In this document: positions 1 through 64,000 of the stretch, one piece after another | How positions within the stretch are numbered: position 1 is the stretch's first letter | Layout of the letters: each line of letters begins with the position of its first letter | Virus record (IMG/VR): IMGVR_UViG_3300032167_000028 | Length of the DNA stretch: 64,000 nucleotides | Direction: 5' to 3' (one strand) | Source: a virus | Lineage: Duplodnaviria > Heunggongvirae > Uroviricota > Caudoviricetes | Notes under the pieces: model-generated | What the model saw: the letters and a program-made list of their open reading frames with translations, nothing else | The model's database searches: none | Told to the model about the DNA's origin: nothing | Made by a program: the position numbers and the translations under genes

Positions 1-1749
1 TTCAAGATGACGATTCTCCTTACTCATCATGGAGAGTTCCATATCTTCTGCAGTCATCTCACCAAGACCCTTGTTACGACCTTGTTCCCAAGTAGGATAT
101 TTCTGACGAAGTTCAGCTAGTTCCTTATCGTTATAAGCAAACACTCGCTGATTACCCTTGGTAAGACGATAAAGTGGAGCCTGAAGCCAACAGAGACGAC
201 CTTCTTCAATAAACTGCGGCATAAGAACAGAGAACATTGTTGCGATTAGACACATAATATTCTTACCGTCTACGTCTGCGTCAACTGCGATAGCAACTTT
301 ACCATAGTTAAGTTTCTTAGGATTATACTTTTCCTGAATGCCACAACCAAGAGCACAAATGATATCACTGATTTCCTGATTTTCAAGACATTCTTCAAGC
401 GGGTGCTTTAGCAGATTCTTCACTTTACCACGAACTGCATAAAGTGCTTCAGTATTAACATCACGAGCTGGCATTAGACCAGCAAGAGCGGAATTACCCT
501 CACAAATAATGAGAAGACTATCTTCTCCATGCTTTTCACAATCCTTGAACTTATCAGGCATCTGAACCTTACGACGCTTAGCCGCGGCTTCCTTACGTTC
601 CTGACCAAGAATTGCATTTCTTGCACGCTCAGCCGCTTCGTCTGCTTTCTCAATCTTACGAAGAAGCGCAACTACAGTATTGAACTCATCATTATAATCA
701 CTATACATCTGCTTGATTGCAGCGGTAAAAGCGTTAGAAGTCAGAGTACGAAGAGAAGCATTGTTAATCTTACTCTTAGTCTGGTTTGCGAAAGAAGGAT
801 TAGCTACCTTGCAATTCATTACAAAGAACAAGCCTTCTCGAATCTTATCACCATCAAATTTAGCATTAGCAAGACCATTGAGAACCTTGGTAATAGAAGT
901 TCTCGCACCAGTAATAGGTGTGCCGCCTTCCGGGCAAAGCAAACCATTTACAAATACATAAGAACGTTCCTTTCCGGCACCCCACTGAAAAGCAATTTCA
1001 ACGCTATCCTCTTCATTAGAAGCAGAAGCAGTAATGATGTGCTTATGAAGCGGTTTATAAGCATTATCTTTAATAAAATCGGTAATACCATTCTTAGCAC
1101 AGAATTCAACACGATCTTCTGTGCCATCCATTAGCTTACCAGTTACCACAAAGGTAATTCCACTATAAAGATAAGAAATGGCTTTAATATCTTCACAAAT
1201 TCTCTCATAAGAGAAACCAATCTCACCATTACAGAATACTTCTGGGTCTGGAATAAAAAGAACTTCGGTACCATTCGGTTCAGTGGTTGGTACTTCCGTG
1301 TAAAAAGATAGTTCACCTTTTACAAAAGAAGCAGACGCCATAATACCATTACGATAAGACTTTACCTGAAACTGTTTAGAAGAAAGACAAACACAAGAAC
1401 CACCAATACCATTAAGACCAGAGGCGTTCTTGTAACTATCATTGCTAAATTTACCACCAGTGTGGCTTTTTGTATAAATAGACACGAGAACATTCTCGCC
1501 ATCTTCACGAATACCAAATGGAACTCCGCGGCCAAAGTCACGAACAATAATTGAATTAGAAGATTCACCTACTTCAATTTCAATCTTCTTACCATAGCCA
1601 GCAAGAGCTTCGTCTGTACTATTATTGATAATTTCCTTTAGAGCCTGATATGTGCCTTCAATATCATCAGAACCGAGATACATCTGGATTCTCTTTCGCA
1701 CACCTTCTCGGAAGGAAAGGCTTTCAATTGAATTAATATCGTAAGCCAT
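1..1749 (-). CDS. gyrB: Type II DNA topoisomerase subunit B (GyrB/ParE-like), 3' end runs off the window
   Basis: Manual translation from ATG at 1749: GHKL ATPase motifs (EIINNSTDE, DFGRGVP, HTGGKF, GLNGIGGS) and TOPRIM motifs (ICEGNSA, VRGKV, DADVDG, KGLGEM); AGGAG RBS. Confidence 0.93.
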   Translation of the reverse strand, partial: MAYDINSIESLSFREGVRKRIQMYLGSDDIEGTYQALKEIINNSTDEALAGYGKKIEIEVGESSNSIIVRDFGRGVPFGIREDGENVLVSIYTKSHTGGKFSNDSYKNASGLNGIGGSCVCLSSKQFQVKSYRNGIMASASFVKGELSFYTEVPTTEPNGTEVLFIPDPEVFCNGEIGFSYERICEDIKAISYLYSGITFVVTGKLMDGTEDRVEFCAKNGITDFIKDNAYKPLHKHIITASASNEEDSVEIAFQWGAGKERSYVFVNGLLCPEGGTPITGARTSITKVLNGLANAKFDGDKIREGLFFVMNCKVANPSFANQTKSKINNASLRTLTSNAFTAAIKQMYSDYNDEFNTVVALLRKIEKADEAAERARNAILGQERKEAAAKRRKVQMPDKFKDCEKHGEDSLLIICEGNSALAGLMPARDVNTEALYAVRGKVKNLLKHPLEECLENQEISDIICALGCGIQEKYNPKKLNYGKVAIAVDADVDGKNIMCLIATMFSVLMPQFIEEGRLCWLQAPLYRLTKGNQRVFAYNDKELAELRQKYPTWEQGRNKGLGEMTAEDMELSMMSKENRHLE

Positions 1750-1779
1750 GTTAGACTCCTTTTCTTATTTCTTTCTTAT

Positions 1780-1808
1780 ATTATACAATAAAATTTTTAT
1801 ATTGTCAA
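1780..1808 (-). promoter_or_regulatory. sigma70/sigmaA-type promoter for the topoisomerase gene
   Basis: Minus strand TTGACA-17 nt-TATAAT with extended -10 TG. Confidence 0.85.
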
Positions 1809-1812
1809 ATTA

Positions 1813-2172
1813 TTAAATCAACCACATACCATTATGAATACTTATCACTTTTGCTCCACAGTAAGGACAGAATTCCATATAATCCATCATACGAGCATAA
1901 GTAGGAATAAATTCTTTACATATTGTACATTGGGCATAGTGCATATCTGGATCTCGTTCATAATCAGTAATAAATTCTGTTGTTCGGCTATAAATATCTT
2001 CTTCCTTATGAATAGGGAAGAAGTCAATAACTTTCTTTACACGTTCCGCAGGATAAAGTTGTACACCATTAAATTCGGTAACTGGTAATTGATTGATAGC
2101 ATTTTTTAAACTATCTTTTTCAATATATTTCATAATTATTCCTCTGATACAAATAGGCTGTAATTTTTGCAA
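1813..2172 (-). CDS. hypothetical phage protein with C-terminal zinc ribbon
   Basis: CTIC...CPYCGA motif. Confidence 0.6.
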   Translation of the reverse strand: MQKLQPICIRGIIMKYIEKDSLKNAINQLPVTEFNGVQLYPAERVKKVIDFFPIHKEEDIYSRTTEFITDYERDPDMHYAQCTICKEFIPTYARMMDYMEFCPYCGAKVISIHNGMWLI

Positions 2173-2378
2173 TTTTTTTCACAATCACAATTGCGTTCAC
2201 AACCATATACATAATATGCACGAGCACAATAATTACATGGATCAAGATTTCCAAGTTTAATTACATATGCCTTTTTCTGATTTGAATCGGGCTGGTGAGA
2301 AAGCTCACATACTGCCGCGGCAGTTGCATTTGAATAAGTTTTTCCACAAGTATCGCACATATAAATAGTAGTCATCAT
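2136..2378 (-). CDS. hypothetical Cys-rich protein
   Basis: CDTC, CELSH, CNYC motifs; packed in gene order. Confidence 0.55.
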   Translation of the reverse strand: MMTTIYMCDTCGKTYSNATAAAVCELSHQPDSNQKKAYVIKLGNLDPCNYCARAYYVYGCERNCDCEKNCKNYSLFVSEE

Positions 2379-2446
2379 ATCACCCCTTATAATAATATTA
2401 TACTACAAAAATTATAAAGAGTCAAAAAGTGAGTGGATTAACCACC

Positions 2447-3694
2447 TCACTTAATTAAATCGCACATCTGAGCAACAGCAGAACGTTCTGGTTTGATTAA
2501 TTCAATTGTACCAAATTTGGGATGACCTTTTAAACTATTGACTAAAGTAGCAATTCCACTATTTTTCTTAAAGATATCTAGGTCCGCTTGTGCTTCATCA
2601 CCTAGAATCCAAAGTTCACTTCCTTCACCAACACGACCAACAATAAGTTTTATAATATTGCTTGTAAGGTTTTCACCTTCATCTACAAATATAATACTAT
2701 TATTAAAACTGCGGCCGCGTAAGAATCCAACATGTATTGGTTCAATAATACCTTGATCAACATAATTTTCTAGTGCTTCAAGACCACCAAGATGATCGGC
2801 AAGTGGCATCATATAAGGAAGTAGCTTATCATATTCGTCACCGGGTAAGGCACCAAGTGCTTTGGAGCCAGCAACCTCAATATTATTACGAATATAAACA
2901 AGTTTATCAAATTTATGGAATTGAATTAAATGCATAGCATGAGCTAAAGCAAGATAAGTCTTTCCGGTACCATAGTTACCACGACAAAGCTTAATAGGAA
3001 TTTTACGATTTTGAAGCAGATCAAAATACATTTTTTGCTGAATATTACGAGGTTGAATCTTACCAAAATATTCAGAATTAATGTCTTTATAATTTAAAGA
3101 ACTATATTCTGTTCCGTCCCATTTAATTAAATCACAAACTTCTCCATCAGCATCATGCAATTCTACATACTCATTTATCTCAGCATTTAGACTATTGTCC
3201 TCAGGATTGCTGTAAATATGATCAAGAGTAGTATCACAAGCGTGAACTACACGGTATCCTGACCAAAGATTCTCTTTATACTTTTCTTCTTCAAAATATT
3301 CTACTTGTATTTCTGGGAATCTATCTTTTACTATTAAATATTGACAAGCATCTTGAGTAATAAATACTACTTTATATTTCTTTGTAAGTAAGAGAGCTTC
3401 ACATATTAACAAACTATCATTCTTACGTTCAAGAAAACGATGCTTTTTCATTATACGTTCCAAATCTTCTTGCGAAAAAATTTCGTGTTTGAAAGTATTT
3501 GTCCGCATTAATTTTCTTACTAATGACCGGGCCGCATACTTTACACTATCATCTTTAACGCTACTCGTTTTAATATGTTCGAGTTCGTCGAAAACAATCG
3601 AACTAATATAAGTATTCTCCTAGATGGGAGCACCACCAAGGAGAGCACTAGTATCATAGAAAAAGATTAATTCCTTATTCTTTTCCATTTTCAT
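2447..3694 (-). CDS. phoH: PIN-domain PhoH-family ATPase (one in-frame TAG read as sense)
   Basis: Track ORF 2447-3508 has the PhoH P-loop (GNYGTGKT), RGRSF and DEGEN. Reading through one TAG extends it to ATG 3694 (GAGG RBS) and restores the PIN start FFYDTSALL...VFDELEHIK. Confidence 0.88.
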
Positions 3695-4295
3695 ATATAT
3701 CATCCTCACCAATAATAATATCAATTAGACCTTTTTCTTTCATTTCTTTTGCGGTCAAATACCATTGATGACGTTCATGTTCTTTATATTCTTCTGCAGT
3801 AATATTTGTATTTGCTACAACATAATCACGAATTGAATGATCGACCCTACGATTAAATTCAATACGATCTTCAACTGATAAAGATTCACCATCAACAGCC
3901 GTATAACCACTATGGAATAAAGCAAAGGTAAATGGATAACAATATTTGGTGACATTTGGGTTTTTGTTGCCAGAAGAAAGAATAATTGTTCCCATTGAAC
4001 AGGCATAACCCATTACATAAATTTCAAGAGGTTTTTTGTAATTGTCGATAATATTACAAAGAATTAAACCATCACTAACTGATCCGCCCGGTGTAGAAAG
4101 AATAAGTTTTACTGGCTCAAAATTATCATCATTTTCAAATTCTTTAAGCGGTAAAATAACCATTTCTACAATATTGGTATCTACATCAGTATTAAAAACC
4201 ACTGTTCTATGATTAAAATAATGATTAAAATATTGATATGTTACCGGATCTAAGTTAGAATTTTGTTCAACTAAGGTTAAAAATCCATCAGGCAT
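3675..4295 (-). CDS. clpP: ClpP-family serine protease
   Basis: ILSTPGGSV, GYACSMGTIIL (catalytic Ser), ALFHSG, YLTAKEMKEKGLID. Confidence 0.9.
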   Translation of the reverse strand: MPDGFLTLVEQNSNLDPVTYQYFNHYFNHRTVVFNTDVDTNIVEMVILPLKEFENDDNFEPVKLILSTPGGSVSDGLILCNIIDNYKKPLEIYVMGYACSMGTIILSSGNKNPNVTKYCYPFTFALFHSGYTAVDGESLSVEDRIEFNRRVDHSIRDYVVANTNITAEEYKEHERHQWYLTAKEMKEKGLIDIIIGEDDIYENGKE

Positions 4296-4418
4296 ATATA
4301 AAATCCTCCTGGGTTTATTGAGAATAATTTTCTCTAATTATAAGTAAGTTTAAAAGATGCTCCGCCAATTAATTATTTCTAATCAAAAAATATAATTGGA
4401 CAAAGTTATCCTTAAACC

Positions 4419-4604
4419 TCATATAAAGACAATAACTTTTTTATTAAGTTTCTTAAAATCATTCACAATATACGCCATTTCAGCAAAACGTTTTTTTGGA
4501 AAAACATAATAAGTATTACTTATTTGTATCTTTTGTTCAGGATATTTATCCCAATCAATTTTATTTTCGTAATCAAAGACTAGTGTAACAAACTCTTCTT
4601 CCAT
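4419..4604 (-). CDS. hypothetical protein
   Basis: ORF with GAGGAG RBS. Confidence 0.5.
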   Translation of the reverse strand: MEEEFVTLVFDYENKIDWDKYPEQKIQISNTYYVFPKKRFAEMAYIVNDFKKLNKKVIVFI

Positions 4605-4614
4605 ACTCCTCTCT

Positions 4615-4727
4615 TTCGGTTAAAGTTGCTTCATCGAGCACGCAGTGCGAGATGAAAGCTACTTCTGACCGAAGCATTGATACGAATAAGGTTCGGCACG
4701 AAGTGCTGAACCGCATGAGTTCAATGC
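4615..4727. repeat. two nested inverted-repeat hairpins with cGNAg triloops in a ~390-bp non-coding gap
   Basis: ttcggt..accgaa enclosing gcac-gca-gtgc; gcattga..tcaatgc enclosing ggttcggcac-gaa-gtgctgaacc. Confidence 0.6.
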
Positions 4728-4999
4728 CAATATTTATTCATATATTTATCCCTACGGCAAAGATAAAAAAATAATTTATCTTGCTCCATATTATTGGAGC
4801 GTTATCAGCGGCCCTACGATAACTTACGCTTCCTCCCTCATTTAACTTAGATTTTCATCCATATGTCCGTAGTAGAGATCTACGGATTGACGCCCTGACG
4901 ATTCGTCATTGAGCGGAAGGATTCTTGCGGCGGGACCTTCTCCCTGTCTTATCGCATCGGCACGCGGCGTTTTTATAAAGTCAATTACGCAAAGACTTA

Positions 5000-5266
5000 T
5001 TATTTGGATTTAGCTGTTACATGAATACAACCAGTTGGTAAATCTTCTGAAGCTGTCAAATCAGCACAACTAATTGTTATAGCATTTGAAATATCGTTTT
5101 TATCTATAATAGCACTAGTAACATCTGTATAAGTATGTCCATTTAAACTTTCGCATATACCACGAGAAGTAGAGTTACTTGCCCAAGTAATTTCATCAGT
5201 GCGATATGTCGGTTGATATTTAATGTTCTCTTCTTTAAAAGTTAGCCACTTGGAAATAAATTCCAT
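5000..5266 (-). CDS. hypothetical protein
   Basis: ORF track, co-oriented. Confidence 0.45.
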   Translation of the reverse strand: MEFISKWLTFKEENIKYQPTYRTDEITWASNSTSRGICESLNGHTYTDVTSAIIDKNDISNAITISCADLTASEDLPTGCIHVTAKSK

Positions 5267-5324
5267 TATAGCCGCTTGCTCTTTTTCAGATTCATAAAAT
5301 AACTCTACTTTCTTCTACTTTGAA

Positions 5325-5624
5325 TTAATCGTAAACTCCATCGATTTCCTCCATATGTCGATAAGGGATATGTGGTACATAAGAATCAAGAAAAACACGA
5401 CGACGACAAGGATAAAGTTCTCCATGAACTCCTCGAATAATATAATCATCTCCAGAACACCACATTGGCCCTTCCAAAGTTAAAATACAAATTCGAACTT
5501 TATCGCCTTCAATTCTAATTTCTTTTTCATTACAATCTTCAAACCATTTTGGAATGGTATTATTTTTTATACTCTCGTTAAAGCAAAAAGCTTCAATAGG
5601 AATAGGCTTCTTTATATAATACAT
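5325..5624 (-). CDS. conserved phage hypothetical protein (TLEG..DYII..GE.YPC family)
   Basis: YIKKPIPIEA, TLEG, GDDYIIRGVHGELYPC. Confidence 0.7.
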   Translation of the reverse strand: MYYIKKPIPIEAFCFNESIKNNTIPKWFEDCNEKEIRIEGDKVRICILTLEGPMWCSGDDYIIRGVHGELYPCRRRVFLDSYVPHIPYRHMEEIDGVYD

Positions 5625-5631
5625 AATTACC

Positions 5632-6774
5632 TCAACCGATAATTTTCTTTAAAGTGCAATCTTCAATATCCATATCGGTATCTCGAATAGTAACCAGTTT
5701 TGGATGACGAATAGAATAATTACCATCCTTATCCTGAGAAAGCATCATACCAGTAATTTTTACGGGACACATATGCCAATTATCATAATCATTCTTTAAC
5801 TGTTCGCGGAACTCTTCGGTTAAACCAGAACACTTACAAAGAACAATTGGATTATGATTTTCGTCATAAACCGCACATTTAATAGCACCAGGCCAATCAT
5901 GATAGCAACTTTTCGTGATTGGAATAATTGTTGCACCGTTTACATAATCAGGATAATAATTACCGAGCATCTTTTCACCAGAGCGATGATTCATCCAATA
6001 AGACCAAGTCTCAACTTCTTTACCAGTATATTCCTGAGTAGCAGGCTCTGTTCCATAGATAAAACAATCTACGTCAATTTCAATTTCCTGCTTTACCTTT
6101 AAAGTCTGCCATGCAGGAGTATCGCCTTCACAGGGCCGCATATCTTTATGATAAAGAACCACACCTTCTCCTCCGGCATTGAAAATGGCATCAATCTTAT
6201 CAAAAAATGTTTCTGGTTTTGCTTCATAATATTTTACATAATCTACAAGAGGACTATTAATTGCTTTCGCGGCCATAGGAAGATACTTGATTCTTTCCAA
6301 AATTGGAGCATTAAGTAAACTTACACCATTGTAATACCAGCAATCAAAGATTCGATATTTTAGAATCTTATCTCCCTTTTGACGAGACAGAGCTTTATCA
6401 GGAAGACAACGAAGAATAGTTCCTACGTCCTTATCTCGACCATCATCCAAATAAATTTCACCAATCAACATGGTAGTATCATGAAAAGCTTCGCGAAGGG
6501 AATCAGAAAAAAGAACCTTATCTTGAAACTCACCATAAGTTCCAGTTTTCTTACTTACTGTTCGGCTCTGGAGAATCATTTCTCCATCCATCCAAATCAT
6601 GCGACTCCAGTTGCCATCAGTCTTCAAACTATAAATATATTGATTAGTATCAAGAAGAAACTTTAAACGCTCCTGTTTCTTCTGCGGAGTATAAGCAGAA
6701 GAAAAGGAGTAATATTTCATAGGTTTGAGTTCAAAAAGATCTTTATTCTCTGGAATCATTTTCAATCTCCTCAA
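5632..6774 (-). CDS. ATP-dependent DNA ligase
   Basis: KTDG adenylation motif, GEIY, FDC, EGVVL, LKVK, SIRHP. Confidence 0.88.
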   Translation of the reverse strand: MRRLKMIPENKDLFELKPMKYYSFSSAYTPQKKQERLKFLLDTNQYIYSLKTDGNWSRMIWMDGEMILQSRTVSKKTGTYGEFQDKVLFSDSLREAFHDTTMLIGEIYLDDGRDKDVGTILRCLPDKALSRQKGDKILKYRIFDCWYYNGVSLLNAPILERIKYLPMAAKAINSPLVDYVKYYEAKPETFFDKIDAIFNAGGEGVVLYHKDMRPCEGDTPAWQTLKVKQEIEIDVDCFIYGTEPATQEYTGKEVETWSYWMNHRSGEKMLGNYYPDYVNGATIIPITKSCYHDWPGAIKCAVYDENHNPIVLCKCSGLTEEFREQLKNDYDNWHMCPVKITGMMLSQDKDGNYSIRHPKLVTIRDTDMDIEDCTLKKIIG

Positions 6775-7312
6775 TCATTGTTTTAATATGAGTAAAGAAA
6801 TCATTAATAAAATCAGTCTTATTAATTATAGTATAATCGAAATTTTTATAATTGTCAAGTTCGCATTCGGATTGATGATTACGCTGAGCTTCAGTCATAT
6901 TATCTGTATCATTATTTTTTTCACGAATAATAAGAACAGTAGTGATTGAAGCTCCGATTTCTTCCATATAAAGATTTAAAGTAGTATACTCATTCATAAA
7001 TCGCCAATCAGGAATGATAGCAATATCAAAATCGTCTCTAATGCAATAGAGCAATTCCGCAACAGTATAAACCCAGAAGTTGGGGTTATAAGAACGAACC
7101 TGATCTGTAGCAAATTCTTGAATACGAGTACGATATTCTATGGTTCGTTCATGAGGAGTATTATAATATTTCTCAAGAACATACTTTACATAATCAGCAA
7201 AAGCAATAACAATAACTCGTTTTCCACGCTGCTCATAATATTGCTTCATACAGGTCGCGGCGGTATCTTTACCACTTTGGGCACGAGCATGGATTAAATA
7301 GACTTTCTCCAT
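6743..7312 (-). CDS. deoxynucleoside monophosphate kinase-like P-loop kinase
   Basis: ARAQSGKDT P-loop, FAD, IIPDWRFMNE, HQSE. Confidence 0.8.
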   Translation of the reverse strand: MEKVYLIHARAQSGKDTAATCMKQYYEQRGKRVIVIAFADYVKYVLEKYYNTPHERTIEYRTRIQEFATDQVRSYNPNFWVYTVAELLYCIRDDFDIAIIPDWRFMNEYTTLNLYMEEIGASITTVLIIREKNNDTDNMTEAQRNHQSECELDNYKNFDYTIINKTDFINDFFTHIKTMIEEIENDSRE

Positions 7313-7653
7313 TAATTATTCTCCTTTTTTGATAATGGAAGTAAATTTAAAAATTTTTCATATTCTTTTTCTGAAAGATAAACATATTGAGTAGTTTTAT
7401 AATCACCTAGACGTTCCTCTTCCAGAAAATTAAAAATAAAAAATCTATTACAATCAGTTCCCATTATTTGAGTAGTTTCATAACCACAGATTTCAAAACC
7501 AGTTTTTATATCTTTCCAAATAGTCAGCTTTTCTCGTGGGGTAGTTTTAATAATTTCATTTTTTGGAAGTCGATAAAAATAAGCTTCATAATCTTTTTTA
7601 TCAACTTCATAAATATCAATTTTATCTATATTAATTTGTTCCATAATCCTCAC
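7312..7653 (-). CDS. hypothetical protein
   Basis: ORF abutting both neighbours. Confidence 0.55.
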   Translation of the reverse strand: MRIMEQINIDKIDIYEVDKKDYEAYFYRLPKNEIIKTTPREKLTIWKDIKTGFEICGYETTQIMGTDCNRFFIFNFLEEERLGDYKTTQYVYLSEKEYEKFLNLLPLSKKENN

Positions 7654-8123
7654 CGTGGGTTGGCCGCGCTTTGAGCAAGTTGGTCAACTAGATTATTATA
7701 ATGATTATCAGCATGTCCTTTTACTTTATGGAAGAAAAAAGATTTACGCTGAAAATAGGGAATAATTTGTTCCCAAAGATCTACATTAGCAACAGGTTTT
7801 TTGGCACTATTTCTCCATCCATTTTTAAGCCAAGCGATCCACCATTCTTGTAAATAACAATTAATAAAATAAGCACTATCAGAGTAAATATGATATTCAT
7901 ATTTGGGATCCCAAAAATGCTCTTCAATTGCTTTTAAAGCTTCAATCGCGGCTTGGAGTTCCATTCGTTGATTGGTGGTATCATTTACATGGCCATTATC
8001 TTTACGAATTAAATCGCCATCAAAAAGAATACAATATGCCCAGCCGCCACTTTTATGAGCGGGATCAGTTCCCTTGGCACTACCATCTGTATAAATTTCA
8101 TATGTTAAAATACTTTTATTCAT
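7650..8123 (-). CDS. rnhA: ribonuclease HI
   Basis: YTDGS, TNQRMELQA, SDSAY, W..NGW, N.DLW, VKGHA...N..VD.LA. Confidence 0.95.
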   Translation of the reverse strand: MNKSILTYEIYTDGSAKGTDPAHKSGGWAYCILFDGDLIRKDNGHVNDTTNQRMELQAAIEALKAIEEHFWDPKYEYHIYSDSAYFINCYLQEWWIAWLKNGWRNSAKKPVANVDLWEQIIPYFQRKSFFFHKVKGHADNHYNNLVDQLAQSAANPR

Positions 8124-8208
8124 ACTTAACTCCTTTCTCTTTCTTTAATTATAACACAGATTTTTAAAAAAGTAAAAAAAATAAGAGCCGTAAAATCGGC
8201 TCTTATAA

Positions 8209-8619
8209 TTATTGTCTTGAGTATAGTTCCTCTCGGCTTTCTGGTAATTCAAGAATTTCTTTGTAATATCTTTCACTCCATCCGTCTTTACCGAGATTAT
8301 GAATTTGGTCGTAATAACGCTTTGCATCTTGCTTTTCTTCTAAGGAAGCCCAATGCTTAACGTGTAAGCGATTATGCAATTGTTGTAAACTTTCAAAGAG
8401 CTCGACTTGTAATCCCTCTTTCATAACGCCAATTTCCTTAGTAACTGCGTCCATCTTACCCATTTGAATATTTTGACCATTTTGAAGTGCCTTTAAATGA
8501 GCATCAATACGCTCTAAAGCATCATTAGTGGCTTTTTGATTATCAGCATAGGCAGTAATTTCGAAGAGAGAGGTAAAGAATTGAGCGATTTTATGAAAGA
8601 TTTCACGTACTTTTTCCAA
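8209..8619 (-). CDS. hypothetical phage protein (coiled-coil, possible holin-associated family)
   Basis: TTG start with GAGGTG RBS; C-terminal Y..IH.LG.DG...ILELP pattern. Confidence 0.5.
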   Translation of the reverse strand: MEKVREIFHKIAQFFTSLFEITAYADNQKATNDALERIDAHLKALQNGQNIQMGKMDAVTKEIGVMKEGLQVELFESLQQLHNRLHVKHWASLEEKQDAKRYYDQIHNLGKDGWSERYYKEILELPESREELYSRQ

Positions 8620-8677
8620 AGGAACTCACCTCCTCAAAATTAAGTATCTGAGAAGGTTATATTTGAAAACTTTTTTC

Positions 8678-8965
8678 CTACACTGTACCAACTCGTTCGT
8701 TGATTATTTTTAAAAAATCACTAGCATTTGAGTATTTAGAAAAACTAAAGTTTACATAAGGAAAGCTTTTGGAAACAATCACCTTAGCTTCAAAAGAACT
8801 ACACAAATAATGTATAAATTCTTTCGGCTCGTAGTCAAACAATTTGTAGATTAAAAAGTTAGTATCGTATGGAGTATAAATTTCTTTTATCGTAGAAAGA
8901 TATGACGCAGTAGGAATAATATAATATCTATTCTCACGCTCTTCTATTTTAAAGGATCCCATCAT
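8678..8965 (-). CDS. hypothetical protein
   Basis: ORF track, overlaps upstream gene end. Confidence 0.5.
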   Translation of the reverse strand: MMGSFKIEERENRYYIIPTASYLSTIKEIYTPYDTNFLIYKLFDYEPKEFIHYLCSSFEAKVIVSKSFPYVNFSFSKYSNASDFLKIINERVGTV

Positions 8966-9278
8966 TTCTTCTTAGTTCCTCACTTAAATCTTTAAGTAAT
9001 TCATAATAACGACGATATACTTGTTCTTCATCGCAATCCTTTAACCAAAGAATTTCTTTTTCTTCGGGGACTGTTTGATTGTTGCAAATAACTTCTATTT
9101 GCTCTGGAATTACTTTATTACTTTCATCGGTTTCAGTTTCACTAATAATGCGTTTAACAAGAACACTACTTAAATTGCTTCGTCGAGCAACTTCAGCATA
9201 GTTATTAGTTTCTTTGTACCAATTAATTATATTTTGACGTAATTCTGGAGTAGGTTCATATCGTTTAGGCATATACAC
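8949..9278 (-). CDS. putative HTH DNA-binding protein
   Basis: NYAEVARRSNLSSVLVKRII resembles a helix-turn-helix. Confidence 0.55.
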   Translation of the reverse strand: MYMPKRYEPTPELRQNIINWYKETNNYAEVARRSNLSSVLVKRIISETETDESNKVIPEQIEVICNNQTVPEEKEILWLKDCDEEQVYRRYYELLKDLSEELRRNDGIL

Positions 9279-9337
9279 ACCTCATACTTTTCTATAATTT
9301 ATTTTACCATAAAATTTAAAAAAAGTAAAGAGGCTTA

Positions 9338-10582
9338 TTAAGCCTCTTTTAAAATAAAGTTTAAAATTACACCAACGATTAATGCAAGAGCAGTAGCAGT
9401 AAAACTAATGATGGAATTGCCAATAACTAGACCGCTAATACCCAAAGAAAGAACCGCAGAAGTGATAACAAGATTCTTTTGAACATTTAAATCAACCTGC
9501 TGTAACATTTTGATACCACTACAAGCAATGTAGCCATATAGAATTAAAGCAGAGCCACAGAATACGCAACTTGGAATGGAAGAAATGAAAGCTTGAACTG
9601 GAGCGAAAAATCCAAGTAGGATAAGCATTAACGCAGCACCAAAAGTTACACGAGTAGATGCCACTTTAGAGAATCCAACAGTAGCCACGCCCTCACCATA
9701 AGAGCAAGAACCAAGTCCACCAATACATCCATTTAGGAGATTTGCTATACCAGTACCAAGGAAAATGCGGCTTAAACCAGGAGTTTTGTAAAGATCGGTA
9801 CCGATGATACCACCCAGAGCCGCGTGATCACTTAGACACTCCATTAATGCAGATATAGTATATGCTGCGTAGATAACAGCAATGGAGAACATGCTGATTA
9901 CATCAATGCTGCCCCAATATGTAAAACCAAAATCTGGAACATGGAACCAAGTAAGATTATTGAAAACAGAGAAATCAACAATTGGATACAAACCCGTAAT
10001 TGTGATTAGAATCGCCGCGGCATAACCAATTAATGTACCAAGTAAAAAAGGAAGAATTTTACTAATACCTTTAGCATAATGAGAGATAATTGCAATCGCC
10101 AGCATTGTAATCATTGCAACTGCCATACCCCACATATTAGTTGCCCCATTAATCTGTACATAAGTTAGACAGAACGGCATTAGGTTAATACCAATTACAC
10201 AAGTTATTGCACCAATAAGAGCTTTTGGAAAAACTTTATAAATACTTTCTACTGGAACTTTAGCAAAAATGTAACTAAAAATACAATAGATAACACAGGA
10301 AACCAAACCACCAAACGCGGCTCCAGTATATCCCGCGGTCGCCAATGCTGTCATAACTGGAGCAACGAAAGCACCAGAGGATGAAATAAACATTGGACTA
10401 GAAAAACCAGTGGTACATAAGTAAGCAATTGTACTAATACCAGCACCGACTAATGCAGCACTAACACTTGTTCCGCAAATGTTAGCAATAAGAATGGTTG
10501 CTACAATTACAGAAAGCATTAGCTGTGTTGAGAATAAAAACCATTCTTTAAATGGTAGTTTGTCTTTAATATTATAAATCAT
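9338..10582 (-). CDS. NCS2-family uracil/xanthine permease
   Basis: Multi-TM; QLML, SSGAF, ME..D, SYGEGVAT signature, CGSALILYGYI. Confidence 0.9.
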   Translation of the reverse strand: MIYNIKDKLPFKEWFLFSTQLMLSVIVATILIANICGTSVSAALVGAGISTIAYLCTTGFSSPMFISSSGAFVAPVMTALATAGYTGAAFGGLVSCVIYCIFSYIFAKVPVESIYKVFPKALIGAITCVIGINLMPFCLTYVQINGATNMWGMAVAMITMLAIAIISHYAKGISKILPFLLGTLIGYAAAILITITGLYPIVDFSVFNNLTWFHVPDFGFTYWGSIDVISMFSIAVIYAAYTISALMECLSDHAALGGIIGTDLYKTPGLSRIFLGTGIANLLNGCIGGLGSCSYGEGVATVGFSKVASTRVTFGAALMLILLGFFAPVQAFISSIPSCVFCGSALILYGYIACSGIKMLQQVDLNVQKNLVITSAVLSLGISGLVIGNSIISFTATALALIVGVILNFILKEA

Positions 10583-11130
10583 TAGAACTCCTCATGCTTT
10601 TCAAGAATAAAATTAATTGCATCATCAATATTTGTAACTAGAACACCGGCCTGCTTAATAAGTCCAGTTACGTACAGATTTTGATAGCTATACTGCTGTT
10701 CACCGAGTTCTGCACAACCGCCCTTATCTTTAGCCTCACTATGAGTTAAATAACATTGACGATTATCTGTGCAAATACCGACAATATATTTGTGATCGCC
10801 ACGAGCAATCTTTTCATGGAACTTACCAATTTCAGCACAAGTGCCGGAAGGAAGAACATCACCATCAATACAAGCTATTAGAATGTCGGTCTTATCAAGA
10901 CGTTCATTATCACCAATAGCAATAATCTGAGAACCGGCAAAACGCTTCTTTCCTTCGGGTCCATTGAAATCTGCTTCAAGTGGATTGTAGACATCTACAT
11001 TAGGAATTGCCGCGCGAAGCTTAGCTGCCCATTCAGTATTGCGTAGGACATCACCATAATAGAAAATACTACCTGCTAGATAAATATTCATATTCATTTT
11101 ACTCCTTTCTTTTTCTTTATTATATAACAA
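10582..11130 (-). CDS. nucleoside 2-deoxyribosyltransferase-like protein (start probably ~11097)
   Basis: IYLAGSIF, YNP, D...DILIA.IDG, SGTCAEIG. Confidence 0.85.
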   Translation of the reverse strand: MLYNKEKERSKMNMNIYLAGSIFYYGDVLRNTEWAAKLRAAIPNVDVYNPLEADFNGPEGKKRFAGSQIIAIGDNERLDKTDILIACIDGDVLPSGTCAEIGKFHEKIARGDHKYIVGICTDNRQCYLTHSEAKDKGGCAELGEQQYSYQNLYVTGLIKQAGVLVTNIDDAINFILEKHEEF

Positions 11131-11143
11131 AAAGAGAAAAAAG

Positions 11144-13555
11144 TCAAAAATTTTGGGACATAAGTTCTGATAACTAATTTACTAAATCAGCGAAATTCAT
11201 CATATAATACATTTTGATTTTTGTTTGTTTTACTGCATTATCACTTTCACGTCTCCAATCTGCTTCGGTATTTCCTGGATATTTACTACCAACATTGTAA
11301 CCATAAATCTAAGTGCGGACTGTACTTTCAGAAAGATTGCGTTTATAAAAATTTCCATTTGTTTTTATTTCTTGCATGTGTTTATACAATTCTTCAAGGA
11401 TATAAGATTGAGGAATATAAACACCATTAATAACATATAGATGTATTTCCTAGACAGAGTTTGTCTTTCCTATTTCTTGAGCACTTTCTGCAAAAGCTTG
11501 AGATACCATTAATTGAGCATCATCAAACATTAAATAAGAAGCAAAAAGAGAAAAATAATTTTCTAGTGAAGAACGGTTTTTAAAACCTAATAGACCAAGA
11601 CCACTGTTAATTAAAGCAAATTTTAACCACTCAGCATCATCTTGAACATCTAGTACATGAGCCTTTTTACCCATAGCTAAAATATTATCTATTACACTAA
11701 AACCATTATTATCTTTACCCATTGCGCCGCCAGAAAAACCAATTCCGCGTTCCCTCATTTTAGTTCCTGGAACAAAAGTATCTAATAAACCAGACTGATC
11801 TTTTACTGTTGTAAGAACGTTATATTGAGTTAAAATTGCTTTAGCTCCCTATTCTTTTTTAGCAATGGAATTAGCTAAAGCTTCTAGTTTAGCTAGCTGT
11901 TGTCGACGAATTTCTTCAAAAGCTTCCGCATTATGCGTATAATCCTTTACAGAAGCTTCACGTCTTATCCATAGACTTTTCTAAGAGTCTTTAGAATGAT
12001 CATAAGCTTTTTGTAAAATAGAATCCATTTCTTCTTGTGCCTCAATAAGTTCTTTCTAAAGTCCTTTTAATACTTTCTGTTTTTCTTGTATTGGAGCATC
12101 ATCATACTCTAATTCGTAATTAAAATATCCTAGAATACTATCAACTTTTGGATTACCTTTAGGACGATATCCTTTACCAAGAACGGTATTTCCTTCTTTT
12201 CCAATCATTTGTTCGATAGCTTCTTGTATGGTTCTTTCTTCAGAATAATAATAAGTTTGTCGAATAGAAGAAGTAATTGCCTCATTAATCGCAGTTTTAG
12301 ATAGGGCATTATTTAACTAATATCTCTCTGTCAACCATTGCCTAAATTCTTTATTGGTGGAACTTATAGCTTTACTTTTCCAACCTCTACTCTCTCTATA
12401 AGCCTATTTTTCACGTTCATCTTTAGCGAGTTGGTCTAATATTTTTGTCATTATTCGTTCCGCGTCTTTATCAGATTGTTTTATAGACTCTCTTAAAGCT
12501 TTTTGCTCTTCATCCTCTGCGGGGACATTTAAAGAATCCATGTAACTATTGGTTCGTAGTAGAGCTTCTACCTTGTCTTCAATTGATTTTTCATCTAATG
12601 TATCCAATGCTGTTTCAAAACGTTTCATTCTTTCTTTGCTATTACTATTTAAGAAATTTTTGGCTGTGCCATTTTCAGTAATATAACGTTCTTTTAAATC
12701 TTCAGTAACAATTTGTTCAATAATCCACATTAACAGTTCTCGTAAAACAGTTTGAATAATAGCTACATTAAAGTCAACTTTATTAGTAGAAAGATTTATT
12801 TTTAAAGCTTTAGTAACATAAGGTAATAATTTCTTTTCAGCTTTTTCAGCGAAACTGCGGCCAGAACCAGTAAATAATTTATTAGCTCGTTTACTTATTT
12901 CTCCTAAAGAACGAGCAATGGTCATCATTTGTTTTTGGTCAGTTGGACGACCAGCACGTCCTTTTGTACCCCAATATAAATCTTCAGCTAATTTATTATA
13001 GTACTAAATTTTATCATCGTAGTTTACACCTTCTCGGGCCGCCCTTCGTTCAAAACGTTTGGCAGCGTTTACATATTTCTACTAAAGTTCTTTACTACTT
13101 AGTACTCGTTCAATATCAATAGCACTCCAACGTTCTGCTTCATGTCTTATTTGTAAATAAGCCTATTCAGTTCCTTTCTAGGCTTCATTAAGAATTTTAA
13201 TAATTTCAATAAAATTCGCATTTTCTGGGTTAGAAGGAAATTCTATTTCTAATACTTCACAAGTTTTTCGCAGCCATTCTAATTCTTTCTTTCTTTCGTT
13301 GTTGGCGGCGACCATTAAAAAATTAATTGCTTTATCTACCGCAGAATCCTAAAAATTAGGATTTAATTTAGTAAAGCCAATATTATTTAAATATTTCTAT
13401 ACTTCTTCACCTATAACACGATTCATTGCAAACTGTTCATCATCACCAGAAAGTAAGCTTGTATAGTAAATATAATTATTTTTTAAACCTATTCCCAAAG
13501 AAGGGAAATAATTTCCGCTACTAACTTGAGGAGGACCTTTCTTTTTCTTTGCCAT
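11144..13555 (-). CDS. ~803-aa helical/coiled-coil hypothetical protein (possible virion protein), interrupted only by TAG codons
   Basis: Manual translation: one frame from ATG 13555 to TGA 11144 with at least 15 in-frame TAG and no TAA/TGA. It joins track ORFs 13397-13609, 12404-12928 and 11450-11758. Confidence 0.85.
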
Positions 13556-13593
13556 AAAATCACCTAAAAAAATAAGTGAGTAGATTTCTCTAC

Positions 13594-13989
13594 TCACCAA
13601 ATTGTCCAAGCATAATCAAAATGCTTTTGATAACCATTATGTTGCTCCATCTCAGGATCAAAATCATCCCAGTCTTCTTCATCTAAACGATAGAAGCTGT
13701 TTATTTTCTCACGCCAATGACGACGGATAACAGAATTGGTTTCATTCTTAGCATATTGACGCGGCCCGGTGAGATAGAAAGTTCGCCAATACTGAAGAGC
13801 ACTGGGAATATGTCTCACAGGTCCATAGGAGTAATTAAGTTCATCTTCAGTAAGTGAAGCACAATATTCTGGATAATTCATTCCAGAGTAAGCTCCATAA
13901 TGCCAACGTTTAGCGAAACGATTTTTTACTTCGTCCTTATGACGGCACTTACCATGATAGCGAGAAACTTTGCGTCCGTTTTCGTACAT
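13594..13989 (-). CDS. hypothetical protein
   Basis: ORF with AGGAG RBS. Confidence 0.6.
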   Translation of the reverse strand: MYENGRKVSRYHGKCRHKDEVKNRFAKRWHYGAYSGMNYPEYCASLTEDELNYSYGPVRHIPSALQYWRTFYLTGPRQYAKNETNSVIRRHWREKINSFYRLDEEDWDDFDPEMEQHNGYQKHFDYAWTIW

Positions 13990-14265
13990 AAAATCACTCC
14001 TTTATTCAATTAATATAAGGTTATTCTCCGTGACTTACTCTCCAGTTTTCATAATCCTCTTTTGACATTTCACCATAATCGACTGGATTGTATTCAAAAT
14101 AATGTGGAGTTTCTTTCTTTTCAGTATTTTCCATATACTAATTCCTTTCAAAAGTATGGATAGGATTTCACCGCTATATAAAAATAACACACTATTGCGA
14201 ACTTGCGGTGTGTTGGCGCGACACAATTACGGGTTTTGAAGCCCAACCTTAAAAGGGAGATTAAC

Positions 14266-14354
14266 TAGACACGGATACTGCCGAGAGCCTACCTCGGAGT
14301 TGTTTGTAATAAATTGCTATTATTTCTTCTATTCAAGGATTGCTGACGTGTCTA
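14266..14354 (-). ncRNA. CAGCAA-module small RNA, copy A (short)
   Basis: 5' TAGACACG-T-CAGCAAT ... 3' CGTGTCTA; internal hairpin CCGAG/CTCGG. Confidence 0.7.
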
Positions 14355-14358
14355 AGGC

Positions 14359-14432
14359 TGGAGCAAGTAACGGGATTCGAACCCGTGCTATATGCTTGGC
14401 AAGCACATGTACTACCACTATACTATACCTGC
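14359..14432 (-). tRNA. trnG: tRNA-Gly(GCC)
   Basis: Cloverleaf, loop TTGCCAA, TTCGAAT, encoded CCA. Confidence 0.92.
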
Positions 14433-14522
14433 ATTAATATCTTCCTTCAAAACCAATACTTCATCCTAGGAAGATGTGTTCCTTATTCTCCACTATAATT
14501 CAAAGGAACGGTTTCCATTAGT

Positions 14523-14596
14523 TGGAGCACGATATCGGGATCGAACCGACGACATCTGCTTGGAAGGCAGAGATGTTACCGCTACACTAATCGTGC
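14523..14596 (-). tRNA. trnG: tRNA-Gly(TCC)
   Basis: Cloverleaf, loop CTTCCAA, CCA. Confidence 0.92.
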
Positions 14597-14602
14597 AATA
14601 CT

Positions 14603-14661
14603 AGACGGCTGTATCTTACCACAGATAAAAATGCTGGTTTATAAAATTGCTGAAACCGTCT
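14603..14661 (-). ncRNA. CAGCAA-module small RNA, copy B (short)
   Basis: AGACGG-TTT-CAGCAAT ... CCGTCT; internal TATCT/AGATA hairpin. Confidence 0.65.
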
Positions 14662-14664
14662 TTA

Positions 14665-14739
14665 TGGTTGCGGGAGCGGGATTCGAACCCGCGATCTTCA
14701 CCTTATGAGGGTGCTGAGGAACCGCTCCTCCATCCCGCA
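14665..14739 (-). tRNA. trnM: tRNA-Met(CAT)
   Basis: Cloverleaf, loop CTCATAA, CCA. Confidence 0.88.
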
Positions 14740-14897
14740 TTAAAAAATCATACAAACTTGTTTATCCGGTTTTGTATATGGATAATTTGTATCTTCCCAA
14801 GTGACTTGTTTAACAGATATAATTTCATCAAAACATCCATCAACAACTTCCATATCTTGTGGAAAATCTTTTAAATAATTGATAAGCTCTTTTACTG

Positions 14898-15095
14898 TCA
14901 TAGTATATCAATAAAAGTCCACCAAGTTAAAATGTTTTCAGCATATTTAACATCATATCGAGAAAGATAAAACATAAAACGAAATTTTGGTTTATCTGAA
15001 CGTAAAAGTTCTATACCGAACTCATGATTCTTCCAATATGGTATTGTTAATAAATGCTTAAAACTTTTTGGATTTTTGGCTATTTTTCTTTTCAT
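14898..15095 (-). CDS. hypothetical protein
   Basis: ORF track. Confidence 0.45.
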   Translation of the reverse strand: MKRKIAKNPKSFKHLLTIPYWKNHEFGIELLRSDKPKFRFMFYLSRYDVKYAENILTWWTFIDIL

Positions 15096-15177
15096 AAAGA
15101 TTCACCGTGTGCGACTAGTACGCTTCAAATAAATGTGGCCGCACTTATTCTTAGGGCACGGCTACTCTACTCCTAAA

Positions 15178-15252
15178 TGGCTGGGGATGCTGGATTTGAA
15201 CCAGCGAATACGGGAGTCAAAGTCCCGTGCCTTACCGCTTGGCGAATCCCCA
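15178..15252 (-). tRNA. trnQ: tRNA-Gln(TTG)
   Basis: U1-A72/G2-C71/G3-C70/G73, loop CTTTGAC. Confidence 0.93.
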
Positions 15253-15326
15253 ATAAAAGTAAGAAGCTCCCTTTCGCCCGGTATATCTACTCTCAACTAA
15301 GGGATGGTTCTTACATTATCATAGCC

Positions 15327-15439
15327 TAGACTCCAAGTGTTTTGTCCTACCAATTGGACGATCTGCCAAATTTTTTGGCTGGCAAAATCGGACTCGAACC
15401 GATAACATAAACATTACGTTTGATTGCTGTGTGAGTCTA
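15327..15439 (-). ncRNA. CAGCAA-module RNA copy C carrying a circularly permuted tRNA-like body (break in anticodon loop)
   Basis: TAGACTC/GAGTCTA terminal stem; order T-arm (ATCGG TTCGAGT CCGAT), acceptor 3' strand + GCCA, linker, acceptor 5' strand, D-arm. Confidence 0.75.
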
Positions 15440-15444
15440 TTTTA

Positions 15445-15570
15445 TTACTTAGAATACTTACGAATTAGACGATCAAGCTTTCGTACAATATTGGCATTTT
15501 CTACAGGGTTACGTTCAAGTAGTAGGGCTTTACGAGCCTCCAGCATTAGCACACGATCAGAATTAGTCAT
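15445..15570 (-). CDS. small hypothetical protein (41 aa, MTNSDRVLMLEARK...)
   Basis: ATG 15570 with AAGGA RBS, TAA 15445. Confidence 0.45.
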   Translation of the reverse strand: MTNSDRVLMLEARKALLLERNPVENANIVRKLDRLIRKYSK

Positions 15571-15604
15571 AAATATTATTTCCTTTCTTTTTTTTAAAAA
15601 ATAC

Positions 15605-15731
15605 TAGACACTGAAATAAGAAAATTGATTTTCAGTCAATCGCGTAAACCATTCCGCCAAAACTACAACGTATGCAGTCTGTGGGATTTGAACCCACACT
15701 CTTCTTGAAGAAGAATTGCTGTAAGTGTCTA
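15605..15731 (-). ncRNA. CAGCAA-module RNA copy D carrying a permuted tRNA-like body (GAA anticodon arm, break in variable arm)
   Basis: TAGACACT/AGTGTCTA stem; T-arm, looped acceptor, Leu-type D-arm, ATTGA CTGAAAA TCAAT. Confidence 0.75.
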
Positions 15732-15733
15732 AA

Positions 15734-15808
15734 TGGTGGACCCAGAGGGAGTCGAACCCTCAATCCCTGCTTGCAAGGCAGGAGTGTTACCGCTAGCACC
15801 ATGGGCCC
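15734..15808 (-). tRNA. trnA: tRNA-Ala(TGC)
   Basis: Cloverleaf, loop CTTGCAA, CCA. Confidence 0.92.
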
Positions 15809-15825
15809 ATAATAGGAGAGGTTAA

Positions 15826-16110
15826 TTACTCTCCAACGATTTCAACGATCTTTGCACGAACAGTATTATTCTCATTCATTAGAGTCTGAGCATTAGTAAT
15901 CTGACCTTCAATATAATTCTTATATATAATAAGATTCTCGATTACTGCGGAAAGTTCTGCATTAGAAGCATCAATCTTGGTAATAGTATTTCTAAAAACA
16001 TTAAGAGAGGCATTCTTCTGAGCAGTAAGCTTGGTAATATCACTATCAAGTCGAGTATTGAAAGTATTAAAAGCTTGCTGGGCAGTTTTCTTGTTATTGA
16101 ATGTTGACAT
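15826..16110 (-). CDS. hypothetical coiled-coil protein
   Basis: Heptad pattern, AGGAAG RBS. Confidence 0.6.
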   Translation of the reverse strand: MSTFNNKKTAQQAFNTFNTRLDSDITKLTAQKNASLNVFRNTITKIDASNAELSAVIENLIIYKNYIEGQITNAQTLMNENNTVRAKIVEIVGE

Positions 16111-16145
16111 TTAAGCTACTTCCTTTTCTATTATAATATTAGAAG

Positions 16146-16223
16146 TGGGGACGGAGGTGGGATTCGAACCCACGATTTCCAACTTATGAGGATGGCGAGA
16201 TGACCAGGCTTCTCTACTCCGCG
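16146..16223 (-). tRNA. trnM: tRNA-Met(CAT), initiator-like
   Basis: C1 mismatch, loop CTCATAA; anticodon stem lacks the three consecutive G-C pairs. Confidence 0.8.
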
Positions 16224-16349
16224 ATATAAAAAGATGAAAGGAAGGTTAGGAAATGTACATATATGAACAGGAGGAGAACAGCAGCATCGCAAGGAGAATT
16301 GTCCTTCCTTCATCTTATATAAATATTATAACAGTTTTTTTAGAAAAAG

Positions 16350-16808
16350 TCAATTTTTTGTAGTTAGCATTTCAATTGCTTTAGCCGCGTGCTCTGGCAG
16401 CAAACCTTTGCGAAAAGTTGTCTGAATTAAATGATCTTTAATATCAGACATATCATTGTCATCATCAAGAATGACATAATGACTTACATCAGGATTGCGG
16501 CTAAGCCACTCTTTAATTTCATCGCCACGTTCGCCACGAGCATCAGAAATGGTACGATCAACAATTTCAAGACCATAAGGAAGTAGTTGTTCTTTAAGTT
16601 GCTTAGTTCTTAAAGAAGAAATACGCCAAGAGGAAGATAGAACAATTTCTGCACCAGTAATAAAAACAATATCTTGTAGGCACAAAATAGCACGCTGATC
16701 CAGCATTTCATAGCCGCGATACTTCTTTTCGTGATTATCCCAAAGCCAGCGACTAAATTCCTCAGAATTTAATACACCATCAACATCGAGAAAAATAATT
16801 TTTCTCAT
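16350..16808 (-). CDS. HAD-superfamily phosphatase (RNA-repair 'Swiss army knife' type)
   Basis: FLDVDGVLN, IVLSSSWR, RG.EI..WL, YVILDD. Confidence 0.85.
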   Translation of the reverse strand: MRKIIFLDVDGVLNSEEFSRWLWDNHEKKYRGYEMLDQRAILCLQDIVFITGAEIVLSSSWRISSLRTKQLKEQLLPYGLEIVDRTISDARGERGDEIKEWLSRNPDVSHYVILDDDNDMSDIKDHLIQTTFRKGLLPEHAAKAIEMLTTKN

Positions 16809-17365
16809 ACTTCATCTTCCTTTCTAATTGCAACAATATAGCCGCCTATAAGGTTACCCAAAACAACACATAACCAAAGGTGAATTTGTTTTAGATCAAC
16901 ATAAAACCAATCTGCAATAGAATGATTAAATCCTGCGAGAATAAAGGCAACCACACAAAGACTACTAACCCATAATGGAGTTTCTTTTTTTGTAGCAATT
17001 GTCATTAAAATTCCACAACCAATACCGGAACCAATGTAATGATACCACGGATAAATCCATTTATTTGATTGAATTATATCATATGTTTCTAAGATATCAT
17101 ATCGTTGGAATATTAAAAGTAAAAACATTGCAAGAGAAACACCTTGAATATTTCCTACCAATATTGATAATAGTTTTACCAAACTACACGAACCATTCTT
17201 AATATTTTGAATTTGTCCTGTATATAGAGATAATTTACATATTCGTATATATAACAAACCAATTGAAAAGAATAGTGCGGCCAAATAATTATTTGTGATA
17301 CTACAAGATAAAAGTGCGGCGAAACCTATTAGAAAGCCCGCCAATACTGATTTGTTATCATTCAT
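16805..17365 (-). CDS. formate/nitrite transporter (FNT)-like membrane protein
   Basis: LYTG, GNI.G, GIGCGILM, F...GFNHSIAD, LGNLIGG. Confidence 0.75.
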   Translation of the reverse strand: MNDNKSVLAGFLIGFAALLSCSITNNYLAALFFSIGLLYIRICKLSLYTGQIQNIKNGSCSLVKLLSILVGNIQGVSLAMFLLLIFQRYDILETYDIIQSNKWIYPWYHYIGSGIGCGILMTIATKKETPLWVSSLCVVAFILAGFNHSIADWFYVDLKQIHLWLCVVLGNLIGGYIVAIRKEDEV

Positions 17366-17386
17366 ATCATCACTTCTTTCATAAAA

Positions 17387-17460
17387 TGGCAGGGGTTATA
17401 AGATTCGAACTCATACGAGCGGTTTTGGAGACCGATATGCTACCATTACATCAAACCCCT
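17387..17460 (-). tRNA. trnW: tRNA-Trp(CCA)
   Basis: Cloverleaf, loop CTCCAAA. Confidence 0.92.
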
Positions 17461-17463
17461 AAA

Positions 17464-17537
17464 TGGAGTGTCTAACTGGATTCGAACCAGTGTATACGGA
17501 GTTGCAGTCCGCCGCCTAGCCACTCGGCAATAGACAC
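17464..17537 (-). tRNA. trnC: tRNA-Cys(GCA)
   Basis: Cloverleaf, loop CTGCAAC, U73. Confidence 0.92.
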
Positions 17538-18204
17538 ATATAAAAATGACGACCTAAGCCTTTTTGCCGTTAGAAAGCATTATCTTGTCGTCTGGGTGGG
17601 TGGATAAATATCGGACTCCGCCTTATCCGGAACTCTAAATCTAACTGAGCTATGACCCCAATCATTAATAGTGTTTTGGACGTATCCGGGGTAGGAGAAA
17701 ACCGATCAAAGTTTTCTTTAACACTCAACCTCAGTAAAAATGTAAGAGATTTGCCGGCTTACCGTCTGCTTTTACCTCACGTTCAGGTACTCTTACTGCG
17801 GGCTAAGCCCAACGTCACTTGGGAAACAACAGAACCGCATATCTGTACTCTACTTTCCAATGAAAGTAATTAACGTTGAGTAACTCCGTTTCACCGAAAA
17901 CAGTCGCTTAGGATTTTCACCCTATTTGCGGTTAATGACTCCGCCGTTTTTCATTCATACAGTTAGTTACTATTATTTTCATTATATCCAATTCACGGGC
18001 CTAATAATATTGATGTAACTACTTTGTATCTTTTAAACTATCTGCACCTATCACGATTACCCAATCGACATTTCTGTCCTTATGCCGGGCCAGCTGGCGT
18101 GCATTTTATTAAGCATAGCTATTATTTCAAGCCTATTGGTGTATCCGTTACAGGTCCCGCACTTTTCAGCCTGCTATTCAAGGGTTCGGGACGGATGGCT
18201 CCTT

Positions 18205-18280
18205 TGGTCTCCTGCACAGGATTTGAACCCGTATTCTGCGGTCCGTAGCCGCATGTTCTGTCCAGTTGAACTAACAAGAG
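18205..18280 (-). tRNA. trnR: tRNA-Arg(ACG)
   Basis: Cloverleaf, loop CTACGGA. Confidence 0.9.
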
Positions 18281-18352
18281 TTAATGTCGGACTACCCACT
18301 TCCCACCGACTCTAACGCACGCTCAATTTCGTGTCTGCGTCTCCCTTTTTTT

Positions 18353-18429
18353 GCGAGAACAACGAGAAAAGAATTCTTGTATAAAAGAAGATTTTAAGTC
18401 TTTTGAAGTATCTCTTCTCTCTGCATCGC
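18353..18429 (-). ncRNA. candidate Y-RNA 1 downstream of TROVE gene
   Basis: GCGATGCAG-stem-ATACTTCA...ATTCT-stem-TTCTCGC; bulged terminal helix; repeat of 18527-18651. Confidence 0.6.
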
Positions 18430-18444
18430 GAATGAAAACATAAA

Positions 18445-18520
18445 AAGAAACCACGGGCCGCGGCCCAACGGTACCGAACTCGACCAATCTGAATACAGAT
18501 TCCGTATAACGTGGTTTCTT
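18445..18520 (-). ncRNA. structured small RNA between the two Y-RNA candidates
   Basis: 11-bp terminal stem AAGAAACCACG/CGTGGTTTCTT with internal hairpins. Confidence 0.45.
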
Positions 18521-18526
18521 AAAATT

Positions 18527-18651
18527 GTGAGAATGTCATAGAGAGAATTTTTTTCTCCCTTGTTGTAGCCAACAAAGGTATTTTTGTTGAAATTCTTTGC
18601 AAATTCAAATAAATCTCATCATAAATGAAGTATCTCTCTATGCTGCATCAC
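18527..18651 (-). ncRNA. candidate Y-RNA 2, starting 10 nt after the TROVE stop codon
   Basis: GTGATGCAGC-ATAGAGAG-ATACTTCA...CTCTCTAT-GACATTC-TCAC. Confidence 0.6.
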
Positions 18652-18660
18652 AATACTTGT

Positions 18661-20316
18661 TCACTGCTTTTGCCTATTCTGGATTCCATCCCAGATTTCA
18701 GTATACGCCTTGGCAAACGAAGCTTCATTACCAGTCCATCCATAGAGAATCGCGCAGCGCTCAGCCATCTCCGGAATGAGAACATTGTCATATCCAGCAG
18801 TCTGGATAGAGAACACGTTCACCTTTGGATTGACCAAGCGACGATAATCCTGAATGAGCTTAAAGACGTTGATATAGCCAGTATATGCAAATCTGCTGTT
18901 GTCAACCGCATATGTCTTGCCATATTCTCTGCACTGCGTACTAGTGCCATATAGACCGCCGTGTCCAGCCTGCTGATCGGAATAAATAAAGATATTATCC
19001 CAATGCTCCTTATTGTTAATGGCATTCTTAAAGAATTCCCAAATGCCACCTTCAGTAGAGCCACCAACATCATTGTCGCCGCGCTTGGAGATTTCCTTTG
19101 CCTGAGACAATACGCCGCGACGCTTGGAGATTGGTGCAACCTTCAGTCTGTCGCCAAACTTGCCAACATAACCTTCATCAGAGCATGCGGCAGTAATAAC
19201 AGAGGAAAGATTGTCGATTTCAGCGACGCGAACAGAGCCATATTCACTGTTAACCGTACCCCAAGCTGAACCAGAGTTATCGGACAAACACATGGTTTTG
19301 CCCTTCAGCTTCGGATAATTGTCCATTGCAATATCCATGCACTCTTCAAGCGCATTGATAATAATAGGCTTGTGATTACATGAGCTGCTTTCAACCGCCT
19401 TGAGCGCAGAATAATAGCGGAACGGAAACTGCTTACCAGTCAGAACTCCGTCCTTCACTTTATTCATGTACTTCATGCAGAATGCAGAATCGTTCACTTC
19501 AGTGAAGACACCGCGAATATTGCGCAGCAGCGCCATGTGTCCCATGTCAATGGTGTCGAAGATTTCCTTCCAGGACTTACCTTGAGAGCGAAGATTCTCC
19601 CAAGTCTTCTGATCGGTATCAACAGCAATCGTACCGGTCTTCATCAGCTCGTCAATTACAGGAGAATTGGCATGACACAGACGCACCGCGTTAATCAAGC
19701 CAATTTCATGATTCTTATACTTTGCCAGATGATAGCGCTTTGAAGAAGAAATCTTCTTTGCCCAAGAACGCTTGAGAATAGACGGCATACGATTCTTTTT
19801 GCCGCTGTTCTTATACATGAAATATGCCATCTGGCTCATCGGTTCATCTGCACGAGACATCACAGTCTGGTTGATTTCGTCAAATACACCCGGATGCGTC
19901 TGCGTAAAATACTGACGCTTGGGATGCATGGCAGCTCTGACCATGATGACCTGCGGATTCAGACGCATATTGAAGTCCTTGCGAAGCGCGATCGCCCAAG
20001 CGAGTGTACCTTCAAAGTCATAATCCAGCGCCTTATCAATGGCAGCTTCCATGATCTGCTCGGTATTCATGCCATCGTATTTGCTCGGCATGATGGTAAA
20101 GCCCTTTACAAGCTTGTGCTCACAATATTTGCCGCTGCGCTTGCCGTCGCGATAATAAGACGGCTCACCGAAGATAGACGAAGCCGTGATCATCTTGAGC
20201 GTATCAAGGGGGTTAATCTTGTATGAATCGCCGCCCATAAAATTGGTAACGGTTTCATCAAGCCTAAGAGAATTCTGCTGATGCATCTCAGCAACTGCTT
20301 TAGACATCTTGCTCAT
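18661..20316 (-). CDS. TROVE-domain (Ro60/Rsr-like) RNA-binding protein with vWA domain
   Basis: NFMGG, FGEPSYY, HMALLRNIRG, GKQFPFRYYSA, CLSDNSGS (MIDAS), IYSDQQ; start taken at MSKMSK with GGAG RBS. Confidence 0.88.
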   Translation of the reverse strand: MSKMSKAVAEMHQQNSLRLDETVTNFMGGDSYKINPLDTLKMITASSIFGEPSYYRDGKRSGKYCEHKLVKGFTIMPSKYDGMNTEQIMEAAIDKALDYDFEGTLAWAIALRKDFNMRLNPQVIMVRAAMHPKRQYFTQTHPGVFDEINQTVMSRADEPMSQMAYFMYKNSGKKNRMPSILKRSWAKKISSSKRYHLAKYKNHEIGLINAVRLCHANSPVIDELMKTGTIAVDTDQKTWENLRSQGKSWKEIFDTIDMGHMALLRNIRGVFTEVNDSAFCMKYMNKVKDGVLTGKQFPFRYYSALKAVESSSCNHKPIIINALEECMDIAMDNYPKLKGKTMCLSDNSGSAWGTVNSEYGSVRVAEIDNLSSVITAACSDEGYVGKFGDRLKVAPISKRRGVLSQAKEISKRGDNDVGGSTEGGIWEFFKNAINNKEHWDNIFIYSDQQAGHGGLYGTSTQCREYGKTYAVDNSRFAYTGYINVFKLIQDYRRLVNPKVNVFSIQTAGYDNVLIPEMAERCAILYGWTGNEASFAKAYTEIWDGIQNRQKQ

Positions 20317-20332
20317 AATTGAGCTCCTTTCA

Positions 20333-20515
20333 TCAATAATTAGGTCTATACCAAGGTCCATCAAAAGAATCATCTACACACTGCGTAGCAAGACAACATG
20401 GACAGATCAGATAATCGACAGCTAAGCGAACCCTGCCGTCATTTCTTCGATCTTTAAACCACACTGGTTCCATTTGAACTCCACACTCATTGCATACAAT
20501 GTCAGCTAATGTCAT
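20333..20515 (-). CDS. small zinc-ribbon protein
   Basis: CNEC...CPCC; AGGAGG RBS. Confidence 0.55.
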   Translation of the reverse strand: MTLADIVCNECGVQMEPVWFKDRRNDGRVRLAVDYLICPCCLATQCVDDSFDGPWYRPNY

Positions 20516-20535
20516 AATGGTCCTCCTTATAAAAT

Positions 20536-20940
20536 TGGTGGAGATGACGGGAATCGAACCCGTGTCCAAATTACAAACCTTCAAAAACGTACTTACGCAA
20601 TAGTCATTGTTTCGAGTGTTCGATTGCTAACTGACAAAAAGCAATCATGGAAGCCAAACCCAATGACAGGTCATATCCATTTAAGGGTGCACTGAAGTGC
20701 CATCCACCACGCAGTTTAATTTGCCCGCAAACTGAGAAAACGGGTGTCGATATTCTATCTTTGATCCTCATATGCTTACCGAATATCAGGTGCATCATTT
20801 TGGAGGTCAGTCTCGCTTACGCGAGAGCGAAGACCGGAGTACGGAAAAAGTTGAGATTTATTCTCTGTCTTTGATCCTTAACGCGGATCATTCGTGCGTG
20901 TTCTTGCTTATTTGCAACCTGTCGAAACCAAAACATCCCC
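20536..20940 (-). ncRNA. ssrA: tmRNA
   Basis: 5' GGGGATGTTTTGGTTTCGACAGG; 3' GGTTCGATTCCCGTCATCTCCACCA; internal tag frame ending ...RTPVFALA-TAA. Confidence 0.93.
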
Positions 20941-21135
20941 ATAAAAGACGACCCGGAGCGAATCACAGAGTCGTCAGAGCAGAGCTAGTCATGCTCAGTG
21001 AGTCGTAGGCTTCATGCAACATCGCTCGGTGACTAGTGTAGCAATGCTAGTGGATATTGCGAATCAACCTTAAGCTGCGCTTATTGCTACGTTACGCAAC
21101 TAATGGGGTACGACGCTCCATTGCCCTCTGTGAGC

Positions 21136-21212
21136 TGGTCCGGGTGGAGGGATTCGAACCCCCGACTTCATGCTCCCAAAGCACGTGCGCTACCAAACTG
21201 CGCTATACCCCG
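21136..21212 (-). tRNA. trnP: tRNA-Pro(TGG)
   Basis: CGTGC TTTGGGA GCATG; two acceptor-stem mismatches. Confidence 0.85.
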
Positions 21213-21218
21213 ATAAAC

Positions 21219-21359
21219 AAGACACATTAGTTTTATTATTTACGCGCTCTAACCAACTGAGCTAATTCCCACACTCTAGTGGGAATATAGGACTCGAACC
21301 TACGACCTCGTGCTCCCTAAGCATTAATTAAACTTGAAAAGAATTGCTGTATGTGTCTT
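21219..21359 (-). ncRNA. CAGCAA-module RNA copy E carrying a permuted tRNA-Pro(AGG)-like body (YrlA-like order)
   Basis: AAGACACAT/ATGTGTCTT stem; GC-TTAGGGA-GCACG, T-arm, looped acceptor ATTCCCA/TGGGAAT, D-arm, CGT. Confidence 0.8.
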
Positions 21360-21373
21360 AACTTTATATTAAT

Positions 21374-21402
21374 ATTATATATTAAATTTTTATTTTTGTC
21401 AA
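21374..21402 (-). promoter_or_regulatory. sigma70-type promoter directly upstream of RNA copy E
   Basis: TTGACA-17-TATAAT. Confidence 0.85.
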
Positions 21403-21407
21403 AAAAC

Positions 21408-21520
21408 AAGACGCTGTAAATTGCATATGGGATTCGAACCCATGTAATTTTCTTGGAAGGAAAATGTCTTAACCACTTGACAAATGCTATTGAGTATTAC
21501 TCATTTGCTGAAAGCGTCTT
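21408..21520 (-). ncRNA. CAGCAA-module RNA copy F enclosing a complete tRNA-like cloverleaf (TCC anticodon, no CCA)
   Basis: AAGACGCT/AGCGTCTT stem; ATAGCAT..TGTC AAGTGGTTAA GACA TTTTC CTTCCAA GAAAA..ATGGG TTCGAAT CCCAT ATGCAAT. Confidence 0.75.
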
Positions 21521-21526
21521 AATAAA

Positions 21527-21724
21527 TTACCAACTTCTCAAGAGAGGAGCATCATGTGGCATTGAAACAAAATACGAACGCTTTTTACCACACTTAGGAC
21601 ACTCTTGAATTTCCGAAAGGCATTCATTCTTAACTCCGTCCATCCACTGAGAAAAACGATAAGAATCAATTGCCTGCCAATTGTGCCGGCAAAATAACTG
21701 TTGCAACTTTACCATGCACTTCAC
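21527..21724 (-). CDS. small hypothetical protein (LFCRHNW...CPKCGK, DUF1660-like)
   Basis: Motif similarity to phage FC.H.W proteins. Confidence 0.55.
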   Translation of the reverse strand: MKCMVKLQQLFCRHNWQAIDSYRFSQWMDGVKNECLSEIQECPKCGKKRSYFVSMPHDAPLLRSW

Positions 21725-21758
21725 TCCTTTGAAGTTTATATTTGCGGATCACTTCCGC

Positions 21759-22349
21759 TTAATAATCATAAGGAAGAAAATTATACTGCCAAGAGGGTTT
21801 ACGTTTCATGAAGTCATCAAAATTTCCAATTGAATTTTGATTATTTTCAAGAAAATCTCTAACTTGATGCTCTGCGTCATCATTAATAATAACAACTTTA
21901 GCCCAGTTACTTTCAGCAGTATGTTTAATTTGACTGGAAATAGAAGTATAAAAAGAAGTACCAATAATTAATAGAATGTCGTCTTTAGACAATCTATCAA
22001 CAATGTCTAATGCTTCTGTATATTTAGGGGCAGAATCACCATAAAGAACTACGTTATTTTTTTCAGCGTTACCGTGAACCTCAACAACATATTGAGAACC
22101 GGCACGATTATGAAGCCCATCAATATTCATAGTAATTACTGGAATATTATATTCAGCAAGTGCTTTATGAGCGTCATTGGGTTCTGCGACTTTGCAAGTA
22201 TCAATAAGCTGCTGCATAATTTTATTAAATTCTTTACGATGATGAGTAGCAAAATAACGATCTAATTTAGTTCTTAGATCACCTTGTTCATCAAAAGTGG
22301 GAATGCCGCTTGCCTTACTAATTCCTGCACCAGTAAAAGCGATAATCAT
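21759..22349 (-). CDS. Sir2/CobB-family NAD-dependent deacylase
   Basis: FTGAGIS..SGIPTF, ITMNIDGLH..AG, EVHG, IGTS. Confidence 0.9.
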   Translation of the reverse strand: MIIAFTGAGISKASGIPTFDEQGDLRTKLDRYFATHHRKEFNKIMQQLIDTCKVAEPNDAHKALAEYNIPVITMNIDGLHNRAGSQYVVEVHGNAEKNNVVLYGDSAPKYTEALDIVDRLSKDDILLIIGTSFYTSISSQIKHTAESNWAKVVIINDDAEHQVRDFLENNQNSIGNFDDFMKRKPSWQYNFLPYDY

Positions 22350-22469
22350 AGTTCTTTCTCTCTCCTTTTATTTGGAACGATAGAGGGAACCGAAGCCATT
22401 AAGACCGTCGTACATAATGCTAAATTTGTGGAATTGTATATCCTAGGTGGATTTCCGACCCCATATCGT

Positions 22470-22546
22470 TGGTCGGGCATTTTGGAATCGAACCAAAGAC
22501 CTCTGCGTTATCAGCACAGCGCTCTAACCGTCTGAGCTAATGCCCG
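22470..22546 (-). tRNA. trnI: tRNA-Ile(GAT)
   Basis: Cloverleaf, loop CTGATAA. Confidence 0.92.
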
Positions 22547-22721
22547 ATAAATGCCTACAACAACCGACAAGTAGGACTTTTAAAAATGGGTTCGCCTGCA
22601 ATGGTAAGGCGACTATCTGCCCCGACGGTTTCCACTACTCTCCATAGTTAATTTTACTTCGCCTGCTAGGCCAGGCATTATCAGATAGTTCAAAGTGTTT
22701 TAATGGATAACACATAACCAT

Positions 22722-22797
<76 letters not shown>

Positions 22798-22806
22798 ATA
22801 TGCGGC

Positions 22807-23037
22807 TTAGCCGCTGTAATAGACATAATTGTAAACAATACCACCAACGCTAGAGGTTAAATCTTCAATCGCATCGTCTTCATATACATATGTCCAGCCA
22901 TAAGAATTGCAAGCATTAGAAACATCCTGCTCTTTGTAATCGGCAATATATTCATTTGCTTTTTCTGCGGACATAGCTGCAATCAAAGCAAAACCGCCAT
23001 AACAATTACCAGGATTCATGTGATATACTTTATACAT
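22807..23037 (-). CDS. hypothetical protein
   Basis: Start MYKVYH with GGAG RBS. Confidence 0.55.
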   Translation of the reverse strand: MYKVYHMNPGNCYGGFALIAAMSAEKANEYIADYKEQDVSNACNSYGWTYVYEDDAIEDLTSSVGGIVYNYVYYSG

Positions 23038-23503
23038 TATGTTCTCCTCCATAATAATCAGCAATGGGGGCTGGTACAAAACGCTTAATTGAAAACTTAT
23101 TTTCAATTAAACCGCGTACCATAGTAGAAGAAATATTGTATACAGCAGGAAGAAAAACCGTTGGAATAGTGGCATTTAAATAACGATTAGCATCGTTAAT
23201 TTCTAGCTCATATTCATAATCAGCACGATTTCTAATGCCACGAATGATACAATCACAATTTAATTCTTCGGCTTTCTCAATAGTAAGGTTGTCATAAGAA
23301 ACAATCTCACAATTAGAAATTCCTTCAAGTTCTAAAGTTTTCTTGATTAAAGATGCCATTGGAGCAGAATGAAAACGTGATTTTCGTGGATTTCTTCCAA
23401 TACCAATATATACTTTATCAAACAACTTAGATGCAATTTTTACTACATAAAGATGTCCATTTGTAAAAGGATCAAAAGAACCGGGATAAAAAGCTGTACT
23501 CAT
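23030..23503 (-). CDS. coaD: phosphopantetheine adenylyltransferase (CoaD)-like nucleotidyltransferase
   Basis: YPGSFDPFTNGH, IIRGIR...DYEYEL, ISSTMVR. Confidence 0.88.
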   Translation of the reverse strand: MSTAFYPGSFDPFTNGHLYVVKIASKLFDKVYIGIGRNPRKSRFHSAPMASLIKKTLELEGISNCEIVSYDNLTIEKAEELNCDCIIRGIRNRADYEYELEINDANRYLNATIPTVFLPAVYNISSTMVRGLIENKFSIKRFVPAPIADYYGGEHNV

Positions 23504-23506
23504 TTA

Positions 23507-23779
23507 TTACTTATCCTCATCATCATAATATTCACCATGCTGGCAGTGTTTACATTGATCATCAAGCTCTTCGGGAAGTTTATCACCGTATAGCTCATAA
23601 TACCACTCTCTATCATAGCGATAAATATAAGCTGGATCATGAATACAATGCATTTCATTAAACTTACAAGTCGGATTATATGGCTTATAATAATTATAAT
23701 AGTGTTTATATGCCGGATTGCGCGTACAATCTTTACACAGATTTTCATCTGCAACACAATCATTACAAGCTCGTGCCAT
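23507..23779 (-). CDS. Cys-rich hypothetical protein
   Basis: Multiple CxxC. Confidence 0.55.
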   Translation of the reverse strand: MARACNDCVADENLCKDCTRNPAYKHYYNYYKPYNPTCKFNEMHCIHDPAYIYRYDREWYYELYGDKLPEELDDQCKHCQHGEYYDDEDK

Positions 23780-23805
23780 TTATATTCGCTCCTTTTGATT
23801 ACATA

Positions 23806-23890
23806 TGGTGGGGCACGAGGGACTTGAACCCTCACGTTATAAAACACTAGAACCTAAATCTAGCGTGTCTGCCAATTCCACCAGCACCCC
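23806..23890 (-). tRNA. trnL: tRNA-Leu(TAG)
   Basis: Class II, loop TTTAGGT. Confidence 0.92.
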
Positions 23891-24027
23891 ATAATGTGGT
23901 TCCTTGGCCTAGGATACCACTTACCCAACACTTTCCTTGAATCTGACCCCGAAGCTTCTGTTATATTCACTGGGCGGTAGTTGTGTCACCGGATAGTTTT
24001 TAATGGCTTTGACACTATCAAAACCGC

Positions 24028-24110
24028 TGGTGCAGATAGAGAGATTTGAACTCTCACGCTTTAGGCACAGCAACCTCAATGCTGCGTGTCTGCCATTCCA
24101 CCATATCTGC
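24028..24110 (-). tRNA. trnL: tRNA-Leu(GAG)
   Basis: Class II, loop TTGAGGT. Confidence 0.92.
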
Positions 24111-24545
24111 TTAGGTATGTCTCTTTCCTTCTATTTTTTGAATAGAATGACAATTTGGACACAATATTTGTAAATTATTTAATTCGTTATTAAAATGATT
24201 TCCATCTTTATGATGAAGTTCTAATGTTAGAGGTTCACCCAACCATTCAGATAATCCACATAATTCACATTCTTGTTTCTTTATGTTTTCTCTAAATAAT
24301 TTTTCTTTAAGAACAGAAGATTTAATATATTTTTCAGTACCAAAATATTCATAAGCTGATTTATAACAACTTGTAGTTCTACCAACTTTACTCTATTGAC
24401 CCTCATACTTAATTCCCATTTTTTCTAAATAAGAATTTAAAGTATGTTGTTTACATTTAAGTTGCTAACTTATCCAAACTTTAGGTTTTTGTTCTTGAAT
24501 CCACTAAAGAATTTCCTCTTTACGTTCTAAAATATCTGTTCTCAT
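24111..24545 (-). CDS. HNH homing endonuclease (3 in-frame TAG), missing from the ORF track
   Basis: ATG 24545 to TAA 24111; CELCG...LELHHKDGNHFNNELNNLQILCPNCH. Confidence 0.85.
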
Positions 24546-24565
24546 AAAATCACCTTAAAACAAAA

Positions 24566-24651
24566 TGGTGGGAGAGGTAGGAATCGAACCTACGGTGTTT
24601 CTTTGTGGGGGATTTACAGTCCCTTGCCCTCGCCGCTAGGCATACTCTCCC
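24566..24651 (-). tRNA. trnY: tRNA-Tyr(GTA)
   Basis: Class II, loop CTGTAAA. Confidence 0.92.
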
Positions 24652-24976
24652 ATATATTAGCATATCTACACCCTGAACTTAATCAGGCTCAAGCATTCCC
24701 GCCTCACACGTCCTCGATATGCCGCACTTTGGTAAGCACCAAATATGTTGCGTAGTCTACTTGCAACCTAACCACGACTAATATTATCCGACTTTCACGG
24801 AACACCCTTCGGTTGTCGCCCACCTTCTGGAATTGGCTTAACCCTTAACTATTCACCACTCAAGTTAAGTATAGGAGTCACTCCACCGTTTCTAGTTTAG
24901 GTCGAAACGCTTTTCTCATACGCAAAATACCTGGGCCTCAGTTATGATTCCTGCTAGCGAAAGCATAACTTCTAGC

Positions 24977-25052
24977 TGGTGCGAAGTGACGGACTCGAAC
25001 CGCCGACCCTCTGCTTGTAAGGCAGATGCTCTCCCAACTGAGCTAACCTCGC
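24977..25052 (-). tRNA. trnV: tRNA-Val(TAC)
   Basis: Cloverleaf, loop CTTACAA. Confidence 0.93.
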
Positions 25053-25338
25053 ATAAAAGAATAGATGAAGTTCGATTACAAGCTAGGCACGCGGCCAGAC
25101 GGAAGTTCATCTCGTCCATAACTCTCCCAATCCGCATCTATTCTGTAATAGGCTGTGAAAACGGAAGGAACACAGCTTTAGAGGGTTTAAGTACCTCTTT
25201 CTTCCAGATGGTACCATTTCTGGCGTAATCTCCGTTACATCGACGTATTTTGTTGACCTTTGCGACTTGACTTTATCAAGTATTCAACAGGATTGAAACG
25301 TCTCCAAACCTACGGATGCCAACCCGCTGCTCCGGCAT

Positions 25339-25413
25339 TGGTGGCTTGGGTTGGTAACGATCCAACCTATGTGGATTTTCAGTCCACTGCTAATCCGTCT
25401 CAGCTACCAAGCC
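25339..25413 (-). tRNA. trnF: tRNA-Phe(GAA), non-canonical T-loop ATCGTTA
   Basis: GTGGA CTGAAAA TCCAC; paired acceptor; CCA. Confidence 0.82.
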
Positions 25414-25419
25414 ATATAG

Positions 25420-25495
25420 TGGTGCGGGATTAGGGATTCGAACCCTAGGCTTACTGATTAAGAGTCAGCTACTCTACCAGCTGAGTTAATCCCGC
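25420..25495 (-). tRNA. trnK: tRNA-Lys(CTT)
   Basis: Cloverleaf, loop CTCTTAA. Confidence 0.92.
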
Positions 25496-25500
25496 GAACC

Positions 25501-25566
25501 AAGGCAGAATTATAATCTTTAGATCCACAAACTTCTAAATATAATTTGAATTGCTGAACCTGCCTT
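25501..25566 (-). ncRNA. CAGCAA-module small RNA, copy K (short)
   Basis: AAGGCAG-GTT-CAGCAAT ... CTGCCTT; internal TTTAGA/TCTAAA hairpin. Confidence 0.65.
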
Positions 25567-25569
25567 ATA

Positions 25570-25899
25570 TTATTGAAACATTTCACAAACGCTTTCAGGG
25601 TCGTTGGTGTCGTTATACAAACGTTCACATTCTTCGACAGAAGTAGCTTTAGGAAGAGGAATAGTGTCCCAAGCATAATGTTCTAAGACAAAATCTCCTA
25701 ATTCCTCTTCGTCCAAATCTTCAAAGCCTTCAAGATATTCATCTTCAAGACCATAGGAAGAAATTAACGAATCACACATTTCCTGAGCTGTGGCAATAAG
25801 ACTCTCATCTTCTTCACTCTCAGCTTCAATGAAACCCCATTCTTCTATCCCATGATAACCACCGTAAACATCTTCATAGGCATGAATTGCGTAAATCAT
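25570..25899 (-). CDS. acidic hypothetical protein
   Basis: GAGG RBS; Glu/Asp-rich. Confidence 0.6.
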   Translation of the reverse strand: MIYAIHAYEDVYGGYHGIEEWGFIEAESEEDESLIATAQEMCDSLISSYGLEDEYLEGFEDLDEEELGDFVLEHYAWDTIPLPKATSVEECERLYNDTNDPESVCEMFQ

Positions 25900-25916
25900 A
25901 ACAACATCCTCTCAAA

Positions 25917-26003
25917 TGGTGGGGATAGTGGGACTCGAACCCACACGACTTCGCAGTCAGCGGATTTTAAGTCCGCGTCGTCTGCCAGTTCCGACATAAC
26001 CCC
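25917..26003 (-). tRNA. trnL: tRNA-Leu(TAA)
   Basis: Class II, loop CTTAAAA. Confidence 0.92.
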
Positions 26004-26023
26004 GTTTCTTATCTTGTATATAT

Positions 26024-26052
26024 ATTATACATTGTTTTTTGAAATTTGTCAA
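26024..26052 (-). promoter_or_regulatory. sigma70-type promoter
   Basis: TTGACA-17-TATAAT. Confidence 0.8.
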
Positions 26053-26061
26053 TTTTTTTAA

Positions 26062-26153
26062 TGGCGTAGCCCCTGGGACTTGAACCCAGACACCGTTTCA
26101 CCGATTACTGCTCGCTTTCCAAGCGAGTGCCTTACCATTAGGCTTAGGGCTAC
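26062..26153 (-). tRNA. trnS: tRNA-Ser(GGA)
   Basis: Class II, loop TTGGAAA. Confidence 0.9.
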
Positions 26154-26313
26154 ATAAATTCTAACACTCTTTAAGATTCTCTGTTAGATGAACTACGAGA
26201 TGCTTACTTACCGAAATACTCATGCACTTTCCTTCGGTTCGTCTGATTAAAATCCAGTAATACCGCGGTCTGTTAATATAACACCGCTATGGAACTTTCT
26301 CACACTTGGATTC

Positions 26314-26406
26314 TGGCGGAGCCGGAGAGACTCGAACTCTCGCACCGGTTTTACCCGATCTGGCGGTTTAGCAAACCGCTCCCTTCACCGACTTGGGTAC
26401 AGCTCC
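26314..26406 (-). tRNA. trnS: tRNA-Ser(GCT)
   Basis: Class II, loop TTGCTAA. Confidence 0.92.
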
Positions 26407-26409
26407 ATA

Positions 26410-26485
26410 TGGTACGGGAACTGGGAATCGAACCCAGATTGTAGATTTAGAAGACCTATGCCCTTATCCTTTAGACTATTCCCGC
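26410..26485 (-). tRNA. trnR: tRNA-Arg(TCT)
   Basis: Cloverleaf, loop CTTCTAA. Confidence 0.88.
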
Positions 26486-26496
26486 GTAGTCAAAAA

Positions 26497-27100
26497 AAAG
26501 GATAATTTGTTTAATAAATCACTAGACTTTCGCCTTACCCCAATAATTCTTCTAACATATTCAGGCACCGAGGAAATAAGACTGAGCATAAAGGAGCGAC
26601 CGATATACTTCTTACCCCAAGAGGTTTCCCTCTCAATTCTCGTATGGGACTGACTACCCAATACCTTTCACCAATCATTCAGTAAAAGAAATCAATTTGT
26701 ATTTAATACTAACAACTAATTAAACAAAACTTGATAACTTACCGTCTTAGGCTACTTAGACTTTAAACCAATCTTATAGGACATTTCTATCCATCACGAC
26801 GAATCTGCTTATTGGCTTTTCCAAGGTTTGCCACAGTCACCAGCTAAGACCTAACTTGGATTCGTTGCGGAGTTACCCGCCCTTCTATTACGCAGACGAT
26901 TGGAATAATCCCTTTGTTAGCGAACACCAGAGCACATCCTCTTAACATTAGAAGTTTCTTCATATCGCATAACATCACTGTTTCTGCGGCCGCGTTTTAT
27001 GGCTATCGTCATAAAACGTATGACTGTTGTACGAGGATTCTCAGCACGTTGATTAGACGCTCTGCACTGAGTTAATCATTTATTAAACAAATTATCCTTT
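26497..27100 (-). ncRNA. large (~600 nt) structured ncRNA candidate, ROOL-like
   Basis: Perfect 23-bp inverted repeat at the two ends (26497-26519 / 27078-27100), own promoter at 27117-27145, U-tract after the 3' arm, internal GNRA hairpins, no credible ORF. Confidence 0.6.
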
Positions 27101-27116
27101 CTTTAGATTATAATTA

Positions 27117-27145
27117 ATTATAACCTAATTTTTTGAAAAAGTCAA
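27117..27145 (-). promoter_or_regulatory. promoter for the large ncRNA
   Basis: TTGACT-17-TATAAT. Confidence 0.75.
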
Positions 27146-27155
27146 ATTTTCAAAC

Positions 27156-27277
27156 TAGACGTCTTTATAAGGGTTGGACTCGAACCAACGACACATAGAT
27201 TATCAATCTATTGCTCTAACCAATTGAGCTACCCAGCCTGTTAATGGTGGCTGCACACTATTTGCTGAAAACGTCTA
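27156..27277 (-). ncRNA. CAGCAA-module RNA copy G carrying a permuted tRNA-Ile(GAT) (break in acceptor 3' strand)
   Basis: TAGACGT/ACGTCTA stem; CAGCC-ACCA-linker-GGCTGGG-D arm-ATAGA TTGATAA TCTAT-T arm-CC. Confidence 0.78.
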
Positions 27278-27309
27278 AACAAAGTCGGTGAGACAACCTA
27301 ACCGACAAC

Positions 27310-27385
27310 TGGAGCCCTCGATAGGAATTGAACCTACAACCTGCGCATTACAAGTGCGCTGCTCTGCCAATTGAGCCACGAGGGC
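27310..27385 (-). tRNA. trnT: tRNA-Thr(TGT)
   Basis: Cloverleaf, loop CTTGTAA. Confidence 0.92.
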
Positions 27386-27396
27386 ATTAATATTTC

Positions 27397-27473
27397 TAGG
27401 CAGTTTAATCAATCGCTGTTTTTCCAAAATAAAAACTACATTTGAATTAATAAAATTTTGCTGTATCTGCCTA
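27397..27473 (-). ncRNA. CAGCAA-module small RNA, copy I (short)
   Basis: TAGGCAG-ATA-CAGCAAA ... CTGCCTA. Confidence 0.62.
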
Positions 27474-27505
27474 TACCAAATTAACGCCAATTAATTTATA
27501 TCTGT

Positions 27506-27580
27506 TGGGGACCGTAGAGAGAATCGAACTCTCAACATCAGAACCACAATCTGAGGTTTTGCCATTAAACTATACGGAAC
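27506..27580 (-). tRNA. trnH: tRNA-His(GTG)
   Basis: Loop TTGTGGT, G-1/C73; upper acceptor pairs imperfect. Confidence 0.85.
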
Positions 27581-27687
27581 ATAACCGGCTATTACGGGAG
27601 GCCCTAAGGTGGACCCGCGTGATTTCCACATTTGTGCGATGCCGCTTATGTAAGCATCACACAGTCGTCTTCATTGATCAGATGAAG

Positions 27688-27764
27688 TGGCGATGCGTAC
27701 GGGACTTGAACCCGTGACCCCTAGCGTGACAGGCTAGTATTCTGACCAGCTGAACTAACGCACC
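27688..27764 (-). tRNA. trnD: tRNA-Asp(GTC)
   Basis: Cloverleaf, loop CTGTCAC. Confidence 0.92.
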
Positions 27765-27777
27765 ATACGCGGCTTGA

Positions 27778-28242
27778 TTAATCAAGCCATAAATACTCAG
27801 GAGTAAGATTAAAATTGGAATCAAGCTCATACTCATAAAAATTCAAATTATTTTGATTCAAATAGTGATTAATGCGGCCCTCTTTTGAACCATTTAGAAT
27901 ATCATTTTTTTCATATCCTATAATACGAATTTTATGAGTATATTCTTCTTCGACACGAAGCGTAGCTTTACGTTTTCTACGAATAGCGAGCATTTTTTCA
28001 CGATCACCATTCTCTTTAGCAAGACGTTCTTCTTTAAGAAGCTCTTCACTATCTTTATGAAAAACTTTACGTTCCTCGATCAACTGTTTAATTCGTTCAT
28101 CGCATAGCCGCAAAGTTTTTTCATCATCTTGCTTGACGGTTTCATACAAAGTTTCAAGAAATTTCTTCTTTCCTTCTTCAGTATAAATTCCAATGTTATA
28201 ACTATCTTCATAGTTAAACTTTTCGAGAAGCCATACTTTCAT
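27778..28242 (-). CDS. hypothetical coiled-coil protein
   Basis: Start MKVWLL with AAGGA RBS (the longer track ORF overlaps tRNA-Glu). Confidence 0.6.
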   Translation of the reverse strand: MKVWLLEKFNYEDSYNIGIYTEEGKKKFLETLYETVKQDDEKTLRLCDERIKQLIEERKVFHKDSEELLKEERLAKENGDREKMLAIRRKRKATLRVEEEYTHKIRIIGYEKNDILNGSKEGRINHYLNQNNLNFYEYELDSNFNLTPEYLWLD

Positions 28243-28261
28243 GAAATCATCCTTTCTGAGT

Positions 28262-28336
28262 TGGCAGCCTGTAGGAGAGTCGAACCCCTGATTCTGCCTT
28301 GAAAGGGCAGCGTCTTGACCGCTTGACAAACAGGCT
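28262..28336 (-). tRNA. trnE: tRNA-Glu(TTC)
   Basis: Cloverleaf, loop CTTTCAA. Confidence 0.92.
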
Positions 28337-28567
28337 ATAATTATGGTGTGGGTTTACCACTCACTGCTGCCATATCAGCGCCCATTGCATGGGAATTATT
28401 CACATCTTCCACCTTTGCGAAAGGTCGTCGAGAGTTACTTCGCTTCTTTATATCCCCTTTTCCGCTAGCCACATATCAAAAAGATCATAACCTTGCACAT
28501 CTTATTGCCAGTGGTAGTTTACTCTCAAATCCGTGTTAAGGGTTGCATCATTGCGGAGGCGATGCAT

Positions 28568-28642
28568 TGGCGGGTACGGTAGGACTCGAACCTACAACCT
28601 ACCGGTTAACAGCCGGTGGCTCTGCCATTGAGCTACGCACCC
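28568..28642 (-). tRNA. trnN: tRNA-Asn(GTT)
   Basis: Cloverleaf, loop CTGTTAA. Confidence 0.93.
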
Positions 28643-28663
28643 ATTTCTTAACCTTATGTATAT

Positions 28664-28692
28664 ATTATATACTAATTTTTTAAAATTGTCAA
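28664..28692 (-). promoter_or_regulatory. sigma70-type promoter
   Basis: TTGACA-17-TATAAT. Confidence 0.8.
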
Positions 28693-28701
28693 TTTATTTT
28701 C

Positions 28702-28765
28702 AAGACCCAATTTCATATAGTATCACTTTTGCAAAGTAAAGAAATTAAATTGCTGTCAGGGTCTT
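28702..28765 (-). ncRNA. CAGCAA-module small RNA, copy H (short, anticodon-like GCA hairpin)
   Basis: AAGACCC-TGA-CAGCAAT ... GGGTCTT; internal TTACT TTGCAAA AGTGA. Confidence 0.65.
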
Positions 28766-28768
28766 ATG

Positions 28769-28866
28769 TGGCTGGGGAGAAGGGATTCGAACCCTTACAT
28801 TACGGGTCAGAGCCGTACTTCCTGCGGTTTTAGAGACCGTTTTCTTGCCAATTAGAATACTCCCCA
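28769..28866 (-). tRNA. tRNA-Gln body with two tandem anticodon arms (CTA amber suppressor + CTG)
   Basis: TGGGGAG TA TTCT AATTGGCA AGAA A [ACGGT CTCTAAA ACCGC] AGGAAG [TACGG CTCTGAC CCGTA] ATGT AAGGG TTCGAAT CCCTT CTCCCCA GCCA. Confidence 0.8.
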
Positions 28867-28968
28867 ACGAAGGATTCTAATAAAAGGTATTTTTATTCAC
28901 CCTTTCTAAATTAGTTTTTTCCCAATCAACTATAATATTATAACAAAAATTTTTGAAAAAATCAAATT

Positions 28969-29060
28969 TGGCGGCCGCGGGGAGGCTCGAACTCCCACCA
29001 CCTTTTACAGTGCTAACGGTTTTCGAGACCGTCCCCTTAGACCAGTTTGGGTACGCGGCC
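28969..29060 (-). tRNA. trnS: tRNA-Ser(CGA)
   Basis: Class II, loop CTCGAAA. Confidence 0.92.
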
Positions 29061-29073
29061 ATATAAGGCTCCA

Positions 29074-29373
29074 TTATAGGAGCCAAGTAAGGAACTGAAT
29101 AGAACGATACTTATCTGGGACATAACCGTAAGTACGGCTAAACTCATTAACGCCCTTTGAAAGTTCGTGAGATGCGGCAGAAAGGGCACTATTAGCCTTC
29201 TTTACATTCTCATTAGCTTCCTGGAAAGACACATAGAGCTTCTCAAGATTATCTTTGGCCGCCTTCTCAGCATTAGCCTTCTTGTTCTGCTCATTTAGAT
29301 AAGCCTTTTCCGCGGCCTCGCATTCGGCCATAGTATCATAAATCTTCTTAGTGTGTTCACAATAAAACTTCAT
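29074..29373 (-). CDS. hypothetical coiled-coil protein
   Basis: AGGAG RBS, own promoter upstream. Confidence 0.6.
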   Translation of the reverse strand: MKFYCEHTKKIYDTMAECEAAEKAYLNEQNKKANAEKAAKDNLEKLYVSFQEANENVKKANSALSAASHELSKGVNEFSRTYGYVPDKYRSIQFLTWLL

Positions 29374-29441
29374 AATGATTTACTCCTTTTACTCTTTATG
29401 TATATATTATAGTCTATTTTTTAATAAAAATCAAATTTTTA

Positions 29442-29657
29442 TTAGCCTAAACTATAATCATCGTCATCATAATAATATTCTTCGTCCTCAGAAATATTAT
29501 TTATAGAACGCTTAATTTTTTGTACATTTTCTAAGCCACTTTTAAAAGAATATCCTAAACGTAAGCTTACATAGGTAGTGGTAACATATAGCATAGCGTC
29601 AACACAATGGTCGGCGATTTCAGAACGCCAAACCATAAGAATAATTAAACCTACCAT
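29442..29657 (-). CDS. small membrane protein, possible holin (true start probably further upstream)
   Basis: Hydrophobic segments, acidic C-tail, directly downstream of endolysin-like gene. Confidence 0.45.
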   Translation of the reverse strand: MVGLIILMVWRSEIADHCVDAMLYVTTTYVSLRLGYSFKSGLENVQKIKRSINNISEDEEYYYDDDDYSLG

Positions 29658-29742
29658 TAATACACAATAAATTAATGTATCAATTACAGTTAATTTTTTA
29701 GAATGTTCTGTGGCTTTCGTGATTAAATCTTTAAAAAAAGAT

Positions 29743-30657
29743 TTATCCTACGGTTGCCTGACCTAAGAGTTCCGCAAGACGCTTCGCCTCCTGTGCAGAT
29801 GCACACTGAATCTTTACATAGTAAGTTTCAGTTACAGCTTCGCCGCCTTCCTGCTTTACAAGGAACTTAGACATCATATAACCGGTTTTATTATCATAAA
29901 CGATTTGGCACCAATCACCGGCTTCCTCAACAACATCTACAAGAGCACCAATTGGTACCTTCTTAATAATATCACCGCTGGTAGATGGGCCGGTACGCAT
30001 ATTTACAGTAGAACCGCTAGAAGCAGTAACCTTTGCAGAATATAGCACTTTAATCACATCCTTATTATCAATAATTTCTTCTTCCTTAATTAAGGATTTG
30101 TCCATTTCAATTGGATTACCCTTACTGTCGTAAAGGCCTTTCATAATTGCATAGTGAGTCCAAGACTTATATTGTTTATTGTCAGTCTTTACAACACCAC
30201 TATCGTGTCCTTGGGCATGGTAAGCAATTCCATTATAATACCAACCTACATGTTGTTTAGTTCCTAAAGAATCTCGGAATACACAACATAATTTATCTTG
30301 TGGCACATTTTTAAACTTACCTTTCTCTGTCCAAATATCACTCTTCCATTGAGAAGTTGCACCAGAAACAACATCATTAATTCCTACTGCTTTAGCACCC
30401 CAACGGATAAATTGTGCACAATCATAAGCAGACTTGGCTTTTAATTGTTCATTGTCATACCATTTACATCCCTTACAATTAGATGCAGAACCATTTAAAA
30501 CTTGACAATTATTGGTTATATTCTTCTTATATTTTGGATATTGTTCAATTCTTTCTTTACGATAAGAGACTGTACAATCTTTCTAAGTGGCTCCATAAAT
30601 ATAAGGATTACCTATACGATTCTACATCCATTCTAATAGGTATTCCACTTTTGTCAT
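29743..30657 (-). CDS. NlpC/P60-like peptidoglycan peptidase with SH3b domain (2 in-frame TAG)
   Basis: ATG 30657 with AGGAGG RBS; GNPYIYGA, AYDCAQF, HVGWY..HAQG catalytic pattern; C-terminal VNMRTGPST...W..I.Y..KTGYM. Confidence 0.82.
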
Positions 30658-30669
30658 TTTTATTACCTC

Positions 30670-31227
30670 CTATTTGTTTTTTAAATAGGTTCCTGGAAAA
30701 TAAAATGCTAAAATTTCTTCATAAGTCTAGCCAGCAGCAGCTCGATTTTTTGCTCCATTTTGACTCATTCCAACTCCATGTCCTCCTCCAGAACCATTAT
30801 CATATGGATCCGGTTGAGAAATTAAATAAGGAAAATCTCCGCCCCAACGAGCTTTAGAAGAAGTTGTTTGTCCGCCATTTGATGAACTATAATAGCATCT
30901 AGCAATATTATTTCCATAGTAAAGCAATTGGCCAGCAGTTTTTTCAACTCCAGCATAAGCATTAGGATAACCAGTTAATCTTGAAGCACGATAAGCCTAA
31001 TCTTTAGAAGATTGATCTGAAATTTGAATATAACCCTTATCCTTTTTTAAACGAGACATAGCAAAGTTGCGGGCGGCAACAGCTTGGGCCGCACATGCCT
31101 CAATATGGGCATTACCAACTTCACTAGGTACGACGCCTTTTAAATATTCTTCTAAATCTAATTCAACTTGTGATGTACCAAAATATTTAATATTCTCATC
31201 CCGGGAGAATGATATCAGGACTTTCAT
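30670..31227 (-). CDS. SpoIID/LytB-family lytic transglycosylase (2 internal TAG, ends at a third TAG in frame with next gene)
   Basis: LEEYLKGVVPSE, AQAVAAR, D....Q(TAG)AY, YSSSNGG, GHGVGMSQNGA, YEEILAFYFPG. Confidence 0.85.
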
Positions 31228-31585
31228 TTGTTAAAAAACTGAGAATTTTTTTCCCATCAGGATATTTGAAATTGATATAATCTGTTTTTGGTACATTACA
31301 TAAAGTCTAAACATCATGAAGCATTTTTAAAGTTGCTTCATCAAAATAACCAGTGACAATAAAATCTGGATCTAGTTGTTTAAAAAAAGTTTGTAAAATT
31401 TTTACATCATGTCCCATCTTGTGCTTCATAAGAGGGCGTTCACCAATGTTCCAGAGATTATTATCTACATATTCATTTAGATCAAAAGAAAAATAACGAG
31501 TTGGAGCACCCCAACCTTCCCAATCAGTATTTAAGAAGGTATGAGAAGTAATATAACCTTTTTCATCAATATCATAATAAGACAT
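31196..31585 (-). CDS. peptidoglycan-binding-domain protein (1 in-frame TAG)
   Basis: GHDVKILQ...TGYFDEATLKMLHDV-TAG; the TAG falls at the conserved Gln of the PG_binding_1 'FQ' position; TGA at 31196. Confidence 0.65.
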
Positions 31586-31594
31586 ATTAAGAGT

Positions 31595-31915
31595 CTAATG
31601 TTCTTTTGGTACAATATATCCACTATGATATAATAGGCCATAAATATATTTATTATTTTCCTTTCTATAAATTATAAGGCCGGGAACATAAGGACAATTC
31701 TCCATTGTATCGCTCCAATTCATATCACACCAATCAGACATAATGGAAGTCCCAACAGGCATAATAGTACGATAATGGGAGAGTTTGCAGTAATATTCAT
31801 CCATAAGACTAAGAATGCTATCATGAATACTGTCTTCACGATGAACATACAATTCCGCGACATATTTAATTAAATCAGCCACTGGGGCTTGACGAATTTT
31901 CATTAAATTCACCAC
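31595..31915 (-). CDS. hypothetical protein
   Basis: GTG start, co-oriented. Confidence 0.5.
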   Translation of the reverse strand: MVNLMKIRQAPVADLIKYVAELYVHREDSIHDSILSLMDEYYCKLSHYRTIMPVGTSIMSDWCDMNWSDTMENCPYVPGLIIYRKENNKYIYGLLYHSGYIVPKEH

Positions 31916-31992
31916 CTTGTCATATTAAAGGTGGAAGGGCGGTCTTAACAAAAAATTAGTTTTTTCTGAATATAAAAAAAACGAGGAAGATT

Positions 31993-32415
31993 TTAACCTT
32001 CCTCTTTATCACCATGATGTGGCATTAAGTAACATGTTAATGCAATAGAACCCTGAATAATAGTTTGAATATTTTCTGTAATTTCAATACCAAGAGCTGT
32101 TAGCATACGTTCAATATGTTCCTGAGCATACTGTGGACGAGCCGCTTTATCAATTTCACCCTTTAGCCAAAGATCTTCAGCATAACCGGCAGCATCAATA
32201 GCACCGCTAATAACAGAAGACATAATAGATAGAGCAGTATTATCCTTGGTAACAGCACCAACTGCATGAAGAACCGCAGCAAGACTAGTTAGAATTGGAC
32301 TAACTAAGCTATGAAACTGGAGATAATCCTTACCCTTGACATAGCAAGCAAGAATAATAATAAGCAAAGCAGCTCCAGTTAATACAAAAGAGCCAGTATT
32401 AATATCCATAAACAT
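31993..32415 (-). CDS. phage holin, LL-H family-like
   Basis: N-terminal TM; A..YAE...GEID..R..YA...L..LGI.IT..I..II.G. Confidence 0.7.
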   Translation of the reverse strand: MFMDINTGSFVLTGAALLIIILACYVKGKDYLQFHSLVSPILTSLAAVLHAVGAVTKDNTALSIMSSVISGAIDAAGYAEDLWLKGEIDKAARPQYAQEHIERMLTALGIEITENIQTIIQGSIALTCYLMPHHGDKEEG

Positions 32416-32420
32416 TCTCC

Positions 32421-32738
32421 TTATAAAATTATATCTGGATTAATAATATATTCAATTTTATTTTGAAGTAAAAGTTCCCTCGCTGCCAATTCATCAGAAG
32501 TTTCAGGTTCACGATTTGTAACTATTTTCTTGAGACCAGTAACAATTAATAAACCAGCTTCATGTAAGGCAGGACATCCCATTGTAAATACCGTACCGCC
32601 TTCCATTTCACTCTTTTTACTGTTAATATACAACATACTGATGGCATTACAAGTTACATTAATATCGTGATTATATACTTCTTTTTCACTTGTACTAACA
32701 AGGAAATTTCCATTCACCATTACGGCTTTATCCATCAT
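32421..32738 (-). CDS. degenerate dCMP-deaminase-like fold protein
   Basis: CNAI...GGTVFTMGCP..LLIVTGLKKIV; lacks the HAE motif. Confidence 0.4.
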   Translation of the reverse strand: MMDKAVMVNGNFLVSTSEKEVYNHDINVTCNAISMLYINSKKSEMEGGTVFTMGCPALHEAGLLIVTGLKKIVTNREPETSDELAARELLLQNKIEYIINPDIIL

Positions 32739-32932
32739 ATTTTTCTCACCTCTTTATAAAATAATTATAGAACTCTTTTTTACTTTTTACAAGTTTTTGC
32801 TGATTAACAATTTGTTAATAAATGACTTAATTTTGTAACATTTTTGATAAGTAAGTCGTAATATAATCTAAATCAGCGAGACAGTAAGTAAAACCGAGTT
32901 TTTTACTTTCTTTATGAAAGGAGGGATGAAAA

Positions 32933-33313
32933 ATGGCCAACTTTAATGGTGTGTATAATATTCCTAATTTTTATAATTCTCAATAGCCGATGTTCCCACA
33001 ACCAAATGGAAACATTTACGTTATTTCTAATAGTCTTGAAGTGGCAAATGTTCCTGCTGGAGCAGGTATTACCGCGGCATTATGTACTAACGAAAGTTTA
33101 TTATATTTAAAAACAGTTTAGAATGGCGTTCCAACTTTTTTAGCTTATAAACTTTCGCCTTATACAGAAAGCCCAAAGATGCAGCCACAAGAAGATGAAG
33201 TAGAAAAACGCTTAGCTTTAATTGAAAAACAACTTACTACTTTATTAACCACTTTAGGAGGAAAGAAAAATGATGAACAATCTTCAACCACGTCAACAAG
33301 TGACTGGAATTAA
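32933..33313 (+). CDS. hypothetical protein (2 in-frame TAG), missing from the ORF track
   Basis: ATG 32933 with GGAGG RBS to TAA 33313; first TAG lies in NSQ-*-PMFPQP. Confidence 0.7.
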
Positions 33314-33458
33314 TCCTCAACAATTTCAAAAATGGTTGCCTCAAATAAATGATAATATGATGCAACAATTAATTCAACAAGCTCGTCAGCAAGGCATCTC
33401 TGAAACAGATATCCAAGCTGGTTTAAACTTTATTAAACAACTGCGTTCTCGCGGCTAA
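33270..33458 (+). CDS. Gln-rich small hypothetical protein
   Basis: AGGAGG RBS. Confidence 0.65.
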   Translation: MMNNLQPRQQVTGINPQQFQKWLPQINDNMMQQLIQQARQQGISETDIQAGLNFIKQLRSRG

Positions 33459-33512
33459 TACCGGTATAGTCGTTAGAATATATAAACAAACAATATAAAG
33501 GAGGTCTTTCGA

Positions 33513-34229
33513 ATGATGATGGACAATGGAATCTCTTTAGCCGATATTGCGGCTGTAACAAGAAATGATGAAATGAATGGAATGAATGGCCTTTGGAATA
33601 ACCCATTCATTTACCTTATCTGGATGTGGGCAATGCGTTCTTTCAACGGATGGGGCGACGGAAATGTACCAAATGGTCTTGCCACTGCTGCGGGTCAGTA
33701 TGCTACACAGGCTGATATCCAGCGTGCATTTGATACCAACACGATTGTTCAGAAACTCGATGGTATTACTAATGGTTTAAGTGATGGATTCTACGCAATG
33801 AATACTGGTATGCTTGGCAGCTTTAATGGTATTCAACGTGATCTTTGCACTGGTTTCCATGCTGTGAATAATGGTATTACTGAAAATCGTTTTGCCGCAC
33901 AACAGTGCTGCTGTGAGACAAACCGCAACATTGACAATGTAAGATTTGAAAATTCTAAAAACACTTGCGACATCACCAATGCAATTCATGCAGAAGGCGA
34001 AGCGACTCGTGCTTTAATCAATGCTAATATGGTTCAGGATCTACGTGACCGTCTTGAAGCTCGTGATCGCGATCTTCTCGTTCGTGATTTCCAGATCAGT
34101 CAGTATGCTCAGAACCAAACTTTAATTAATACCCTTAAACCTTGCCCAATTCCAGCATATTTAACTTGTTCTCCATATGCGACTGTTGGGACCCCAACTT
34201 GCGGATGTAACTATGGCACATTCGCGTAA
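33513..34229 (+). CDS. conserved Clostridia-prophage-type protein with QQCCCET motif
   Basis: AGGAGG RBS; ADIAAV, FAAQQCCCETNRNID, HAEGEATRALI, PCPIPAY. Confidence 0.8.
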   Translation: MMMDNGISLADIAAVTRNDEMNGMNGLWNNPFIYLIWMWAMRSFNGWGDGNVPNGLATAAGQYATQADIQRAFDTNTIVQKLDGITNGLSDGFYAMNTGMLGSFNGIQRDLCTGFHAVNNGITENRFAAQQCCCETNRNIDNVRFENSKNTCDITNAIHAEGEATRALINANMVQDLRDRLEARDRDLLVRDFQISQYAQNQTLINTLKPCPIPAYLTCSPYATVGTPTCGCNYGTFA

Positions 34230-34627
34230 TGCGGAGGTGGCATAATATGATGTATGTTTACACAGTTAGTGAGCAGACCACTGAAGTGGCTGCTCCTATT
34301 GAATTTACTTCTATTGGTCTTTCTAAAGGTAGAAATGCAACTCAAGCTACAGAAACTACTTTAATTATTGGTTGTCCAGGTATTTATGAAATCACTTTTA
34401 ATGGTACAGCTACGGCAGCCGGAACTGTACAATTATATGTAAATGGTGAGGAAGTAAATGGTGCGACCTCTACTGGAACTACATTAGCATTTACTACCTT
34501 AATTCAGGTTAATCCTAATTGTTGTGCAGTGACTAATAATCTTCCCGCACGCATTCAGGTAATAAACGATGGCGCGGCAGCACTTACATTAACAAATGTA
34601 GCATTAACTATTATTAAGGTGGGATGA
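34229..34627 (+). CDS. BclA C-terminal/TNF-like beta-sandwich protein
   Basis: PGIYEITFNGT...VQLYVNG; beta-rich Thr/Ala/Val composition. Confidence 0.6.
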   Translation: MRRWHNMMYVYTVSEQTTEVAAPIEFTSIGLSKGRNATQATETTLIIGCPGIYEITFNGTATAAGTVQLYVNGEEVNGATSTGTTLAFTTLIQVNPNCCAVTNNLPARIQVINDGAAALTLTNVALTIIKVG

Positions 34628-34630
34628 TAA

Positions 34631-34942
34631 ATGACTAAAATGTATAAGTACTTATATAAGAAAATGCACGACGACCTTAAAGATGCGGAAATGTTAATAG
34701 ATTATGCATGTGAATTAAAGAAAGAAGGTGGACATGATGAAGTGGCAAAGTTTTTTGTGGAAAGTGCCGTTTTTCGTTTGACCAAATCTTTCAAAGAAAC
34801 CCATAATCTATTTACGACTCACGCAACTTAGGAAAAGGGCTTTGGTGAAGAAACAGTTACCAATTGTTTATGGGATGTACAACATGAGCAAATGATGGAT
34901 TGGTATGACAAAATTGCTAAGAAAATTGAAAAGTTTAAATGA
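34631..34942 (+). CDS. helical hypothetical protein (1 in-frame TAG)
   Basis: Track ORF stops at TAG 34829; the frame continues to TGA 34942, just before a terminator. Confidence 0.7.
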
Positions 34943-34945
34943 TAC

Positions 34946-34971
34946 AAAGAGGAAGCTTAGGCTTCCTCTTT
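34946..34971. terminator. intrinsic terminator between convergent genes
   Basis: AAAGAGGAAGC-TTAG-GCTTCCTCTTT followed by T-tract. Confidence 0.8.
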
Positions 34972-35919
34972 ATTTTTTTGGAAATATTGTTCAATTATTT
35001 GTTTAGCCAAAGCTTTCATAACACATAAATCAATAGCATTACCTAGACAAAAGCCAACCTCTCTTGGTGTTAAAACTGAACAAATCTTTTCAGCTTCAGT
35101 TTTATTCCAACCCATTACCTTACACATTTCAATAGGTGAAAGTTTAAAAACACCTTCTGGACGAGCATATAAGCCACCACTAGAACCAGCTTTGCCGCCA
35201 CCTTGAGCGGTTAAAGTAACTCCCTGACCAAAGATGGAATAAATGCGATTACCTTGGCCGCCACGGTTATAGTCTGTAATTTTAATGGTGTTATTATAGT
35301 TTGGTTTTAACTCTTCATATAGAAATAGTTCACTATCTATACAATAGGTTTCGTCAATAGGTTCTAAGAAATCTTTAATAGTTAATTTCTTTGCTAAGGC
35401 TGGAGGAAAGATAAAATCAGGCATGTCTTTTAATACGGAAATCATAAAAACACGATCGCGAATTGTTCCGCCTCCATATGAGCACGCCTTGATTTTTTTC
35501 CAAAAAGATTTATAACCTAAATCTTCTAAAGCTAAAATCCATTCGTCAAATTGAGGTTTGAATTTGTCATTTAAAAGATTAGATACGTTTTCCATAACCA
35601 AAACCTTGGGACGAGAAGAACATTCTAATAAACGATATACTTCATAAAGTAAAGAAGAATGCTCTCCTGAAAAACCTTTTTGTTTTCCTGCGATAGATAA
35701 ATCAGTGCATGGAAAAGAATAAGTCCAAATATCGGCATAAGGTAGTTCAGTAATTTTGGTAATGTCACCAAAATTATGATAATTACCATTTAAAACTTTA
35801 TAAGCCTTTAAAGGGCGTGGATCAATTTCACTAATACCTATATTATTAACATCGGTATAACTAGAAAAGGCATAGTGCTGAGTGCCTATACCTGAGAAAA
35901 GTTCAATTAATTTAATCAT
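34957..35919 (-). CDS. DNA (cytosine-5)-methyltransferase
   Basis: ELFSGIG, DITKI, SFPCTDLS, MENV, R.RVF, GNAI. Confidence 0.93.
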   Translation of the reverse strand: MIKLIELFSGIGTQHYAFSSYTDVNNIGISEIDPRPLKAYKVLNGNYHNFGDITKITELPYADIWTYSFPCTDLSIAGKQKGFSGEHSSLLYEVYRLLECSSRPKVLVMENVSNLLNDKFKPQFDEWILALEDLGYKSFWKKIKACSYGGGTIRDRVFMISVLKDMPDFIFPPALAKKLTIKDFLEPIDETYCIDSELFLYEELKPNYNNTIKITDYNRGGQGNRIYSIFGQGVTLTAQGGGKAGSSGGLYARPEGVFKLSPIEMCKVMGWNKTEAEKICSVLTPREVGFCLGNAIDLCVMKALAKQIIEQYFQKNKEEA

Positions 35920-36584
35920 TTTTTCTCCTCTACACGAAAAATAAAGGTGGGAGTACAGGTTCCTGATAGAATCTTAATTTGGTTATTTTCTTCTACGGAA
36001 ATAACTTTCTGCTTTCCTCTAGTATTAAAACCATAAACTTTTTCTTTAAAAACATTAGGATTAGAAGCATAATACTTCTTACCATCATTAATGCATTCCC
36101 AATGCTTTGGAAGAAGTTTCACGGCCCATTCAGGAATATTACTTTCAGAACCGCTTTTCTTAAAACGATAAGTACATTTAAAAACATGATTATTAAAATA
36201 ATCTTCTAAAGACTGTTCGGTTACCTTTCCATGTTCTACAACAAGAAAAGCTTTAACTTTTTTAATATCTTTATAATAAGCTTTTACCCAAGCTTTGCAA
36301 ATTGGATGATCATTAAGATAAAAAGTTTCTTTAGGTTCAAGATCTCTTCCATAAATACCAAGAAAATATTCTTGTACATCATCGCTATATTTATATTTAT
36401 AAGCAGTCTTAGCAGTAAATTGTCCGCACTGAGCTTCTACACTTTTAACTTCGTAAATATCTCCATTACTTAATGTAATGTCTGGAGCATTACTAATTGA
36501 ACCTCCATGAAGAACAGCTTTAGAATCAAGATTCTTTTTTACCCACTCATAAGCGATTTTTTCATTAATCTTCCACTGCTTCAC
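35916..36584 (-). CDS. putative PD-(D/E)xK endonuclease (restriction-enzyme-like)
   Basis: PDI...YEVK motif; overlaps the methylase start. Confidence 0.55.
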   Translation of the reverse strand: MKQWKINEKIAYEWVKKNLDSKAVLHGGSISNAPDITLSNGDIYEVKSVEAQCGQFTAKTAYKYKYSDDVQEYFLGIYGRDLEPKETFYLNDHPICKAWVKAYYKDIKKVKAFLVVEHGKVTEQSLEDYFNNHVFKCTYRFKKSGSESNIPEWAVKLLPKHWECINDGKKYYASNPNVFKEKVYGFNTRGKQKVISVEENNQIKILSGTCTPTFIFRVEEKK

Positions 36585-37030
36585 TGCTCATACCTCTCTT
36601 CACAATATCCATTCTCTGTAGTATAACAAACTGTCTTGATTCCCAAATCCTTCAACGCGGCAGTACATGCTTTACAAGGACGTGCCATAGCCAAAGTACC
36701 TTCTTTGGTTTCACGATAAACATAGACAATTACTTTGCTAAAATCAATATCGAGATTGCGAATTTTAGAAACCACTTCCATCTCAGCATGAATTTTACTA
36801 GGATAGTAATGATTACTGTTCGTATCAAAACGATGACAATTATACTTATACTGCAAAGGATGGGTTTTATTCTTGTTATATCCCTTAGCAATTACCGTTC
36901 CTTTAAACACGGCTACTGCTCCAACCTTGGCCGCGGTTGCTCCGTGGTAATCAGATTTAAAAGAACAACGTTTCGCCTCATTAAAAAAGCACGATCGCAT
37001 TATGAATATTTTCCTTTCTCTTCTCGCCAA
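36581..37030 (-). CDS. zinc-dependent nucleoside/nucleotide deaminase
   Basis: IHAEM, ARPCKAC. Confidence 0.85.
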   Translation of the reverse strand: MARRERKIFIMRSCFFNEAKRCSFKSDYHGATAAKVGAVAVFKGTVIAKGYNKNKTHPLQYKYNCHRFDTNSNHYYPSKIHAEMEVVSKIRNLDIDFSKVIVYVYRETKEGTLAMARPCKACTAALKDLGIKTVCYTTENGYCEERYEQ

Positions 37031-37407
37031 TCTTCTACAAGATAATCAGGTAGATGAAACCAAAATTTTTCAAAGGTTTTATTATCTTCAATTACTAAAG
37101 CCCAGTGCCAATCGTGATGTGGATAAGGTGCTTTTCCTATTCCTATAAAATTATAACCAGAAAATCGAATATTGTCAAGTGTTTTGCCAAAAGATAAATC
37201 TATAAAACTATTATTCATTTCATGTTCATAAGTAGAAATTTCAGTAGAGGTAATTTCATCCTCTAAGGCCGCGATATCTTTATCAGTAACAAATCGCTTG
37301 AAGTTCTCTTTATGAACCTTTTCATAATCAATGAACTCCAATTTCTTCTCCTCTATAAAAACATCCTTCAGTTTCAGCAAAAAATTGATCAATTCGTGAA
37401 TGAGCAT
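37000..37407 (-). CDS. hypothetical protein (start uncertain)
   Basis: ORF track. Confidence 0.5.
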   Translation of the reverse strand: MLIHELINFLLKLKDVFIEEKKLEFIDYEKVHKENFKRFVTDKDIAALEDEITSTEISTYEHEMNNSFIDLSFGKTLDNIRFSGYNFIGIGKAPYPHHDWHWALVIEDNKTFEKFWFHLPDYLVEDWREEKGKYS

Positions 37408-37717
37408 TTGGACCCCATGCCACTACAATTCCACTTACATCGTGATGACGAGGATTGTGGAAGTAGTATTCTACTTCATAATCTTTATCCATTAGCATTC
37501 CGACGAAAGCAGCAAGATTAGCAAAATCTTCATCACTAGGATGAATTTTTACACCAAAATCAGACCAAGGTAGCAGACAGAAATCACGACCTTTCTTAGT
37601 GGCTTTTCGCACTTCTTCATTAAAAGCCTCAACATAATTATTCATAGCTTCCTGCATCACCTCATTACGAGACATCTCAGTGAAATAATATGCGTCATTA
37701 CTATTGATAATTTCCAT
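37328..37717 (-). CDS. hypothetical protein
   Basis: GAGG RBS. Confidence 0.55.
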   Translation of the reverse strand: MEIINSNDAYYFTEMSRNEVMQEAMNNYVEAFNEEVRKATKKGRDFCLLPWSDFGVKIHPSDEDFANLAAFVGMLMDKDYEVEYYFHNPRHHDVSGIVVAWGPNAHSRIDQFFAETEGCFYRGEEIGVH

Positions 37718-38464
37718 TTATACCTCTCTACATCTGGTCAGAACAGTAGTCTCTGCTCCATCAATTTTAATGTGTTCTTTAATAGTGCCTTTCAAATGAT
37801 AAATTTCGTCAACCTCTAATTTTCTCGCGGCAGTTTTCCAAGAATAGCGATTGCTATCAGCATCTTCAAAAATATGAAGAGTTTCTTCTCCATAGAAGCC
37901 TTTAATAGTTTTAGTAGAAAGTACAAAGAGATGAAGATCAACCTTATCTCCGACTTCACCAACATAGTGAGACTTTACTTTACCATAAAGTTTTTCTCCA
38001 ACATATGCTCGAATATCGTCATAATTGTTGATTACGTTATTAGTACTAATCTCTTCCCATTTTAAACAAACCGGAATAATGTTAGTGGGAAGAGAAGTAG
38101 GTATTGCAGTTTCAGCTCCAATAAACCAGCCAAACAAAGTATTAAACCTACCATAATGCTTAGGTAAAGCATTAAAGAAATAATTCTCAATATCTTCAGC
38201 ATTTCCTTTAAAAATAGTGATAAAACCTTTTTCTCCAAACAAGAACGCGGCACGAGCGTTAAAACCATTAGTTGTTGCAGAAGAATTTTTTACTTCTCCA
38301 TACCAACGAACTTCTTTAGCATAACCACCAGTACCGCCGCATTTAGCACAACTTTTTCTTTTACAGCAGGGATACTGAATATGAACATAGGGCCGCCCAT
38401 CTTTTTTGTATGGTTCATCGAGAAGTTCATACTTTTCATAAGACTTAGCAACAGACATCTTCAT
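37718..38464 (-). CDS. hypothetical protein with C-terminal OB-fold-like region
   Basis: YVGEVGDK...LKGTIKEH...T.LTRC; first gene after a promoter. Confidence 0.6.
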   Translation of the reverse strand: MKMSVAKSYEKYELLDEPYKKDGRPYVHIQYPCCKRKSCAKCGGTGGYAKEVRWYGEVKNSSATTNGFNARAAFLFGEKGFITIFKGNAEDIENYFFNALPKHYGRFNTLFGWFIGAETAIPTSLPTNIIPVCLKWEEISTNNVINNYDDIRAYVGEKLYGKVKSHYVGEVGDKVDLHLFVLSTKTIKGFYGEETLHIFEDADSNRYSWKTAARKLEVDEIYHLKGTIKEHIKIDGAETTVLTRCREV

Positions 38465-38484
38465 TCCCCTTTCATTATATTAAT

Positions 38485-38513
38485 ATTATATCATTATTTT
38501 TTATTTTTGTCAA
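38485..38513 (-). promoter_or_regulatory. sigma70-type promoter
   Basis: TTGACA-17-TATAAT. Confidence 0.85.
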
Positions 38514-38533
38514 AAATAAAAGACGAGTGAAAA

Positions 38534-38851
38534 TCACTCGTCTACTTTTATTGTGAAAAGGGTAATTGATTCATCTATCTCACGAGGGGTGAAAATAAAT
38601 TCCATATGGGTATCAGATAGGAAAGGATGGCTTTCTGTATTATGATCTGTTTCAATAAAAGGCAAACCAAAAAAGGTAAGTGTTGCTGTTTTTCCATTTT
38701 CCAATTCTACTGGAATACTGTACCAATTTTTCCGTCCAAGTTTAAATACACCACCGGTAAAGACTTGATGGTTTTCTCCACAGATTAAACAGTCTCCCGT
38801 ATCGGGATCGCAAAAAGCATTACAAACTGGACAAGTATTAATTTCCTTCAT
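38534..38851 (-). CDS. zinc-ribbon hypothetical protein
   Basis: CPVC..C..CG. Confidence 0.5.
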   Translation of the reverse strand: MKEINTCPVCNAFCDPDTGDCLICGENHQVFTGGVFKLGRKNWYSIPVELENGKTATLTFFGLPFIETDHNTESHPFLSDTHMEFIFTPREIDESITLFTIKVDE

Positions 38852-39155
38852 TTGATTTCACCTTAAATACATACAGTCCTTCTTCTTCTCTTGCTGAAAA
38901 TAGTTCATATTTTGAAACAACTTCCACAAAAGGAGCATCTGTAACTTGGGCAAGAACATAAGTAGTAGGAGTATTTGACATTGGAATTACGATACTTGCA
39001 AAGATCGTTGCAAGCACAAATGGGAGATAATCCCATTCTCGTGTAGAAACAAAAGTAAAGAAAAGTATAACAGTTATGACCACTAATAGACCATAAACAA
39101 ATTTTTTACCCGGTTCATCCATTGGATACGTCACCCAAGTATCAATAATATTCAT
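38838..39155 (-). CDS. membrane hypothetical protein
   Basis: Two hydrophobic segments. Confidence 0.55.
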   Translation of the reverse strand: MNIIDTWVTYPMDEPGKKFVYGLLVVITVILFFTFVSTREWDYLPFVLATIFASIVIPMSNTPTTYVLAQVTDAPFVEVVSKYELFSAREEEGLYVFKVKSNEGN

Positions 39156-39446
39156 TTAATCCTCCGTCTGTGAAAAACCAATACACTCAGCCTGAAGAAG
39201 AAGGCTTGTAAAGTCAGCCATTTCATCTACAACAACCTTCCTCTTACCAAAACCAAATCCCATCATAAGAAGATTGGCAGCATAATTATAGTCATAAATT
39301 TCAAGACCAAGAATCTCATAAGCAAGTGCCTTACGCTGCATCGCGGCCGCACTTTGACAAATTACAATTGCATTCTCCTTCTTAGCATATTCAAGAAGCT
39401 TACGGGTCTTACCGGTACCAGAAGTTCCATTAATACAATTTACCAT
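39156..39446 (-). CDS. small P-loop protein
   Basis: GTSGTGKT, VVVDE. Confidence 0.6.
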   Translation of the reverse strand: MVNCINGTSGTGKTRKLLEYAKKENAIVICQSAAAMQRKALAYEILGLEIYDYNYAANLLMMGFGFGKRKVVVDEMADFTSLLLQAECIGFSQTED

Positions 39447-39683
39447 AATTATTCTCCTTAATTTAAAATAGTTGGTTTGGCATATTGAAGAGAATTATCT
39501 TCATTTGATTTTATTTCGATTGTAGGAATTTTATTAATTACTTTTCTAAAATAATTAAGCTGATTTTTTTGCATCTCAGCAATTTTAGCATACTGTTCTG
39601 CACCTTCAGGACATTTTTCAGTACACTCTTGTTGTGTTTCATCCAAGATTTTCTCATATTCATCAAAAATCAGAAGTAAAACA

Positions 39684-40133
39684 TCACCGTCGATGGGACG
39701 CACGCCAATCCCTCCCAATTTCACAATAATCAACGTCACCATTACAATGGCACTCTTCTTCTTTAGACCGATGACTACATATAGAAGTGCCAAGTTTTTT
39801 ACTGAAATATTCACAAGGTTCATGGGTAATAATACCATTCATTGGTTTACCACAGCAAGAACAAAATCTGTCAAGTTCTGAAAAACTAGGATCTGCTTCA
39901 CACTCTGAACACTTATAGCTTTTCTCCCACATAGTATCAGCGGACGAGGCTCGTCCATAAGAAATCCAATGTGCCCAGGTAGATTGAATATCTTCAATAA
40001 AACGACAAGCATCATTCCAGATATCACGTTCTAATGTACCATAAGGAAATGTATTAGCCATACGTCTTAGCTTTTCTAAAATTTCTTGCTTACGCAAGTA
40101 TCCATCAAACATCACATTCGTGTTGTTTTCCAT
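39684..40133 (-). CDS. hypothetical protein with zinc ribbons (start MENNTN approximate)
   Basis: CSEC...CSCCGKPM; GAGG RBS. Confidence 0.55.
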   Translation of the reverse strand: MENNTNVMFDGYLRKQEILEKLRRMANTFPYGTLERDIWNDACRFIEDIQSTWAHWISYGRASSADTMWEKSYKCSECEADPSFSELDRFCSCCGKPMNGIITHEPCEYFSKKLGTSICSHRSKEEECHCNGDVDYCEIGRDWRASHRR

Positions 40134-40704
40134 CTTCATACCTCTTTTTATAATCAAGAACAAAGCCTTCTGCATTAGGCCAACTCTGCTGCCAAATCTC
40201 TTCCACACTAACCGGCCGCAGTTCATTAGTGTCTACTCCTACATGGAAAGTACCATCTACATATCCCTTAGGAGCGTTAGAATGAATATGGCCATAAAGC
40301 ATAATTACTTCTGAATTATCTTTTCTTACCATTTCCATAAACTCTTCAGAAGCAATAGGAAAGTGACACATGACAAAATAACGTCCCTTATAAGGAAGGT
40401 AACAAATATCTTTAATTTCAATACCATGCTTTTCATAAATCTTTCGCCGCTTGCTTCCATCATGATTTCCTCGAATAAGGATAATATGTCCCTTTAGACG
40501 TTCAAGGATAGCAGGAATGTCAGTATCCTTTCCCATACAAAGATCTCCAAGAACATATACAGTATCTTCTTCATCTACATGACGATTCCAGTTTTCAATA
40601 AGAACCTCATTCATTTCTTCCACTGTTTCAAATGGACGTGAGATAGGTTCGTATTTAAGAATATTAGTGTGATTAAAGTGAAGATCACTTGTAAACCAAA
40701 TCAT
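40105..40704 (-). CDS. calcineurin-like metallophosphoesterase
   Basis: SDLHFNH, LGD, GNHD, HFP, GHIH. Confidence 0.9.
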   Translation of the reverse strand: MIWFTSDLHFNHTNILKYEPISRPFETVEEMNEVLIENWNRHVDEEDTVYVLGDLCMGKDTDIPAILERLKGHIILIRGNHDGSKRRKIYEKHGIEIKDICYLPYKGRYFVMCHFPIASEEFMEMVRKDNSEVIMLYGHIHSNAPKGYVDGTFHVGVDTNELRPVSVEEIWQQSWPNAEGFVLDYKKRYEDGKQHECDV

Positions 40705-40814
40705 GTTTTTCTTCCCACTCCTTCATTGCATCTAAATAAAAGAATTGTTCTTCAAAAAGTTCTTCATTGAGTATTTCTTTTGCTATCTCATTATCTTCAA
40801 AATAATTATTCATT

Positions 40815-41312
40815 TTAATCCCGTACAATATAGGTCGCTACATGATTCTTATATTCAATCGCTGGCAGTTCATGCTGACGATTCATACGCTTCATAGCAT
40901 CCATAGGAACATATTCACGACCGGTTCGAGTATTATTACGAGCTACACAAGTTTCAAAAGGAACATGGAAATAAACAATAACAATGTCTACTTCTTTTTC
41001 AAAGTCAGGCCAACGCTGCTGAATAGCCATGACCAGCTTTGCACGAGAAATAGCATTTACCTGAGTAGCGTCAGCAATGGTAGCGGTATTCATAAGATTA
41101 AGAAGAGAAAGAATAATATCCTCTACGTAACGATTAAAAACCTTATCCTCCTGAGAGAAATAACCATTCTCTTCCTTCACCATAGAAAAACGAATCTTAT
41201 CACGCGAAACAATTTCAATAGAGCTATCATTTTCTACCATTTTGCGTGCCCAAGTAGACTTTCCGCAGCCAGGTACTCCAGAAAGAATATAAAGCTTTTT
41301 CTTATTCTTCAT
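40815..41312 (-). CDS. polynucleotide-kinase-like P-loop kinase (AAA_33)
   Basis: GVPGCGKST, SRDKIR, DAT, RN..R.GR..VP. Confidence 0.85.
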   Translation of the reverse strand: MKNKKKLYILSGVPGCGKSTWARKMVENDSSIEIVSRDKIRFSMVKEENGYFSQEDKVFNRYVEDIILSLLNLMNTATIADATQVNAISRAKLVMAIQQRWPDFEKEVDIVIVYFHVPFETCVARNNTRTGREYVPMDAMKRMNRQHELPAIEYKNHVATYIVRD

Positions 41313-41631
41313 TGTTGTTCCTTTCTTCTTTATATTTATCTTTTATTTGTCGTAATGACATATGTTTAATACTACTTTCCAAAATATATTCATTAGTAGT
41401 TTTACGTTTCCAACCATACCATGCTCGATTTCCAACGCTTGCTACATTGTGAAGATAACGTTCAAAACCAATGGAAGAGAGATAGTTAATTTTCGCTGAC
41501 CATTTTAAACTTTCATAAATAATCATTCCTATGAATGAAAGAATGAGTAATGTCAAGATTCCTAAACCAATGAAGAAACAGACAACTTTAATTTTATAAT
41601 ATAATTCAATCATATCTGAAGCTCCATACAT
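41302..41631 (-). CDS. membrane hypothetical protein
   Basis: N-terminal TM. Confidence 0.5.
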   Translation of the reverse strand: MYGASDMIELYYKIKVVCFFIGLGILTLLILSFIGMIIYESLKWSAKINYLSSIGFERYLHNVASVGNRAWYGWKRKTTNEYILESSIKHMSLRQIKDKYKEERNNNEE

Positions 41632-41911
41632 ACTCTACAAATGGCTTCCAGTTCATTCTTATCTGTTCGTAAATATCAAACTTTACACCATTAATTCGAT
41701 CTACTCCACACCAAGGAAAAACAACGATTTCATGTTCGGCTTTGCACCAGAAATAATACATTAAAGTATCGCTAAGCTGTTTCTCAAAATCATTTCGATC
41801 GGAAATCTTTAAAATCTCTTCGAGGTCTTGACGAAATCGGCCATGATTGAAAATATTGTAATCTTTTACAGTTTGATAATTGCTATCATATTTAAATACA
41901 TACCATTCCAT
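41606..41911 (-). CDS. hypothetical protein
   Basis: ORF track, tightly packed. Confidence 0.6.
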   Translation of the reverse strand: MEWYVFKYDSNYQTVKDYNIFNHGRFRQDLEEILKISDRNDFEKQLSDTLMYYFWCKAEHEIVVFPWCGVDRINGVKFDIYEQIRMNWKPFVEYVWSFRYD

Positions 41912-42114
41912 TAACCGTTCTCCTTTAATTTATAAGCTTCAAGAGCGGCAAGTTTTGCTCTTAGCATAGTAGGATCAGGTTCAAGATCTTCATATCTAGC
42001 AAGTTTGTCACAAACTTTACAAATCCATTCATCAAAATCTTGTCGTGTAAAATTACGAGGAATTGCGGGACAAACCTCTCCATCATTGCGACGCCAAGTA
42101 AGTCTCTTAGCCAA
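41911..42114 (-). CDS. hypothetical protein
   Basis: RLT...KLARYED pattern common in phages. Confidence 0.6.
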   Translation of the reverse strand: MAKRLTWRRNDGEVCPAIPRNFTRQDFDEWICKVCDKLARYEDLEPDPTMLRAKLAALEAYKLKENG

Positions 42115-42991
42115 TAAACTCTACCTCCCTCTTTTCCCACTTACATTGCATAAAACAAGAACCTGAAGCAATTGCATTATTCAGCTTCTTTTCTATTTCC
42201 TTAACATCAGAAGACTTCTTAATACTGCGGCCCTGAGTAATATATCTAATAGCCCACATTACCATAGTATCAAAAGTATCGAAATACTTTACCTTACCAG
42301 CACAAGACCACTTATACTGCCAATTTGTCTCTTTTGTAGCACCGGTATCAGCGTCCATCTTATTTGCCGGCCAATTAATAAATACCTCTGGAGCACGGCT
42401 ACTACTGGTCTTAGGCTTCTTAAATCTGGTACTCGGCATTGCCGCGAGTCGCTCAGAATCCTCAGGAGTACAATGATTGCAAAGTTCTTTCATTACAACA
42501 CAAAGCATTTCAGCATCTTCCAGAGCATTGTGATGCTGAGGCTCATTATCCTCTTTAATAAGAGAATAGATTTTCTTTAGAGCAAGTGTTTCAAAGGAGG
42601 GAAAATAAGATTGTGCAGTAGAGGAGTAATCTGTAAGATTACAACGAACATAATCACAGAACATTCGGGCATCGAAAGAAGTGAGATACTTTCCAGTTGC
42701 ACGAAGAAAGTCTCCATCAGAATTACCATAACAATAAAACTGAGGAAGTGCTTCGCCGCAAGTGCTTTTTACATACTGATAAAAATTTTCAAAAGCCTCG
42801 TTAGCGGTAGGAGCATTACTAAGCATTTCGCTAGTAATACCAGTAAGATCAGTAATAAAATTCGTAAGTCTTTCTCCCCGCTTAGAGGGCTGAGACAAAG
42901 TGTAAAACTTGTCTCCATTATCATTAATACAACCGATACTAATGATGCGGCCCGAGAACTGAAGAGCTTCAAAATCAACATAGAAATTCAT
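42107..42991 (-). CDS. DEDDh 3'-5' exonuclease
   Basis: VDFEA, ISIG, LTGI, HNALEDA. Confidence 0.85.
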   Translation of the reverse strand: MNFYVDFEALQFSGRIISIGCINDNGDKFYTLSQPSKRGERLTNFITDLTGITSEMLSNAPTANEAFENFYQYVKSTCGEALPQFYCYGNSDGDFLRATGKYLTSFDARMFCDYVRCNLTDYSSTAQSYFPSFETLALKKIYSLIKEDNEPQHHNALEDAEMLCVVMKELCNHCTPEDSERLAAMPSTRFKKPKTSSSRAPEVFINWPANKMDADTGATKETNWQYKWSCAGKVKYFDTFDTMVMWAIRYITQGRSIKKSSDVKEIEKKLNNAIASGSCFMQCKWEKREVEFIG

Positions 42992-43025
42992 ATTTGTATC
43001 TCACTTTCTTTCACTTTATGTATAT

Positions 43026-43054
43026 ATTATAACATTGATTTTCAGAAATGTCAA
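43026..43054 (-). promoter_or_regulatory. sigma70-type promoter
   Basis: TTGACA-17-TATAAT. Confidence 0.8.
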
Positions 43055-43070
43055 AAATTGAGGTAGATGA

Positions 43071-43838
43071 TTACTCTTCTACCTCACTTAAATTTAATTC
43101 AATAATATCGTGATAAAAGATACGACTGTCCCCATGCCAACTATGTTTGCCATTATTACCTAAAATACGATCGGTATGATAATGTCCAAAATACCAATGT
43201 TTATAACTAATATTGGTTAAAACATCATCCAACCAATACTCCATAGATGTATTTACCTTACTTTGGTCGACATAGGATAAAAACAAATCAATTGGCCGCC
43301 AATTATATGGACAAGTATGGGTGAGAACATAATCAAAATGACGATCATAAACCCAGTCAAGAATTTCTAATCTTTGTTCATCTGAAATCTGTTCGTTCTC
43401 ATACCAAGTCCAATGACGAGAAAGACGATACTCTTTATCGACACTATATGCTCCGCCAATGGTTAAAAAAGAATGGTTTTGAATTTTATATTCTTTACCA
43501 TCTTGAAAATACCAAATATTTGGATAATTTGGATCATGCCACATTGGTGGATTAGACCATTCTAAAAGTGGGCATTGCGTTAAAGATACATCGCCGCCTT
43601 CATCGTATGGACGGTCGTGATTGCCACGAAGCACAAAGAAAGTAATATTATATTTATTAGTAGCACTTTTACGGGCGATTTCACGAGAATTTTTTATTCC
43701 TTCAAAACGAAATGCGGAATCACCAAGAAGAATCATTACATCATTTTTTGTAGTTTCATTGGCTTCACAAAAATGAGGTACCCAATCAGTATCTCCATGT
43801 ATATCACCCGTAATAAAAATACGACTAGTTCTATCCAT
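43071..43838 (-). CDS. calcineurin-like metallophosphoesterase
   Basis: TGDIHG, LGD, RGNHD, GGAYSVD, THTCP, GHYH; start taken at MDRTSR. Confidence 0.88.
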   Translation of the reverse strand: MDRTSRIFITGDIHGDTDWVPHFCEANETTKNDVMILLGDSAFRFEGIKNSREIARKSATNKYNITFFVLRGNHDRPYDEGGDVSLTQCPLLEWSNPPMWHDPNYPNIWYFQDGKEYKIQNHSFLTIGGAYSVDKEYRLSRHWTWYENEQISDEQRLEILDWVYDRHFDYVLTHTCPYNWRPIDLFLSYVDQSKVNTSMEYWLDDVLTNISYKHWYFGHYHTDRILGNNGKHSWHGDSRIFYHDIIELNLSEVEE

Positions 43839-44172
43839 ATTATCACCTAAATAAACTATTATAAAGATAATAAGTAGGTGCAAGATATAATACCCAATAT
43901 CGCCAATCTTTCATTGAATACATACGTTCTACTACTTCTGAAATTAAACAACATGAAGCAAAGAAAAATATAACTCTACCTGTCATCCTAATAATAGTTC
44001 TCCTTCTGGTACTTCTTGATCTATAAAAATACGATATTTTAAAAACTTCGCAGGACGATAGTTTAACTTATCAATCATTGACTCTAAGAAAAAATAAGTT
44101 TTCGCCCCACAATAGATATGATGTTTAAGGTTCTAAAGACCCCATGCTTGAGTAAGACGGTATTCAATATCT

Positions 44173-44469
44173 TTAAGTTGATTTTCGAGCGTATCTGTCA
44201 AGGATATTTTTATAACAATAGGATTCATGTTTCGGTTTCTCCGTACAAATCATACTAAGAATACGTTCCTTATAAATTAAATCAATACCGCCGCATTCTG
44301 ACATAAACATAAACATATCATGGCATTCAGCGATTAACTTACTGTTAAGAGTAACAATGGGCGTGCGATCAGTAACAGGATCTCTATGTGCTCCACGAAA
44401 TTCTATATTATAATGCTTCCCAAAAGCTGACTTTGGCAATCCATCAAAGAAAACTTTTTCATTATACAT
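44173..44469 (-). CDS. hypothetical protein
   Basis: ORF track. Confidence 0.5.
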   Translation of the reverse strand: MYNEKVFFDGLPKSAFGKHYNIEFRGAHRDPVTDRTPIVTLNSKLIAECHDMFMFMSECGGIDLIYKERILSMICTEKPKHESYCYKNILDRYARKST

Positions 44470-45346
44470 GCGGCATTACCTCTTCAATATAACTACGTTC
44501 TTGACTAAAAATTGGAATATTTTGATCAATAGTCCATTTTTTACGCATAACTTCGGTAAATTCAGGCTCTCTATTAAAATCATAATTAAAATTTACGTTT
44601 ACAAGAACCTTAGTATCTTTTTTAACAATACAAGATCCACGCTTGTATGAAATAGGATAATTATTCCAATTAATATCCTTTTCAGTTAATAGTTTGTTCT
44701 GAAGCTCATTACAATTTAAACCCTGAAGCTCATTATGAGAAAATACACTCTGAGCTACCATCTGAATAGAATTGCGAGTGGCATCTTGCTGACGCCAGAT
44801 AAAATAATTCACTACTTCATCTTCTGGCAGTACAAAAGCACGAGCATCAAAAAGTGCACCATTTCGGCTGGCTTTATCATAGGCATGAAAAAGTCGATTC
44901 TGCAATTCTCGCTTTTCTTCTTTTTCATATGGTTCGTCAAACATAGCCCATGCTTCATAATCCATATCATATTCATCTACTAAATTATTCCATTCACGAT
45001 TAAAAGCAAGCGTCGCCATGGATGCGGTAATACTGGCAAGTTTTTGTAGATTGTTACCAAACCAAGGTTCGGTTTCAATAGTATCATTATTGGTTAGTAG
45101 AATAGAAATTTCATCACTTTGCACATAAGCTAGCTTAGCTCCTTCAATTTGACTACAAAGTCTCATGGCTGTAGTTTGCATACAGGAAATAAGCATGTCA
45201 TCAAAAGGACGCTTAAATCCCTTAGTAAAACTATGGAAAGCCTTACCATCTACACGAATAATTACAGGCATACGCTTTGGAAGGTACATACGATAACTAT
45301 TTTCGTATCCCTTCATGCGATCGCCAAGAGAATCACGGTTTGGCAT
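44462..45346 (-). CDS. thg1: tRNA(His) guanylyltransferase Thg1-like protein
   Basis: RVDGKAFH, YVQSDEIS, FDARAF, YFIWRQQDA.RNS, KRG. Confidence 0.92.
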   Translation of the reverse strand: MPNRDSLGDRMKGYENSYRMYLPKRMPVIIRVDGKAFHSFTKGFKRPFDDMLISCMQTTAMRLCSQIEGAKLAYVQSDEISILLTNNDTIETEPWFGNNLQKLASITASMATLAFNREWNNLVDEYDMDYEAWAMFDEPYEKEEKRELQNRLFHAYDKASRNGALFDARAFVLPEDEVVNYFIWRQQDATRNSIQMVAQSVFSHNELQGLNCNELQNKLLTEKDINWNNYPISYKRGSCIVKKDTKVLVNVNFNYDFNREPEFTEVMRKKWTIDQNIPIFSQERSYIEEVMPHV

Positions 45347-45662
45347 TTTGCTTCTCCTTTTCCTCTTTGGTCTGACCAAAGAAACTATCAAAATATACTG
45401 AAAATGGATCGTTTAAATTAACTTCCTTTACATCCTCAGTCCAAGCATCACAATTCCGCATGTAAGATTTTTCAGGAAGCTCTTTACCATTTTTACATTT
45501 AAAAGAAGTCCAGCCTTTACGATGACCACAAGTATGGCAAGTACGCTGAGCCTTGTTAAAAACGCAATCTCGCTCATGTTTCTCTATTTCTGCCTTAGGT
45601 CCTGTTTTTTCACAATAATCACACTGATATACTGGCTGCATCGGTTTTCTCCTTAAATTCAA
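45333..45662 (-). CDS. Cys-rich hypothetical protein
   Basis: CDYC, CHTC. Confidence 0.5.
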   Translation of the reverse strand: MNLRRKPMQPVYQCDYCEKTGPKAEIEKHERDCVFNKAQRTCHTCGHRKGWTSFKCKNGKELPEKSYMRNCDAWTEDVKEVNLNDPFSVYFDSFFGQTKEEKEKQNAKP

Positions 45663-45930
45663 TCATCTTATTAACAAGATTATTATACTGTTCTTTATTC
45701 AAACAAATTTCGTGTAAGCAGTATTCTTTGCCACGAAGCATTGCCCACGCGGCTTTAAAACGAGCCTTCCATACCTGAAAAAAGGAAGTTTGTTTTAGAT
45801 AAAACACATTAGCCTGACTGGAGATAAAACAATATTCCTCCCAATCTTCAAGCCAAATTTCAAGATTAAAAGCGTTGCCGCAAGAGCTTCCACAGCCGCA
45901 ATCTACTTTAATTACTTCTTTATCAGACAT
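45619..45930 (-). CDS. hypothetical protein
   Basis: Start MSDKEV, GGAGG RBS. Confidence 0.5.
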   Translation of the reverse strand: MSDKEVIKVDCGCGSSCGNAFNLEIWLEDWEEYCFISSQANVFYLKQTSFFQVWKARFKAAWAMLRGKEYCLHEICLNKEQYNNLVNKMIEFKEKTDAASISV

Positions 45931-45931
45931 A

Positions 45932-46213
45932 TTAAGCCTCCGGCAAATCTTTTCGGTCACTTTCTGCATTAAGATCAATTTTACACCACTGTAAAGCATT
46001 GTAAAAACTATTACTTAGGCCATGATCATCATGACATGCCCAACAAAAGATAGTCCAAAGCATGTTAAGATCTTTACGATTAGGACGCTTCTGATAGCGG
46101 GCAAGCGTGATCCAAAAAGATTCTGAAAAATCCTCCTTAGACCAAGGCTTAAAATCACTACTTTTTGTGATACTATCAAGTCTCTCTTCAATTGTCATTT
46201 TTCTTTTCTCCAT
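45932..46213 (-). CDS. hypothetical protein
   Basis: ORF track. Confidence 0.5.
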   Translation of the reverse strand: MEKRKMTIEERLDSITKSSDFKPWSKEDFSESFWITLARYQKRPNRKDLNMLWTIFCWACHDDHGLSNSFYNALQWCKIDLNAESDRKDLPEA

Positions 46214-46251
46214 TCAAAATCTTATCTACATCAATCATTAATCTACTTCCA

Positions 46252-46551
46252 TCAGAATACTTCCTTCCAACCATTTCGCTGAATAATTCGCCGCATATTA
46301 GCAACACCGACAGGATTAGCAGAATGAATACAAATGGGATAATTGCGACCAGTTTCCTCAAGCCAATCAAGGAGCTTAATATAATCTCCTCCGTATTGAG
46401 CATATTCGCCAGCATCATGGTCTATATTAAGAAGCTCAAGGGGTTCACCCATTCTTTCATAACGAAGGATGTCATTCTTAGCAGTAGTTACAGAAAGTGC
46501 CCAGATATATCCATCTGGAGCAGGACGAACATCATCAAGCCATAAACGCAT
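46252..46551 (-). CDS. cyclic-phosphate-processing receiver-domain protein
   Basis: LWLDD.R..P.G, IDHD, IHSANPVG. Confidence 0.75.
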   Translation of the reverse strand: MRLWLDDVRPAPDGYIWALSVTTAKNDILRYERMGEPLELLNIDHDAGEYAQYGGDYIKLLDWLEETGRNYPICIHSANPVGVANMRRIIQRNGWKEVF

Positions 46552-46566
46552 TCATATTTTCCTTTC

Positions 46567-46800
46567 TTAATATATTGTACCACAATATTCACATTTACAT
46601 GAAACCAAAGGGGCACCGCAATTCTTACAATTAGTAGGTCTATTAATTTTTAAAGAATTGTTCGTATTATTACTACAAATTTTACTATATGTATTTTCAC
46701 CAAATACAAATAACTCTTCGGTATCTATATTAAAAAATAATTGTCCTTGTACTGCTTGGCTAGATAAATTTAACATATCAAAACTATTCCCATAACTCAT
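46567..46800 (-). CDS. hypothetical protein with zinc ribbon
   Basis: CKNCGAP...CEYCG. Confidence 0.55.
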   Translation of the reverse strand: MSYGNSFDMLNLSSQAVQGQLFFNIDTEELFVFGENTYSKICSNNTNNSLKINRPTNCKNCGAPLVSCKCEYCGTIY

Positions 46801-46826
46801 TCTTATTCTCTAGTTAAACATTATAA

Positions 46827-47024
46827 TCAGCTCCGTGAATTAAGCTCATTTTTTGTAAGTTGATAAAGTTCTTTATACCACTGTACATCTGCCCAACTAA
46901 TAGGTTGACAACGATCATCAGTATGAAGATAATTATAAATCTCACGCAAATCATCTTCTAGTTGTTCAATCGTCATATTCTTTAAATTTTTCTTAATTCT
47001 CTCGATCTTCTCCAAACCATTCAC
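46827..47024 (-). CDS. hypothetical protein
   Basis: ORF track. Confidence 0.45.
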   Translation of the reverse strand: MNGLEKIERIKKNLKNMTIEQLEDDLREIYNYLHTDDRCQPISWADVQWYKELYQLTKNELNSRS

Positions 47025-47439
47025 CCTTCTTCCAGACTTTTATAATTACTTTTTGTCCATTGAGAGTTCCAAAACGATAACCCATTTTCGACAATACTTT
47101 ATAGTATATATCTCGCCGCACATTATCAAGCCATGTGCAGTAAATAATTACTCGACGATCTTTATTAAACCAGTCTAGGGTTTCTTTCTCTAACATTTTA
47201 AAAGCTTTACGGGCAAGAATAGCTGTAGCAAGAGGATTGAGACCAGTCATAAGAATATGATCTTCATTATAATCTTTGTGTTTTCTTTTATTAAAAACAC
47301 CAAGACATACATTAATATAAACAGTATCATATGACCAATCATTAAGTTGGAAAGCCATATAAAGTGTTTGGTTATCAATGGGAATATTTACATAATACTC
47401 ATCATCATAACCATTCCATTTTACCTCAAAAGTCTCCAT
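46993..47439 (-). CDS. hypothetical protein
   Basis: Start METFEV approximate. Confidence 0.5.
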   Translation of the reverse strand: METFEVKWNGYDDEYYVNIPIDNQTLYMAFQLNDWSYDTVYINVCLGVFNKRKHKDYNEDHILMTGLNPLATAILARKAFKMLEKETLDWFNKDRRVIIYCTWLDNVRRDIYYKVLSKMGYRFGTLNGQKVIIKVWKKGEWFGEDREN

Positions 47440-48232
47440 AATCACGATTCCTAATAGCTTGTTCAAAAACTTCATAAGTAATCATATCAAGCTCTCGTTC
47501 AGTCTTTGGATTTGGATTGTCTTTAAGTTTATCTTTCATATTATCCATAAACTTACGACCCCATTCAAGAGTTTCCTCACGAATCTTTCGGGCATCTTCA
47601 AGTGGAATACTACCACGCTTAATGGCAATAAGCTCTTCGCGATTAGAAGGAATCAGACACTGTTCATAGCTCTCGTCTTTAAAATAACGAATAAGAAAAT
47701 CCTTAAATCTTAGCATATGAGAAAGCTGCTTCGGATCATAACCAAATTTCTTAATTTTCTCCATTGCACTGGGGTATGGATGATCAAAAGCATGATATTT
47801 CTCTACTAAATTTCCATGCATAGCACATGCGGCTTTATAAGGATTAAAATGTGCGATATCTTCTCGCATTACCCAAAGAGCTGTATATGCCCATTCGTAA
47901 TTAAGATTATAATGAACATATGGTGTAAAAAGAATTTCGATAAAATTGATATTCTGCTTTTTCCAACAGTTTACCATTTCACGCCAATCTTTTACATCAG
48001 CGTGTTCGATAGTAGGTGCTACTTCCAAAGTAGTACTGGTCCGCTTCTTATTAAATACAAGAGATTCAAACGACGGAACTACCAAAGTTTTGGTATCTAC
48101 ATCACTAAATTCATCATCCATTTGATAATTTTGTGAGCCTTGAAGAGCAGTAAAGATGGGGATTTCACGTCCAATATTTAAAGCTATATAAGCCGCGTGA
48201 TCTTCTACACGTTCTAGAACCTTTTGATTCAT
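47426..48232 (-). CDS. DNA-pol-beta-superfamily nucleotidyltransferase
   Basis: LQGSQNY..D.E.SDVDTK (hGS..DxD), K.N.NF.E.L, YDPK.LSH..R. Confidence 0.8.
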   Translation of the reverse strand: MNQKVLERVEDHAAYIALNIGREIPIFTALQGSQNYQMDDEFSDVDTKTLVVPSFESLVFNKKRTSTTLEVAPTIEHADVKDWREMVNCWKKQNINFIEILFTPYVHYNLNYEWAYTALWVMREDIAHFNPYKAACAMHGNLVEKYHAFDHPYPSAMEKIKKFGYDPKQLSHMLRFKDFLIRYFKDESYEQCLIPSNREELIAIKRGSIPLEDARKIREETLEWGRKFMDNMKDKLKDNPNPKTERELDMITYEVFEQAIRNRDYGDF

Positions 48233-48672
48233 TAAAAATCCTCCAATCCAATTAGCTTAGGAATAATAGGCTCATACTTTGCCTTTAAACGAGGGGTAAG
48301 AGTCGCGGTTTGGCTCATATGGTCATACATATCTGCTTGTTTAACAACAAGAGCATAAGTATTGCCGTTATCTACAATATCTTTAATATATTTAGAATAA
48401 GACATATCATCATCTTTAGAGAGATCTAAAATAGCATCAACCACTTCTTCTGGAAGATACTTTTCAATATCCTCAATAGTAGCATCTGTATCTTCAATAA
48501 TGTCATGACCAATTGCTACGGCCAGACAATTAAGTTCTTGTTCAGAGTTCATAAGAAGTACTCGGAGATCATAAGCTAAATAATCTATTAGCCTTAAAGC
48601 ATGTTGAAAAGTCTTTTCATCATACTTATCTCTGCAATACTCCCACCACTTACCATATTCTTCAAAAGTCAT
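48232..48672 (-). CDS. HD-domain hydrolase (SpoT/Mesh1-like)
   Basis: HA..., AIGHDIIEDT, LSK, VKQADMYD. Confidence 0.85.
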   Translation of the reverse strand: MTFEEYGKWWEYCRDKYDEKTFQHALRLIDYLAYDLRVLLMNSEQELNCLAVAIGHDIIEDTDATIEDIEKYLPEEVVDAILDLSKDDDMSYSKYIKDIVDNGNTYALVVKQADMYDHMSQTATLTPRLKAKYEPIIPKLIGLEDF

Positions 48673-48738
48673 ACTTTTTCTCCTCTCACTTTATATTAAT
48701 ATTATATCATAAAATTTTATAAAAATCAAAAACGAGCA

Positions 48739-49092
48739 TTACTGCTCGTCATTTATTTTTCCTTCTTTCTCATATAAATAAGCATTGCCCAAAGCGAAAA
48801 GAAAATTATTACCGTCTTTATAATAAGTGATTAAATTAGGACAAACATCACAATTATAATGATCCCAACCTTCCTCTTTTGGAATACCATTCTTTTTACA
48901 AAAACGTTTGCACATCTTTTTAGTTCTGCGGCTTAATACGGTCATTGTAGGATTAAGCCAACAGGTATGATTATGTATCCATGCTAAAGCTTCTCGTGCT
49001 TCCGCATTTTCTGGTGTATCTTGAGGATTACCCATTTTTACATAAGCATCATAAACAACTTTAAATCCTCTATAAACTGGTTCCATTACCAA
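48739..49092 (-). CDS. hypothetical protein
   Basis: ORF track. Confidence 0.5.
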   Translation of the reverse strand: MVMEPVYRGFKVVYDAYVKMGNPQDTPENAEAREALAWIHNHTCWLNPTMTVLSRRTKKMCKRFCKKNGIPKEEGWDHYNCDVCPNLITYYKDGNNFLFALGNAYLYEKEGKINDEQ

Positions 49093-49511
49093 TGCTCCTG
49101 TGTATCTGTAATGTCTTTTACTTCATGACAAATTGGACATTCACATTTAATGCCGCGGCCAAGCTGGCATTCATAAATACGATATATTTGTTCATCTAAA
49201 TTTTGGTCATGAAGTAATCTATGGGCAGCGAAAAAGACCTTACTTGCTTTCTTCTCTTGTTCAGACATTGTATAAAGACTGTTTTTTAACAAAGGTTCTA
49301 TTTTTTCTTTATATTCAGCTAATACTTCGCTATCTCGCTTAGCAAGTTCATTTTGATAATGATTAGCATTATCCTCCGCCTTTTGCATATAAGAAGCTAA
49401 AATACCAAAAGCAATTTGAATATCTCGATAGAAAAAATCAGATAGCCCTTTACTTTTTAAAGGAAAGATTTTCTAACCAATTTTAGCATATTTTTCTTCA
49501 TCAAAAATCAT
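49086..49511 (-). CDS. hypothetical protein (1 in-frame TAG)
   Basis: ATG 49511 with GAGGT RBS is in frame with track ORF 49086-49388 across one TAG; C-terminal CECPIC..KDITD. Confidence 0.65.
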
Positions 49512-49519
49512 ACAATACC

Positions 49520-49885
49520 TCAAATCCATAAAGTCCAAAAAATTTGACTTAATCTGGAAAATGCCCCATAAAGAATACCAGTAGCCTCTGCCATACTATC
49601 TCTTGAAGCATCTTCATTAGTCATTTTCTCAGCCCAACGTAGATCATCAGCAATACGTTTAATATAGCGTCGATAGGCTTCTAAAGTGGTAAACATAAAA
49701 TCAGGATAGGTATCTTTTTCGGCAAGCTTATCTAATGCGGCTGGGAGAACAGCGAGTAAAAAATTATCAAAATCTAATAGATCATAATCAGAAAAGCCGC
49801 GTTCCAGACGCTGATGTTTCCATTTTTCATAATTAGGATCATTCTTTAGATTTTCTAAATTAATGTCATCCATTAAATACCTCAA
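49520..49885 (-). CDS. hypothetical protein
   Basis: ORF track. Confidence 0.55.
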   Translation of the reverse strand: MRYLMDDINLENLKNDPNYEKWKHQRLERGFSDYDLLDFDNFLLAVLPAALDKLAEKDTYPDFMFTTLEAYRRYIKRIADDLRWAEKMTNEDASRDSMAEATGILYGAFSRLSQIFWTLWI

Positions 49886-50394
49886 TCATGTTCATCAAAC
49901 AATTTTGCAGTATTGATAAAAATCTGCTTCAACTGATCGTCATAATTAAAACGACTAGCATTCTGTTCAATACTCTTTAAAAGATTACCATCTTTCTGTC
50001 GCTCGCTGGAGGCTTTCCAATCGCACAGCATTTCTACAATATCAATGAGGTTCATATCATTAATACCCTTGGCAAAGTGTTCCGGATGATGACGAGAATT
50101 GGCATAATGATGATCCAAAGCCGGCTTTAAAGCTGCTAGATGAGCCTTATATTCTTCACTATTATATGCTGTATCAGCAAGACACTTAGTATGCTCGGCA
50201 AACAATTCTACTTCGGGAGATTCCAACTTAATAGCATCATGCTTAACTCCACGAAGGGTTAGTCGATCGGTAACAAAGCGAATATAGTGTCGTACGCGTT
50301 CAATATGCTTCTGTGTCTCAACCTGACACTCGGCAATGGACATGGCGTTTTCCTGCTTATTATCTTCGAGCCAGTCCTTCATTTCATTATTCAT
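49882..50394 (-). CDS. HD-like DUF5662-type protein
   Basis: H...V, HD..K, HHY..SRHHPEH, MNLIDIVEMLCDWKA. Confidence 0.75.
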   Translation of the reverse strand: MNNEMKDWLEDNKQENAMSIAECQVETQKHIERVRHYIRFVTDRLTLRGVKHDAIKLESPEVELFAEHTKCLADTAYNSEEYKAHLAALKPALDHHYANSRHHPEHFAKGINDMNLIDIVEMLCDWKASSERQKDGNLLKSIEQNASRFNYDDQLKQIFINTAKLFDEHD

Positions 50395-50396
50395 AA

Positions 50397-50696
50397 TTAC
50401 TCCTTTTTAAATTCACGCAGCATAAGTTCATATTCCATTACAAAGCCTTGTGATCTAATTTTTTTAATATATTGTTTCTTCTCAATATCATCATAAAACA
50501 TTTCAGGACAAAATTGTTGATGTCCTAAAAGAACATCTTTATATTCCCCACACTTACAACATTGATAACGTATAAAAACTTCAACATTATCAAAACAATT
50601 TCTATATTGAGAAAGATGTTCTTTATAAAATAAACCAACTTTTTCTGAAAAGTGATGATTACATGTTTTTCTTATTTTGAATAAATTCTTCAGCAT
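50397..50696 (-). CDS. hypothetical protein
   Basis: ORF track. Confidence 0.45.
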   Translation of the reverse strand: MLKNLFKIRKTCNHHFSEKVGLFYKEHLSQYRNCFDNVEVFIRYQCCKCGEYKDVLLGHQQFCPEMFYDDIEKKQYIKKIRSQGFVMEYELMLREFKKE

Positions 50697-50873
50697 AAGG
50701 ATTCTCCTGTACCAAATTAAAATCTACATTAAAACCACAAGCTTCCATTATTCTTTTAGCACTAACTAAAGCAAATTCCGCGGCTTCGCGAGAGGAAAAA
50801 CTGTGCCCTTTTATATAAGGAAAAGCATCATTCTTTTCATTATATTCAATTGTCATTAAAAGATTCCAATTCG

Positions 50874-51146
50874 TCACTGGTACACTTTCCATGGAACAAG
50901 CCACGCCCTTCCTTCAGTAATTAGTTTGTTACAATTCTGTTCTGGAATACATTGAACAATAAAATAATGTATCGCCCAATCATTACAAGCCCAAGAATTA
51001 TTACTATAATAATTAAGTACAGATTTTAATCCCTTACTCGCTTCTTCAAAAGTATGATATCGCCGCGTTCTAAAACGAGCTTTACCACCTTTACGGAGAT
51101 AATCAATTTCACGACCAGTGGCAAGAATATATGTTACTCCTCCCAC
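50874..51146 (-). CDS. hypothetical protein
   Basis: ORF track. Confidence 0.45.
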   Translation of the reverse strand: MGGVTYILATGREIDYLRKGGKARFRTRRYHTFEEASKGLKSVLNYYSNNSWACNDWAIHYFIVQCIPEQNCNKLITEGRAWLVPWKVYQ

Positions 51147-51628
51147 AGTTCATCCTTCTTTCTTAGTTCATCTCTAATTTGCATAAGCGTCTTACCAAGC
51201 TGATTGCGGCCATGATTGTACTTACGCTTACAACGTTCACAAGAACAAACACCCCAATAATTATCATGCCAATTATTACCTTCAATTAAAGGACGATTGC
51301 CTGTAGCAAGAAGATTGGCTTTATTGGGATCGCGGCTAAACTTATCTCTAAGGATATCATACATTACTTTATCCTTAATCTGTTCCCAATCGGGCCGCAG
51401 TTCTACTCTACGACCATGATACTTTGCAAGGTCAGGAGTAGGAAGGGTAGTGAAAAACTGACGAGATTTACGTTCGGCAATTTTAGCCGCCTGAAAAGCG
51501 TGTTCTACTGTAGGATAAATATCTCCTTCATACATTACATAGGAAGGATGAAAATTGCTAAGAAAGTAATAATCTCTTTTGAAATTGTCAATTGGGACAG
51601 CGAATTCTTCTTCATCTAAAAAACTCAT
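51134..51628 (-). CDS. NADAR (YbiA-like) N-glycosidase
   Basis: FLSNF, TVEHAFQAAK, R.DW...K..VM...L..KF, L.ATG..LIEGN.WHD.YWG, N.LG..LM.IR. Confidence 0.9.
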   Translation of the reverse strand: MSFLDEEEFAVPIDNFKRDYYFLSNFHPSYVMYEGDIYPTVEHAFQAAKIAERKSRQFFTTLPTPDLAKYHGRRVELRPDWEQIKDKVMYDILRDKFSRDPNKANLLATGNRPLIEGNNWHDNYWGVCSCERCKRKYNHGRNQLGKTLMQIRDELRKKDELWEE

Positions 51629-52065
51629 TTATATCACCTGTTCTTTCTCATTAAAGTACATTGAATAGCCTCATATGGAAAATAAGCCATACATCGTCCT
51701 TCATCACATAAACAAAATTCTTCATCTGCAACAGTTTCAGTATCACTTACTATACGAGTGGTGGTAGTTTTTCTAAAAGGACATAACTTAGCCATAATTG
51801 CAATTCTCCTTTATAGCTTTAATTACTGGATGTCTAACAGATGCTGTTCCCCATTGATACGGGGTTTTTAGACTAGTATTACATTTGACACAATAACCTA
51901 AAGTAGTTTCATTAAAATAATTGCATACTGGGCAACGTTTAAAATAAAAAGTAATACTTTGTACATTATTAAATGTAAACTCAGCCATATATAATTCTCC
52001 AACAATCATCACAATATTTGCCAAGTGTGGCACGCTTAGTGCCACACCTAGCACATCTATGGTTC

Positions 52066-53535
52066 TTAAACTGGATTCTCTTCATTAAGAACCTCCTGAG
52101 CCTCTTCCATATCTGGAGCATCGGCAGTTTCCTTAACAATGCCCTCAAGTACCTTGAAGCTATGGTTCTTATGCTTATAAACAGAGATATTTGGCTTATT
52201 TACAATACGAGCAACTACACCCTCACGAATATGAGTACCATCAACAGTGGAAGGACCATCAAAGTACTGTTCTACCTTACGAAGAACATACTCGCCTGGA
52301 GATACGACAAAGGTATCATCTTCTCCATTACCATCGGTATCCATACCCAAATCTGGAATCATAAAGGTTTCAAAGTGTGGAACAACATTGATACCCATCT
52401 GCTCACAACGATAACGCATCTGATCTGGAGATAGCTCAGTAACGAAACCATCTTCAGATACCTGAGTCATACGATATATATAAACATTACAACGTGGCTT
52501 TAGAATATCGTTAGGATCAGCCTGCCAAGTAACACTATCCTCGTTGAGAGTAATAGCTGATAGAGGCTCGTAATCACCCTTTGGATCACAACCATAAGAG
52601 AAAGTAGTGGTCTCACCATATAGCTTTACAAATTCCTTATCCTGAATCTTCTTATTACTACAAGAAGCCATAATAGGAGAATTTTCATTTACAAAGCCAA
52701 CAATCTCATAATAGGCAACCTCGCCCTTATGCAACTTACCCTCAAACTTCTTAGCCATGGCCTGACGGAAGGAGTTATCCTCATAGAAGCCGTCATTATG
52801 CTTTTCGTCAAGAACCACACGACGAGTACCAGTAACATAATCATACTCAGTATATACCTTGCCTGGACGACGTAGAATCTTATCAAGTAGAGTACGATTC
52901 TTCTGCTTATTTACAGGTAGATAACCGGTACGGCCGGAAGTACCGTGAAGCTTTTCAGTTAGTTCAACTACATCGCCACACTTAAAAGCGTCAAGATGAT
53001 AAGCAAGCTGCTCAGTATCAACATGCTCATAGAAAGTTGGTGCATGATTTGCCTTTGCACGCTTCATGCCACCACTACCAATGCTAACGCCGCCGACCTT
53101 ACGACGTGGAATATACTTCTTACAAATCTCAATACCGCCTAGAGTAGTAATCTGATCACCAACCTTTAGATCAGAAACAGTAGTAAATTCTGCCAGAGAA
53201 GTAATTGGTAGCAATAGACCATCAGACTTTGCACCACGAAGGTTAATTGCCTTAACATTACGCTTAGTTGGGCTTAGATAACCGCCACAACGATTACCTT
53301 CTTCATCCTTACGCTCAACAAGATCATTAACACGACAGAACTCTTCACTTAGCTGACCATCGGTTGGGAAATATACACACATCTGGCCAACCTTATAATC
53401 CAGACCAACGATTACATCATTACCAAATACGGTAGCAATTTGTAGTCGGTCTGCATTTGGATGCTTACGTAGCTCCTTAATGGAAACAATATAACCACAA
53501 TAAGACATTATTTTTCTCCTTTCATTATAGAGCAA
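52066..53535 (-). CDS. RNA ligase (Rnl2/DRB0094-like) with N-terminal OB-fold
   Basis: HPNADRLQ, LRG.KS.GL, TEKLHGTS (KxxG), YEIVG, REGVV, YKHK...F. Confidence 0.82.
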   Translation of the reverse strand: MLYNERRKIMSYCGYIVSIKELRKHPNADRLQIATVFGNDVIVGLDYKVGQMCVYFPTDGQLSEEFCRVNDLVERKDEEGNRCGGYLSPTKRNVKAINLRGAKSDGLLLPITSLAEFTTVSDLKVGDQITTLGGIEICKKYIPRRKVGGVSIGSGGMKRAKANHAPTFYEHVDTEQLAYHLDAFKCGDVVELTEKLHGTSGRTGYLPVNKQKNRTLLDKILRRPGKVYTEYDYVTGTRRVVLDEKHNDGFYEDNSFRQAMAKKFEGKLHKGEVAYYEIVGFVNENSPIMASCSNKKIQDKEFVKLYGETTTFSYGCDPKGDYEPLSAITLNEDSVTWQADPNDILKPRCNVYIYRMTQVSEDGFVTELSPDQMRYRCEQMGINVVPHFETFMIPDLGMDTDGNGEDDTFVVSPGEYVLRKVEQYFDGPSTVDGTHIREGVVARIVNKPNISVYKHKNHSFKVLEGIVKETADAPDMEEAQEVLNEENPV

Positions 53536-53743
53536 TTAGAATAACTTCAATATAACCAGCAAGTACAAAAATAAAATAAATTACTCCCAGTACAATTGCC
53601 GCCATAGTAATAAAGGCTCCAAAAACATTTAGAAAACCAAGAAAGCCGTTATCTGTACAAAACATGTTTTCAATGATTTTTGTAATAATATAGATTGAAC
53701 CGCCAACAATTAGCATAGATAGTATAATTGCCCAAACAGTCAT
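53525..53743 (-). CDS. membrane hypothetical protein
   Basis: Two TM segments. Confidence 0.55.
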   Translation of the reverse strand: MTVWAIILSMLIVGGSIYIITKIIENMFCTDNGFLGFLNVFGAFITMAAIVLGVIYFIFVLAGYIEVILIAL

Positions 53744-53750
53744 TTTATTA

Positions 53751-53978
53751 TTACTCCTTTACTAATTCAACAATAATACGAGGATTATCATCTAAAACAA
53801 CTTCATATGGTTTTAGATTATTAAAAACATATCCTTCCGGCAAAGGAAATAAAACATCATCCATTCGCCAGCATGTTCGTTGGATAGATAATCGGGGATA
53901 ATAATCTACAATATCACTACAACCTGTCAACATTACGGTCATTAACCCTAACATGAGTATGAGTAATACTTTCTTCAT
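53751..53978 (-). CDS. putative lipoprotein
   Basis: MKK...LTGC lipobox. Confidence 0.65.
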   Translation of the reverse strand: MKKVLLILMLGLMTVMLTGCSDIVDYYPRLSIQRTCWRMDDVLFPLPEGYVFNNLKPYEVVLDDNPRIIVELVKE

Positions 53979-54009
53979 TGCTCTATTCCTTTCTTCATTC
54001 TATGTATAT

Positions 54010-54038
54010 ATTATATCATTAATTTTTATTTTTGTCAA
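54010..54038 (-). promoter_or_regulatory. sigma70-type promoter
   Basis: TTGACA-17-TATAAT. Confidence 0.8.
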
Positions 54039-54051
54039 AAAAATTAACCGC

Positions 54052-54579
54052 TTATAGAGCGGTTAAAGTATTTATCAAATCATCACTCGAAGAATTTCCA
54101 CAAACAAAACATATAGTATCTACTTCAACCTCTGGCTCTGGCTTCTTAGGAGTAACAAGTTCTGTTACTACACCAGAAGCGACCTTCATATCCATCTTAC
54201 CCTTATAATTACTTGTAAGGAACTTCATTAGACAGGGCTTGGTAAGCGGACCTTCATATTCATCCTGAATAACTTCAATAATTTTCTCTTCATCTGTGAT
54301 TAACTTAGGAACATACTCGCCAATAATAGCAAGATTAAGTGTATACTCCGCCTTAGTAACCTTACGGTCATCTGGACAAGTATCCACCATTTCTTTAAAC
54401 ATCTTTTGAACCTTTAGAAGTTCAGTATCAACGAAATCTTCCTTAATATTATCGCGGCAACCCTTATCAATTGCCGCGCGCTTAATATGGGCAATGGTAT
54501 CAGAAAGAACCTTCTTACGATTAAGATCACCAGACTTCCAAGCTGTTACCATATCTTTATGTAGTCGTTCAAGTGTCAT
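54052..54579 (-). CDS. GatB/YqeY-domain protein
   Basis: DMVTAWKSGD..RK.VL..IKRA.ID, E..K..E...I.EYVPKL, GK.DMKVAS. Confidence 0.75.
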   Translation of the reverse strand: MTLERLHKDMVTAWKSGDLNRKKVLSDTIAHIKRAAIDKGCRDNIKEDFVDTELLKVQKMFKEMVDTCPDDRKVTKAEYTLNLAIIGEYVPKLITDEEKIIEVIQDEYEGPLTKPCLMKFLTSNYKGKMDMKVASGVVTELVTPKKPEPEVEVDTICFVCGNSSSDDLINTLTAL

Positions 54580-55113
54580 AAAATCATCCTTTCTTAAAGA
54601 GTTAGAATAAAAAGAAAAAAGTGTACTGTTGCCGAGATAAAAATTAAAGCAGTAATTAACGTAAAAAAGAGACATAAAATAGAAAAAACTATATTTAAAT
54701 AATTATGAAAACCAAAAACATTCTTTCCTTTTGGGGTAAACAATTTAGCCAAAAAATAAAATAATGCAGTAAGACCACTACTCAATAATAATACTAACCA
54801 TTCATTCCACATTAACTATTTCCTCTCCTTTATAAACGCCAATATAACCAATAGGAACATAACAATGCGGACAATAAACCTTACAATGCTGCACTGGTAG
54901 CTCCATCAAATCAAATACTTCGCCGCATTCAAGACAAGTATGCCACAACGGACCTTCGGTAAGAATAATTTCATTCATTTAAAATACACCACCGTTCCAA
55001 AACAGTGTGGACAAGCTTTGAGAGAAGCATATGTTTCACTAATTGGTAAGAGTTTATACTCTTCTACCCATACATGACAATGTGGGCAAAAAACTTCTTT
55101 AATCTCATGATTA

Positions 55114-55272
55114 TCAATCATCATCATTGTATTGTCTCCCCTTATGCTTGGTTTTAGGATTTTTCTTTTTATTAGGAATAATTTTAGTTACAGGACTAAT
55201 ATCTCCCCAATCTCCGCGCTGCTTCTTCCAAGCTTCGTAATTAGGATTCTGCGACTCCTTCTCTTTCGCCAT
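55114..55272 (-). CDS. small basic hypothetical protein
   Basis: RGDWG.ISPVTKIIPNKK. Confidence 0.5.
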   Translation of the reverse strand: MAKEKESQNPNYEAWKKQRGDWGDISPVTKIIPNKKKNPKTKHKGRQYNDDD

Positions 55273-55474
55273 TAATAGCACTCTCCTTCCCAAATTTGTG
55301 ATCAAAAATTTCATTTATAGGGATTAAAGGACAATTAGGATAACGACGTTTTGCAACTGCTAGACGTGGCATTGGTCGATTTAAAAGAGTACAGCATAAC
55401 CCATTATATCCATCACCACGACAAAAGATACAATCTTGACAAATAACAGGAACTTCATCACATATGATTTTCAT
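55241..55474 (-). CDS. Cys-rich hypothetical protein
   Basis: P..C.DC.FC...CPL. Confidence 0.55.
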   Translation of the reverse strand: MKIICDEVPVICQDCIFCRGDGYNGLCCTLLNRPMPRLAVAKRRYPNCPLIPINEIFDHKFGKESAINGEREGVAES

Positions 55475-55742
55475 GCTTAAATTTTCCTTTCCACTGTGAG
55501 AAACTCTTTACACTTCCATCAGGATAAACTTCTGTTTCAACATAATAAAGGTCATTTTCCCACTCGAATTGGATTGTGCCCCGTGCAGTAGGAAAAACTT
55601 CAATATTAGGAGAACATCCAATTAAATCTATGAAATGAAGAGCAGTTGCAATTACTGAAGGTTTCAATGGTTCTGCACCATAGCCATTCCAATTTTGCCC
55701 TAATTCACGAAAACTTTTAATACGTTCAACAATTTTTTCCAT
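55458..55742 (-). CDS. hypothetical protein
   Basis: L..NWNGYGA.P...FP...G.IQFEW pattern. Confidence 0.65.
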   Translation of the reverse strand: MEKIVERIKSFRELGQNWNGYGAEPLKPSVIATALHFIDLIGCSPNIEVFPTARGTIQFEWENDLYYVETEVYPDGSVKSFSQWKGKFKHENHM

Positions 55743-55754
55743 ACTTACTCCTTT

Positions 55755-55849
55755 GTGGGTAGGGTAGGATTCGAACCTACATCAAGGAATGTTTCACTCA
55801 CATATACTCCTTCTAAGGTGAGAAGCTTTACCAATTAAGCTACCTACCC
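55755..55849 (-). tRNA. aberrant tRNA-like gene, anticodon undetermined
   Basis: Acceptor GGGTAGG/CCTACCC, canonical D- and T-arms; expanded, poorly paired anticodon/variable region; ends ACA. Confidence 0.55.
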
Positions 55850-56007
55850 ATTAGTCCCAGCAATCAGACTTATAGGGGCACTTAGTACAATCAGTGTTCT
55901 CCCAAATAGCATAATCACAGGGAAGAAGAGAAGCGAAGGAATCCGGCTCACGATAATATTCTTCACAGGTGGTGGTGTTCAGGAAATCGTCCATATAAGC
56001 CCTCCTA

Positions 56008-56478
56008 TTAAGTCAAAATAGTTCTAAGCTCATCAACAACTTTATTATAAGTAGTAATTTCCTCTACCTTTGCCGCGATCTCTCTCGCAGTTGTAGTGGG
56101 CATCTTAACGCATTCATCTTTAAGACCAACAAAGGAATGGCATCCACAATATGTCATAAGACTAGTCGCTTCTTCGGTGTATTGGAAAACAATTACACGC
56201 TTACCTTTAGCATAAGCATAACCCTGCTCCCAATTAGTGCCGGCCGTAGAAATTCGACCAGGACTAATAAGAACAACAACATCGGAAGAATCAATTGCCT
56301 GAGTATCTGCGATAAAAACTTTGGTAGCCCACGCTTCCTGTGACATATCCCAAGCATTAGGAATTTGAAGTTCAAAAGGACAATAAACTTCAAAGCCAAC
56401 CTTACGAAGAGCTTTTCCAATTTCAACCATATGAGTACGGCGATCACTACCGCAAGAACCAGCAAGATAGACTTTCAT
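56008..56478 (-). CDS. nucleoside 2-deoxyribosyltransferase-like protein
   Basis: VYLAGS, VYCP, D...IDSSDVVV, GTNWEQGYAYAKGK. Confidence 0.85.
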   Translation of the reverse strand: MKVYLAGSCGSDRRTHMVEIGKALRKVGFEVYCPFELQIPNAWDMSQEAWATKVFIADTQAIDSSDVVVLISPGRISTAGTNWEQGYAYAKGKRVIVFQYTEEATSLMTYCGCHSFVGLKDECVKMPTTTAREIAAKVEEITTYNKVVDELRTILT

Positions 56479-56852
56479 TTAATCTATTTCCTTTCTTCAT
56501 CTTATGTATATATTATATAATAAAATTTTAGAAAAGTCAATTCCAACGTATGATGATTTTATCAATCTGAATATGCTCAGTATTATACCGTCTAGAAGTA
56601 CGTTTTTCTACTTTATATCCGGCTTCACGAAAACGATCGCACACCAAATTTAAAGCAGTAATACGAGTATCCTCTAACCATTCTGGATCTTCTGGTTCGT
56701 AGTTAAAAGAATAGTAACCATTTGAAGCTCGCTCATTTATACGCTTCATAAAAAAATTTTTATATTCATTAAAATAATTACAAATATTTAGCTCAACGTT
56801 TTCCATTGTCTGTTGCCGCATCTCTTCTGCGGGAACAATATCATCTATATCA

Positions 56853-57170
56853 TTATTCAAACCAATGTGTCCTCCATGAAATAGTAAAATCAACAGCATC
56901 AGTCTTAGATGTTCTTGGATTATAAACATATTCAATATGACAACGATATCCTTGCTTACGAATTTCTTTTTTACAACGATTAAGTGCTGAAAGGAGGACC
57001 GCGTCACAATTAGTGAATTTTTCACTCCAACCGCAATAACCAATTTTTGCTGCTTTAGTAACTTCTGCGGCGAAGCGTTGCATAAGTGATTCGTATTTAG
57101 TTTGTACCTCTTTTTCAAAAGCATTATTCGCTTGTTGGCGAATAGCAAAAATATCTGGCATTTTAAACAT
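56853..57170 (-). CDS. hypothetical protein
   Basis: ORF track; start MFKMPD approximate. Confidence 0.45.
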   Translation of the reverse strand: MFKMPDIFAIRQQANNAFEKEVQTKYESLMQRFAAEVTKAAKIGYCGWSEKFTNCDAVLLSALNRCKKEIRKQGYRCHIEYVYNPRTSKTDAVDFTISWRTHWFE

Positions 57171-57501
57171 GTTTTGCCTCGCTATATTCACAATTTTCAC
57201 AGCATGCCGGAAAAGGTTCTAAATCACAGGCATCACAAGCTCTTCTTCGTCTCCAAAAATAGTCGCATTCGTTTACGACTGTTTTACATAATTCAACAAC
57301 CTCTTTTTCTTGATCTTCTGTGAAAAGAACTGAACGACTTGCAACGTCATGAAGCAAAAGAATAAAATCGCCTGGACTAACCCATGTAGTAACATTAATA
57401 CCTTGAGCACTAATATTAAAATCGGTACTTGAAGGACCGGCATCATAATGAGAAACATTTACATCAGTAACAATGGTATTTAAAGGGGTGTTAATTCTCA
57501 T
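57163..57501 (-). CDS. hypothetical protein
   Basis: AGGAG RBS. Confidence 0.5.
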   Translation of the reverse strand: MRINTPLNTIVTDVNVSHYDAGPSSTDFNISAQGINVTTWVSPGDFILLLHDVASRSVLFTEDQEKEVVELCKTVVNECDYFWRRRRACDACDLEPFPACCENCEYSEAKHV

Positions 57502-57528
57502 TGTGTTTTCTCCTTTTAAATTTAAAGC

Positions 57529-57753
57529 TTAATAAACCTCAATCATATCGGCAATGGAACTAACTTCCTTCTTGTAAACAACAATGTTCTCATTATCATT
57601 AAGAAATCTAATATTACACTCTTCAAGAGCGTCCTCACCATAATATTCGGTAAGATACTTCATTGCTCCAGAAAAACTATTCGTACCTGCAATCAGACCA
57701 TGCTCAATGACTTCGCCCTCATCATCATAAAGCTTAACTTTATACTCGTACAT
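57529..57753 (-). CDS. hypothetical protein
   Basis: ORF track. Confidence 0.55.
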   Translation of the reverse strand: MYEYKVKLYDDEGEVIEHGLIAGTNSFSGAMKYLTEYYGEDALEECNIRFLNDNENIVVYKKEVSSIADMIEVY

Positions 57754-57755
57754 AA

Positions 57756-57950
57756 TTATTTATTTCTCCTTTCGTTACGATAGATACGTTCTTGCCATGG
57801 TAAAACAACACACAAACTAAGTGCGGCGATAATTCCTACAACTGCTACTATTGCAATAAAATGAAAATTAAAAACTGCTAAAATTGAATATATTCCCCAC
57901 AAACCAATTATTACAAGTGAAACTAAAAAGGTCCAAGAAAAAATTTCCAC
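57756..57950 (-). CDS. membrane hypothetical protein
   Basis: Hydrophobic. Confidence 0.5.
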   Translation of the reverse strand: MEIFSWTFLVSLVIIGLWGIYSILAVFNFHFIAIVAVVGIIAALSLCVVLPWQERIYRNERRNK

Positions 57951-58095
57951 TAAAAGATCAATTATCTAACGTTCTTTCATATATCTTCCTCCCGCGGACT
58001 GATGATGGTGAGAATAATTAAAATAGTTAAAAATAACTCCATAGTACACCTTTAAAAATACCACCCATTAGGTTTAACGCTAACAGGTGGTCTAC

Positions 58096-58172
58096 TGGTA
58101 GGGACGCTGGGATTCGAACCCAGGACCACCACTTTATAAGAATGGCACTCTAACCGGCTGAGTTACGTCCCC
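58096..58172 (-). tRNA. trnI: tRNA-Ile(TAT)
   Basis: Cloverleaf, CCATT CTTATAA AGTGG, A73-CCA. Confidence 0.88.
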
Positions 58173-58187
58173 TTAGTGTGAGTTTCC

Positions 58188-59297
58188 TCACACGGTATAA
58201 CGATTTAGAATGGAAGAATTAACCTTTTCCAGAGTCATTCGAGCTGGCTTAAAACGCTTATGCTCTTCATTACGCTTAGCCTTCTCTTCGTTGCTAAGTT
58301 CCCAATCATCCTCGGTATCACGCTCAAGGATAATCTTTTCCTTTGGAACACAAAGTTCGCCATCCATGATACAAACATCCTTAGGATTGAATCTTACCCA
58401 ATGACGATCCTTTAGGTTATTAACCCAGAAGCTTGCGTTCTGATTACTATACAGATCAATACGAGTGCTATATGCAGTATACTCAGTACCATCCTCAAGA
58501 TAAACCACAACATCAAACATTACGTCACGAGTACGAGTGAGATTAAGTTCATTGAGTGTTTCTTCAACACTGTATCCCTGATTAAGTTCAAATACAATTG
58601 CACGAAGATAATCATAAGTAATATCCACTGTATGAGCAAAATGGATAATACGCTCGATTACATTTTGATACTGCGGCAGGAGATTATCCATAAGATACGC
58701 AGTAATCTCTTCATCGGTAGGAGAACCAAGATTGAAATGATAGTGGAAGCGGCCCGGTCGATTGATAAGGCAATCATTTAGCTTGTAAGTATCATTACAA
58801 GTAACAATAAATAGCCTATGACCACCATCAAAACCATCAAAAAGTGTTAGCATCTCTGCCTGAGGATCCATCTCATCAGACTTACCAAATGTCTTTTCAA
58901 ACTCATCAAAAAGAACAATAGTTTCCTGCTCAATAGAACTTAGAAAGTTGCCAATGCCTGGAACATAACCTGAAACAATTAGAACAGGATAACCAAGCCG
59001 GATACCCTCTGCGGCAAGTAGCTTTGCAAATACAGACTTACCAATGCCTTTCTGACCACTTAGAATGACACCAAAATTGCGATTAGAAGCCATATAAGAA
59101 CGCATTACCTTTTCTACTCGACGCATATGACTACCGTAGATTTTTTCCTCTGAAGTTACAATATCCTTACGAGCAGTAAGATAAAAACCTGTCATCTTAT
59201 TGAACTCTACATCATAAGTACCAACCGGAAGAAACTGAGAAGTCTTTACATTATCACTATAAATTTGGAAGCGACCACCAGAACTAACTACGTTCAT
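58188..59297 (-). CDS. AAA+ ATPase
   Basis: GQKGIGKS, VLFDEFEK, TCND, NRPGRFHY. Confidence 0.88.
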   Translation of the reverse strand: MNVVSSGGRFQIYSDNVKTSQFLPVGTYDVEFNKMTGFYLTARKDIVTSEEKIYGSHMRRVEKVMRSYMASNRNFGVILSGQKGIGKSVFAKLLAAEGIRLGYPVLIVSGYVPGIGNFLSSIEQETIVLFDEFEKTFGKSDEMDPQAEMLTLFDGFDGGHRLFIVTCNDTYKLNDCLINRPGRFHYHFNLGSPTDEEITAYLMDNLLPQYQNVIERIIHFAHTVDITYDYLRAIVFELNQGYSVEETLNELNLTRTRDVMFDVVVYLEDGTEYTAYSTRIDLYSNQNASFWVNNLKDRHWVRFNPKDVCIMDGELCVPKEKIILERDTEDDWELSNEEKAKRNEEHKRFKPARMTLEKVNSSILNRYTV

Positions 59298-59315
59298 AAA
59301 ATTCTCCTTTCAAAA

Positions 59316-59432
59316 TGGGCCGAAGGTCGGAATCGAACCGACTCACGCGGGTTAACAGCCAAAGATCATTGCAGACACGGTATATTTCTATACCACCTAA
59401 AGTACGCCGCTCTACCATTGAGCTACTTCGGC
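59316..59432 (-). tRNA. tRNA-Asn(GTT)-like gene interrupted by a 44-nt insert in the anticodon stem
   Basis: GCG|insert 59361-59404|GG-CTGTTAA-CCCGC; insert = GGTATA-GAAA-TATACC hairpin + CTGCAA; 3' end short of a full NCCA. Confidence 0.72.
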
Positions 59433-59435
59433 ATA

Positions 59436-59570
59436 TGGTGGGAGAGGTTGGATTTGAACCAACATGAGCATTACTCGGAGGATTTACAGTCCTTTGTTTT
59501 TGCTGTCGAGGAATTTTGCAATACCCGTATTCCGGATTTTCCTCTGCGTCTGACATTCCGCCACTCTCGC
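59436..59570 (-). tRNA. tRNA-Tyr(GTA)-like gene interrupted by a ~50-nt insert in the anticodon stem
   Basis: GAG|insert ~59492-59541|GA-CTGTAAA-TCCTC; insert contains hairpin + CAGCAAA. Confidence 0.75.
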
Positions 59571-59579
59571 CAAATAAAA

Positions 59580-59945
59580 GGCATACTTTTACGGAGTCGC
59601 CACAACCGCGTGGATTGTCCGTTTTCTTAGGGAGTCCACGATAGATTTTTAGTTTTGTAGTTCCGGACCTACGCCACACGGACCTTCGCCCACGATAGGG
59701 AGGGCAATGCTCCCTCATGGTTATTAGCCACCCAACTGTTGGACTATCGTATTAGGTCGGAGTTTCACTCCAATCCACCACCTATTTGTTTTTGCGGTCT
59801 AAATAAGAACGACCGAGGATGAAGTTATTACACTTCACTCATTCCACCACTTGCTTGTTGTTAATAGTCTAAGCAAGAACGACACCCGATCTGCTTACCG
59901 TTCTGCTACTGTTTCCATTGTTTCCGCTCACAGTTTCAGTACAGG
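59580..59945 (-). ncRNA. structured non-coding region (3' part of a large RNA candidate)
   Basis: GC-rich, hairpins such as GGAGT-GAA-ACTCC and GAGGGAG/CTCCCT; no credible ORF. Confidence 0.45.
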
Positions 59946-59948
59946 GAC

Positions 59949-60025
59949 TGGTGACACCACGGGGATTCGAACCCTCGATTACTGGCGTGAGAGGCCAGTC
60001 TCCTAAGCCGTTAGAGGATGGTGCC
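59949..60025 (-). tRNA. trnE: tRNA-Glu(CTC)
   Basis: CTGGC CTCTCAC GCCAG; CCA. Confidence 0.9.
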
Positions 60026-60029
60026 ATAA

Positions 60030-60550
60030 AAGAGGATGCTGCATCCTTGCCGCAGCTCCCGGGTCTGCCGGGTAGGAATCGAACCTACAAACTTCCTCAA
60101 ATAAAAGAGCCTGTTTCGCAATCGCGGCGGGTCATTCCGCTGGCTCCTCGGTTTCTTACGTCCGGCATACCGGATACTCTTTCGCGTTATGGATGAACCG
60201 TACCAAGGAGTTTCACGTTCTCACTCCTCAACGATGGGATACTCCCCACACGAGTACCATTGTGTAAGTAAGGCGGTACATCTCCTTTAATGGCAACCTA
60301 ACAGCGTACTCAGCTTTCGCCTTATGGGTGTTTCGGGGATTCTGGTTTGTTGTCGTAATACAATCCCTTTTTAAAAATATTGAGATAACAAAAGAATGCT
60401 TTCTTAGGGAGCAGTTGCTCTCGGTGCCCTTTATCGACTAACAGAGCTTTTGCGTTAGACAAACCTTATCGTACCTACTCATTCTGCGGGCAATTAGAGC
60501 AACCTAGCCCGCTCTCCTTTTTGGAAGAGTTTATTTATCTCTCTCAACCT
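60030..60550 (-). ncRNA. structured non-coding region with a tRNA-like T-arm near its 3' end
   Basis: Starts just below promoter 60560-60588; GCGAAAG hairpins; GTAGG TTCGATT CCTAC-CCGGCA pairing with TGCCGG. Confidence 0.5.
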
Positions 60551-60559
60551 TACATATAT

Positions 60560-60588
60560 ATTATATATTAAATTTTTAAAATTGTCAA
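60560..60588 (-). promoter_or_regulatory. sigma70-type promoter driving the ncRNA/tRNA block
   Basis: TTGACA-17-TATAAT. Confidence 0.85.
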
Positions 60589-61817
60589 TTATTTAGAAGT
60601 TCAAATACAACTTCAATATTCTTCTTCTTCCACGCTTTCTTAAAACGACGTGCTTCACGATTAAAAATTCCGCCGCGTCTTAGGGTTTGAAATTTAAGTG
60701 TCATTTTTTCAATAAGAGCAGATTCAACCATACTAGAATCCATACGCGGTCTACGACGAGCCGTACAAAGAGTTTGATTTTCTTCCTTTAAACGATGATT
60801 CTCATTTTCATAATTAGAAATTTGCTGTTTATATTCACAAGATTTCTGATGGACATATTCTTCATAATACTGCAAACGCTTTTCGTATTCTCTTACAAGC
60901 CGCCTATAATTTTCAAGTTCTTCGGAAAAACGTTTATTTTCAAGTTCTTCAGAAAAATGTTTGAAATCAACAGAATTAGTGTTATTATTATATTTAGAAC
61001 AAGACTGAACAATACATCCTCTAATTTCTTCTAAAGAAGTCATTAAATTGGCAAGAGCAACAACAATTTGAAAATTCTTACTTTTATCAATAACTGAACC
61101 ATCAGTTGTCCAAAAATCATAAGACTGAGAGGTTTTCTTAAAGAAATTGGTTAGCTTAGTTTTATCACCACGGGAATCAATACTAAGAATATTTTGAATT
61201 TCCTTAATACTCTTGGGCAGCGGCAAAATCTGCTTCAAGTTACTAAGTACTTTATAGGTAATTTCATAATCATTATCGTGAGCAAAAATTTCCTTATATT
61301 CAATAAAATAACCAAGATAAGGCAAAATAGGTAGAATAAAAGACAATAGTAAGTCGCAATCCTGAAGAGCGGTATGCGTTTGCTGAATAGAACCATTGGT
61401 AATGTCATTAACAATAGCTTCAAGTCCAGTTTGTGTATTATTAGGAAAAAGAATTTTTACCAGATTAATAGAATCATAGAAAGGAATCTGTGGAAAAGAA
61501 ACTCCAGTCTGCTGATGCAAAAGTTCAAGCTGACGCTTATCTTCATTGGCATTATGTGCAATAATAAAATCAATATTATTAGTGCTTAAATCATTAGCAA
61601 TAATATTGGCACCCTCAGCACTAGAAATGAAATGAGCATCAGGGTCTGCTTCATAAAATCTCTTTTTAGTTTTATAGGTATTTTCGCCAATAATGTTACG
61701 ATTTTCAAAGTTATTTTGAATAATCAAATTTCTTCGAAGCAAAACTTCCTGATTATGGTTTACAAGAATATAACCATAATTATATGTCTTTTCCGTATCA
61801 AAAATAAGATAATTCAT
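60585..61817 (-). CDS. DEDDh 3'-5' exonuclease with C-terminal coiled coil
   Basis: IFDTE, IAHNA..D, HTALQDC. Confidence 0.8.
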   Translation of the reverse strand: MNYLIFDTEKTYNYGYILVNHNQEVLLRRNLIIQNNFENRNIIGENTYKTKKRFYEADPDAHFISSAEGANIIANDLSTNNIDFIIAHNANEDKRQLELLHQQTGVSFPQIPFYDSINLVKILFPNNTQTGLEAIVNDITNGSIQQTHTALQDCDLLLSFILPILPYLGYFIEYKEIFAHDNDYEITYKVLSNLKQILPLPKSIKEIQNILSIDSRGDKTKLTNFFKKTSQSYDFWTTDGSVIDKSKNFQIVVALANLMTSLEEIRGCIVQSCSKYNNNTNSVDFKHFSEELENKRFSEELENYRRLVREYEKRLQYYEEYVHQKSCEYKQQISNYENENHRLKEENQTLCTARRRPRMDSSMVESALIEKMTLKFQTLRRGGIFNREARRFKKAWKKKNIEVVFELLNN

Positions 61818-61904
61818 ATTTAATTCCTTTCTTAATTTATATATTAATTATATACTAAAAAATTAAAAAAGTCAAATAATAAGAGAGTGTTTCCACCCTC
61901 GTTA

Positions 61905-63422
61905 TTACTTAATCACTGCGTAACGCTCCTTATTGAGACACTCCATCATCAGATCATAACCGGTCTTGCCGCTCATGATAGTCTGGAAGATAGAAGGAGA
62001 AAAGCCACTCACAAAGCTAATAGCATCCTTGCCGAGCATAGGAATGTTATTAGTGCGAGCATTGACGTTCCAGTAAATAAGGTGCGGCATCTGATAACCG
62101 GAGTTCTGCCACTTACGAGCGATGCCCTCCATTAGAGTGGTATTGCTCTGATAACGAAGGTTGTAATCCTTCGCCTGATCAAACTCCATATCACTGATGA
62201 CAATGATGTTCTTAGGCATATCGTCCTGTGGAACACGGTTGCGAATAGCGGTATTCAGAACCATGTCGAACGCGGCCTCAATATTGGTATTCTGGCAGAG
62301 ATTAGTAGATACGATACGATGTACCTTATCACAGAAATCAACACCAGTACACTCAATTAGCTGAGGACGAGAGCTGAAGGAGATGTAATGACCCGCGAAC
62401 GGACCCTTTGCCTTCTCCGCACAGTACAGGCCAAGGCTTACTGCAACATCAATAGGCTTAACATCAGCACTGCCGCAGGTCATAGAACCAGAGGTATCGA
62501 CCATACAGAGAGCGTTGAAGCTGGCACCATCGAAATAATCAGCAAGATTATCCCAATACTTATTCACCATGAGACGATCAACATTGTCAAGTGCCACAGA
62601 GCTGCGGCCATAGCCGTAATAGCTATTGCTACGCATTACCTTGATGGCTTCCTTAACAACCTCGTAAGGATACAGAGTCTTGGCATTTACCTTAGTAGTA
62701 GTATCCTTAGCGAACTTCTCATACTTCGTCTTGATAATATCACGACGAGCAAAAGCGTTCTTATAAATCATGCCAGCCTTAGAAGGAATCTTATCAAACT
62801 CGATTTCATTCCAACGATTCTCAGACATGAGCTTTTCAACAATATTGATACGAGTACGAAGCACAGAAAGAATCTGGCGGTACTGCTTATGGGTTAGACC
62901 AAGATGCTGACGAGTAATGTCACCAAGGTGACGAGTCTCCTCAGAAGAAGCATTCTCAGACTTTAGCCACTTAGCAAGTAGAGATGGAGTCTTACACTGT
63001 ACGTCAAGCATAAGCTGCTTCTTGATAAAAGCGAAAATCGCAGTATCAATAGCCTGATTCATACCAACCATACAGTAGAGATCATCCCAGCGACCAAACT
63101 CTGGAATATACTCAAGATTGCGAAGAACCGCCTCTGGATGATGAACAGCAAGCCACTTTAGATTCTCACGGAAGAAACGACGCTCACCCTGGCCGCCACG
63201 CACATCACGAATATAGAATAGACACTTTAGTGCATACTCTGGATTCTCGTTGTATGCAAGGGCAAACATATTCACTACGTCATCAACAGAACGCTGACGC
63301 ATAGCTGCGCCCATTGCGAACATATCAAGAAGCTTAGACTGAGTAGTATAATGCTTTACAGCACCATTCTCAGTACGACCGATATTAGTACTAGACTTTA
63401 GACCGTTCATAAGAGTATTCAT
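61905..63422 (-). CDS. DUF2828-family TROVE-like protein with vWA domain
   Basis: TENGA, LF..RD.RGG.GER, GRWDD, AKWL, VDTSGSM (MIDAS), NTNI.AAF, ISDMEFD, YWN, SGFS. Confidence 0.85.
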   Translation of the reverse strand: MNTLMNGLKSSTNIGRTENGAVKHYTTQSKLLDMFAMGAAMRQRSVDDVVNMFALAYNENPEYALKCLFYIRDVRGGQGERRFFRENLKWLAVHHPEAVLRNLEYIPEFGRWDDLYCMVGMNQAIDTAIFAFIKKQLMLDVQCKTPSLLAKWLKSENASSEETRHLGDITRQHLGLTHKQYRQILSVLRTRINIVEKLMSENRWNEIEFDKIPSKAGMIYKNAFARRDIIKTKYEKFAKDTTTKVNAKTLYPYEVVKEAIKVMRSNSYYGYGRSSVALDNVDRLMVNKYWDNLADYFDGASFNALCMVDTSGSMTCGSADVKPIDVAVSLGLYCAEKAKGPFAGHYISFSSRPQLIECTGVDFCDKVHRIVSTNLCQNTNIEAAFDMVLNTAIRNRVPQDDMPKNIIVISDMEFDQAKDYNLRYQSNTTLMEGIARKWQNSGYQMPHLIYWNVNARTNNIPMLGKDAISFVSGFSPSIFQTIMSGKTGYDLMMECLNKERYAVIK

Positions 63423-63539
63423 ATTTTATTTATCTCCTTTTCTTTTTTGTCAGTTGCTTGGACAAGCAACATTGTTTCTTAACTTTATGTATATATTATA
63501 ACTGAAATTTTCAAATAAGTCAAAAATACAAACTGATTT

Positions 63540-64000
63540 TTATTCAGCACTAAATTTAATCATTTCTCGGGAATCAATGTCCATAAGATAAATAATATAA
63601 GTGCTAAAGCAACCAGTATCCATATCAATCTTAGTATTATCACAATACCATACAGGACAAACCGTAATAGAACTTCGCCCGCGTTGCCCCAGTCGTTTTA
63701 CAAGATGCTGACAAGGAGTATGACCATGAATCAGAATACCGTCATCCCATTTCTCAAAAAAATGGTCTCGGCTCCAAATGCGGCTGTCGATATTATCCTT
63801 TTCCTTATTCAAGGTACCTGCATGACAAAAAGTAATTTTCTCGCCATTGTTATTAACAAATTCTACACAGGTAGGAAGTTTATCAATAGCATTAACAATA
63901 GTCATGCTTGCACCATCTGCAAGCCATTCGTAAAGAGTGTAAAAACCACCATTATTTAGATGAAGAGCAACGTCATCATTATAGTAAGCACTATAAATCA
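63540..64000 (-). CDS. Ser/Thr-phosphatase-like metallophosphoesterase, 5' end outside the window
   Basis: NNGG..TL, F.HAG, WSR, IHGHTP, I.MDTG. Confidence 0.8.
   Translation of the reverse strand, partial: IYSAYYNDDVALHLNNGGFYTLYEWLADGASMTIVNAIDKLPTCVEFVNNNGEKITFCHAGTLNKEKDNIDSRIWSRDHFFEKWDDGILIHGHTPCQHLVKRLGQRGRSSITVCPVWYCDNTKIDMDTGCFSTYIIYLMDIDSREMIKFSAE

Follow-up and report, generated by a model that had tools for sequence, protein, structure and literature searches.

A phage-encoded RNA with an ACAGCAA handle as a probable Y-RNA-type tRNA mimic

Introduction

Animals, some bacteria and a few phages are known to have Ro60 and Y RNAs. Permuted tRNA genes, which are matured through a circular intermediate by a ligase and a splicing endonuclease that recognizes a bulge-helix-bulge (BHB), are found in Cyanidioschyzon merolae and in some archaea and algae.

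YrlA RNAs are Y RNA-like tRNA mimics of bacteria and mycobacteriophages that are bound by Rsr/Ro60, and by definition they are encoded on the same strand as a Ro60 orthologue and at most about 4 kb from it (PMC4201824). Their Ro-binding motif, GNCGAAN0-1G (CGAA), is located near the 5′ end (PMC4201824, PMC12135203). In M. smegmatis, YrlA with a 7-bp acceptor hairpin is cleaved in vivo by RNase P, and CCA is added to it (PMC4201824). Phage Ro60 also binds Y RNA-like RNAs that are encoded adjacently (PMC12135203). In the structures of phage phiLo Ro60 with Yrl1/Yrl2 (PDB 9KOP, 9L5Y), the protein binds a stem-bulge-stem handle, and an action on host RNA-decay or defence factors or on host exonucleases has been proposed (PMC12135203).

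In the present study, we analyzed a 64,000-nt stretch of DNA (hereafter, the window) from a virus of the Caudoviricetes (IMG/VR record IMGVR_UViG_3300032167_000028). An initial annotation, made from the letters of the sequence, had described one RNA element in it, Copy E, as a circularly permuted tRNA-Pro with an AGG anticodon and its own promoter, and had read it either as a Y-RNA-like mimic or as a bacterial-type permuted tRNA gene.

Results

Anatomy of Copy E

Copy E and its neighboring elements comprise the following features, with positions given in window coordinates.

21219-21359, minus strand: Copy E, a 141-nt unit with transcript order 21359->21219
21351-21359, minus strand: 5′ arm of the terminal handle helix, AAGACACAU, 9 nt, pairing with 21219-21227
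21344-21350, minus strand: single-stranded ACAGCAA immediately 3′ of the 5′ arm, invariant in two element alignments
21323-21343, minus strand: spacer a, AU-rich, 21 nt, partially paired with spacer b in the fold
21309-21322, minus strand: tRNA positions 30-43, GC-UUAGGGA-GCACG, with a 2-bp stem, the 7-nt anticodon loop UUAGGGA and the 3′ strand of the anticodon stem
21316-21318, minus strand: anticodon AGG, with A34 at 21318
21309-21311, minus strand: pairing partner of CGU across the break (positions 27-29 with 41-43)
21287-21308, minus strand: variable loop AGGUC (5 nt) and T-arm (21287-21303), in the local Rfam YrlA alignment; the T-stem covaries
21265-21286, minus strand: closed acceptor hairpin with AUUCCCA, the loop CUAGAGUG (without CCA) and UGGGAAU; 7/7 pairs covary among relatives
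21242-21264, minus strand: UA (U8-A9), D-arm (21246-21262), G26 and CGU (positions 27-29, 21242-21244)
21228-21241, minus strand: spacer b, AU-rich, 14 nt, of variable length among relatives
21218-21227, minus strand: 3′ arm AUGUGUCUU (21219-21227) and a conserved unpaired G (21218)
21374-21402, minus strand: sigma-70-type promoter TTGACA-17-TATAAT, ending 14 nt upstream of the handle
21136-21212, minus strand: canonical tRNA-Pro(UGG), called by ARAGORN and Rfam, 6 nt downstream of Copy E
20536-20940: tmRNA, in the same island as Copy E
26505-27095: ROOL, in the same island as Copy E

The transcript order that had been described, with T-arm, looped acceptor and D-arm following each other within paired ends, is present at 21219-21359 on the minus strand. 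Without rotation, no tRNA was called in Copy E by ARAGORN. When CGU is joined to GC, the arm CGUGC-UUAGGGA-GCACG is rebuilt, and the rotated sequence is a canonical 76-nt cloverleaf called as tRNA-Pro(AGG). As had been noted, this arm resembles that of the adjacent tRNA-Pro(UGG) (CGUGC-UUUGGGA-GCAUG). All five pairs of the rotated anticodon stem are Watson-Crick (5/5), U33 and G37 are in place, the T-loop is standard, and the tRNA tertiary signatures G15:C48, G18G19 and T54-C56 are retained. A total of 33 tRNAs were predicted in the window by ARAGORN, among which the AGG anticodon is otherwise absent, and the remark that A34 is unusual was correct. The break had been placed at 29/30, which fits, but 28/29 can be read equally well because a U is located on either side. 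The 8-nt acceptor loop likewise holds for the reading with a 7-bp hairpin, and a hairpin of 8 bp with a 6-nt loop (G-1:C73) is also possible. The promoter claimed for Copy E could be confirmed, with 12/12 consensus positions, and it probably serves the downstream tRNA-Pro as well.

The MFE z-score of Copy E is only -2.2, and structural support for the element comes from covariation, not from energy. ARAGORN applied to all rotations without filtering was far too permissive, and filtered and geometry-fixed tests were used instead. In two further metagenome samples, 230 bases including Copy E are identical, which indicates that Copy E is no assembly artefact. The exact pattern of its acceptor/T/D core had no match in IMG/VR, and a BLAST search of the region against cultured phages returned the ordinary tRNA-Pro as the sole match.

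The tmRNA and ROOL RNAs of phage 'RNA islands' share the island of Copy E, and tmRNA is a tRNA mimic, as Copy E probably is. Unlike these RNA types, Copy E has neither an mRNA-like part nor an alanine-type acceptor, and it shows no sequence relation to them. A pairing of ACAGCAA with ROOL or tmRNA was considered and rejected, as neither of them contains UUGCUG.

Relatives of Copy E and covariation

The T/acceptor/D order was found in 76 unique elements. With positions 27-29 and 41-43 fixed by tRNA geometry, all three pairs between them (3/3) form in 41 of these 76 unselected elements, compared with 0-17 in slid registers. In addition, 16 elements keep in cis a 30-31:39-40 hairpin whose loop is 7 nt long and has U33 and R37. 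When these 16 E-type elements, which were partly picked for foldability (the count in the 76 elements is the unselected test), were aligned on the structure of Copy E, 97.4% of cells were paired, versus 32-46% in slid and 70.9% in shuffled controls. Changes on both sides were observed in 27/30 pairs, and the covariation score was 0.718 (≤0.164 in controls). The pairs across the break (27-29:41-43) were kept in 97.9% of cases with changes on both sides, and the terminal handle helix covaries as well. The nucleotide at position 37 matches the tRNA identity, being G37 for Pro and Leu-CUN and A37 for Lys, Thr, Val, Asp and Ile.

Pattern scans of IMG/VR detected the Pro(AGG) form in 7 contigs and the Pro(UGG) form in 15. 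The segment of tRNA positions 30-43 of Copy E is identical in relatives of the L140 and L012 types. Copy E and L140 have the same anticodon arm but show compensated changes between their T stems and between their acceptor stems; it seems, therefore, that the anticodon arm is constrained in sequence. An E-type element with a 29/30 break, an A34 loop and the variant ACAGCGA is also present in the cultured Enterococcus phage EFGrNG, approximately 250 nt before the DUF2828 gene.

The ACAGCAA-handle family

The handle of Copy E and its relatives is a terminal helix of 7-10 bp, with ACAGCAA on the 5′ strand and a conserved G past the 3′ arm. We defined the family by a 5′ end of the form W-AGRC-N4-5-(A)CAGCAA, a copy-specific closing helix of at least 7 bp, an unpaired 3′ G, and DUF2828/DUF7788 in the genome. 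All of these RNA features are present in Copy E, and the protein gene is present in the window. Against an expectation of 0.10, the window has 9 exact matches to the pattern AGRC-N5-CAGCAA, every one of them on the minus strand and within the tRNA region. In IMG/VR, more than 116 contigs matched the handle signature together with a T-loop pattern, and a total of 262 elements (232 unique) were extracted from 80 of these loci and the window. A partner arm of at least 7 bp was found for 253 of 288 motif occurrences, compared with 97 in a control in which the variable arm bases were exchanged between copies, and thus the closing helix is specific to each copy. The unpaired G after the 3′ arm, which was absent from the search pattern, occurs in 97% of 259 elements, and the A preceding CAGCAA is 80% conserved.

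Members of this family enclose no tRNA, a linear tRNA, or a tRNA permuted at one of several positions, with the break near 29/30, within the variable loop or the D region, or on the 3′ strand of the acceptor. In about 40% of members there is no tRNA and only a short hairpin. Of the 232 unique elements, approximately 47% have a length below 95 nt, which leaves no room for a tRNA body; this fits a functional core that consists of a handle for protein binding.

YrlA tRNA mimics were already known, as was phage Ro60 with its Y RNA-like partners; the ACAGCAA-handle RNAs are apparently an undescribed and widespread phage RNA family. In the literature examined, we found no description of the handle or of its link to DUF2828/DUF7788, nor of Y-type RNAs with a full anticodon loop or with variously permuted tRNAs. 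At present, such elements are either unannotated or mis-called as odd tRNAs, such as a 131-nt 'tRNA-Thr' and a 'tRNA-OTHER' in phage REP5.

A Ro60-like DUF2828/DUF7788 protein as proposed partner

The window contains one gene that corresponds to the protein part of the family definition.

61905-63422, minus strand: ORF with DUF2828 and DUF7788 (Pfam, 148 and 114 bits), encoding a divergent Ro60-like protein with ring and vWA parts

The 13 best PDB matches of an AlphaFold (AF2) model of this protein (pLDDT 70) were all Ro60/Rsr/TROVE structures. BLASTP and phmmer gave no tie of the DUF2828 protein to TROVE or Ro60, and Atlas clusters contain a mixture of DUF2828, DUF7788 and TROVE proteins. Exactly one DUF7788 ORF was present in each of the handle-bearing IMG/VR phages tested (10/10), and the base rate of DUF2828 homologues is 704 in 50,697 phage records. 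Seven cultured phages, each from a different lineage (Bacillus Thrax4, Listeria LMSP-25, Enterococcus EFGrNG, Mycobacterium Nicholas, Escherichia REP5, Campylobacter F370 and Staphylococcus SEP9), have 2-5 ACAGCAA elements that adjoin the DUF2828 gene within 1 kb and on the same strand, and this gene is frequently annotated there as 'Ro-like RNA-binding protein'. Across the genomes of these cultured phages, GAC-N4-ACAGCAA was found only beside the DUF2828 gene, and the reversed-pattern control gave 0 matches. In a small negative control (n=4) of tRNA-bearing phages without DUF7788, only chance motif matches inside coding repeats were detected, with either no closing helix or a 6-bp chance match in coding sequence.

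The adjacency of handle and DUF2828 gene is not universal, since this gene is located about 40 kb from Copy E in the window and up to about 27 kb from the elements in some IMG/VR phages. The co-occurrence could partly reflect the shared ancestry of large tRNA-rich phages. Our literature search found no functional study of the DUF2828/DUF7788 family.

Comparison with YrlA and other Y RNA-like elements

The initial annotation had assigned the looped acceptor with its T-before-D order to the YrlA architecture, and the local Rfam match, the fold and the covariation all agree with this. As in YrlA, the paired ends of Copy E form a terminal stem that bears a T-arm, a closed acceptor-like stem and a D-arm, with the nucleotides of tertiary pairs kept, and several copies per genome occur near a Ro60-type gene on the same strand. 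The Rfam YrlA model (RF02553) matches Copy E locally at model positions 23-87 and covers exactly its T/acceptor/D module, at 32.5 bits versus a gathering score of 69. At E ≤ 1, Rfam reported over Copy E no self-cleaving ribozyme and no family besides YrlA. The elements of cultured phages score 28-48 bits with YrlA, and none of them reaches the Rfam threshold.

Several differences separate Copy E from YrlA. GNCGAAN0-1G (CGAA) is absent near its 5′ end, which reads AAGACACAU-ACAGCAA; instead of GNCGAA, Copy E has ACAGCAA and the 3′ G. The complete 7-nt anticodon loop is retained, so that the handle exits the anticodon stem at 29/30 as a three-way junction. In the family as a whole, one handle is placed on tRNAs at many positions or on none, and the associated protein is DUF2828/DUF7788 and not Pfam TROVE. 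With a YrlA score below threshold and no CGAA, the link of Copy E to a Ro-type protein is one of genomic association. Copy E belongs to a separate handle class (ACAGCAA), which travels with a second, divergent Ro60-like protein. The evidence favors the mimic reading of the initial annotation, but Copy E is not a canonical YrlA, being sub-threshold and without GNCGAA/CGAA.

The window also contains a TROVE gene and RNAs of the CGA type.

18661-20391, minus strand: TROVE-domain (Ro60/Rsr-type) ORF, Pfam TROVE 25.1 bits, 846 nt downstream of Copy E
18524-18654 and 18353-18431, minus strand: two canonical-type Y RNA-like elements, YGA-UGCAG-N9-AUACUUCA ... UUCUCR, directly past the TROVE gene

The best PDB relative of the TROVE ORF is Ro60 of Thermus phage phiLo (E 4.7e-7), and a search with the TROVE protein for related loci in IMG/VR gave no match. 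The motif of the elements at 18353-18654 reads CGAU/UGAU-GCAG in the window and CGAA in relatives. Three relatives (L001, L003 and L004) have the same YGA-UGCAG handle past the TROVE gene, where it carries YrlA-like cargo, and some of the relatives with this handle, whose TROVE proteins are 76-82% identical, show full-length sub-threshold matches to YrlA. In the 12-21 kb around the gene in these relatives, no ACAGCAA element was found. The phiLo system resembles the ACAGCAA family in having a phage Ro60-type ring protein and small RNAs beside its gene. However, Yrl1/Yrl2 are recognized by CGAA and no tRNA body has been described for them; their counterpart in the window is the pair at 18353-18654, not Copy E.

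Discussion

Judging from its anatomy and covariation, from its family and from the association with the Ro-like gene, Copy E is probably (at a rough probability of 0.6) a phage-encoded Y-RNA-type tRNA mimic of the Y RNA/YrlA kind, in the ACAGCAA handle class. It would be transcribed from its own consensus promoter, and its 3′ end would probably be set by the RNase P site of tRNA-Pro(UGG), where a cut 6 nt past the handle would release it. The ends pair in a 9-bp helix with ACAGCAA on the 5′ strand and an unpaired G on the 3′ side. This handle hangs from the anticodon stem of a tRNA fold that is otherwise complete, with 27-29:41-43 paired across the break and a hairpin of positions 30-40. We propose the handle as the docking site for the DUF2828/DUF7788 protein, as the terminal stem of Y RNAs is for Ro60, and tRNA-binding factors would be presented with a tRNA body whose anticodon loop is authentically of the tRNA-Pro type. 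By analogy, the simplest reading is that DUF2828-type Ro-like proteins may use the ACAGCAA handle in the way that Ro60/Rsr use the CGAA stem. Such docking would explain the cargo-less members, the free attachment point, the association with the gene, and the YrlA-like order. The N-CCA that opens the acceptor loop in 26 of the 76 T/acceptor/D elements would also be accounted for by RNase P cutting and CCA attachment of the kind seen with M. smegmatis YrlA.

Some conserved features have no obvious necessity in a pure mimic, namely the 7-nt anticodon loops with U33 and an identity-fitting R37, the arm shared by Copy E and L140, and this same N-CCA. We infer that some tRNA-binding factor uses the anticodon arm itself as a recognition surface.

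It is unlikely that the elements form a processing or stability cassette of tRNA arrays, in which the leader-trailer helix would mark cleavage or protect small RNAs independently of Ro and the cargo would be tRNA debris or spares. Several elements do begin 2-3 nt after an upstream tRNA's CCA or stop a few nt short of the next tRNA, a linear tRNA of ordinary type is enclosed in 17 of 124 long elements, and a U-run lies behind the 3′ arm of Copy F. However, mycobacteriophages share ACAGCAA, its fixed spacing and the 3′ G with Felix-O1-like and Firmicutes phages, and this conservation points to a specific recognition partner. In Nicholas and SEP9, moreover, no tRNA array lies next to the elements that flank the DUF2828 gene, and the cargo has full, covarying tRNA tertiary signatures, which argues that it is not debris.

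We consider it quite improbable that Copy E is a functional permuted tRNA gene giving a spliced, decoding tRNA-Pro(AGG). In such a scheme, the handle would align the ends of the break, an endonuclease would remove the handle and spacers, and an RNA ligase would join 29 to 30, this step being carried out either by the Rnl-type enzyme encoded at 52066-53535 together with end-healing enzymes or by host RtcB. The acceptor loop would be opened by RNase P and by 3′ trimming or the addition of CCA. Besides the complete cloverleaf after rotation, the covarying pairs across the break, the canonical anticodon loops with an AGG that the window otherwise lacks, and the N-CCA of some acceptor loops, the scheme is favored by a junction that mostly reads CG|GC, by the Rnl-type phage ligase together with a HAD_SAK_2 RNA-repair domain, and by two linear tRNAs at 59316-59570 that bear a closed form of the handle at 29/30. 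Permuted genes of the C. merolae type share with Copy E the position of the tRNA 3′ part upstream of the 5′ part, a paired leader and trailer, and acceptor ends joined by a short linker, which includes CCA in some members of the ACAGCAA family; breakpoints at several positions, including the anticodon stem, occur in both groups.

On the other hand, Copy E lacks the BHB of such genes, as both unpaired stretches are located at the same end of the spacer helix, which gives a three-way junction. Spacers a and b of E-type relatives are 9-22 nt and 6-15 nt long and are partly paired, and variable spacers at a three-way junction provide no fixed cleavage ruler. No splicing (tRNA-intron, EndA-type) endonuclease was found among the 30 ORFs scanned, and the context is that of a bacterial virus. 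In the family, a conserved sequence motif takes the place of the structural splice motif, many members are tRNA-less, and other permuted copies in the window are redundant with its linear tRNAs (Ile GAU, Phe GAA and Gly UCC). The association with a Ro-like protein plays no part in a splicing scheme. Finally, bacterial tRNA-Pro is recognized by ProRS of the E. coli type through C1-G72, A73 and the 3′ CCA. These acceptor signals are present in tRNA-Pro(UGG), whereas Copy E has U1-A72 and C73 without CCA, so that neither the acceptor identity nor the CCA of a usable tRNA-Pro is present; among its Pro-type relatives, C1-G72 was found in only 2 of 14. From the earlier proposal of a permuted tRNA gene matured through a circular intermediate, the cloverleaf on rotation stands, and the maturation itself finds little support.

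It is very improbable that Copy E is a canonical YrlA bound by the TROVE protein encoded downstream, for although it lies inside the 4-kb same-strand span that defines YrlA (PMC4201824) and may share a transcript with tRNA-Pro, tmRNA and the TROVE gene, it has no GNCGAA/CGAA, two RNAs with the closely related YGA-UGCAG handle already occupy the site directly past that gene as they do in relatives, no ACAGCAA element was found in the 12-21 kb around the gene in relatives whose TROVE proteins are 76-82% identical, and a Pfam TROVE match was found in 0/5 handle-bearing IMG/VR phages tested.

For a Y-RNA-type mimic in complex with a DUF2828/DUF7788 protein, we propose as candidate roles, partly by analogy with phiLo, a decoy or sensor for tRNA-targeting defences, RNA repair, or the control of host exonucleases. 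The DUF2828/DUF7788 phages include Felix-O1-like, P100-like, Twort-like and Campylobacter phages as well as mycobacteriophages. A broader and rather speculative possibility is that the DUF2828/DUF7788 proteins of some 700 phages form RNPs with a dedicated family of ACAGCAA-handle RNAs, whose authentic tRNA bodies, displayed with their anticodon loops and in all circular permutations, serve against tRNA-targeting host defences as decoys, sensors or substrates for repair. Within such RNPs, some of the RNAs may become, after cleavage of the acceptor loop by RNase P, two-piece, CCA-ended and chargeable tRNA-like molecules.

The ACAGCAA-handle family bears on the purpose of the tRNA-like half of bacterial Y RNAs. 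It offers hundreds of natural variants in which one handle is combined with tRNAs of many identities and topologies, and it ties such RNAs to the Ro60-like DUF2828/DUF7788 protein family. Since its elements occur in cultured phages that are genetically tractable and infect E. coli, Listeria, Enterococcus, Staphylococcus, Bacillus, Campylobacter and Mycobacterium, their binding, processing and phenotype are directly testable.

Sequences flanking Copy E

Two minus-strand features lie on either side of Copy E, the 141-nt RNA element (21219-21359) whose permuted tRNA-Pro(AGG) body is enclosed by a terminal handle:

21408-21520, minus strand: Copy F, a non-permuted tRNA-Gly(UCC)-like sequence within an ACAGCAA-type handle
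20941-21135, minus strand: 195-nt stretch from tRNA-Pro(UGG) to tmRNA

Copy F is AU-rich, lacks CCA and is followed by a U-run; because of this position of the U-run, it and the long-range helix of Copy F may together also act as the terminator of the upstream transcript. The promoter of Copy E begins immediately after Copy F. No ORF, tRNA or Rfam match was found in the 195-nt stretch, which is probably co-transcribed with tRNA-Pro(UGG) and tmRNA.

A closed form of the handle in linear tRNA-like genes

59316-59570, minus strand: two tRNA-like genes with a closed handle inserted at about position 29/30

The insert consists of the hairpin GGUAUA-GAAA-UAUACC, followed by GUGU-CUGCAA. This hairpin resembles the 3' arm, G..A and the 5' arm of the open handle (a copy-specific terminal helix with ACAGCAA on the 5' strand and an unpaired G after the 3' arm), connected by a GNRA loop. 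By Rfam, one of the two genes was called as a 115-nt tRNA, and a weak YrlA match was obtained at 59384-59490.

Candidate RNAs beside the TROVE gene

Directly 3' of the TROVE gene, two candidate small RNAs were detected:

18353-18431, minus strand: candidate small RNA
18524-18654, minus strand: candidate small RNA

Their handle, YGA-UGCAG-N9-AUACUUCA ... N9'-UNNUUCUCR, resembles the canonical Ro-binding handle of the CGA(A) type. Three relatives sharing the TROVE gene (L001, L003 and L004) carry 2-4 elements of the YGA-UGCAG handle type 3' of this gene, some of them with YrlA-like tRNA modules. RAGATH-36 RNA matches (gathering score 70) were also observed in the tRNA regions of L004 (13140-13308, 71.2 bits) and L003 (17439-17585, 59.9 bits).

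RNA-repair genes and TAG codons

16350-16808, minus strand: ORF with a HAD_SAK_2 domain (100.8 bits), within the tRNA island
52066-53535: Rnl-type RNA ligase with PHA02142 OB fold
54052-54675: YqeY-like ORF

HAD_SAK_2 is the 'Swiss Army Knife' RNA-repair HAD. Two long minus-strand ORFs, 11144-13609 (15 in-frame TAGs) and 29743-31227 (five), are open only with TAG as a sense codon; the TROVE and DUF2828 ORFs require at most one such codon or none.

Handle RNAs in cultured phages

Three cultured phages with a DUF2828 gene contain related features:

Escherichia phage REP5 (OQ174504), 4223-4979: ACAGCAA-handle elements within a Felix-O1-type tRNA array
Listeria phage LMSP-25 (NC_024360), 2470-3021 and 6850-8061: sub-threshold ROOL match and RtcB gene region
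Enterococcus phage EFGrNG (MW004545), 3627-3746: E-type element (the fold of Copy E), with the DUF2828 gene about 250 nt downstream

The REP5 elements overlap an annotated 131-nt 'tRNA-Thr' and a 'tRNA-OTHER', both of which are probably mis-annotated ACAGCAA-handle RNAs. In LMSP-25, the DUF2828 gene is preceded at a distance of about 1 kb by the ROOL match (88.5 bits versus a gathering score of 99.1) and followed after 1.3 kb by the RtcB 'tRNA splicing ligase'. Like the window, LMSP-25 has tRNAs, ROOL, a Ro-like gene, handle RNAs and an RNA ligase in one island. In the EFGrNG element the motif takes the variant form ACAGCGA, the break falls at ACG|GC (29/30) and the anticodon loop is CUAUGGA (A34); its YrlA score is 47.8 bits. 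Since this E-type element comes from a phage in culture, it offers a tractable model for Copy E.

What the first reader, a model, noticed from the sequence alone, without database searches (positions are those of the whole stretch)
27156..27277. Copy G: permuted tRNA-Ile(GAT) broken inside the acceptor 3' strand, with an internal CCA
Seen: CAGCC-ACCA, a 6-nt linker, then GGCTGGG, a perfect D-arm, ATAGA-TTGATAA-TCTAT, the T-arm and CC. Joining the final CC to the leading CAGCC gives CCCAGCC-A-CCA, the exact complement of GGCTGGG. All parts of a functional tRNA are therefore present in permuted order. The breakpoint (67/68) differs from copies C, D and E. Inference: the handle can be inserted at many points of a circular tRNA, which argues for a circular precursor or a recombinational origin rather than one fixed-site intron.
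Basis: partly seen in the sequence, partly recalled or inferred. Interest (0 to 1): 0.8.

Follow-up and report, generated by a model that had tools for sequence, protein, structure and literature searches.

The report
Permuted tRNA-Ile mimic on Y-RNA handle
A gut or rumen phage encodes a small RNA holding every part of an isoleucine tRNA in shuffled order, clamped by a conserved "handle"; it is most likely a tRNA mimic that docks onto a phage Ro60-like ring protein rather than a tRNA gene that must be circularised.

Summary
On the minus strand, 27277 to 27156, a 7-bp terminal helix (TAGACGT/ACGTCTA) and a CAGCAA motif enclose CAGCC-A-CCA, a 6-nt linker, then a tRNA body from G1 to C67. Rejoining CC to CAGCC gives a perfect 77-nt tRNA-Ile(GAU) cloverleaf that ARAGORN calls only after de-permutation.

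The handle (W-AGRC-N5-CAGCAA plus its 3' complement) marks about 10 RNAs in this window and hundreds in other phages. All lie on the strand of a DUF2828 gene, whose predicted fold is Ro60 (TROVE plus vWA). Most copies carry no tRNA, or only part of one. This phage also has an ordinary tRNA-Ile(GAT).

Copy G is therefore best read as a Y-RNA-like tRNA mimic, closest to YrlA. It is unusual in keeping the whole anticodon arm and an encoded A-CCA, and in attaching the handle at acceptor position 67/68. Its CCA-spacer-G1 junction looks like a tRNA-dimer junction, which fits the published dimeric-tRNA origin model.

A circular precursor or true splicing is neither shown nor excluded; no RNA data could be obtained.

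The scan's index shows it had noted the CAGCAA-handle family before on other DNA.

The parts
27271..27277 (-). Handle 5' arm TAGACGT (W-AGRC-NN). It pairs with 27156-27162 and can extend to about 10 bp with one bulge.
27262..27267 (-). Conserved CAGCAA motif, at the fixed 5-nt distance from AGAC.
   Evidence: 9 matches to AGRC-N5-CAGCAA in the window, all on the minus strand, against 0.10 expected; 163 matches in 80 DUF2828 loci, all on the gene's strand.
27254..27261 (-). 8-nt spacer ATAGTGTG between the handle motif and the acceptor 3' fragment.
   Evidence: y = 8.
27245..27253 (-). Acceptor 3'-strand fragment C68-C72 (CAGCC), discriminator A73 and an encoded CCA.
27239..27244 (-). 6-nt linker TTAACA between CCA and G1. 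Together with A-CCA it forms the 10-nt loop that closes the acceptor stem. It is the predicted RNase P leader.
   Evidence: RNase P cleavage is inferred from M. smegmatis YrlA (PMC4201824).
27171..27238 (-). tRNA-Ile-like body G1 to C67: acceptor 5' strand GGCTGGG, D arm, anticodon arm with loop TTGATAA (anticodon GAT at 27202-27204), variable loop, T arm, and C66-C67.
   Evidence: Rfam tRNA 53.4 bits; ARAGORN after de-permutation.
27163..27170 (-). 8-nt spacer TTATAAAG between C67 and the handle 3' arm.
   Evidence: z = 8.
27156..27162 (-). Handle 3' arm ACGTCTA.
28664..28692 (-). Consensus promoter (TTGACA-17-TATAAT, 12/12). It is the likely start of the unit tRNA-Asn ... His, element 27397-27473, tRNA-Thr, copy G.
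   Evidence: Co-transcription is inferred.
27117..27145 (-). Promoter (11/12) directly after copy G that drives the ROOL RNA (26505-27095). It marks the end of copy G's unit.
61908..63422 (-). DUF2828/DUF7788 gene (505 aa) with a predicted Ro60 fold (TROVE-like ring plus vWA with a MIDAS DxSxS motif). It is the proposed protein partner of the handle.
   Evidence: Association with the handle.
18661..20316 (-). Second Ro60-like gene (TROVE, 551 aa), inside the tRNA and handle array. It is not associated with the handle in other phages.
   Evidence: Relatives lack handles nearby. None was found in 31 handle-bearing contigs.
14266..28765 (-). The other nine handle elements: 28702-28765, 27397-27473, 25501-25566, 21408-21520, 21219-21359, 15605-15731, 15327-15439, 14603-14661 and 14266-14354.

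Best explanation
Copy G is one member of a multi-copy family of small phage RNAs built like Y RNAs. In this family a terminal 5'/3' helix plus a single-stranded CAGCAA motif (the handle) forms the docking module, most likely for the phage's DUF2828-type Ro60-fold protein. The enclosed cargo is the effector module. In copy G the cargo is an almost perfect tRNA-Ile(GAU) mimic in circularly permuted order. Its acceptor end is closed by a 10-nt loop (A-CCA-TTAACA), and the handle leaves the acceptor stem between positions 67 and 68.

Proposed course:
1. It is transcribed as the last item of a polycistronic tRNA unit (inferred).
2. It is freed by the nucleases that mature the neighbouring tRNAs (inferred).
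3. It folds into a tRNA L-shape with a protruding handle (supported by folding).
4. The handle binds the Ro60-like ring (inferred from gene-RNA co-occurrence).
5. RNase P may cut 5' of G1 and exonucleases may trim TTAACA back to CCA, leaving two halves held together by the handle and five acceptor pairs. This is inferred by analogy with M. smegmatis YrlA; the stability was computed.
6. The tRNA-shaped module brings a tRNA-binding factor (a nuclease such as PNPase, a tRNA-targeting toxin, a repair enzyme or IleRS) to the ring, as part of the RNA-repair island of this phage (speculative).

It is not a gene for a decoding tRNA that needs circularisation. The permuted order most likely arose from a tandem tRNA-Ile dimer.
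For: Anatomy and fold:
- The sequence and parts are as described.
- The RNAfold centroid keeps the handle, the CAGCC/GGCTG hairpin and the D, anticodon and T arms.
- After a cut at G1, the two halves still pair in silico with a ddG of -16.7 kcal/mol.

Family:
- The window has 9 matches to AGRC-N5-CAGCAA against 0.10 expected, all on the minus strand.
- A 245-kb IMG/VR phage has 10 copies on one strand and 0 for the control pattern.
- Thirty-one other viral contigs have 1-12 copies each.
- A terminal complement of at least 7 nt is present in 77% of copies, against 10% at random positions.

Cargo is interchangeable:
- Some copies have no tRNA features, some have T-arm-first YrlA-like modules, and some hold normal-order tRNA-like sequences.

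Protein link:
- The DUF2828 model's 13 best PDB matches are all Ro60/TROVE proteins over the whole length, E 4e-9 to 2e-5.
- The MIDAS DxSxS motif is invariant.
- 23 of 31 handle-bearing contigs encode DUF2828, including 9 of 9 that are at least 90% complete.
- In 80 DUF2828 loci there are 163 motifs on the gene's strand, 0 on the other strand and 0 for the control pattern; 60 of 80 loci have at least one element.
- In several genomes an element lies about 50-60 nt upstream of the gene.

Redundancy:
- Regular tRNA-Ile(GAT) is present at 22470-22546.
- The other anticodon-bearing handle RNAs also duplicate regular isoacceptors.

Precedent:
- YrlA RNAs are tRNA mimics described as resembling circularly permuted tRNAs.
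- M. smegmatis YrlA is cut by RNase P and gains CCA in vivo.
- A dimeric-tRNA origin has been proposed (PMC4201824; bioRxiv 10.1101/312249).
- Phage Ro60 binds Y-like RNAs that have a 5'/3' stem plus a CGAA motif (PMC12135203).

Context:
- The window is an RNA-repair island: RNA ligase, Thg1, HAD_SAK_2, a PNK-like kinase, phosphoesterases, NADAR and tmRNA.
Against: - No binding or expression data exist. The handle-DUF2828 link rests on co-occurrence and strand bias among phages that may share ancestry, so the counts are not independent events.
- In this window the DUF2828 gene is 34.6 kb from copy G.
- Copy G is more tRNA-like than a mimic needs to be: 7/7 Watson-Crick acceptor pairs, a canonical 7-nt anticodon loop with U33 and A37, A73 and an encoded CCA.
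- N73-CCA followed by a 3-8 nt linker recurs in 19 of 36 well-formed permuted copies. That is far above the 1/64 chance rate and suggests selection for a usable 3' end.
- The phage encodes a healing-and-sealing enzyme set that could in principle ligate RNA ends.
- The handle motif differs from the YrlA motif GNCGAA, and Rfam's YrlA model does not reach threshold (17.2 bits against 69).
Confidence: 0.68

Rival explanations
1. Copy G is a true circularly permuted tRNA-Ile gene. The handle brings the ends together, an endonuclease removes it, a ligase (phage Rnl-type or host RtcB) joins C67 to C68 to give a circle, and RNase P plus 3' trimming open it at the CCA-TTAACA-G1 site to give a normal tRNA.
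For: All parts are perfect after de-permutation. CCA is encoded, as in 31 of 33 tRNA genes of this window. An RNA ligase, a PNK-like kinase and phosphoesterases are encoded nearby. Linear tRNAs with a closed handle-type hairpin plus a CAGCAA-type motif as an insert exist: window 59318-59432 (CTGCAA) and 59433-59570, and L047 2744-2859.
Against: - No bulge-helix-bulge is present: the helix is 7-10 bp and the spacers are 8 and 17 nt.
- No splicing endonuclease or RtcB was found among 40 ORFs scanned.
- The same handle encloses non-tRNA cargo, modules without an anticodon arm, and whole normal-order tRNA-like sequences, for which excision and ligation make no sense.
- A regular tRNA-Ile(GAT) already exists.
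- The copies of the same architecture in other phages have no unambiguous canonical N73-CCA, and some have degenerate anticodon loops.
Confidence: 0.08
2. Copy G acts as a two-piece, chargeable tRNA-like RNA. RNase P opens the acceptor loop, trimming exposes CCA, IleRS charges it, and the handle-bound Ro60-like protein carries an aminoacylated tRNA mimic, comparable to tmRNA or viral tRNA-like structures.
For: Copy G has a 7-bp acceptor stem, A73, CCA and an intact GAU anticodon loop. The two halves are predicted to stay paired. M. smegmatis YrlA is cut by RNase P and completed to CCA in vivo (PMC4201824). N73-CCA is enriched across the family, in 19 of 36 well-formed permuted copies.
Against: Charging has not been shown for any Y RNA. 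A helix leaving the 3' strand at 67/68 lies in the part of the tRNA that, from general knowledge, EF-Tu and synthetases contact. Most family members lack an anticodon arm or a CCA. A15-C48 in place of a standard Levitt pair and U4-A69 in place of C4-G69 depart from E. coli tRNA-Ile identity elements (read from the sequence; the identity rules are from general knowledge).
Confidence: 0.15
3. Copy G is a decaying remnant of two tandem tRNA-Ile genes with no function of its own. The flanking inverted repeat would be accidental or a DNA-level feature, such as a mobile-element end.
For: The CCA + 6 nt + G1 junction looks like a tandem tRNA junction.
Against: Every stem is intact. The region is identical in a second sample's contig that is 99.9% identical overall, though that is too close to test selection. 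The arms differ between copies while pairing is kept, which fits an RNA helix and not conserved transposon ends. The motif shows strict strand bias and is linked to a protein gene across many phages.
Confidence: 0.05

Closest known systems
YrlA of Mycobacterium smegmatis (Y RNA bound by Rsr/Ro60; Chen et al. 2014, PMC4201824)
   Same: Both have a terminal 5'/3' stem with a conserved 5'-strand motif, a tRNA-like module in permuted order and a 7-bp acceptor stem closed by a loop. In YrlA that loop is cut by RNase P, the 5' half ends in CCA, and the halves stay together on the protein.
   Different: The YrlA motif is GNCGAA(N0-1)G, not CAGCAA. In YrlA the T arm precedes the D arm and the Ro60-binding stem replaces the anticodon arm; copy G keeps a full anticodon arm and the handle leaves the acceptor stem at 67/68. 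In copy G the CCA is fully encoded. The likely partner is a DUF2828-type Ro60 paralogue, not a TROVE-family Rsr.
Salmonella YrlA tRNA-like domain (PDB 6cu1; bioRxiv 10.1101/312249) and the dimeric-tRNA origin model (Sim and Wolin 2018, as cited there)
   Same: It is described as resembling a circularly permuted tRNA with a closed acceptor stem and is proposed to derive from a dimeric tRNA transcript. Copy G's CCA-spacer-G1 junction is what that model predicts.
   Different: Salmonella YrlA has a 6-bp acceptor stem, no CCA and no anticodon loop, and is not cut by RNase P.
Ro60 of Thermus phage phiLo with Yrl1/Yrl2 (PMC12135203; PDB 9kop, 9l5y)
   Same: It is a phage-encoded Ro60 ring with phage-encoded Y-like RNAs: a 5'/3' stem plus a short conserved motif next to it. 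It is the best structural match of the window's DUF2828 protein.
   Different: It has a CGAA motif, two RNAs next to the gene and no tRNA array. Sequence identity to the DUF2828 protein is 14-15%.
Circularly permuted tRNA genes of Cyanidioschyzon merolae and some archaea (Soma et al. 2007, as cited in 10.1101/312249)
   Same: The 3' part of the tRNA is encoded upstream of the 5' part and joined by a short linker at the acceptor end, and leader and trailer pair with each other.
   Different: Those genes use a bulge-helix-bulge motif, the splicing endonuclease and a ligase to make a circle, and they give the cell's only copy of that tRNA. Here there is no bulge-helix-bulge, no endonuclease was found, the isoacceptor is redundant, and the same handle carries non-tRNA cargo.
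Class I RNAs of dictyostelid amoebae (PMC7919456)
   Same: They have a short stem joining the 5' and 3' ends, a conserved 11-nt motif right after the 5' stem strand, and a variable remainder. From memory the motif ends in ACAGCAA. This lead came from earlier notes of this scan.
   Different: They are eukaryotic, 42-65 nt long, without tRNA-like cargo, and their known binding protein is an RRM protein. The motif letters could not be checked in the text held, so this is a lead, not a test.

Membership tests
YrlA-type Y RNAs (Rfam RF02553) | Reaches the family's covariance-model gathering score | tested here: not met
   17.2 bits against a gathering score of 69, E 0.34. Copy E scores 32.5 bits.
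YrlA-type Y RNAs (Rfam RF02553) | 5' and 3' ends paired in a terminal stem | tested here: met
   A 7-bp perfect helix, extendable to 10 bp.
YrlA-type Y RNAs (Rfam RF02553) | GNCGAA(N0-1)G / CGAA motif near the 5' end | tested here: not met
   CAGCAA stands at the equivalent place. The motif definition is from PMC4201824.
YrlA-type Y RNAs (Rfam RF02553) | tRNA-like module with T and D arms and a closed acceptor stem | tested here: met
   Rfam tRNA 53.4 bits over model positions 6-65. The acceptor is closed by a 10-nt loop.
YrlA-type Y RNAs (Rfam RF02553) | T arm 5' of the D arm, with the protein-binding stem in place of the anticodon arm | tested here: not met
   In copy G the D arm comes first, the anticodon arm is intact and the handle leaves at 67/68.
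YrlA-type Y RNAs (Rfam RF02553) | Encoded near, and on the strand of, a Ro60 orthologue | tested here: met
   The TROVE gene lies 6.8 kb downstream on the same strand, and the DUF2828 Ro60-fold gene 34.6 kb away on the same strand. Across phages, 163 of 163 motifs are on the DUF2828 strand.
YrlA-type Y RNAs (Rfam RF02553) | Physically bound by Ro60 | not testable with these tools
   Needs a pull-down or a gel-shift assay.
CAGCAA-handle Y-like RNAs (not matched by any Rfam 15 family here; noted repeatedly by this scan) | W-AGRC-N5-CAGCAA-W at the 5' end | tested here: met
   T-AGAC-GTTTT-CAGCAA-A at 27277-27261.
CAGCAA-handle Y-like RNAs (not matched by any Rfam 15 family here; noted repeatedly by this scan) | The 3' end is the exact complement of the copy's own 5' arm (6-10 nt), and arms differ between copies | tested here: met
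   TAGACGT/ACGTCTA. Family-wide, 77% have arms of at least 7 nt against 10% at random positions.
CAGCAA-handle Y-like RNAs (not matched by any Rfam 15 family here; noted repeatedly by this scan) | Lies in a phage tRNA array on the strand of a DUF2828 Ro60-fold gene | tested here: met
Circularly permuted tRNA genes (C. merolae / archaeal type) | 3' part upstream of the 5' part, joined at the acceptor end by a short linker | tested here: met
   CAGCC-A-CCA, TTAACA, then G1.
Circularly permuted tRNA genes (C. merolae / archaeal type) | Bulge-helix-bulge motif (3-nt bulge, 4-bp helix, 3-nt bulge) at the junction of leader and trailer | tested here: not met
   A 7-10 bp helix with spacers of 17 nt (5' side, including CAGCAA) and 8 nt (3' side).
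Circularly permuted tRNA genes (C. merolae / archaeal type) | tRNA splicing endonuclease and a ligase available | tested here: inconclusive
   No tRNA-intron endonuclease or RtcB was found among 40 window ORFs, but an Rnl-type RNA ligase is present. No whole genome is held for this window.
Circularly permuted tRNA genes (C. merolae / archaeal type) | Circular intermediate and colinear mature tRNA | not testable with these tools
Functional tRNA-Ile(GAU) | Canonical cloverleaf, 7-nt anticodon loop, A73 and CCA | tested here: met
   Met only after de-permutation.
Functional tRNA-Ile(GAU) | Continuous acceptor 3' strand with free 5' and 3' ends in the primary transcript | tested here: not met
   ARAGORN finds no gene in the native order.
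Functional tRNA-Ile(GAU) | Fills a decoding need of the genome | tested here: not met
   A regular tRNA-Ile(gat) lies at 22470-22546 and tRNA-Ile(tat) at 58096-58172.

The most novel reading that the evidence does not exclude
Copy G and the other CCA-bearing handle RNAs may be real permuted or split tRNAs of a bacterial virus. RNase P would open the encoded A-CCA loop, and the RNA would be charged with isoleucine. It would act either as a two-piece tRNA tethered to a Ro60-like ring, or, after the phage's healing-and-sealing enzymes remove the handle, as a colinear tRNA. This would be the first permuted or split tRNA maturation pathway outside archaea and eukaryotes.
Probability: 0.12. Interest if true: 0.9.

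Novelty: new variant of a known kind. Interest (0 to 1): 0.55.

Why it matters
Bacterial Y RNAs of the YrlA type are thought to descend from tRNA dimers and to mimic tRNA, but the described examples have lost the anticodon loop and mostly the CCA end. Copy G looks like a little-changed intermediate: a complete tRNA-Ile, CCA included, already wired to a Y-RNA-type handle. It gives a concrete substrate for three tests:
- whether RNase P opens such mimics;
- whether they can be charged;
- what the tRNA-shaped module recruits.

It also belongs to a large family of phage RNAs that matched no Rfam 15 family here and that I found in no searched paper. The family is linked to a DUF2828-type Ro60-fold protein inside tRNA and RNA-repair islands, which points to a virus-encoded Ro60/Y-RNA particle involved in the conflict over tRNA integrity.

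Tried and rejected
- Megablast of 26400-28000 against GenBank phages gave no match.
- An exact 28-mer of copy G was not found in IMG/VR.
- The search for related loci with the TROVE protein in IMG/VR found no pattern match.
- Contigs of TROVE relatives at 76-82% identity (L001, L003, L004) have tRNAs and tmRNA beside the gene but no AGRC-N5-CAGCAA element within 10 kb. I therefore dropped the idea that the TROVE protein is the handle's partner.
- Contigs carrying the identical TROVE protein are the same phage, and copy G is identical there, so they give no covariation.
- Searching the window's own genome failed because none is held.
- A sequence search of the DUF2828 protein against PDB chains gave nothing; only the fold search worked.
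- A literature search for DUF2828 gave only unrelated plant and tardigrade papers.
- The metagenome pattern scan gave 56 hits. Eleven passed the arm-complement filter, and four of those (three distinct elements: L025, L047, L063 = L067) are real handle elements.
- A DNA transposon or MITE reading was rejected, because the arms differ between copies while pairing is kept.
- A promoter reading of AGRC-N5-CAGCAA was rejected, because it does not explain the 3' complement.
- Small self-cleaving ribozymes were considered from memory of their cores. There was no resemblance and no Rfam hit.
- A 7-nt complement between TTAGACG at copy G's 5' end and 27053-27059 inside ROOL was judged to be chance.
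Full report
**1. What is there**

Read on the minus strand from 27277 to 27156, the 122-nt element has these parts in order:
- a 5' arm TAGACGT, then TTT;
- the motif CAGCAA and an 8-nt spacer;
- CAGCC-A-CCA and the 6-nt linker TTAACA;
- a tRNA body from GGCTGGG through a perfect D arm, the anticodon arm ATAGA-TTGATAA-TCTAT, a 5-nt variable loop, the T arm and CC;
- a second 8-nt spacer and the 3' arm ACGTCTA.

Rfam's tRNA model matches only its positions 6-65, at 53.4 bits. ARAGORN sees nothing in the native order. When the body is joined to CAGCC-A-CCA, ARAGORN calls a 77-nt tRNA-Ile(gat) with seven Watson-Crick acceptor pairs, A73 and CCA. A blind scan over all rotations and trimmings picks the same solution, with the break at 67/68. 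The string CAGCCACCA-N6-GGCTGGG is unique in the window and never appears in shuffles.

**2. The element belongs to a family**

- The pattern AGRC-N5-CAGCAA occurs 9 times in the window against 0.10 expected, always on the minus strand and inside the tRNA array. A tenth copy has N4.
- Each copy ends with the complement of its own 5' arm.
- Cargo differs between copies. Five copies show no tRNA features by eye or in the ARAGORN rotation scan (28702-28765, 27397-27473, 25501-25566, 14603-14661, 14266-14354). One holds a normal-order tRNA-Gly(TCC)-like sequence without CCA (21408-21520). Four hold permuted tRNA-like modules with different breakpoints (E, 15605-15731, 15327-15439 and G).
- The same handle occurs in a 245-kb IMG/VR phage: 10 copies on one strand and none for the control pattern.
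- It also occurs in 31 further viral contigs and in metagenome contigs.
- Arms of at least 7 nt are found in 77% of motif occurrences, against 10% at random positions in the same loci.
- Arms differ in sequence while pairing is kept, which points to an RNA helix rather than to transposon ends.

**3. The likely protein partner**

The window encodes two Ro60-like proteins. One is a weak TROVE match in the middle of the array (18661-20316). The other is a DUF2828/DUF7788 protein (61908-63422).

- An AlphaFold model of the DUF2828 protein was built from 22 sequences (pLDDT 78). Its 13 best PDB matches are all Ro60/TROVE proteins over the whole length: Thermus phage phiLo Ro60, Deinococcus Rsr, and Xenopus and human Ro60, with E from 4e-9 to 2e-5. 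The MIDAS motif is invariant.
- DUF2828 is present in 23 of 31 handle-bearing contigs, and in 9 of 9 that are at least 90% complete. The TROVE-type protein was found in none of them.
- Relatives of the TROVE protein have no handles nearby.
- In the reverse direction, 80 DUF2828 loci taken from IMG/VR (1.46 Mb) hold 163 handle motifs, all on the gene's strand. There are none on the other strand and none for the control pattern. Sixty of the 80 loci have at least one complete element within 10 kb.
- In several genomes an element sits about 50-60 nt upstream of the gene. There it is a permuted tRNA-Tyr(GTA)-like module with an A-CCA-CTATAT loop.

This is the pattern known for Ro60 and its Y RNAs, which lie near the gene on the same strand (PMC4201824). 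The phages may share ancestry, so these counts are not independent events, and binding itself is not shown.

**4. How copy G compares with the rest of the family**

- ARAGORN found a junction-spanning tRNA-like fold in 53 of 145 unique elements (10 from this window, the rest from the DUF2828 loci) after rotating the cargo, and a normal-order one in 6.
- Among the 36 with at least 6 of 7 acceptor pairs, 23 break in the anticodon arm or loop. That is the YrlA topology, in which the handle stands where the anticodon stem would be.
- Breaks in the acceptor 3' strand are rare. Most of those copies also admit a normal-order reading, because a leader hairpin duplicates the acceptor 3' strand.
- Purely permuted copies of copy G's type exist in other phages: L082 (Ile TAT), L063 (both near 67/68), L081, L096, L025 and L047. 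They keep the acceptor pairing with other sequences. None has an unambiguous canonical N73-CCA (L063 admits an alternative CCA reading), and some have degenerate anticodon loops.
- Over the whole family, N73-CCA followed by a 3-8 nt linker is present in 19 of the 36 well-formed permuted copies. That is far above the 1/64 chance rate.
- In this window 31 of 33 ordinary tRNA genes encode CCA, and tandem tRNAs are separated by 3-6 nt. The CCA-TTAACA-G1 junction therefore looks like the junction of a tRNA dimer.

**5. Mechanism**

A consensus promoter at 28692-28664 and another at 27145-27117 bracket a unit that ends with tRNA-Thr and copy G. ROOL RNA has its own promoter.

The RNAfold centroid keeps the handle, the acceptor hairpin and the three arms. 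The designed cloverleaf-plus-handle structure is 7 kcal/mol above the minimum free energy, which is usual for unmodified tRNA sequences. If RNase P cuts 5' of G1 and the linker is trimmed to CCA, the two halves are still predicted to pair, with a ddG of -16.7 kcal/mol.

That course is documented for M. smegmatis YrlA. It has a 7-bp acceptor stem, is cut by RNase P in vivo and in vitro, gains CCA, and stays on Rsr as two halves (PMC4201824). The YrlA structure paper describes these RNAs as resembling circularly permuted tRNAs, cites a dimeric-tRNA origin, and raises possible further processing (bioRxiv 10.1101/312249). Phage phiLo Ro60 binds Y-like RNAs with a terminal stem and a CGAA motif and assembles with host PNPase (PMC12135203).

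I therefore read copy G as a Y-like RNA whose effector module is a full tRNA-Ile mimic. What the module recruits is unknown. The surrounding genes suggest tRNA damage control: an Rnl-type RNA ligase, Thg1, HAD_SAK_2, a PNK-like kinase, phosphoesterases, NADAR, an RNase T-like exonuclease, PhoH-PIN and tmRNA.

**6. Why not a true permuted tRNA gene**

- There is no bulge-helix-bulge.
- No splicing endonuclease or RtcB was found among 40 ORFs scanned.
- The isoacceptor is redundant, since a regular Ile(gat) lies at 22470-22546. The same holds for Gly(tcc), Phe(gaa) and Tyr(gta).
- The handle also encloses cargo for which excision and ligation would be pointless.

Even so, the reading is not excluded. 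Copy G is more tRNA-like than a mimic needs to be, CCA is enriched in the family, and ligation enzymes are at hand. I give it 8%, and 15% to a chargeable two-piece form.

**7. Novelty**

The concept of Y RNAs that are permuted tRNA mimics, in phages too, is published. Two things are new:
- The handle variant (CAGCAA in place of CGAA) is tied to a DUF2828-type Ro60 paralogue. It matched no Rfam 15 family, and I found it in no paper I could search.
- Copy G has its own topology: an intact anticodon arm, an encoded A-CCA, and a handle attached at 67/68.

Notes of this scan, consulted after my own analysis, show that the CAGCAA-handle family with a Ro60-like protein had already been noted on many other genomes. 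I treat that as agreement, not as evidence. Those notes also point to the Class I RNAs of dictyostelids, which share the stem-plus-motif plan (PMC7919456). I could not verify the motif letters in the text held.

Noticed in passing
window 26505-27095 (-): A full-length ROOL RNA (337 bits) lies directly downstream of copy G with its own near-consensus promoter at 27145-27117. TTAGACG at copy G's 5' end has a 7-nt complement at 27053-27059 inside ROOL, which is probably chance.
   Followed up: partly
window 18661-20316 (-) and 61908-63422 (-): One phage encodes two different Ro60-like proteins, a TROVE type and a DUF2828 type. Only the DUF2828 type tracks the CAGCAA handle in other phages. The partner RNAs of the TROVE type were not identified; tmRNA (20536-20940) lies immediately upstream of it.
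   Followed up: partly
window 59318-59432 and 59433-59570 (-); L047 2744-2859 (-): These are linear tRNA-like genes (Asn-like and Tyr-like here) that carry an internal hairpin followed by CTGCAA or CAGCAA. In L047 the hairpin is a closed version of the handle (GTGTC-TACA-GGCAC, then GAA-CAGCAA). They are topologically equivalent to the permuted copies.
   Followed up: partly
L125, L126, L127 (IMG/VR phages G004, G030, G019): A permuted tRNA-Tyr(GTA)-like handle RNA has a long variable arm and an A-CCA-CTATAT acceptor loop. It sits about 50-60 nt upstream of the DUF2828 gene in these three phages, and the same motif (AGACCTTAACAGCAA) lies at the same distance upstream of the gene in three more genomes.
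   Followed up: partly
L083, L092, L094, L101, L109, L118 and others: In these handle RNAs ARAGORN accepts both a normal-order and a permuted reading, because a leader hairpin duplicates the acceptor 3' strand. They may be evolutionary intermediates of permutation, or a structural switch.
   Followed up: no
L128 261-about 360 (+): This handle element seems to hold only the 3' half of a tRNA-Ile(GAT)-like sequence (anticodon loop, T arm, acceptor 3' strand, G-CCA), just upstream of a DUF2828 gene.
   Followed up: no
window 16350-16808, 40105-41312, 42107-45391, 51134-53535 (-): The window holds a dense RNA-repair gene set: HAD_SAK_2, Metallophos plus an AAA_33 kinase, an RNase T-like exonuclease, Thg1, NADAR and an Rnl-type RNA ligase with a PHA02142 OB domain. 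SIR2 and NMN-adenylyltransferase-like genes lie inside the tRNA array.
   Followed up: no
window 55755-55849 (-): ARAGORN reports a 95-nt tRNA with an undetermined 2-nt anticodon (ta) and no CCA. Rfam scores it 53.9 bits. It was not examined.
   Followed up: no
window 27278-27309 (-): The 32 nt between tRNA-Thr and copy G form a hairpin (GTCGGT, loop, ACCGAC) followed by TTTGTT. It could be a weak terminator or a processing hairpin; the terminator scan did not report it.
   Followed up: no
L004 13140-13308 (+); L018 16779-16843 (-): RAGATH-36 and RAGATH-18 RNAs lie in the tRNA regions of related phages.
   Followed up: no

Follow-up and report, generated by a model that had tools for sequence, protein, structure and literature searches.

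GlnRS and TrpRS lean heavily on the anticodon, which is the very part of a tRNA that a suppressor must alter. How a tRNA can read a stop codon and still be charged by such an enzyme is the question raised by the locus described here, where a single tRNA gene encodes two anticodon-type arms. The gene lies in a stretch of 64,000 nucleotides of Caudoviricetes DNA (IMG/VR record IMGVR_UViG_3300032167_000028; G+C content 36.5%), referred to below as the window.

The tRNA gene and the origin of its parts

ARAGORN predicts 33 tRNA genes in the 64-kb window, all of them on the minus strand. The gene at 28769-28866 (-) is reported as a 98-nt tRNA with the anticodon CUA and is the sole CUA tRNA among the 33, in agreement with the initial annotation, which had found no other amber-decoding tRNA in this stretch. 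The label 'Pyl' attached to the gene by ARAGORN is due to the CUA anticodon and to nothing else. The Rfam tRNA model (RF00005) is matched over its full length with 54 bits, against a gathering score of 29, and a 24-nt insertion is placed in the variable region, between the anticodon arm and the T arm. The minimum-free-energy fold of the 98 nucleotides is a cloverleaf with five helices. The two tandem stem-loops (CTA and CTG) that had been read from the letters are present in the fold and in the sequence itself.

The molecule, encoded throughout on the minus strand, begins with the acceptor strand UGGGGAG (28860-28866), which pairs with CUCCCCA (28773-28779) and is completed by G73 (28772) and an encoded CCA end (28769-28771). 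The acceptor pairs U1-A72, G2-C71 and G3-C70, together with G73-CCA, are present in the sequence as previously claimed for a glutamine tRNA. The D arm, UUCU-AAUUGGCA-AGAA (28842-28857), is of class-I type with 4 bp in the fold, its helix being invariant in the lineage described below; U10 replaces G10, and the pair 10-25 is U-A. The decoding arm, hereafter arm 1, has the sequence ACGGU-CUCUAAA-ACCGC (28824-28840). Its loop of 7 nt presents CUA (28831-28833) with U33 and A37, and its position 27.43 is an A.C mismatch, so that the stem is of 4 bp. The linker AGGAAG (28818-28823) leads to the pseudo-anticodon arm, hereafter arm 2, UACGG-CUCUGAC-CCGUA (28801-28817), with five perfect base pairs and CUG at 28808-28810. 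A second linker, AUGU (28797-28800), whose last U could form a 15-48 pair with A15, connects arm 2 to the T arm AAGGG-UUCGAAU-CCCUU (28780-28796), which is found both in the fold and in the lineage alignment. The variable region amounts to 27 nt. Both stem-loops had been described as complete at first; this holds for arm 2 and had to be refined for arm 1 on account of its A27.C43 mismatch. Deletion of either 23-nt block does leave a tRNA of 75 nt, as had been pointed out. About 70 nt upstream of the tRNA, at 28937-28965 (-), a putative sigma-70-type promoter (TTGATT-17-TATAAT with a TG extension) is recognized by consensus match only, and sigma-70-type promoters are likewise seen at the neighbouring tRNA cassettes. 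The tRNA region also contains CAGCAA small-RNA and insert elements, which were considered as candidates for a processing system; the tRNA(CUA) has no such motif, and one element is located directly downstream of it.

The provenance of these parts was established by arm-by-arm comparison and not by ranking of the whole body, for which Trp, Ile, Gln and Arg isotypes all come near the top across the family of related tRNAs. Two further genes of the window, both called by ARAGORN, served as references: tRNA-Gln(UUG) at 15178-15252 (-), with the anticodon loop CUUUGAC, for the acceptor and arm 2, and tRNA-Trp(CCA) at 17387-17460 (-) for arm 1. The acceptor is identical to that of tRNA-Gln(UUG), UGGGGAU/AUCCCCA-G, at six of seven pairs, with G73 common to both. 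Arm 1 matches the tRNA-Trp arm UCGGU-CUCCAAA-ACCGC at 15 of 17 positions, one of the differences being the change of C35 to U. Anticodon loops of tRNA-Gln in these phages are either CUUUGAC or CUCUGAC, and the loop of arm 2 therefore reproduces a genuine tRNA-Gln(CUG) loop letter for letter; the whole arm resembles phage tRNA-Gln arms such as CACGG-CUUUGAC-CCGUG. Without arm 1 the sequence is closest mostly to phage tRNA-Gln; without arm 2, canonical CUA suppressors of phages and tRNA-Trp come nearest. It follows that arm 2 is no copy of arm 1. By these comparisons the tRNA appears clearly chimeric, with a Gln acceptor, a Trp-type decoding arm and a Gln-type second arm. An earlier suggestion that the gene is a duplication intermediate in the birth of a suppressor finds no support here, the two arms matching tRNA-Trp and tRNA-Gln, respectively, and not being copies of each other, and the design being stable across dozens of divergent phages.

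Reading of TAG and dependence on the host

In-frame TAG codons are absent from most open reading frames of the window and present in some minus-strand genes. The lysin gene at 29743-31227 (-), identified by its open reading frame, by matches to SpoIID and SH3 domains and by homologue alignment, contains five of them, and an 821-aa open reading frame found by ORF scan at 11144-13609 (-), for which a Pfam search gave no match, contains 15. Both are candidate clients of the suppressor. In the lysin, TAG codon 77 is aligned with Q in 116 of 116 homologues, and the same column is encoded by CAG (29 genes) or CAA (19 genes) in 48 bacterial SpoIID genes of the standard code. At the variable lysin sites that hold TAG in the window or its close relatives, CAA or CAG is found in other phages at 7 of 10, and between lysin genes of related phages TAG exchanges mainly with CAA and CAG. 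The use of TAG as a sense codon, as first annotated, is borne out, and the lysin alignments together with the bacterial codons indicate that TAG is glutamine in this phage.

In two complete related genomes, both strongly recoded at TAG, the two-arm tRNA is the only CUA tRNA. When TAG was counted as sense in these two genomes, coverage by open reading frames of at least 150 aa rose from about 0.5 to about 0.8. One complete genome (G001) has a tRNA-Gln(CUG) of its own besides the two-arm tRNA. No GlnRS or GluRS catalytic domain and no GlnRS anticodon-binding domain were found in five complete phage genomes of the family, among them the two just mentioned. The metagenome-assembled genomes that hold the closest bacterial relatives of the lysin (Eubacteriales and Christensenellales) encode a true GlnRS in all cases, and may serve as a weak pointer to the host. 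The conclusion that the tRNA would be the amber suppressor of the phage, and arm 2 a retained and conserved Gln-anticodon arm in its variable region, is supported by the reading of TAG as Gln and by the covariation of the arm in the family, as detailed in the next section.

Recurrence and covariation of the second arm

Contigs related to the window were chosen by their near-identical lysins. All of them carry a CUA tRNA at the same place, directly after tRNA-Ser(CGA). The 98-nt allele was found again in an independent sample (L148:6109-6206) with one different base in the D loop, and an allele of 90 nt was found in six contigs (L001-L004, L147 and L149). The latter has another D arm, another acceptor and a shorter arm 2, GCC-CUCUGAA-GGC; despite the differing stems, CUCUGA is common to the second loop of both alleles. 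Lysins of 97% and 94% identity go with the 90-nt allele and one of 91% identity with the 98-nt allele. The alleles do not track lysin identity and the tRNA cassette has therefore been exchanged. The comparison of the locus in related recoded phages, which had been proposed as a check, accordingly reveals two alleles at one place, both with a second arm.

A metagenome scan for the C38-type loop yielded five further relatives of the 98-nt allele from other samples. The search pattern included the loop motif and left the stems of arm 2 free. These stems are CACGG/CCGUG (two relatives), CUACC/GGUAG, CCAGG/CCUGG and CGCGA/UCGUG, to be compared with UACGG/CCGUA in the window: each of the five pairs of arm 2 varies in both strands, and pairing is kept in all cells. 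No other helix of the molecule covaries as strongly in this lineage. The linker AGGAA is invariant and position 27.43 of arm 1 is unpaired in six of seven members. In one relative the loop of arm 2 is CUUUGAC (UUG). A paralogue located in a tandem pair (L287:476-573) has the loop UCUUAAC and breaks the G36 rule set out below. An assembly chimera, which was the artefact to be checked, is ruled out by the copy in L148, one base different, and by the five lineage members from other metagenomes. A BLAST search of the tRNA against GenBank phages returned a single match of 38 nt at chance level, and an exact search of IMG/VR with a 38-mer gave no match.

In order to collect more distant tRNAs of this kind, IMG/VR was scanned for a Trp-type CUA arm and a T loop located 18-46 nt apart, with no constraint on the intervening sequence. 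The scan produced 62 loci on large phage contigs, whose long CUA tRNAs fall into two groups. In one, of 15 distinct sequences, a class-II D arm is combined with variable arms of differing form. The other, of 29 distinct sequences including that of the window, has class-I bodies whose variable region forms a hairpin. The loop of this hairpin follows the pattern N-U-(C/U)-U-G-N-N in 29 of 29 (CUCUGAA, CUUUGAA, UUCUGAG, CUCUGAC and similar): U35 and G36 never vary, only C or U is seen at position 34, and a single member lacks U33. CUG and UUG are the two glutamine anticodons. As a comparison, among about 95 long-arm tRNAs for Ser, Leu and Tyr at the same loci, 8 have U(C/U)UG in their variable region; the pattern in the family exceeds chance.

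When the stems of arm 2 are aligned in the register of a 7-nt loop, 76.8% of cells are paired, against 36-60% in controls where the partner strand was slid, and the covariation score reaches 0.554, the same controls staying at or below 0.23. Each of the three inner pairs is represented by three or four pair types. RNAfold often closes loops of 3-4 nt in arm 2 of family members. A register with such shorter loops was considered and is ruled out by the slid-partner control and by the window lineage. Pair 1-72 is weak or mismatched throughout the family, being always U-A, A-U, U.U or A.C, and G10 is present in most relatives, unlike in the window allele. The stems of arm 2 in the family are often of 3 bp or contain mismatches, and some members have C37. 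The window allele, with 98 nt, has the longest arm of the collected set; with its cognate-anticodon loop of 7 nt and covarying stem it belongs to the two-arm suppressors. As judged from these alignments, the two-arm design is recurrent, conserved and covarying in recoded phages. Canonical 75-nt CUA suppressors with no second arm also occur in related phages, in some cases next to a two-arm gene.

A parallel arrangement was found in long UCA tRNAs, which were collected by a directed scan and then by an unbiased one. UCCA, containing the Trp anticodon CCA, is displayed in the variable hairpin of 34 of 47 distinct sequences, and the remaining 13 look like selenocysteine tRNAs. Many of the 34 have a 5-bp stem and the loop CUCCAAA, that is, a copy of the tRNA-Trp anticodon arm; G32 and 9-nt loops are also often seen. 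No Gln-type loop occurs among the 47. Conversely, UCCA in long CUA tRNAs was only met as part of the stem of a class-II-type arm in the one case inspected. The anticodon mimic is absent from the Sec tRNAs and from the class-II-bodied CUA tRNAs scanned. SerRS ignores the anticodon, as do the synthetases of Sec tRNAs and class-II-bodied CUA tRNAs. In the sets scanned the mimic therefore tracks the inserted amino acid (Gln with CUA, Trp with UCA) and is confined to cases in which the synthetase depends on the anticodon.

Possible role of the second arm

We lean slightly towards a division of labour in which arm 1 would decode UAG and arm 2 would display the Gln anticodon bases to the charging enzyme. 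The suppressor would be transcribed from its own promoter and fold as a normal L-shaped tRNA. On the ribosome, arm 1 (CUA) would pair with UAG and late genes such as the lysin would be read through as Gln. The CUA anticodon would cost the tRNA its G36, which is among the bases on which GlnRS depends most, and the second hairpin, held in the variable region by short unpaired linkers, would restore an intact Gln anticodon loop (C/U34, U35, G36). The anticodon-binding domain of the host GlnRS would dock on arm 2 while the acceptor end (weak U1-A72, G2-C71, G3-C70, G73) sits in the active site of the enzyme, and the rate and specificity of glutaminylation would be raised by this docking. We infer from the comparisons above both that arm 2 is read by GlnRS and how the arm might reach the enzyme. 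GlnRS is a monomer and binds along the inside of the tRNA L. The main difficulty for docking would be that the tip of the variable arm lies far from the anticodon pocket; with this geometry, arm 2 would have to displace arm 1 or to lie beside it. The single-stranded linkers that flank arm 2 might give the needed freedom. Charging may alternatively proceed through the GatCAB route. Taking the two families together, we see about an even chance that recoded phages have combined a decoding arm with an identity-bearing pseudo-anticodon arm in separate tRNA families, for Gln/UAG and for Trp/UGA.

The identity rules of GlnRS comprise U35, G36, a weak 1-72 pair, the pairs 2-71 and 3-70, and G73, both UUG and CUG isoacceptors being accepted (PMC9976931). 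By these E. coli rules the window tRNA has the weak 1-72 pair, G2-C71, G3-C70 and G73 in place; it departs from them in the U35/G36 combination, as the decoding arm has U35 but A36, and in G10-C25, which is replaced by U-A. G36 is provided by arm 2 only. GlnRS accepts CUA tRNAs with a weak 1-72 pair and G73, and suppressors of the supE and Su7 types are charged unaided (PMC9976931). Since single-arm CUA suppressors exist and since these two types are charged by GlnRS without help, the second arm is not strictly required.

Several other explanations of the second arm were weighed. Arm 2 could be read by an anticodon-loop-specific factor other than a synthetase, for example a modification enzyme of tRNA-Gln, a host anticodon nuclease or defence protein that is decoyed, or a phage protein, and charging would then rely on U35 and the acceptor end only. 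The conservation of the loop demands a specific reader and names none, the geometry is awkward for a monomeric GlnRS, and CUA suppressors with weak 1-72 and G73 are GlnRS substrates already (PMC9976931). This explanation is nevertheless unlikely, though not negligible. The mimic matches the inserted amino acid in two unrelated systems, Gln/CUA and Trp/UCA, for which separate ad hoc readers would be needed, and it is absent where the synthetase ignores the anticodon, as would be predicted of an identity element. A role of the long arm as a mainly negative element that blocks mischarging by TrpRS or other enzymes, with the loop sequence of secondary importance, we regard as improbable: Trp-like features are seen in arm 1 and in parts of the body, CUA retains C34 and A36 of the Trp anticodon and long variable arms are known discriminators (PMC7609411), but a steric block would leave unexplained why U35 and G36 are invariant and why position 34 is always C or U, and the same type of arm, with CCA, is found in opal suppressors that are expected to be charged by TrpRS itself. 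Finally, the long variable arm, G73 and the Pyl label that ARAGORN derives from CUA could suggest a SerRS-charged suppressor of class-II type or a tRNA-Pyl, which is hardly credible. TAG stands at Gln positions and exchanges with CAA and CAG, the D arm is of class-I type and the junction linkers are long (6 nt and 4 nt); neither the class-II D arm nor the tight variable-arm junction nor the serine of a tRNA-Ser type is found. The hallmarks of tRNA-Pyl are a 3-nt variable loop, an elongated anticodon stem and G1-C72 (PMC7609411), to which the U1-A72 pair, the 27-nt variable region and the 4-bp anticodon stem of the window tRNA are opposed, and it does not qualify as one.

The remaining explanations concern the coexistence of the two arms. 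In a two-headed tRNA either arm would serve as anticodon, giving decoding of both UAG and CAG or a regulated balance between them. In the lineage, arm 2 is a full anticodon-type arm of 5 bp and 7 nt with U33 and A37, each arm is canonically connected on one side, and ARAGORN finds tRNA-Gln(UUG) and no tRNA-Gln(CUG) in the window. We consider this quite improbable, as arm 2 in the family often has 3 bp or mismatches and in some members C37, and G32 and 9-nt loops are frequent in the Trp counterpart, all of which fit ribosomal decoding poorly; moreover, G001 has a tRNA-Gln(CUG) in addition to its two-arm tRNA, and no competing secondary structure is present. For the window allele the pair probabilities of the two hairpins are about 0.85 and about 0.6, and a swapped pairing of the arms accounts for about 5% at +2.5 kcal/mol. 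The swapped pairing is impossible in the 90-nt allele, where the needed similarity of the stems is missing. A bistable folding switch is ruled out, since both hairpins coexist in the ensemble. The alternatively folded switch that had been imagined as timing the code change therefore gains no support from a pairing that is minor in one allele and absent in the other, nor from a promoter that is ordinary and resembles those of the neighbouring genes. It is also conceivable that arm 2 is a neutral leftover from a duplication, insertion or recombination in the recent past, or that the gene is an assembly chimera or a pseudogene. The two stems of the window allele share ACGG/CCG, and phages whose lysins are 91-97% identical carry either the 98-nt or the 90-nt allele at this locus, as in a cassette exchange. 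Against this very improbable origin stand the presence of the gene in independent samples, the covariation of arm 2, which exceeds that of any other helix, the preservation of the loop across very different tRNA bodies and the complete recoded genomes in which no suppressor other than the two-arm tRNA is found.

The window tRNA can be placed among known systems as follows. The code 15 gut phages (Borges et al., bioRxiv 10.1101/2021.08.26.457843; Peters et al. 2022, PMC9523058), in the parts of these accounts available to us, are likewise large gut or rumen phages with a phage-encoded CUA tRNA, use TAG as Gln mainly in lysis and structural genes, as here, and are assumed to rely on charging by the host GlnRS, as proposed here. 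In the same parts the suppressors are listed with no second anticodon-type arm described, unlike in the present case, and the mode of their charging is left open (bioRxiv 10.1101/2021.08.26.457843). Among the suppressors of E. coli, Su7 is a tRNA-Trp whose CCA has become CUA and which is charged with Gln, arm 1 of the window tRNA being likewise of Trp type with C35 changed to U, and supE is a tRNA-Gln whose CUG has become CUA, with a Gln-type acceptor as here (PMC9976931). Both are single-arm point mutants of 75-76 nt in which nothing restores G36, unlike in the window tRNA. A literature search found no natural tRNA described as having a second, cognate anticodon arm. The nearest case is an allo-tRNA (Mukai 2020, PMC7590224) with the same layout, in which a variable-arm hairpin shows the cognate anticodon and a CUA arm decodes. 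With a GUG pseudo-anticodon in the variable arm, histidylation increased modestly when the HisRS bore an additional, fused anticodon-binding domain, and a distance problem was noted by the author (PMC7590224). That system is synthetic, concerns His and needs the extra fused domain, whereas the window tRNA is natural, concerns Gln and would, in the reading proposed above, be served by an unmodified host enzyme.

In class II tRNAs (Ser, Leu, bacterial Tyr and Sec), too, a further helix separates the T arm from the anticodon arm and aids recognition by the synthetase, as proposed here. In these tRNAs the length and orientation of the arm are read, in a largely sequence-independent manner, and the D arm is of class II and the junction tight; the window tRNA has a conserved loop sequence, a class-I body and long linkers. 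Hairpins with an anticodon loop that are bound by the cognate synthetase outside a tRNA are known from the thrS operator of E. coli and from viral tRNA-like structures such as TLS-Tyr of BMV (PMC10870377, PMC11791061). These mimics are located in mRNAs or viral genomes and serve regulation or replication; they are not the second arm of a decoding tRNA. The phage opal tRNA(UCA) with a CCA second arm (e.g. L163, L169 and L189) shares the architecture of the window tRNA: in examples parsed by eye, the decoding arm, a linker of about 4-6 nt, a 5-bp arm with the cognate anticodon and a linker of 3-4 nt precede the T arm. The opal two-arm tRNA serves another amino acid and another stop codon, and TrpRS is a dimer.

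The conserved second arm with the original anticodon provides a concrete and directly testable hypothesis of charging. If true, it would amount to a new natural principle of tRNA identity and to a natural and general way to reassign a codon while keeping an anticodon-dependent synthetase, and would imply that GlnRS and TrpRS can read an anticodon loop outside its canonical position. It would also explain why some suppressors are missed by tRNA finders or mislabelled as Pyl, Sec or type II, and would offer a ready-made design of suppressor tRNA for genetic-code engineering. The window allele is a good test object in this respect, with its complete 5-bp arm 2 and the exact loop of tRNA-Gln(CUG). 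What the window contributes to the family as a whole is the longest and most complete arm 2, a lineage in which all five pairs of this arm covary, two alleles that have been exchanged at one locus, and a chimeric make-up.

Short anticodon stem of the suppressor and of tRNA-Trp

A mismatch at 27.43 leaves an anticodon stem of 4 bp both in arm 1, the decoding (CUA) arm of the suppressor (28824-28840, minus strand), and in the phage tRNA-Trp (17387-17460, minus strand). In the suppressor lineage, comprising the 98-nt allele and its close relatives, this mismatch is retained in six of the seven members, and C27.U43 is encountered in many members of the wider family of class-I-bodied long CUA tRNAs with a Gln-type second arm. 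The reading of stop codons by tRNA-Trp has been linked to short anticodon stems (PMC13092985).

Other long CUA and UCA tRNAs

At some of the viral or metagenome loci (L-numbers) collected in the scans, a single-arm CUA tRNA of canonical form, in which U1 and C72 are mismatched and G73 is present, is located 3-4 nt from a two-arm CUA tRNA; its length is 75 nt in L005, L010, L012, L014, L017 and L018, and 78 nt in L019 and L020. Both kinds are therefore kept by some phages. Two-arm CUA tRNAs also form a tandem pair (L287:476-573 and L287:724-820), one of which displays the arm-1 loop CUCUAAC and, in the variable-region hairpin (arm 2), the loop UCUUAAC, with UUA rather than YUG. This tRNA is possibly a copy in decay, or else a variant of different specificity. 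In the 100-nt CUA tRNAs of L061 and L064, the variable hairpin loop UUCUAA holds CUA and not a Gln anticodon.

Other long CUA tRNAs of phages (L030, L033, L035, L036, L044, L046 and L050, among others) form a second group, in which the D arm is of class II (GGCAGAGYGGTT...), position 73 is mostly G, and the variable arms are ordinary and devoid of any anticodon mimic. These tRNAs resemble amber suppressors of the Ser or Leu type, which raises the question of the meaning of TAG in the corresponding phages.

Among long UCA tRNAs, the opal suppressors of L197, L207, L247 and L259 have a class-II-type D arm, and yet the loop of their variable arm contains UCCAA; the Trp mimic, a CCA anticodon-type hairpin, is thus not confined to a single type of tRNA body. 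Apparent selenocysteine tRNA genes, with a UCA anticodon, a GG-start acceptor and a long arm without mimic, were also observed on viral contigs (L202, L203, L210, L214-L216, L221, L225, L228, L240, L243, L244 and L246).

Further features of the window

Directly 3' of the suppressor CCA end lies an element of about 64 nt (28702-28765, minus strand) that is closed by AAGACCC/GGGTCTT and has CAGCAA close to its 5' end; it belongs to the dispersed elements noted in the initial annotation for the tRNA region. After it comes TTGACA-17-TATAAT (28692-28664, minus strand), the promoter that serves the following tRNA.

A tRNA-like gene of 95 nt (55755-55849, minus strand) received no assignment from ARAGORN ('anticodon ta'). 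Its acceptor, D and T arms are normal, an unpaired stretch of 11 nt occupies the place of the anticodon arm, and the variable region forms a long composite hairpin (AAGGA..AUGU-GAGUGAA-ACAU..UCCUU).
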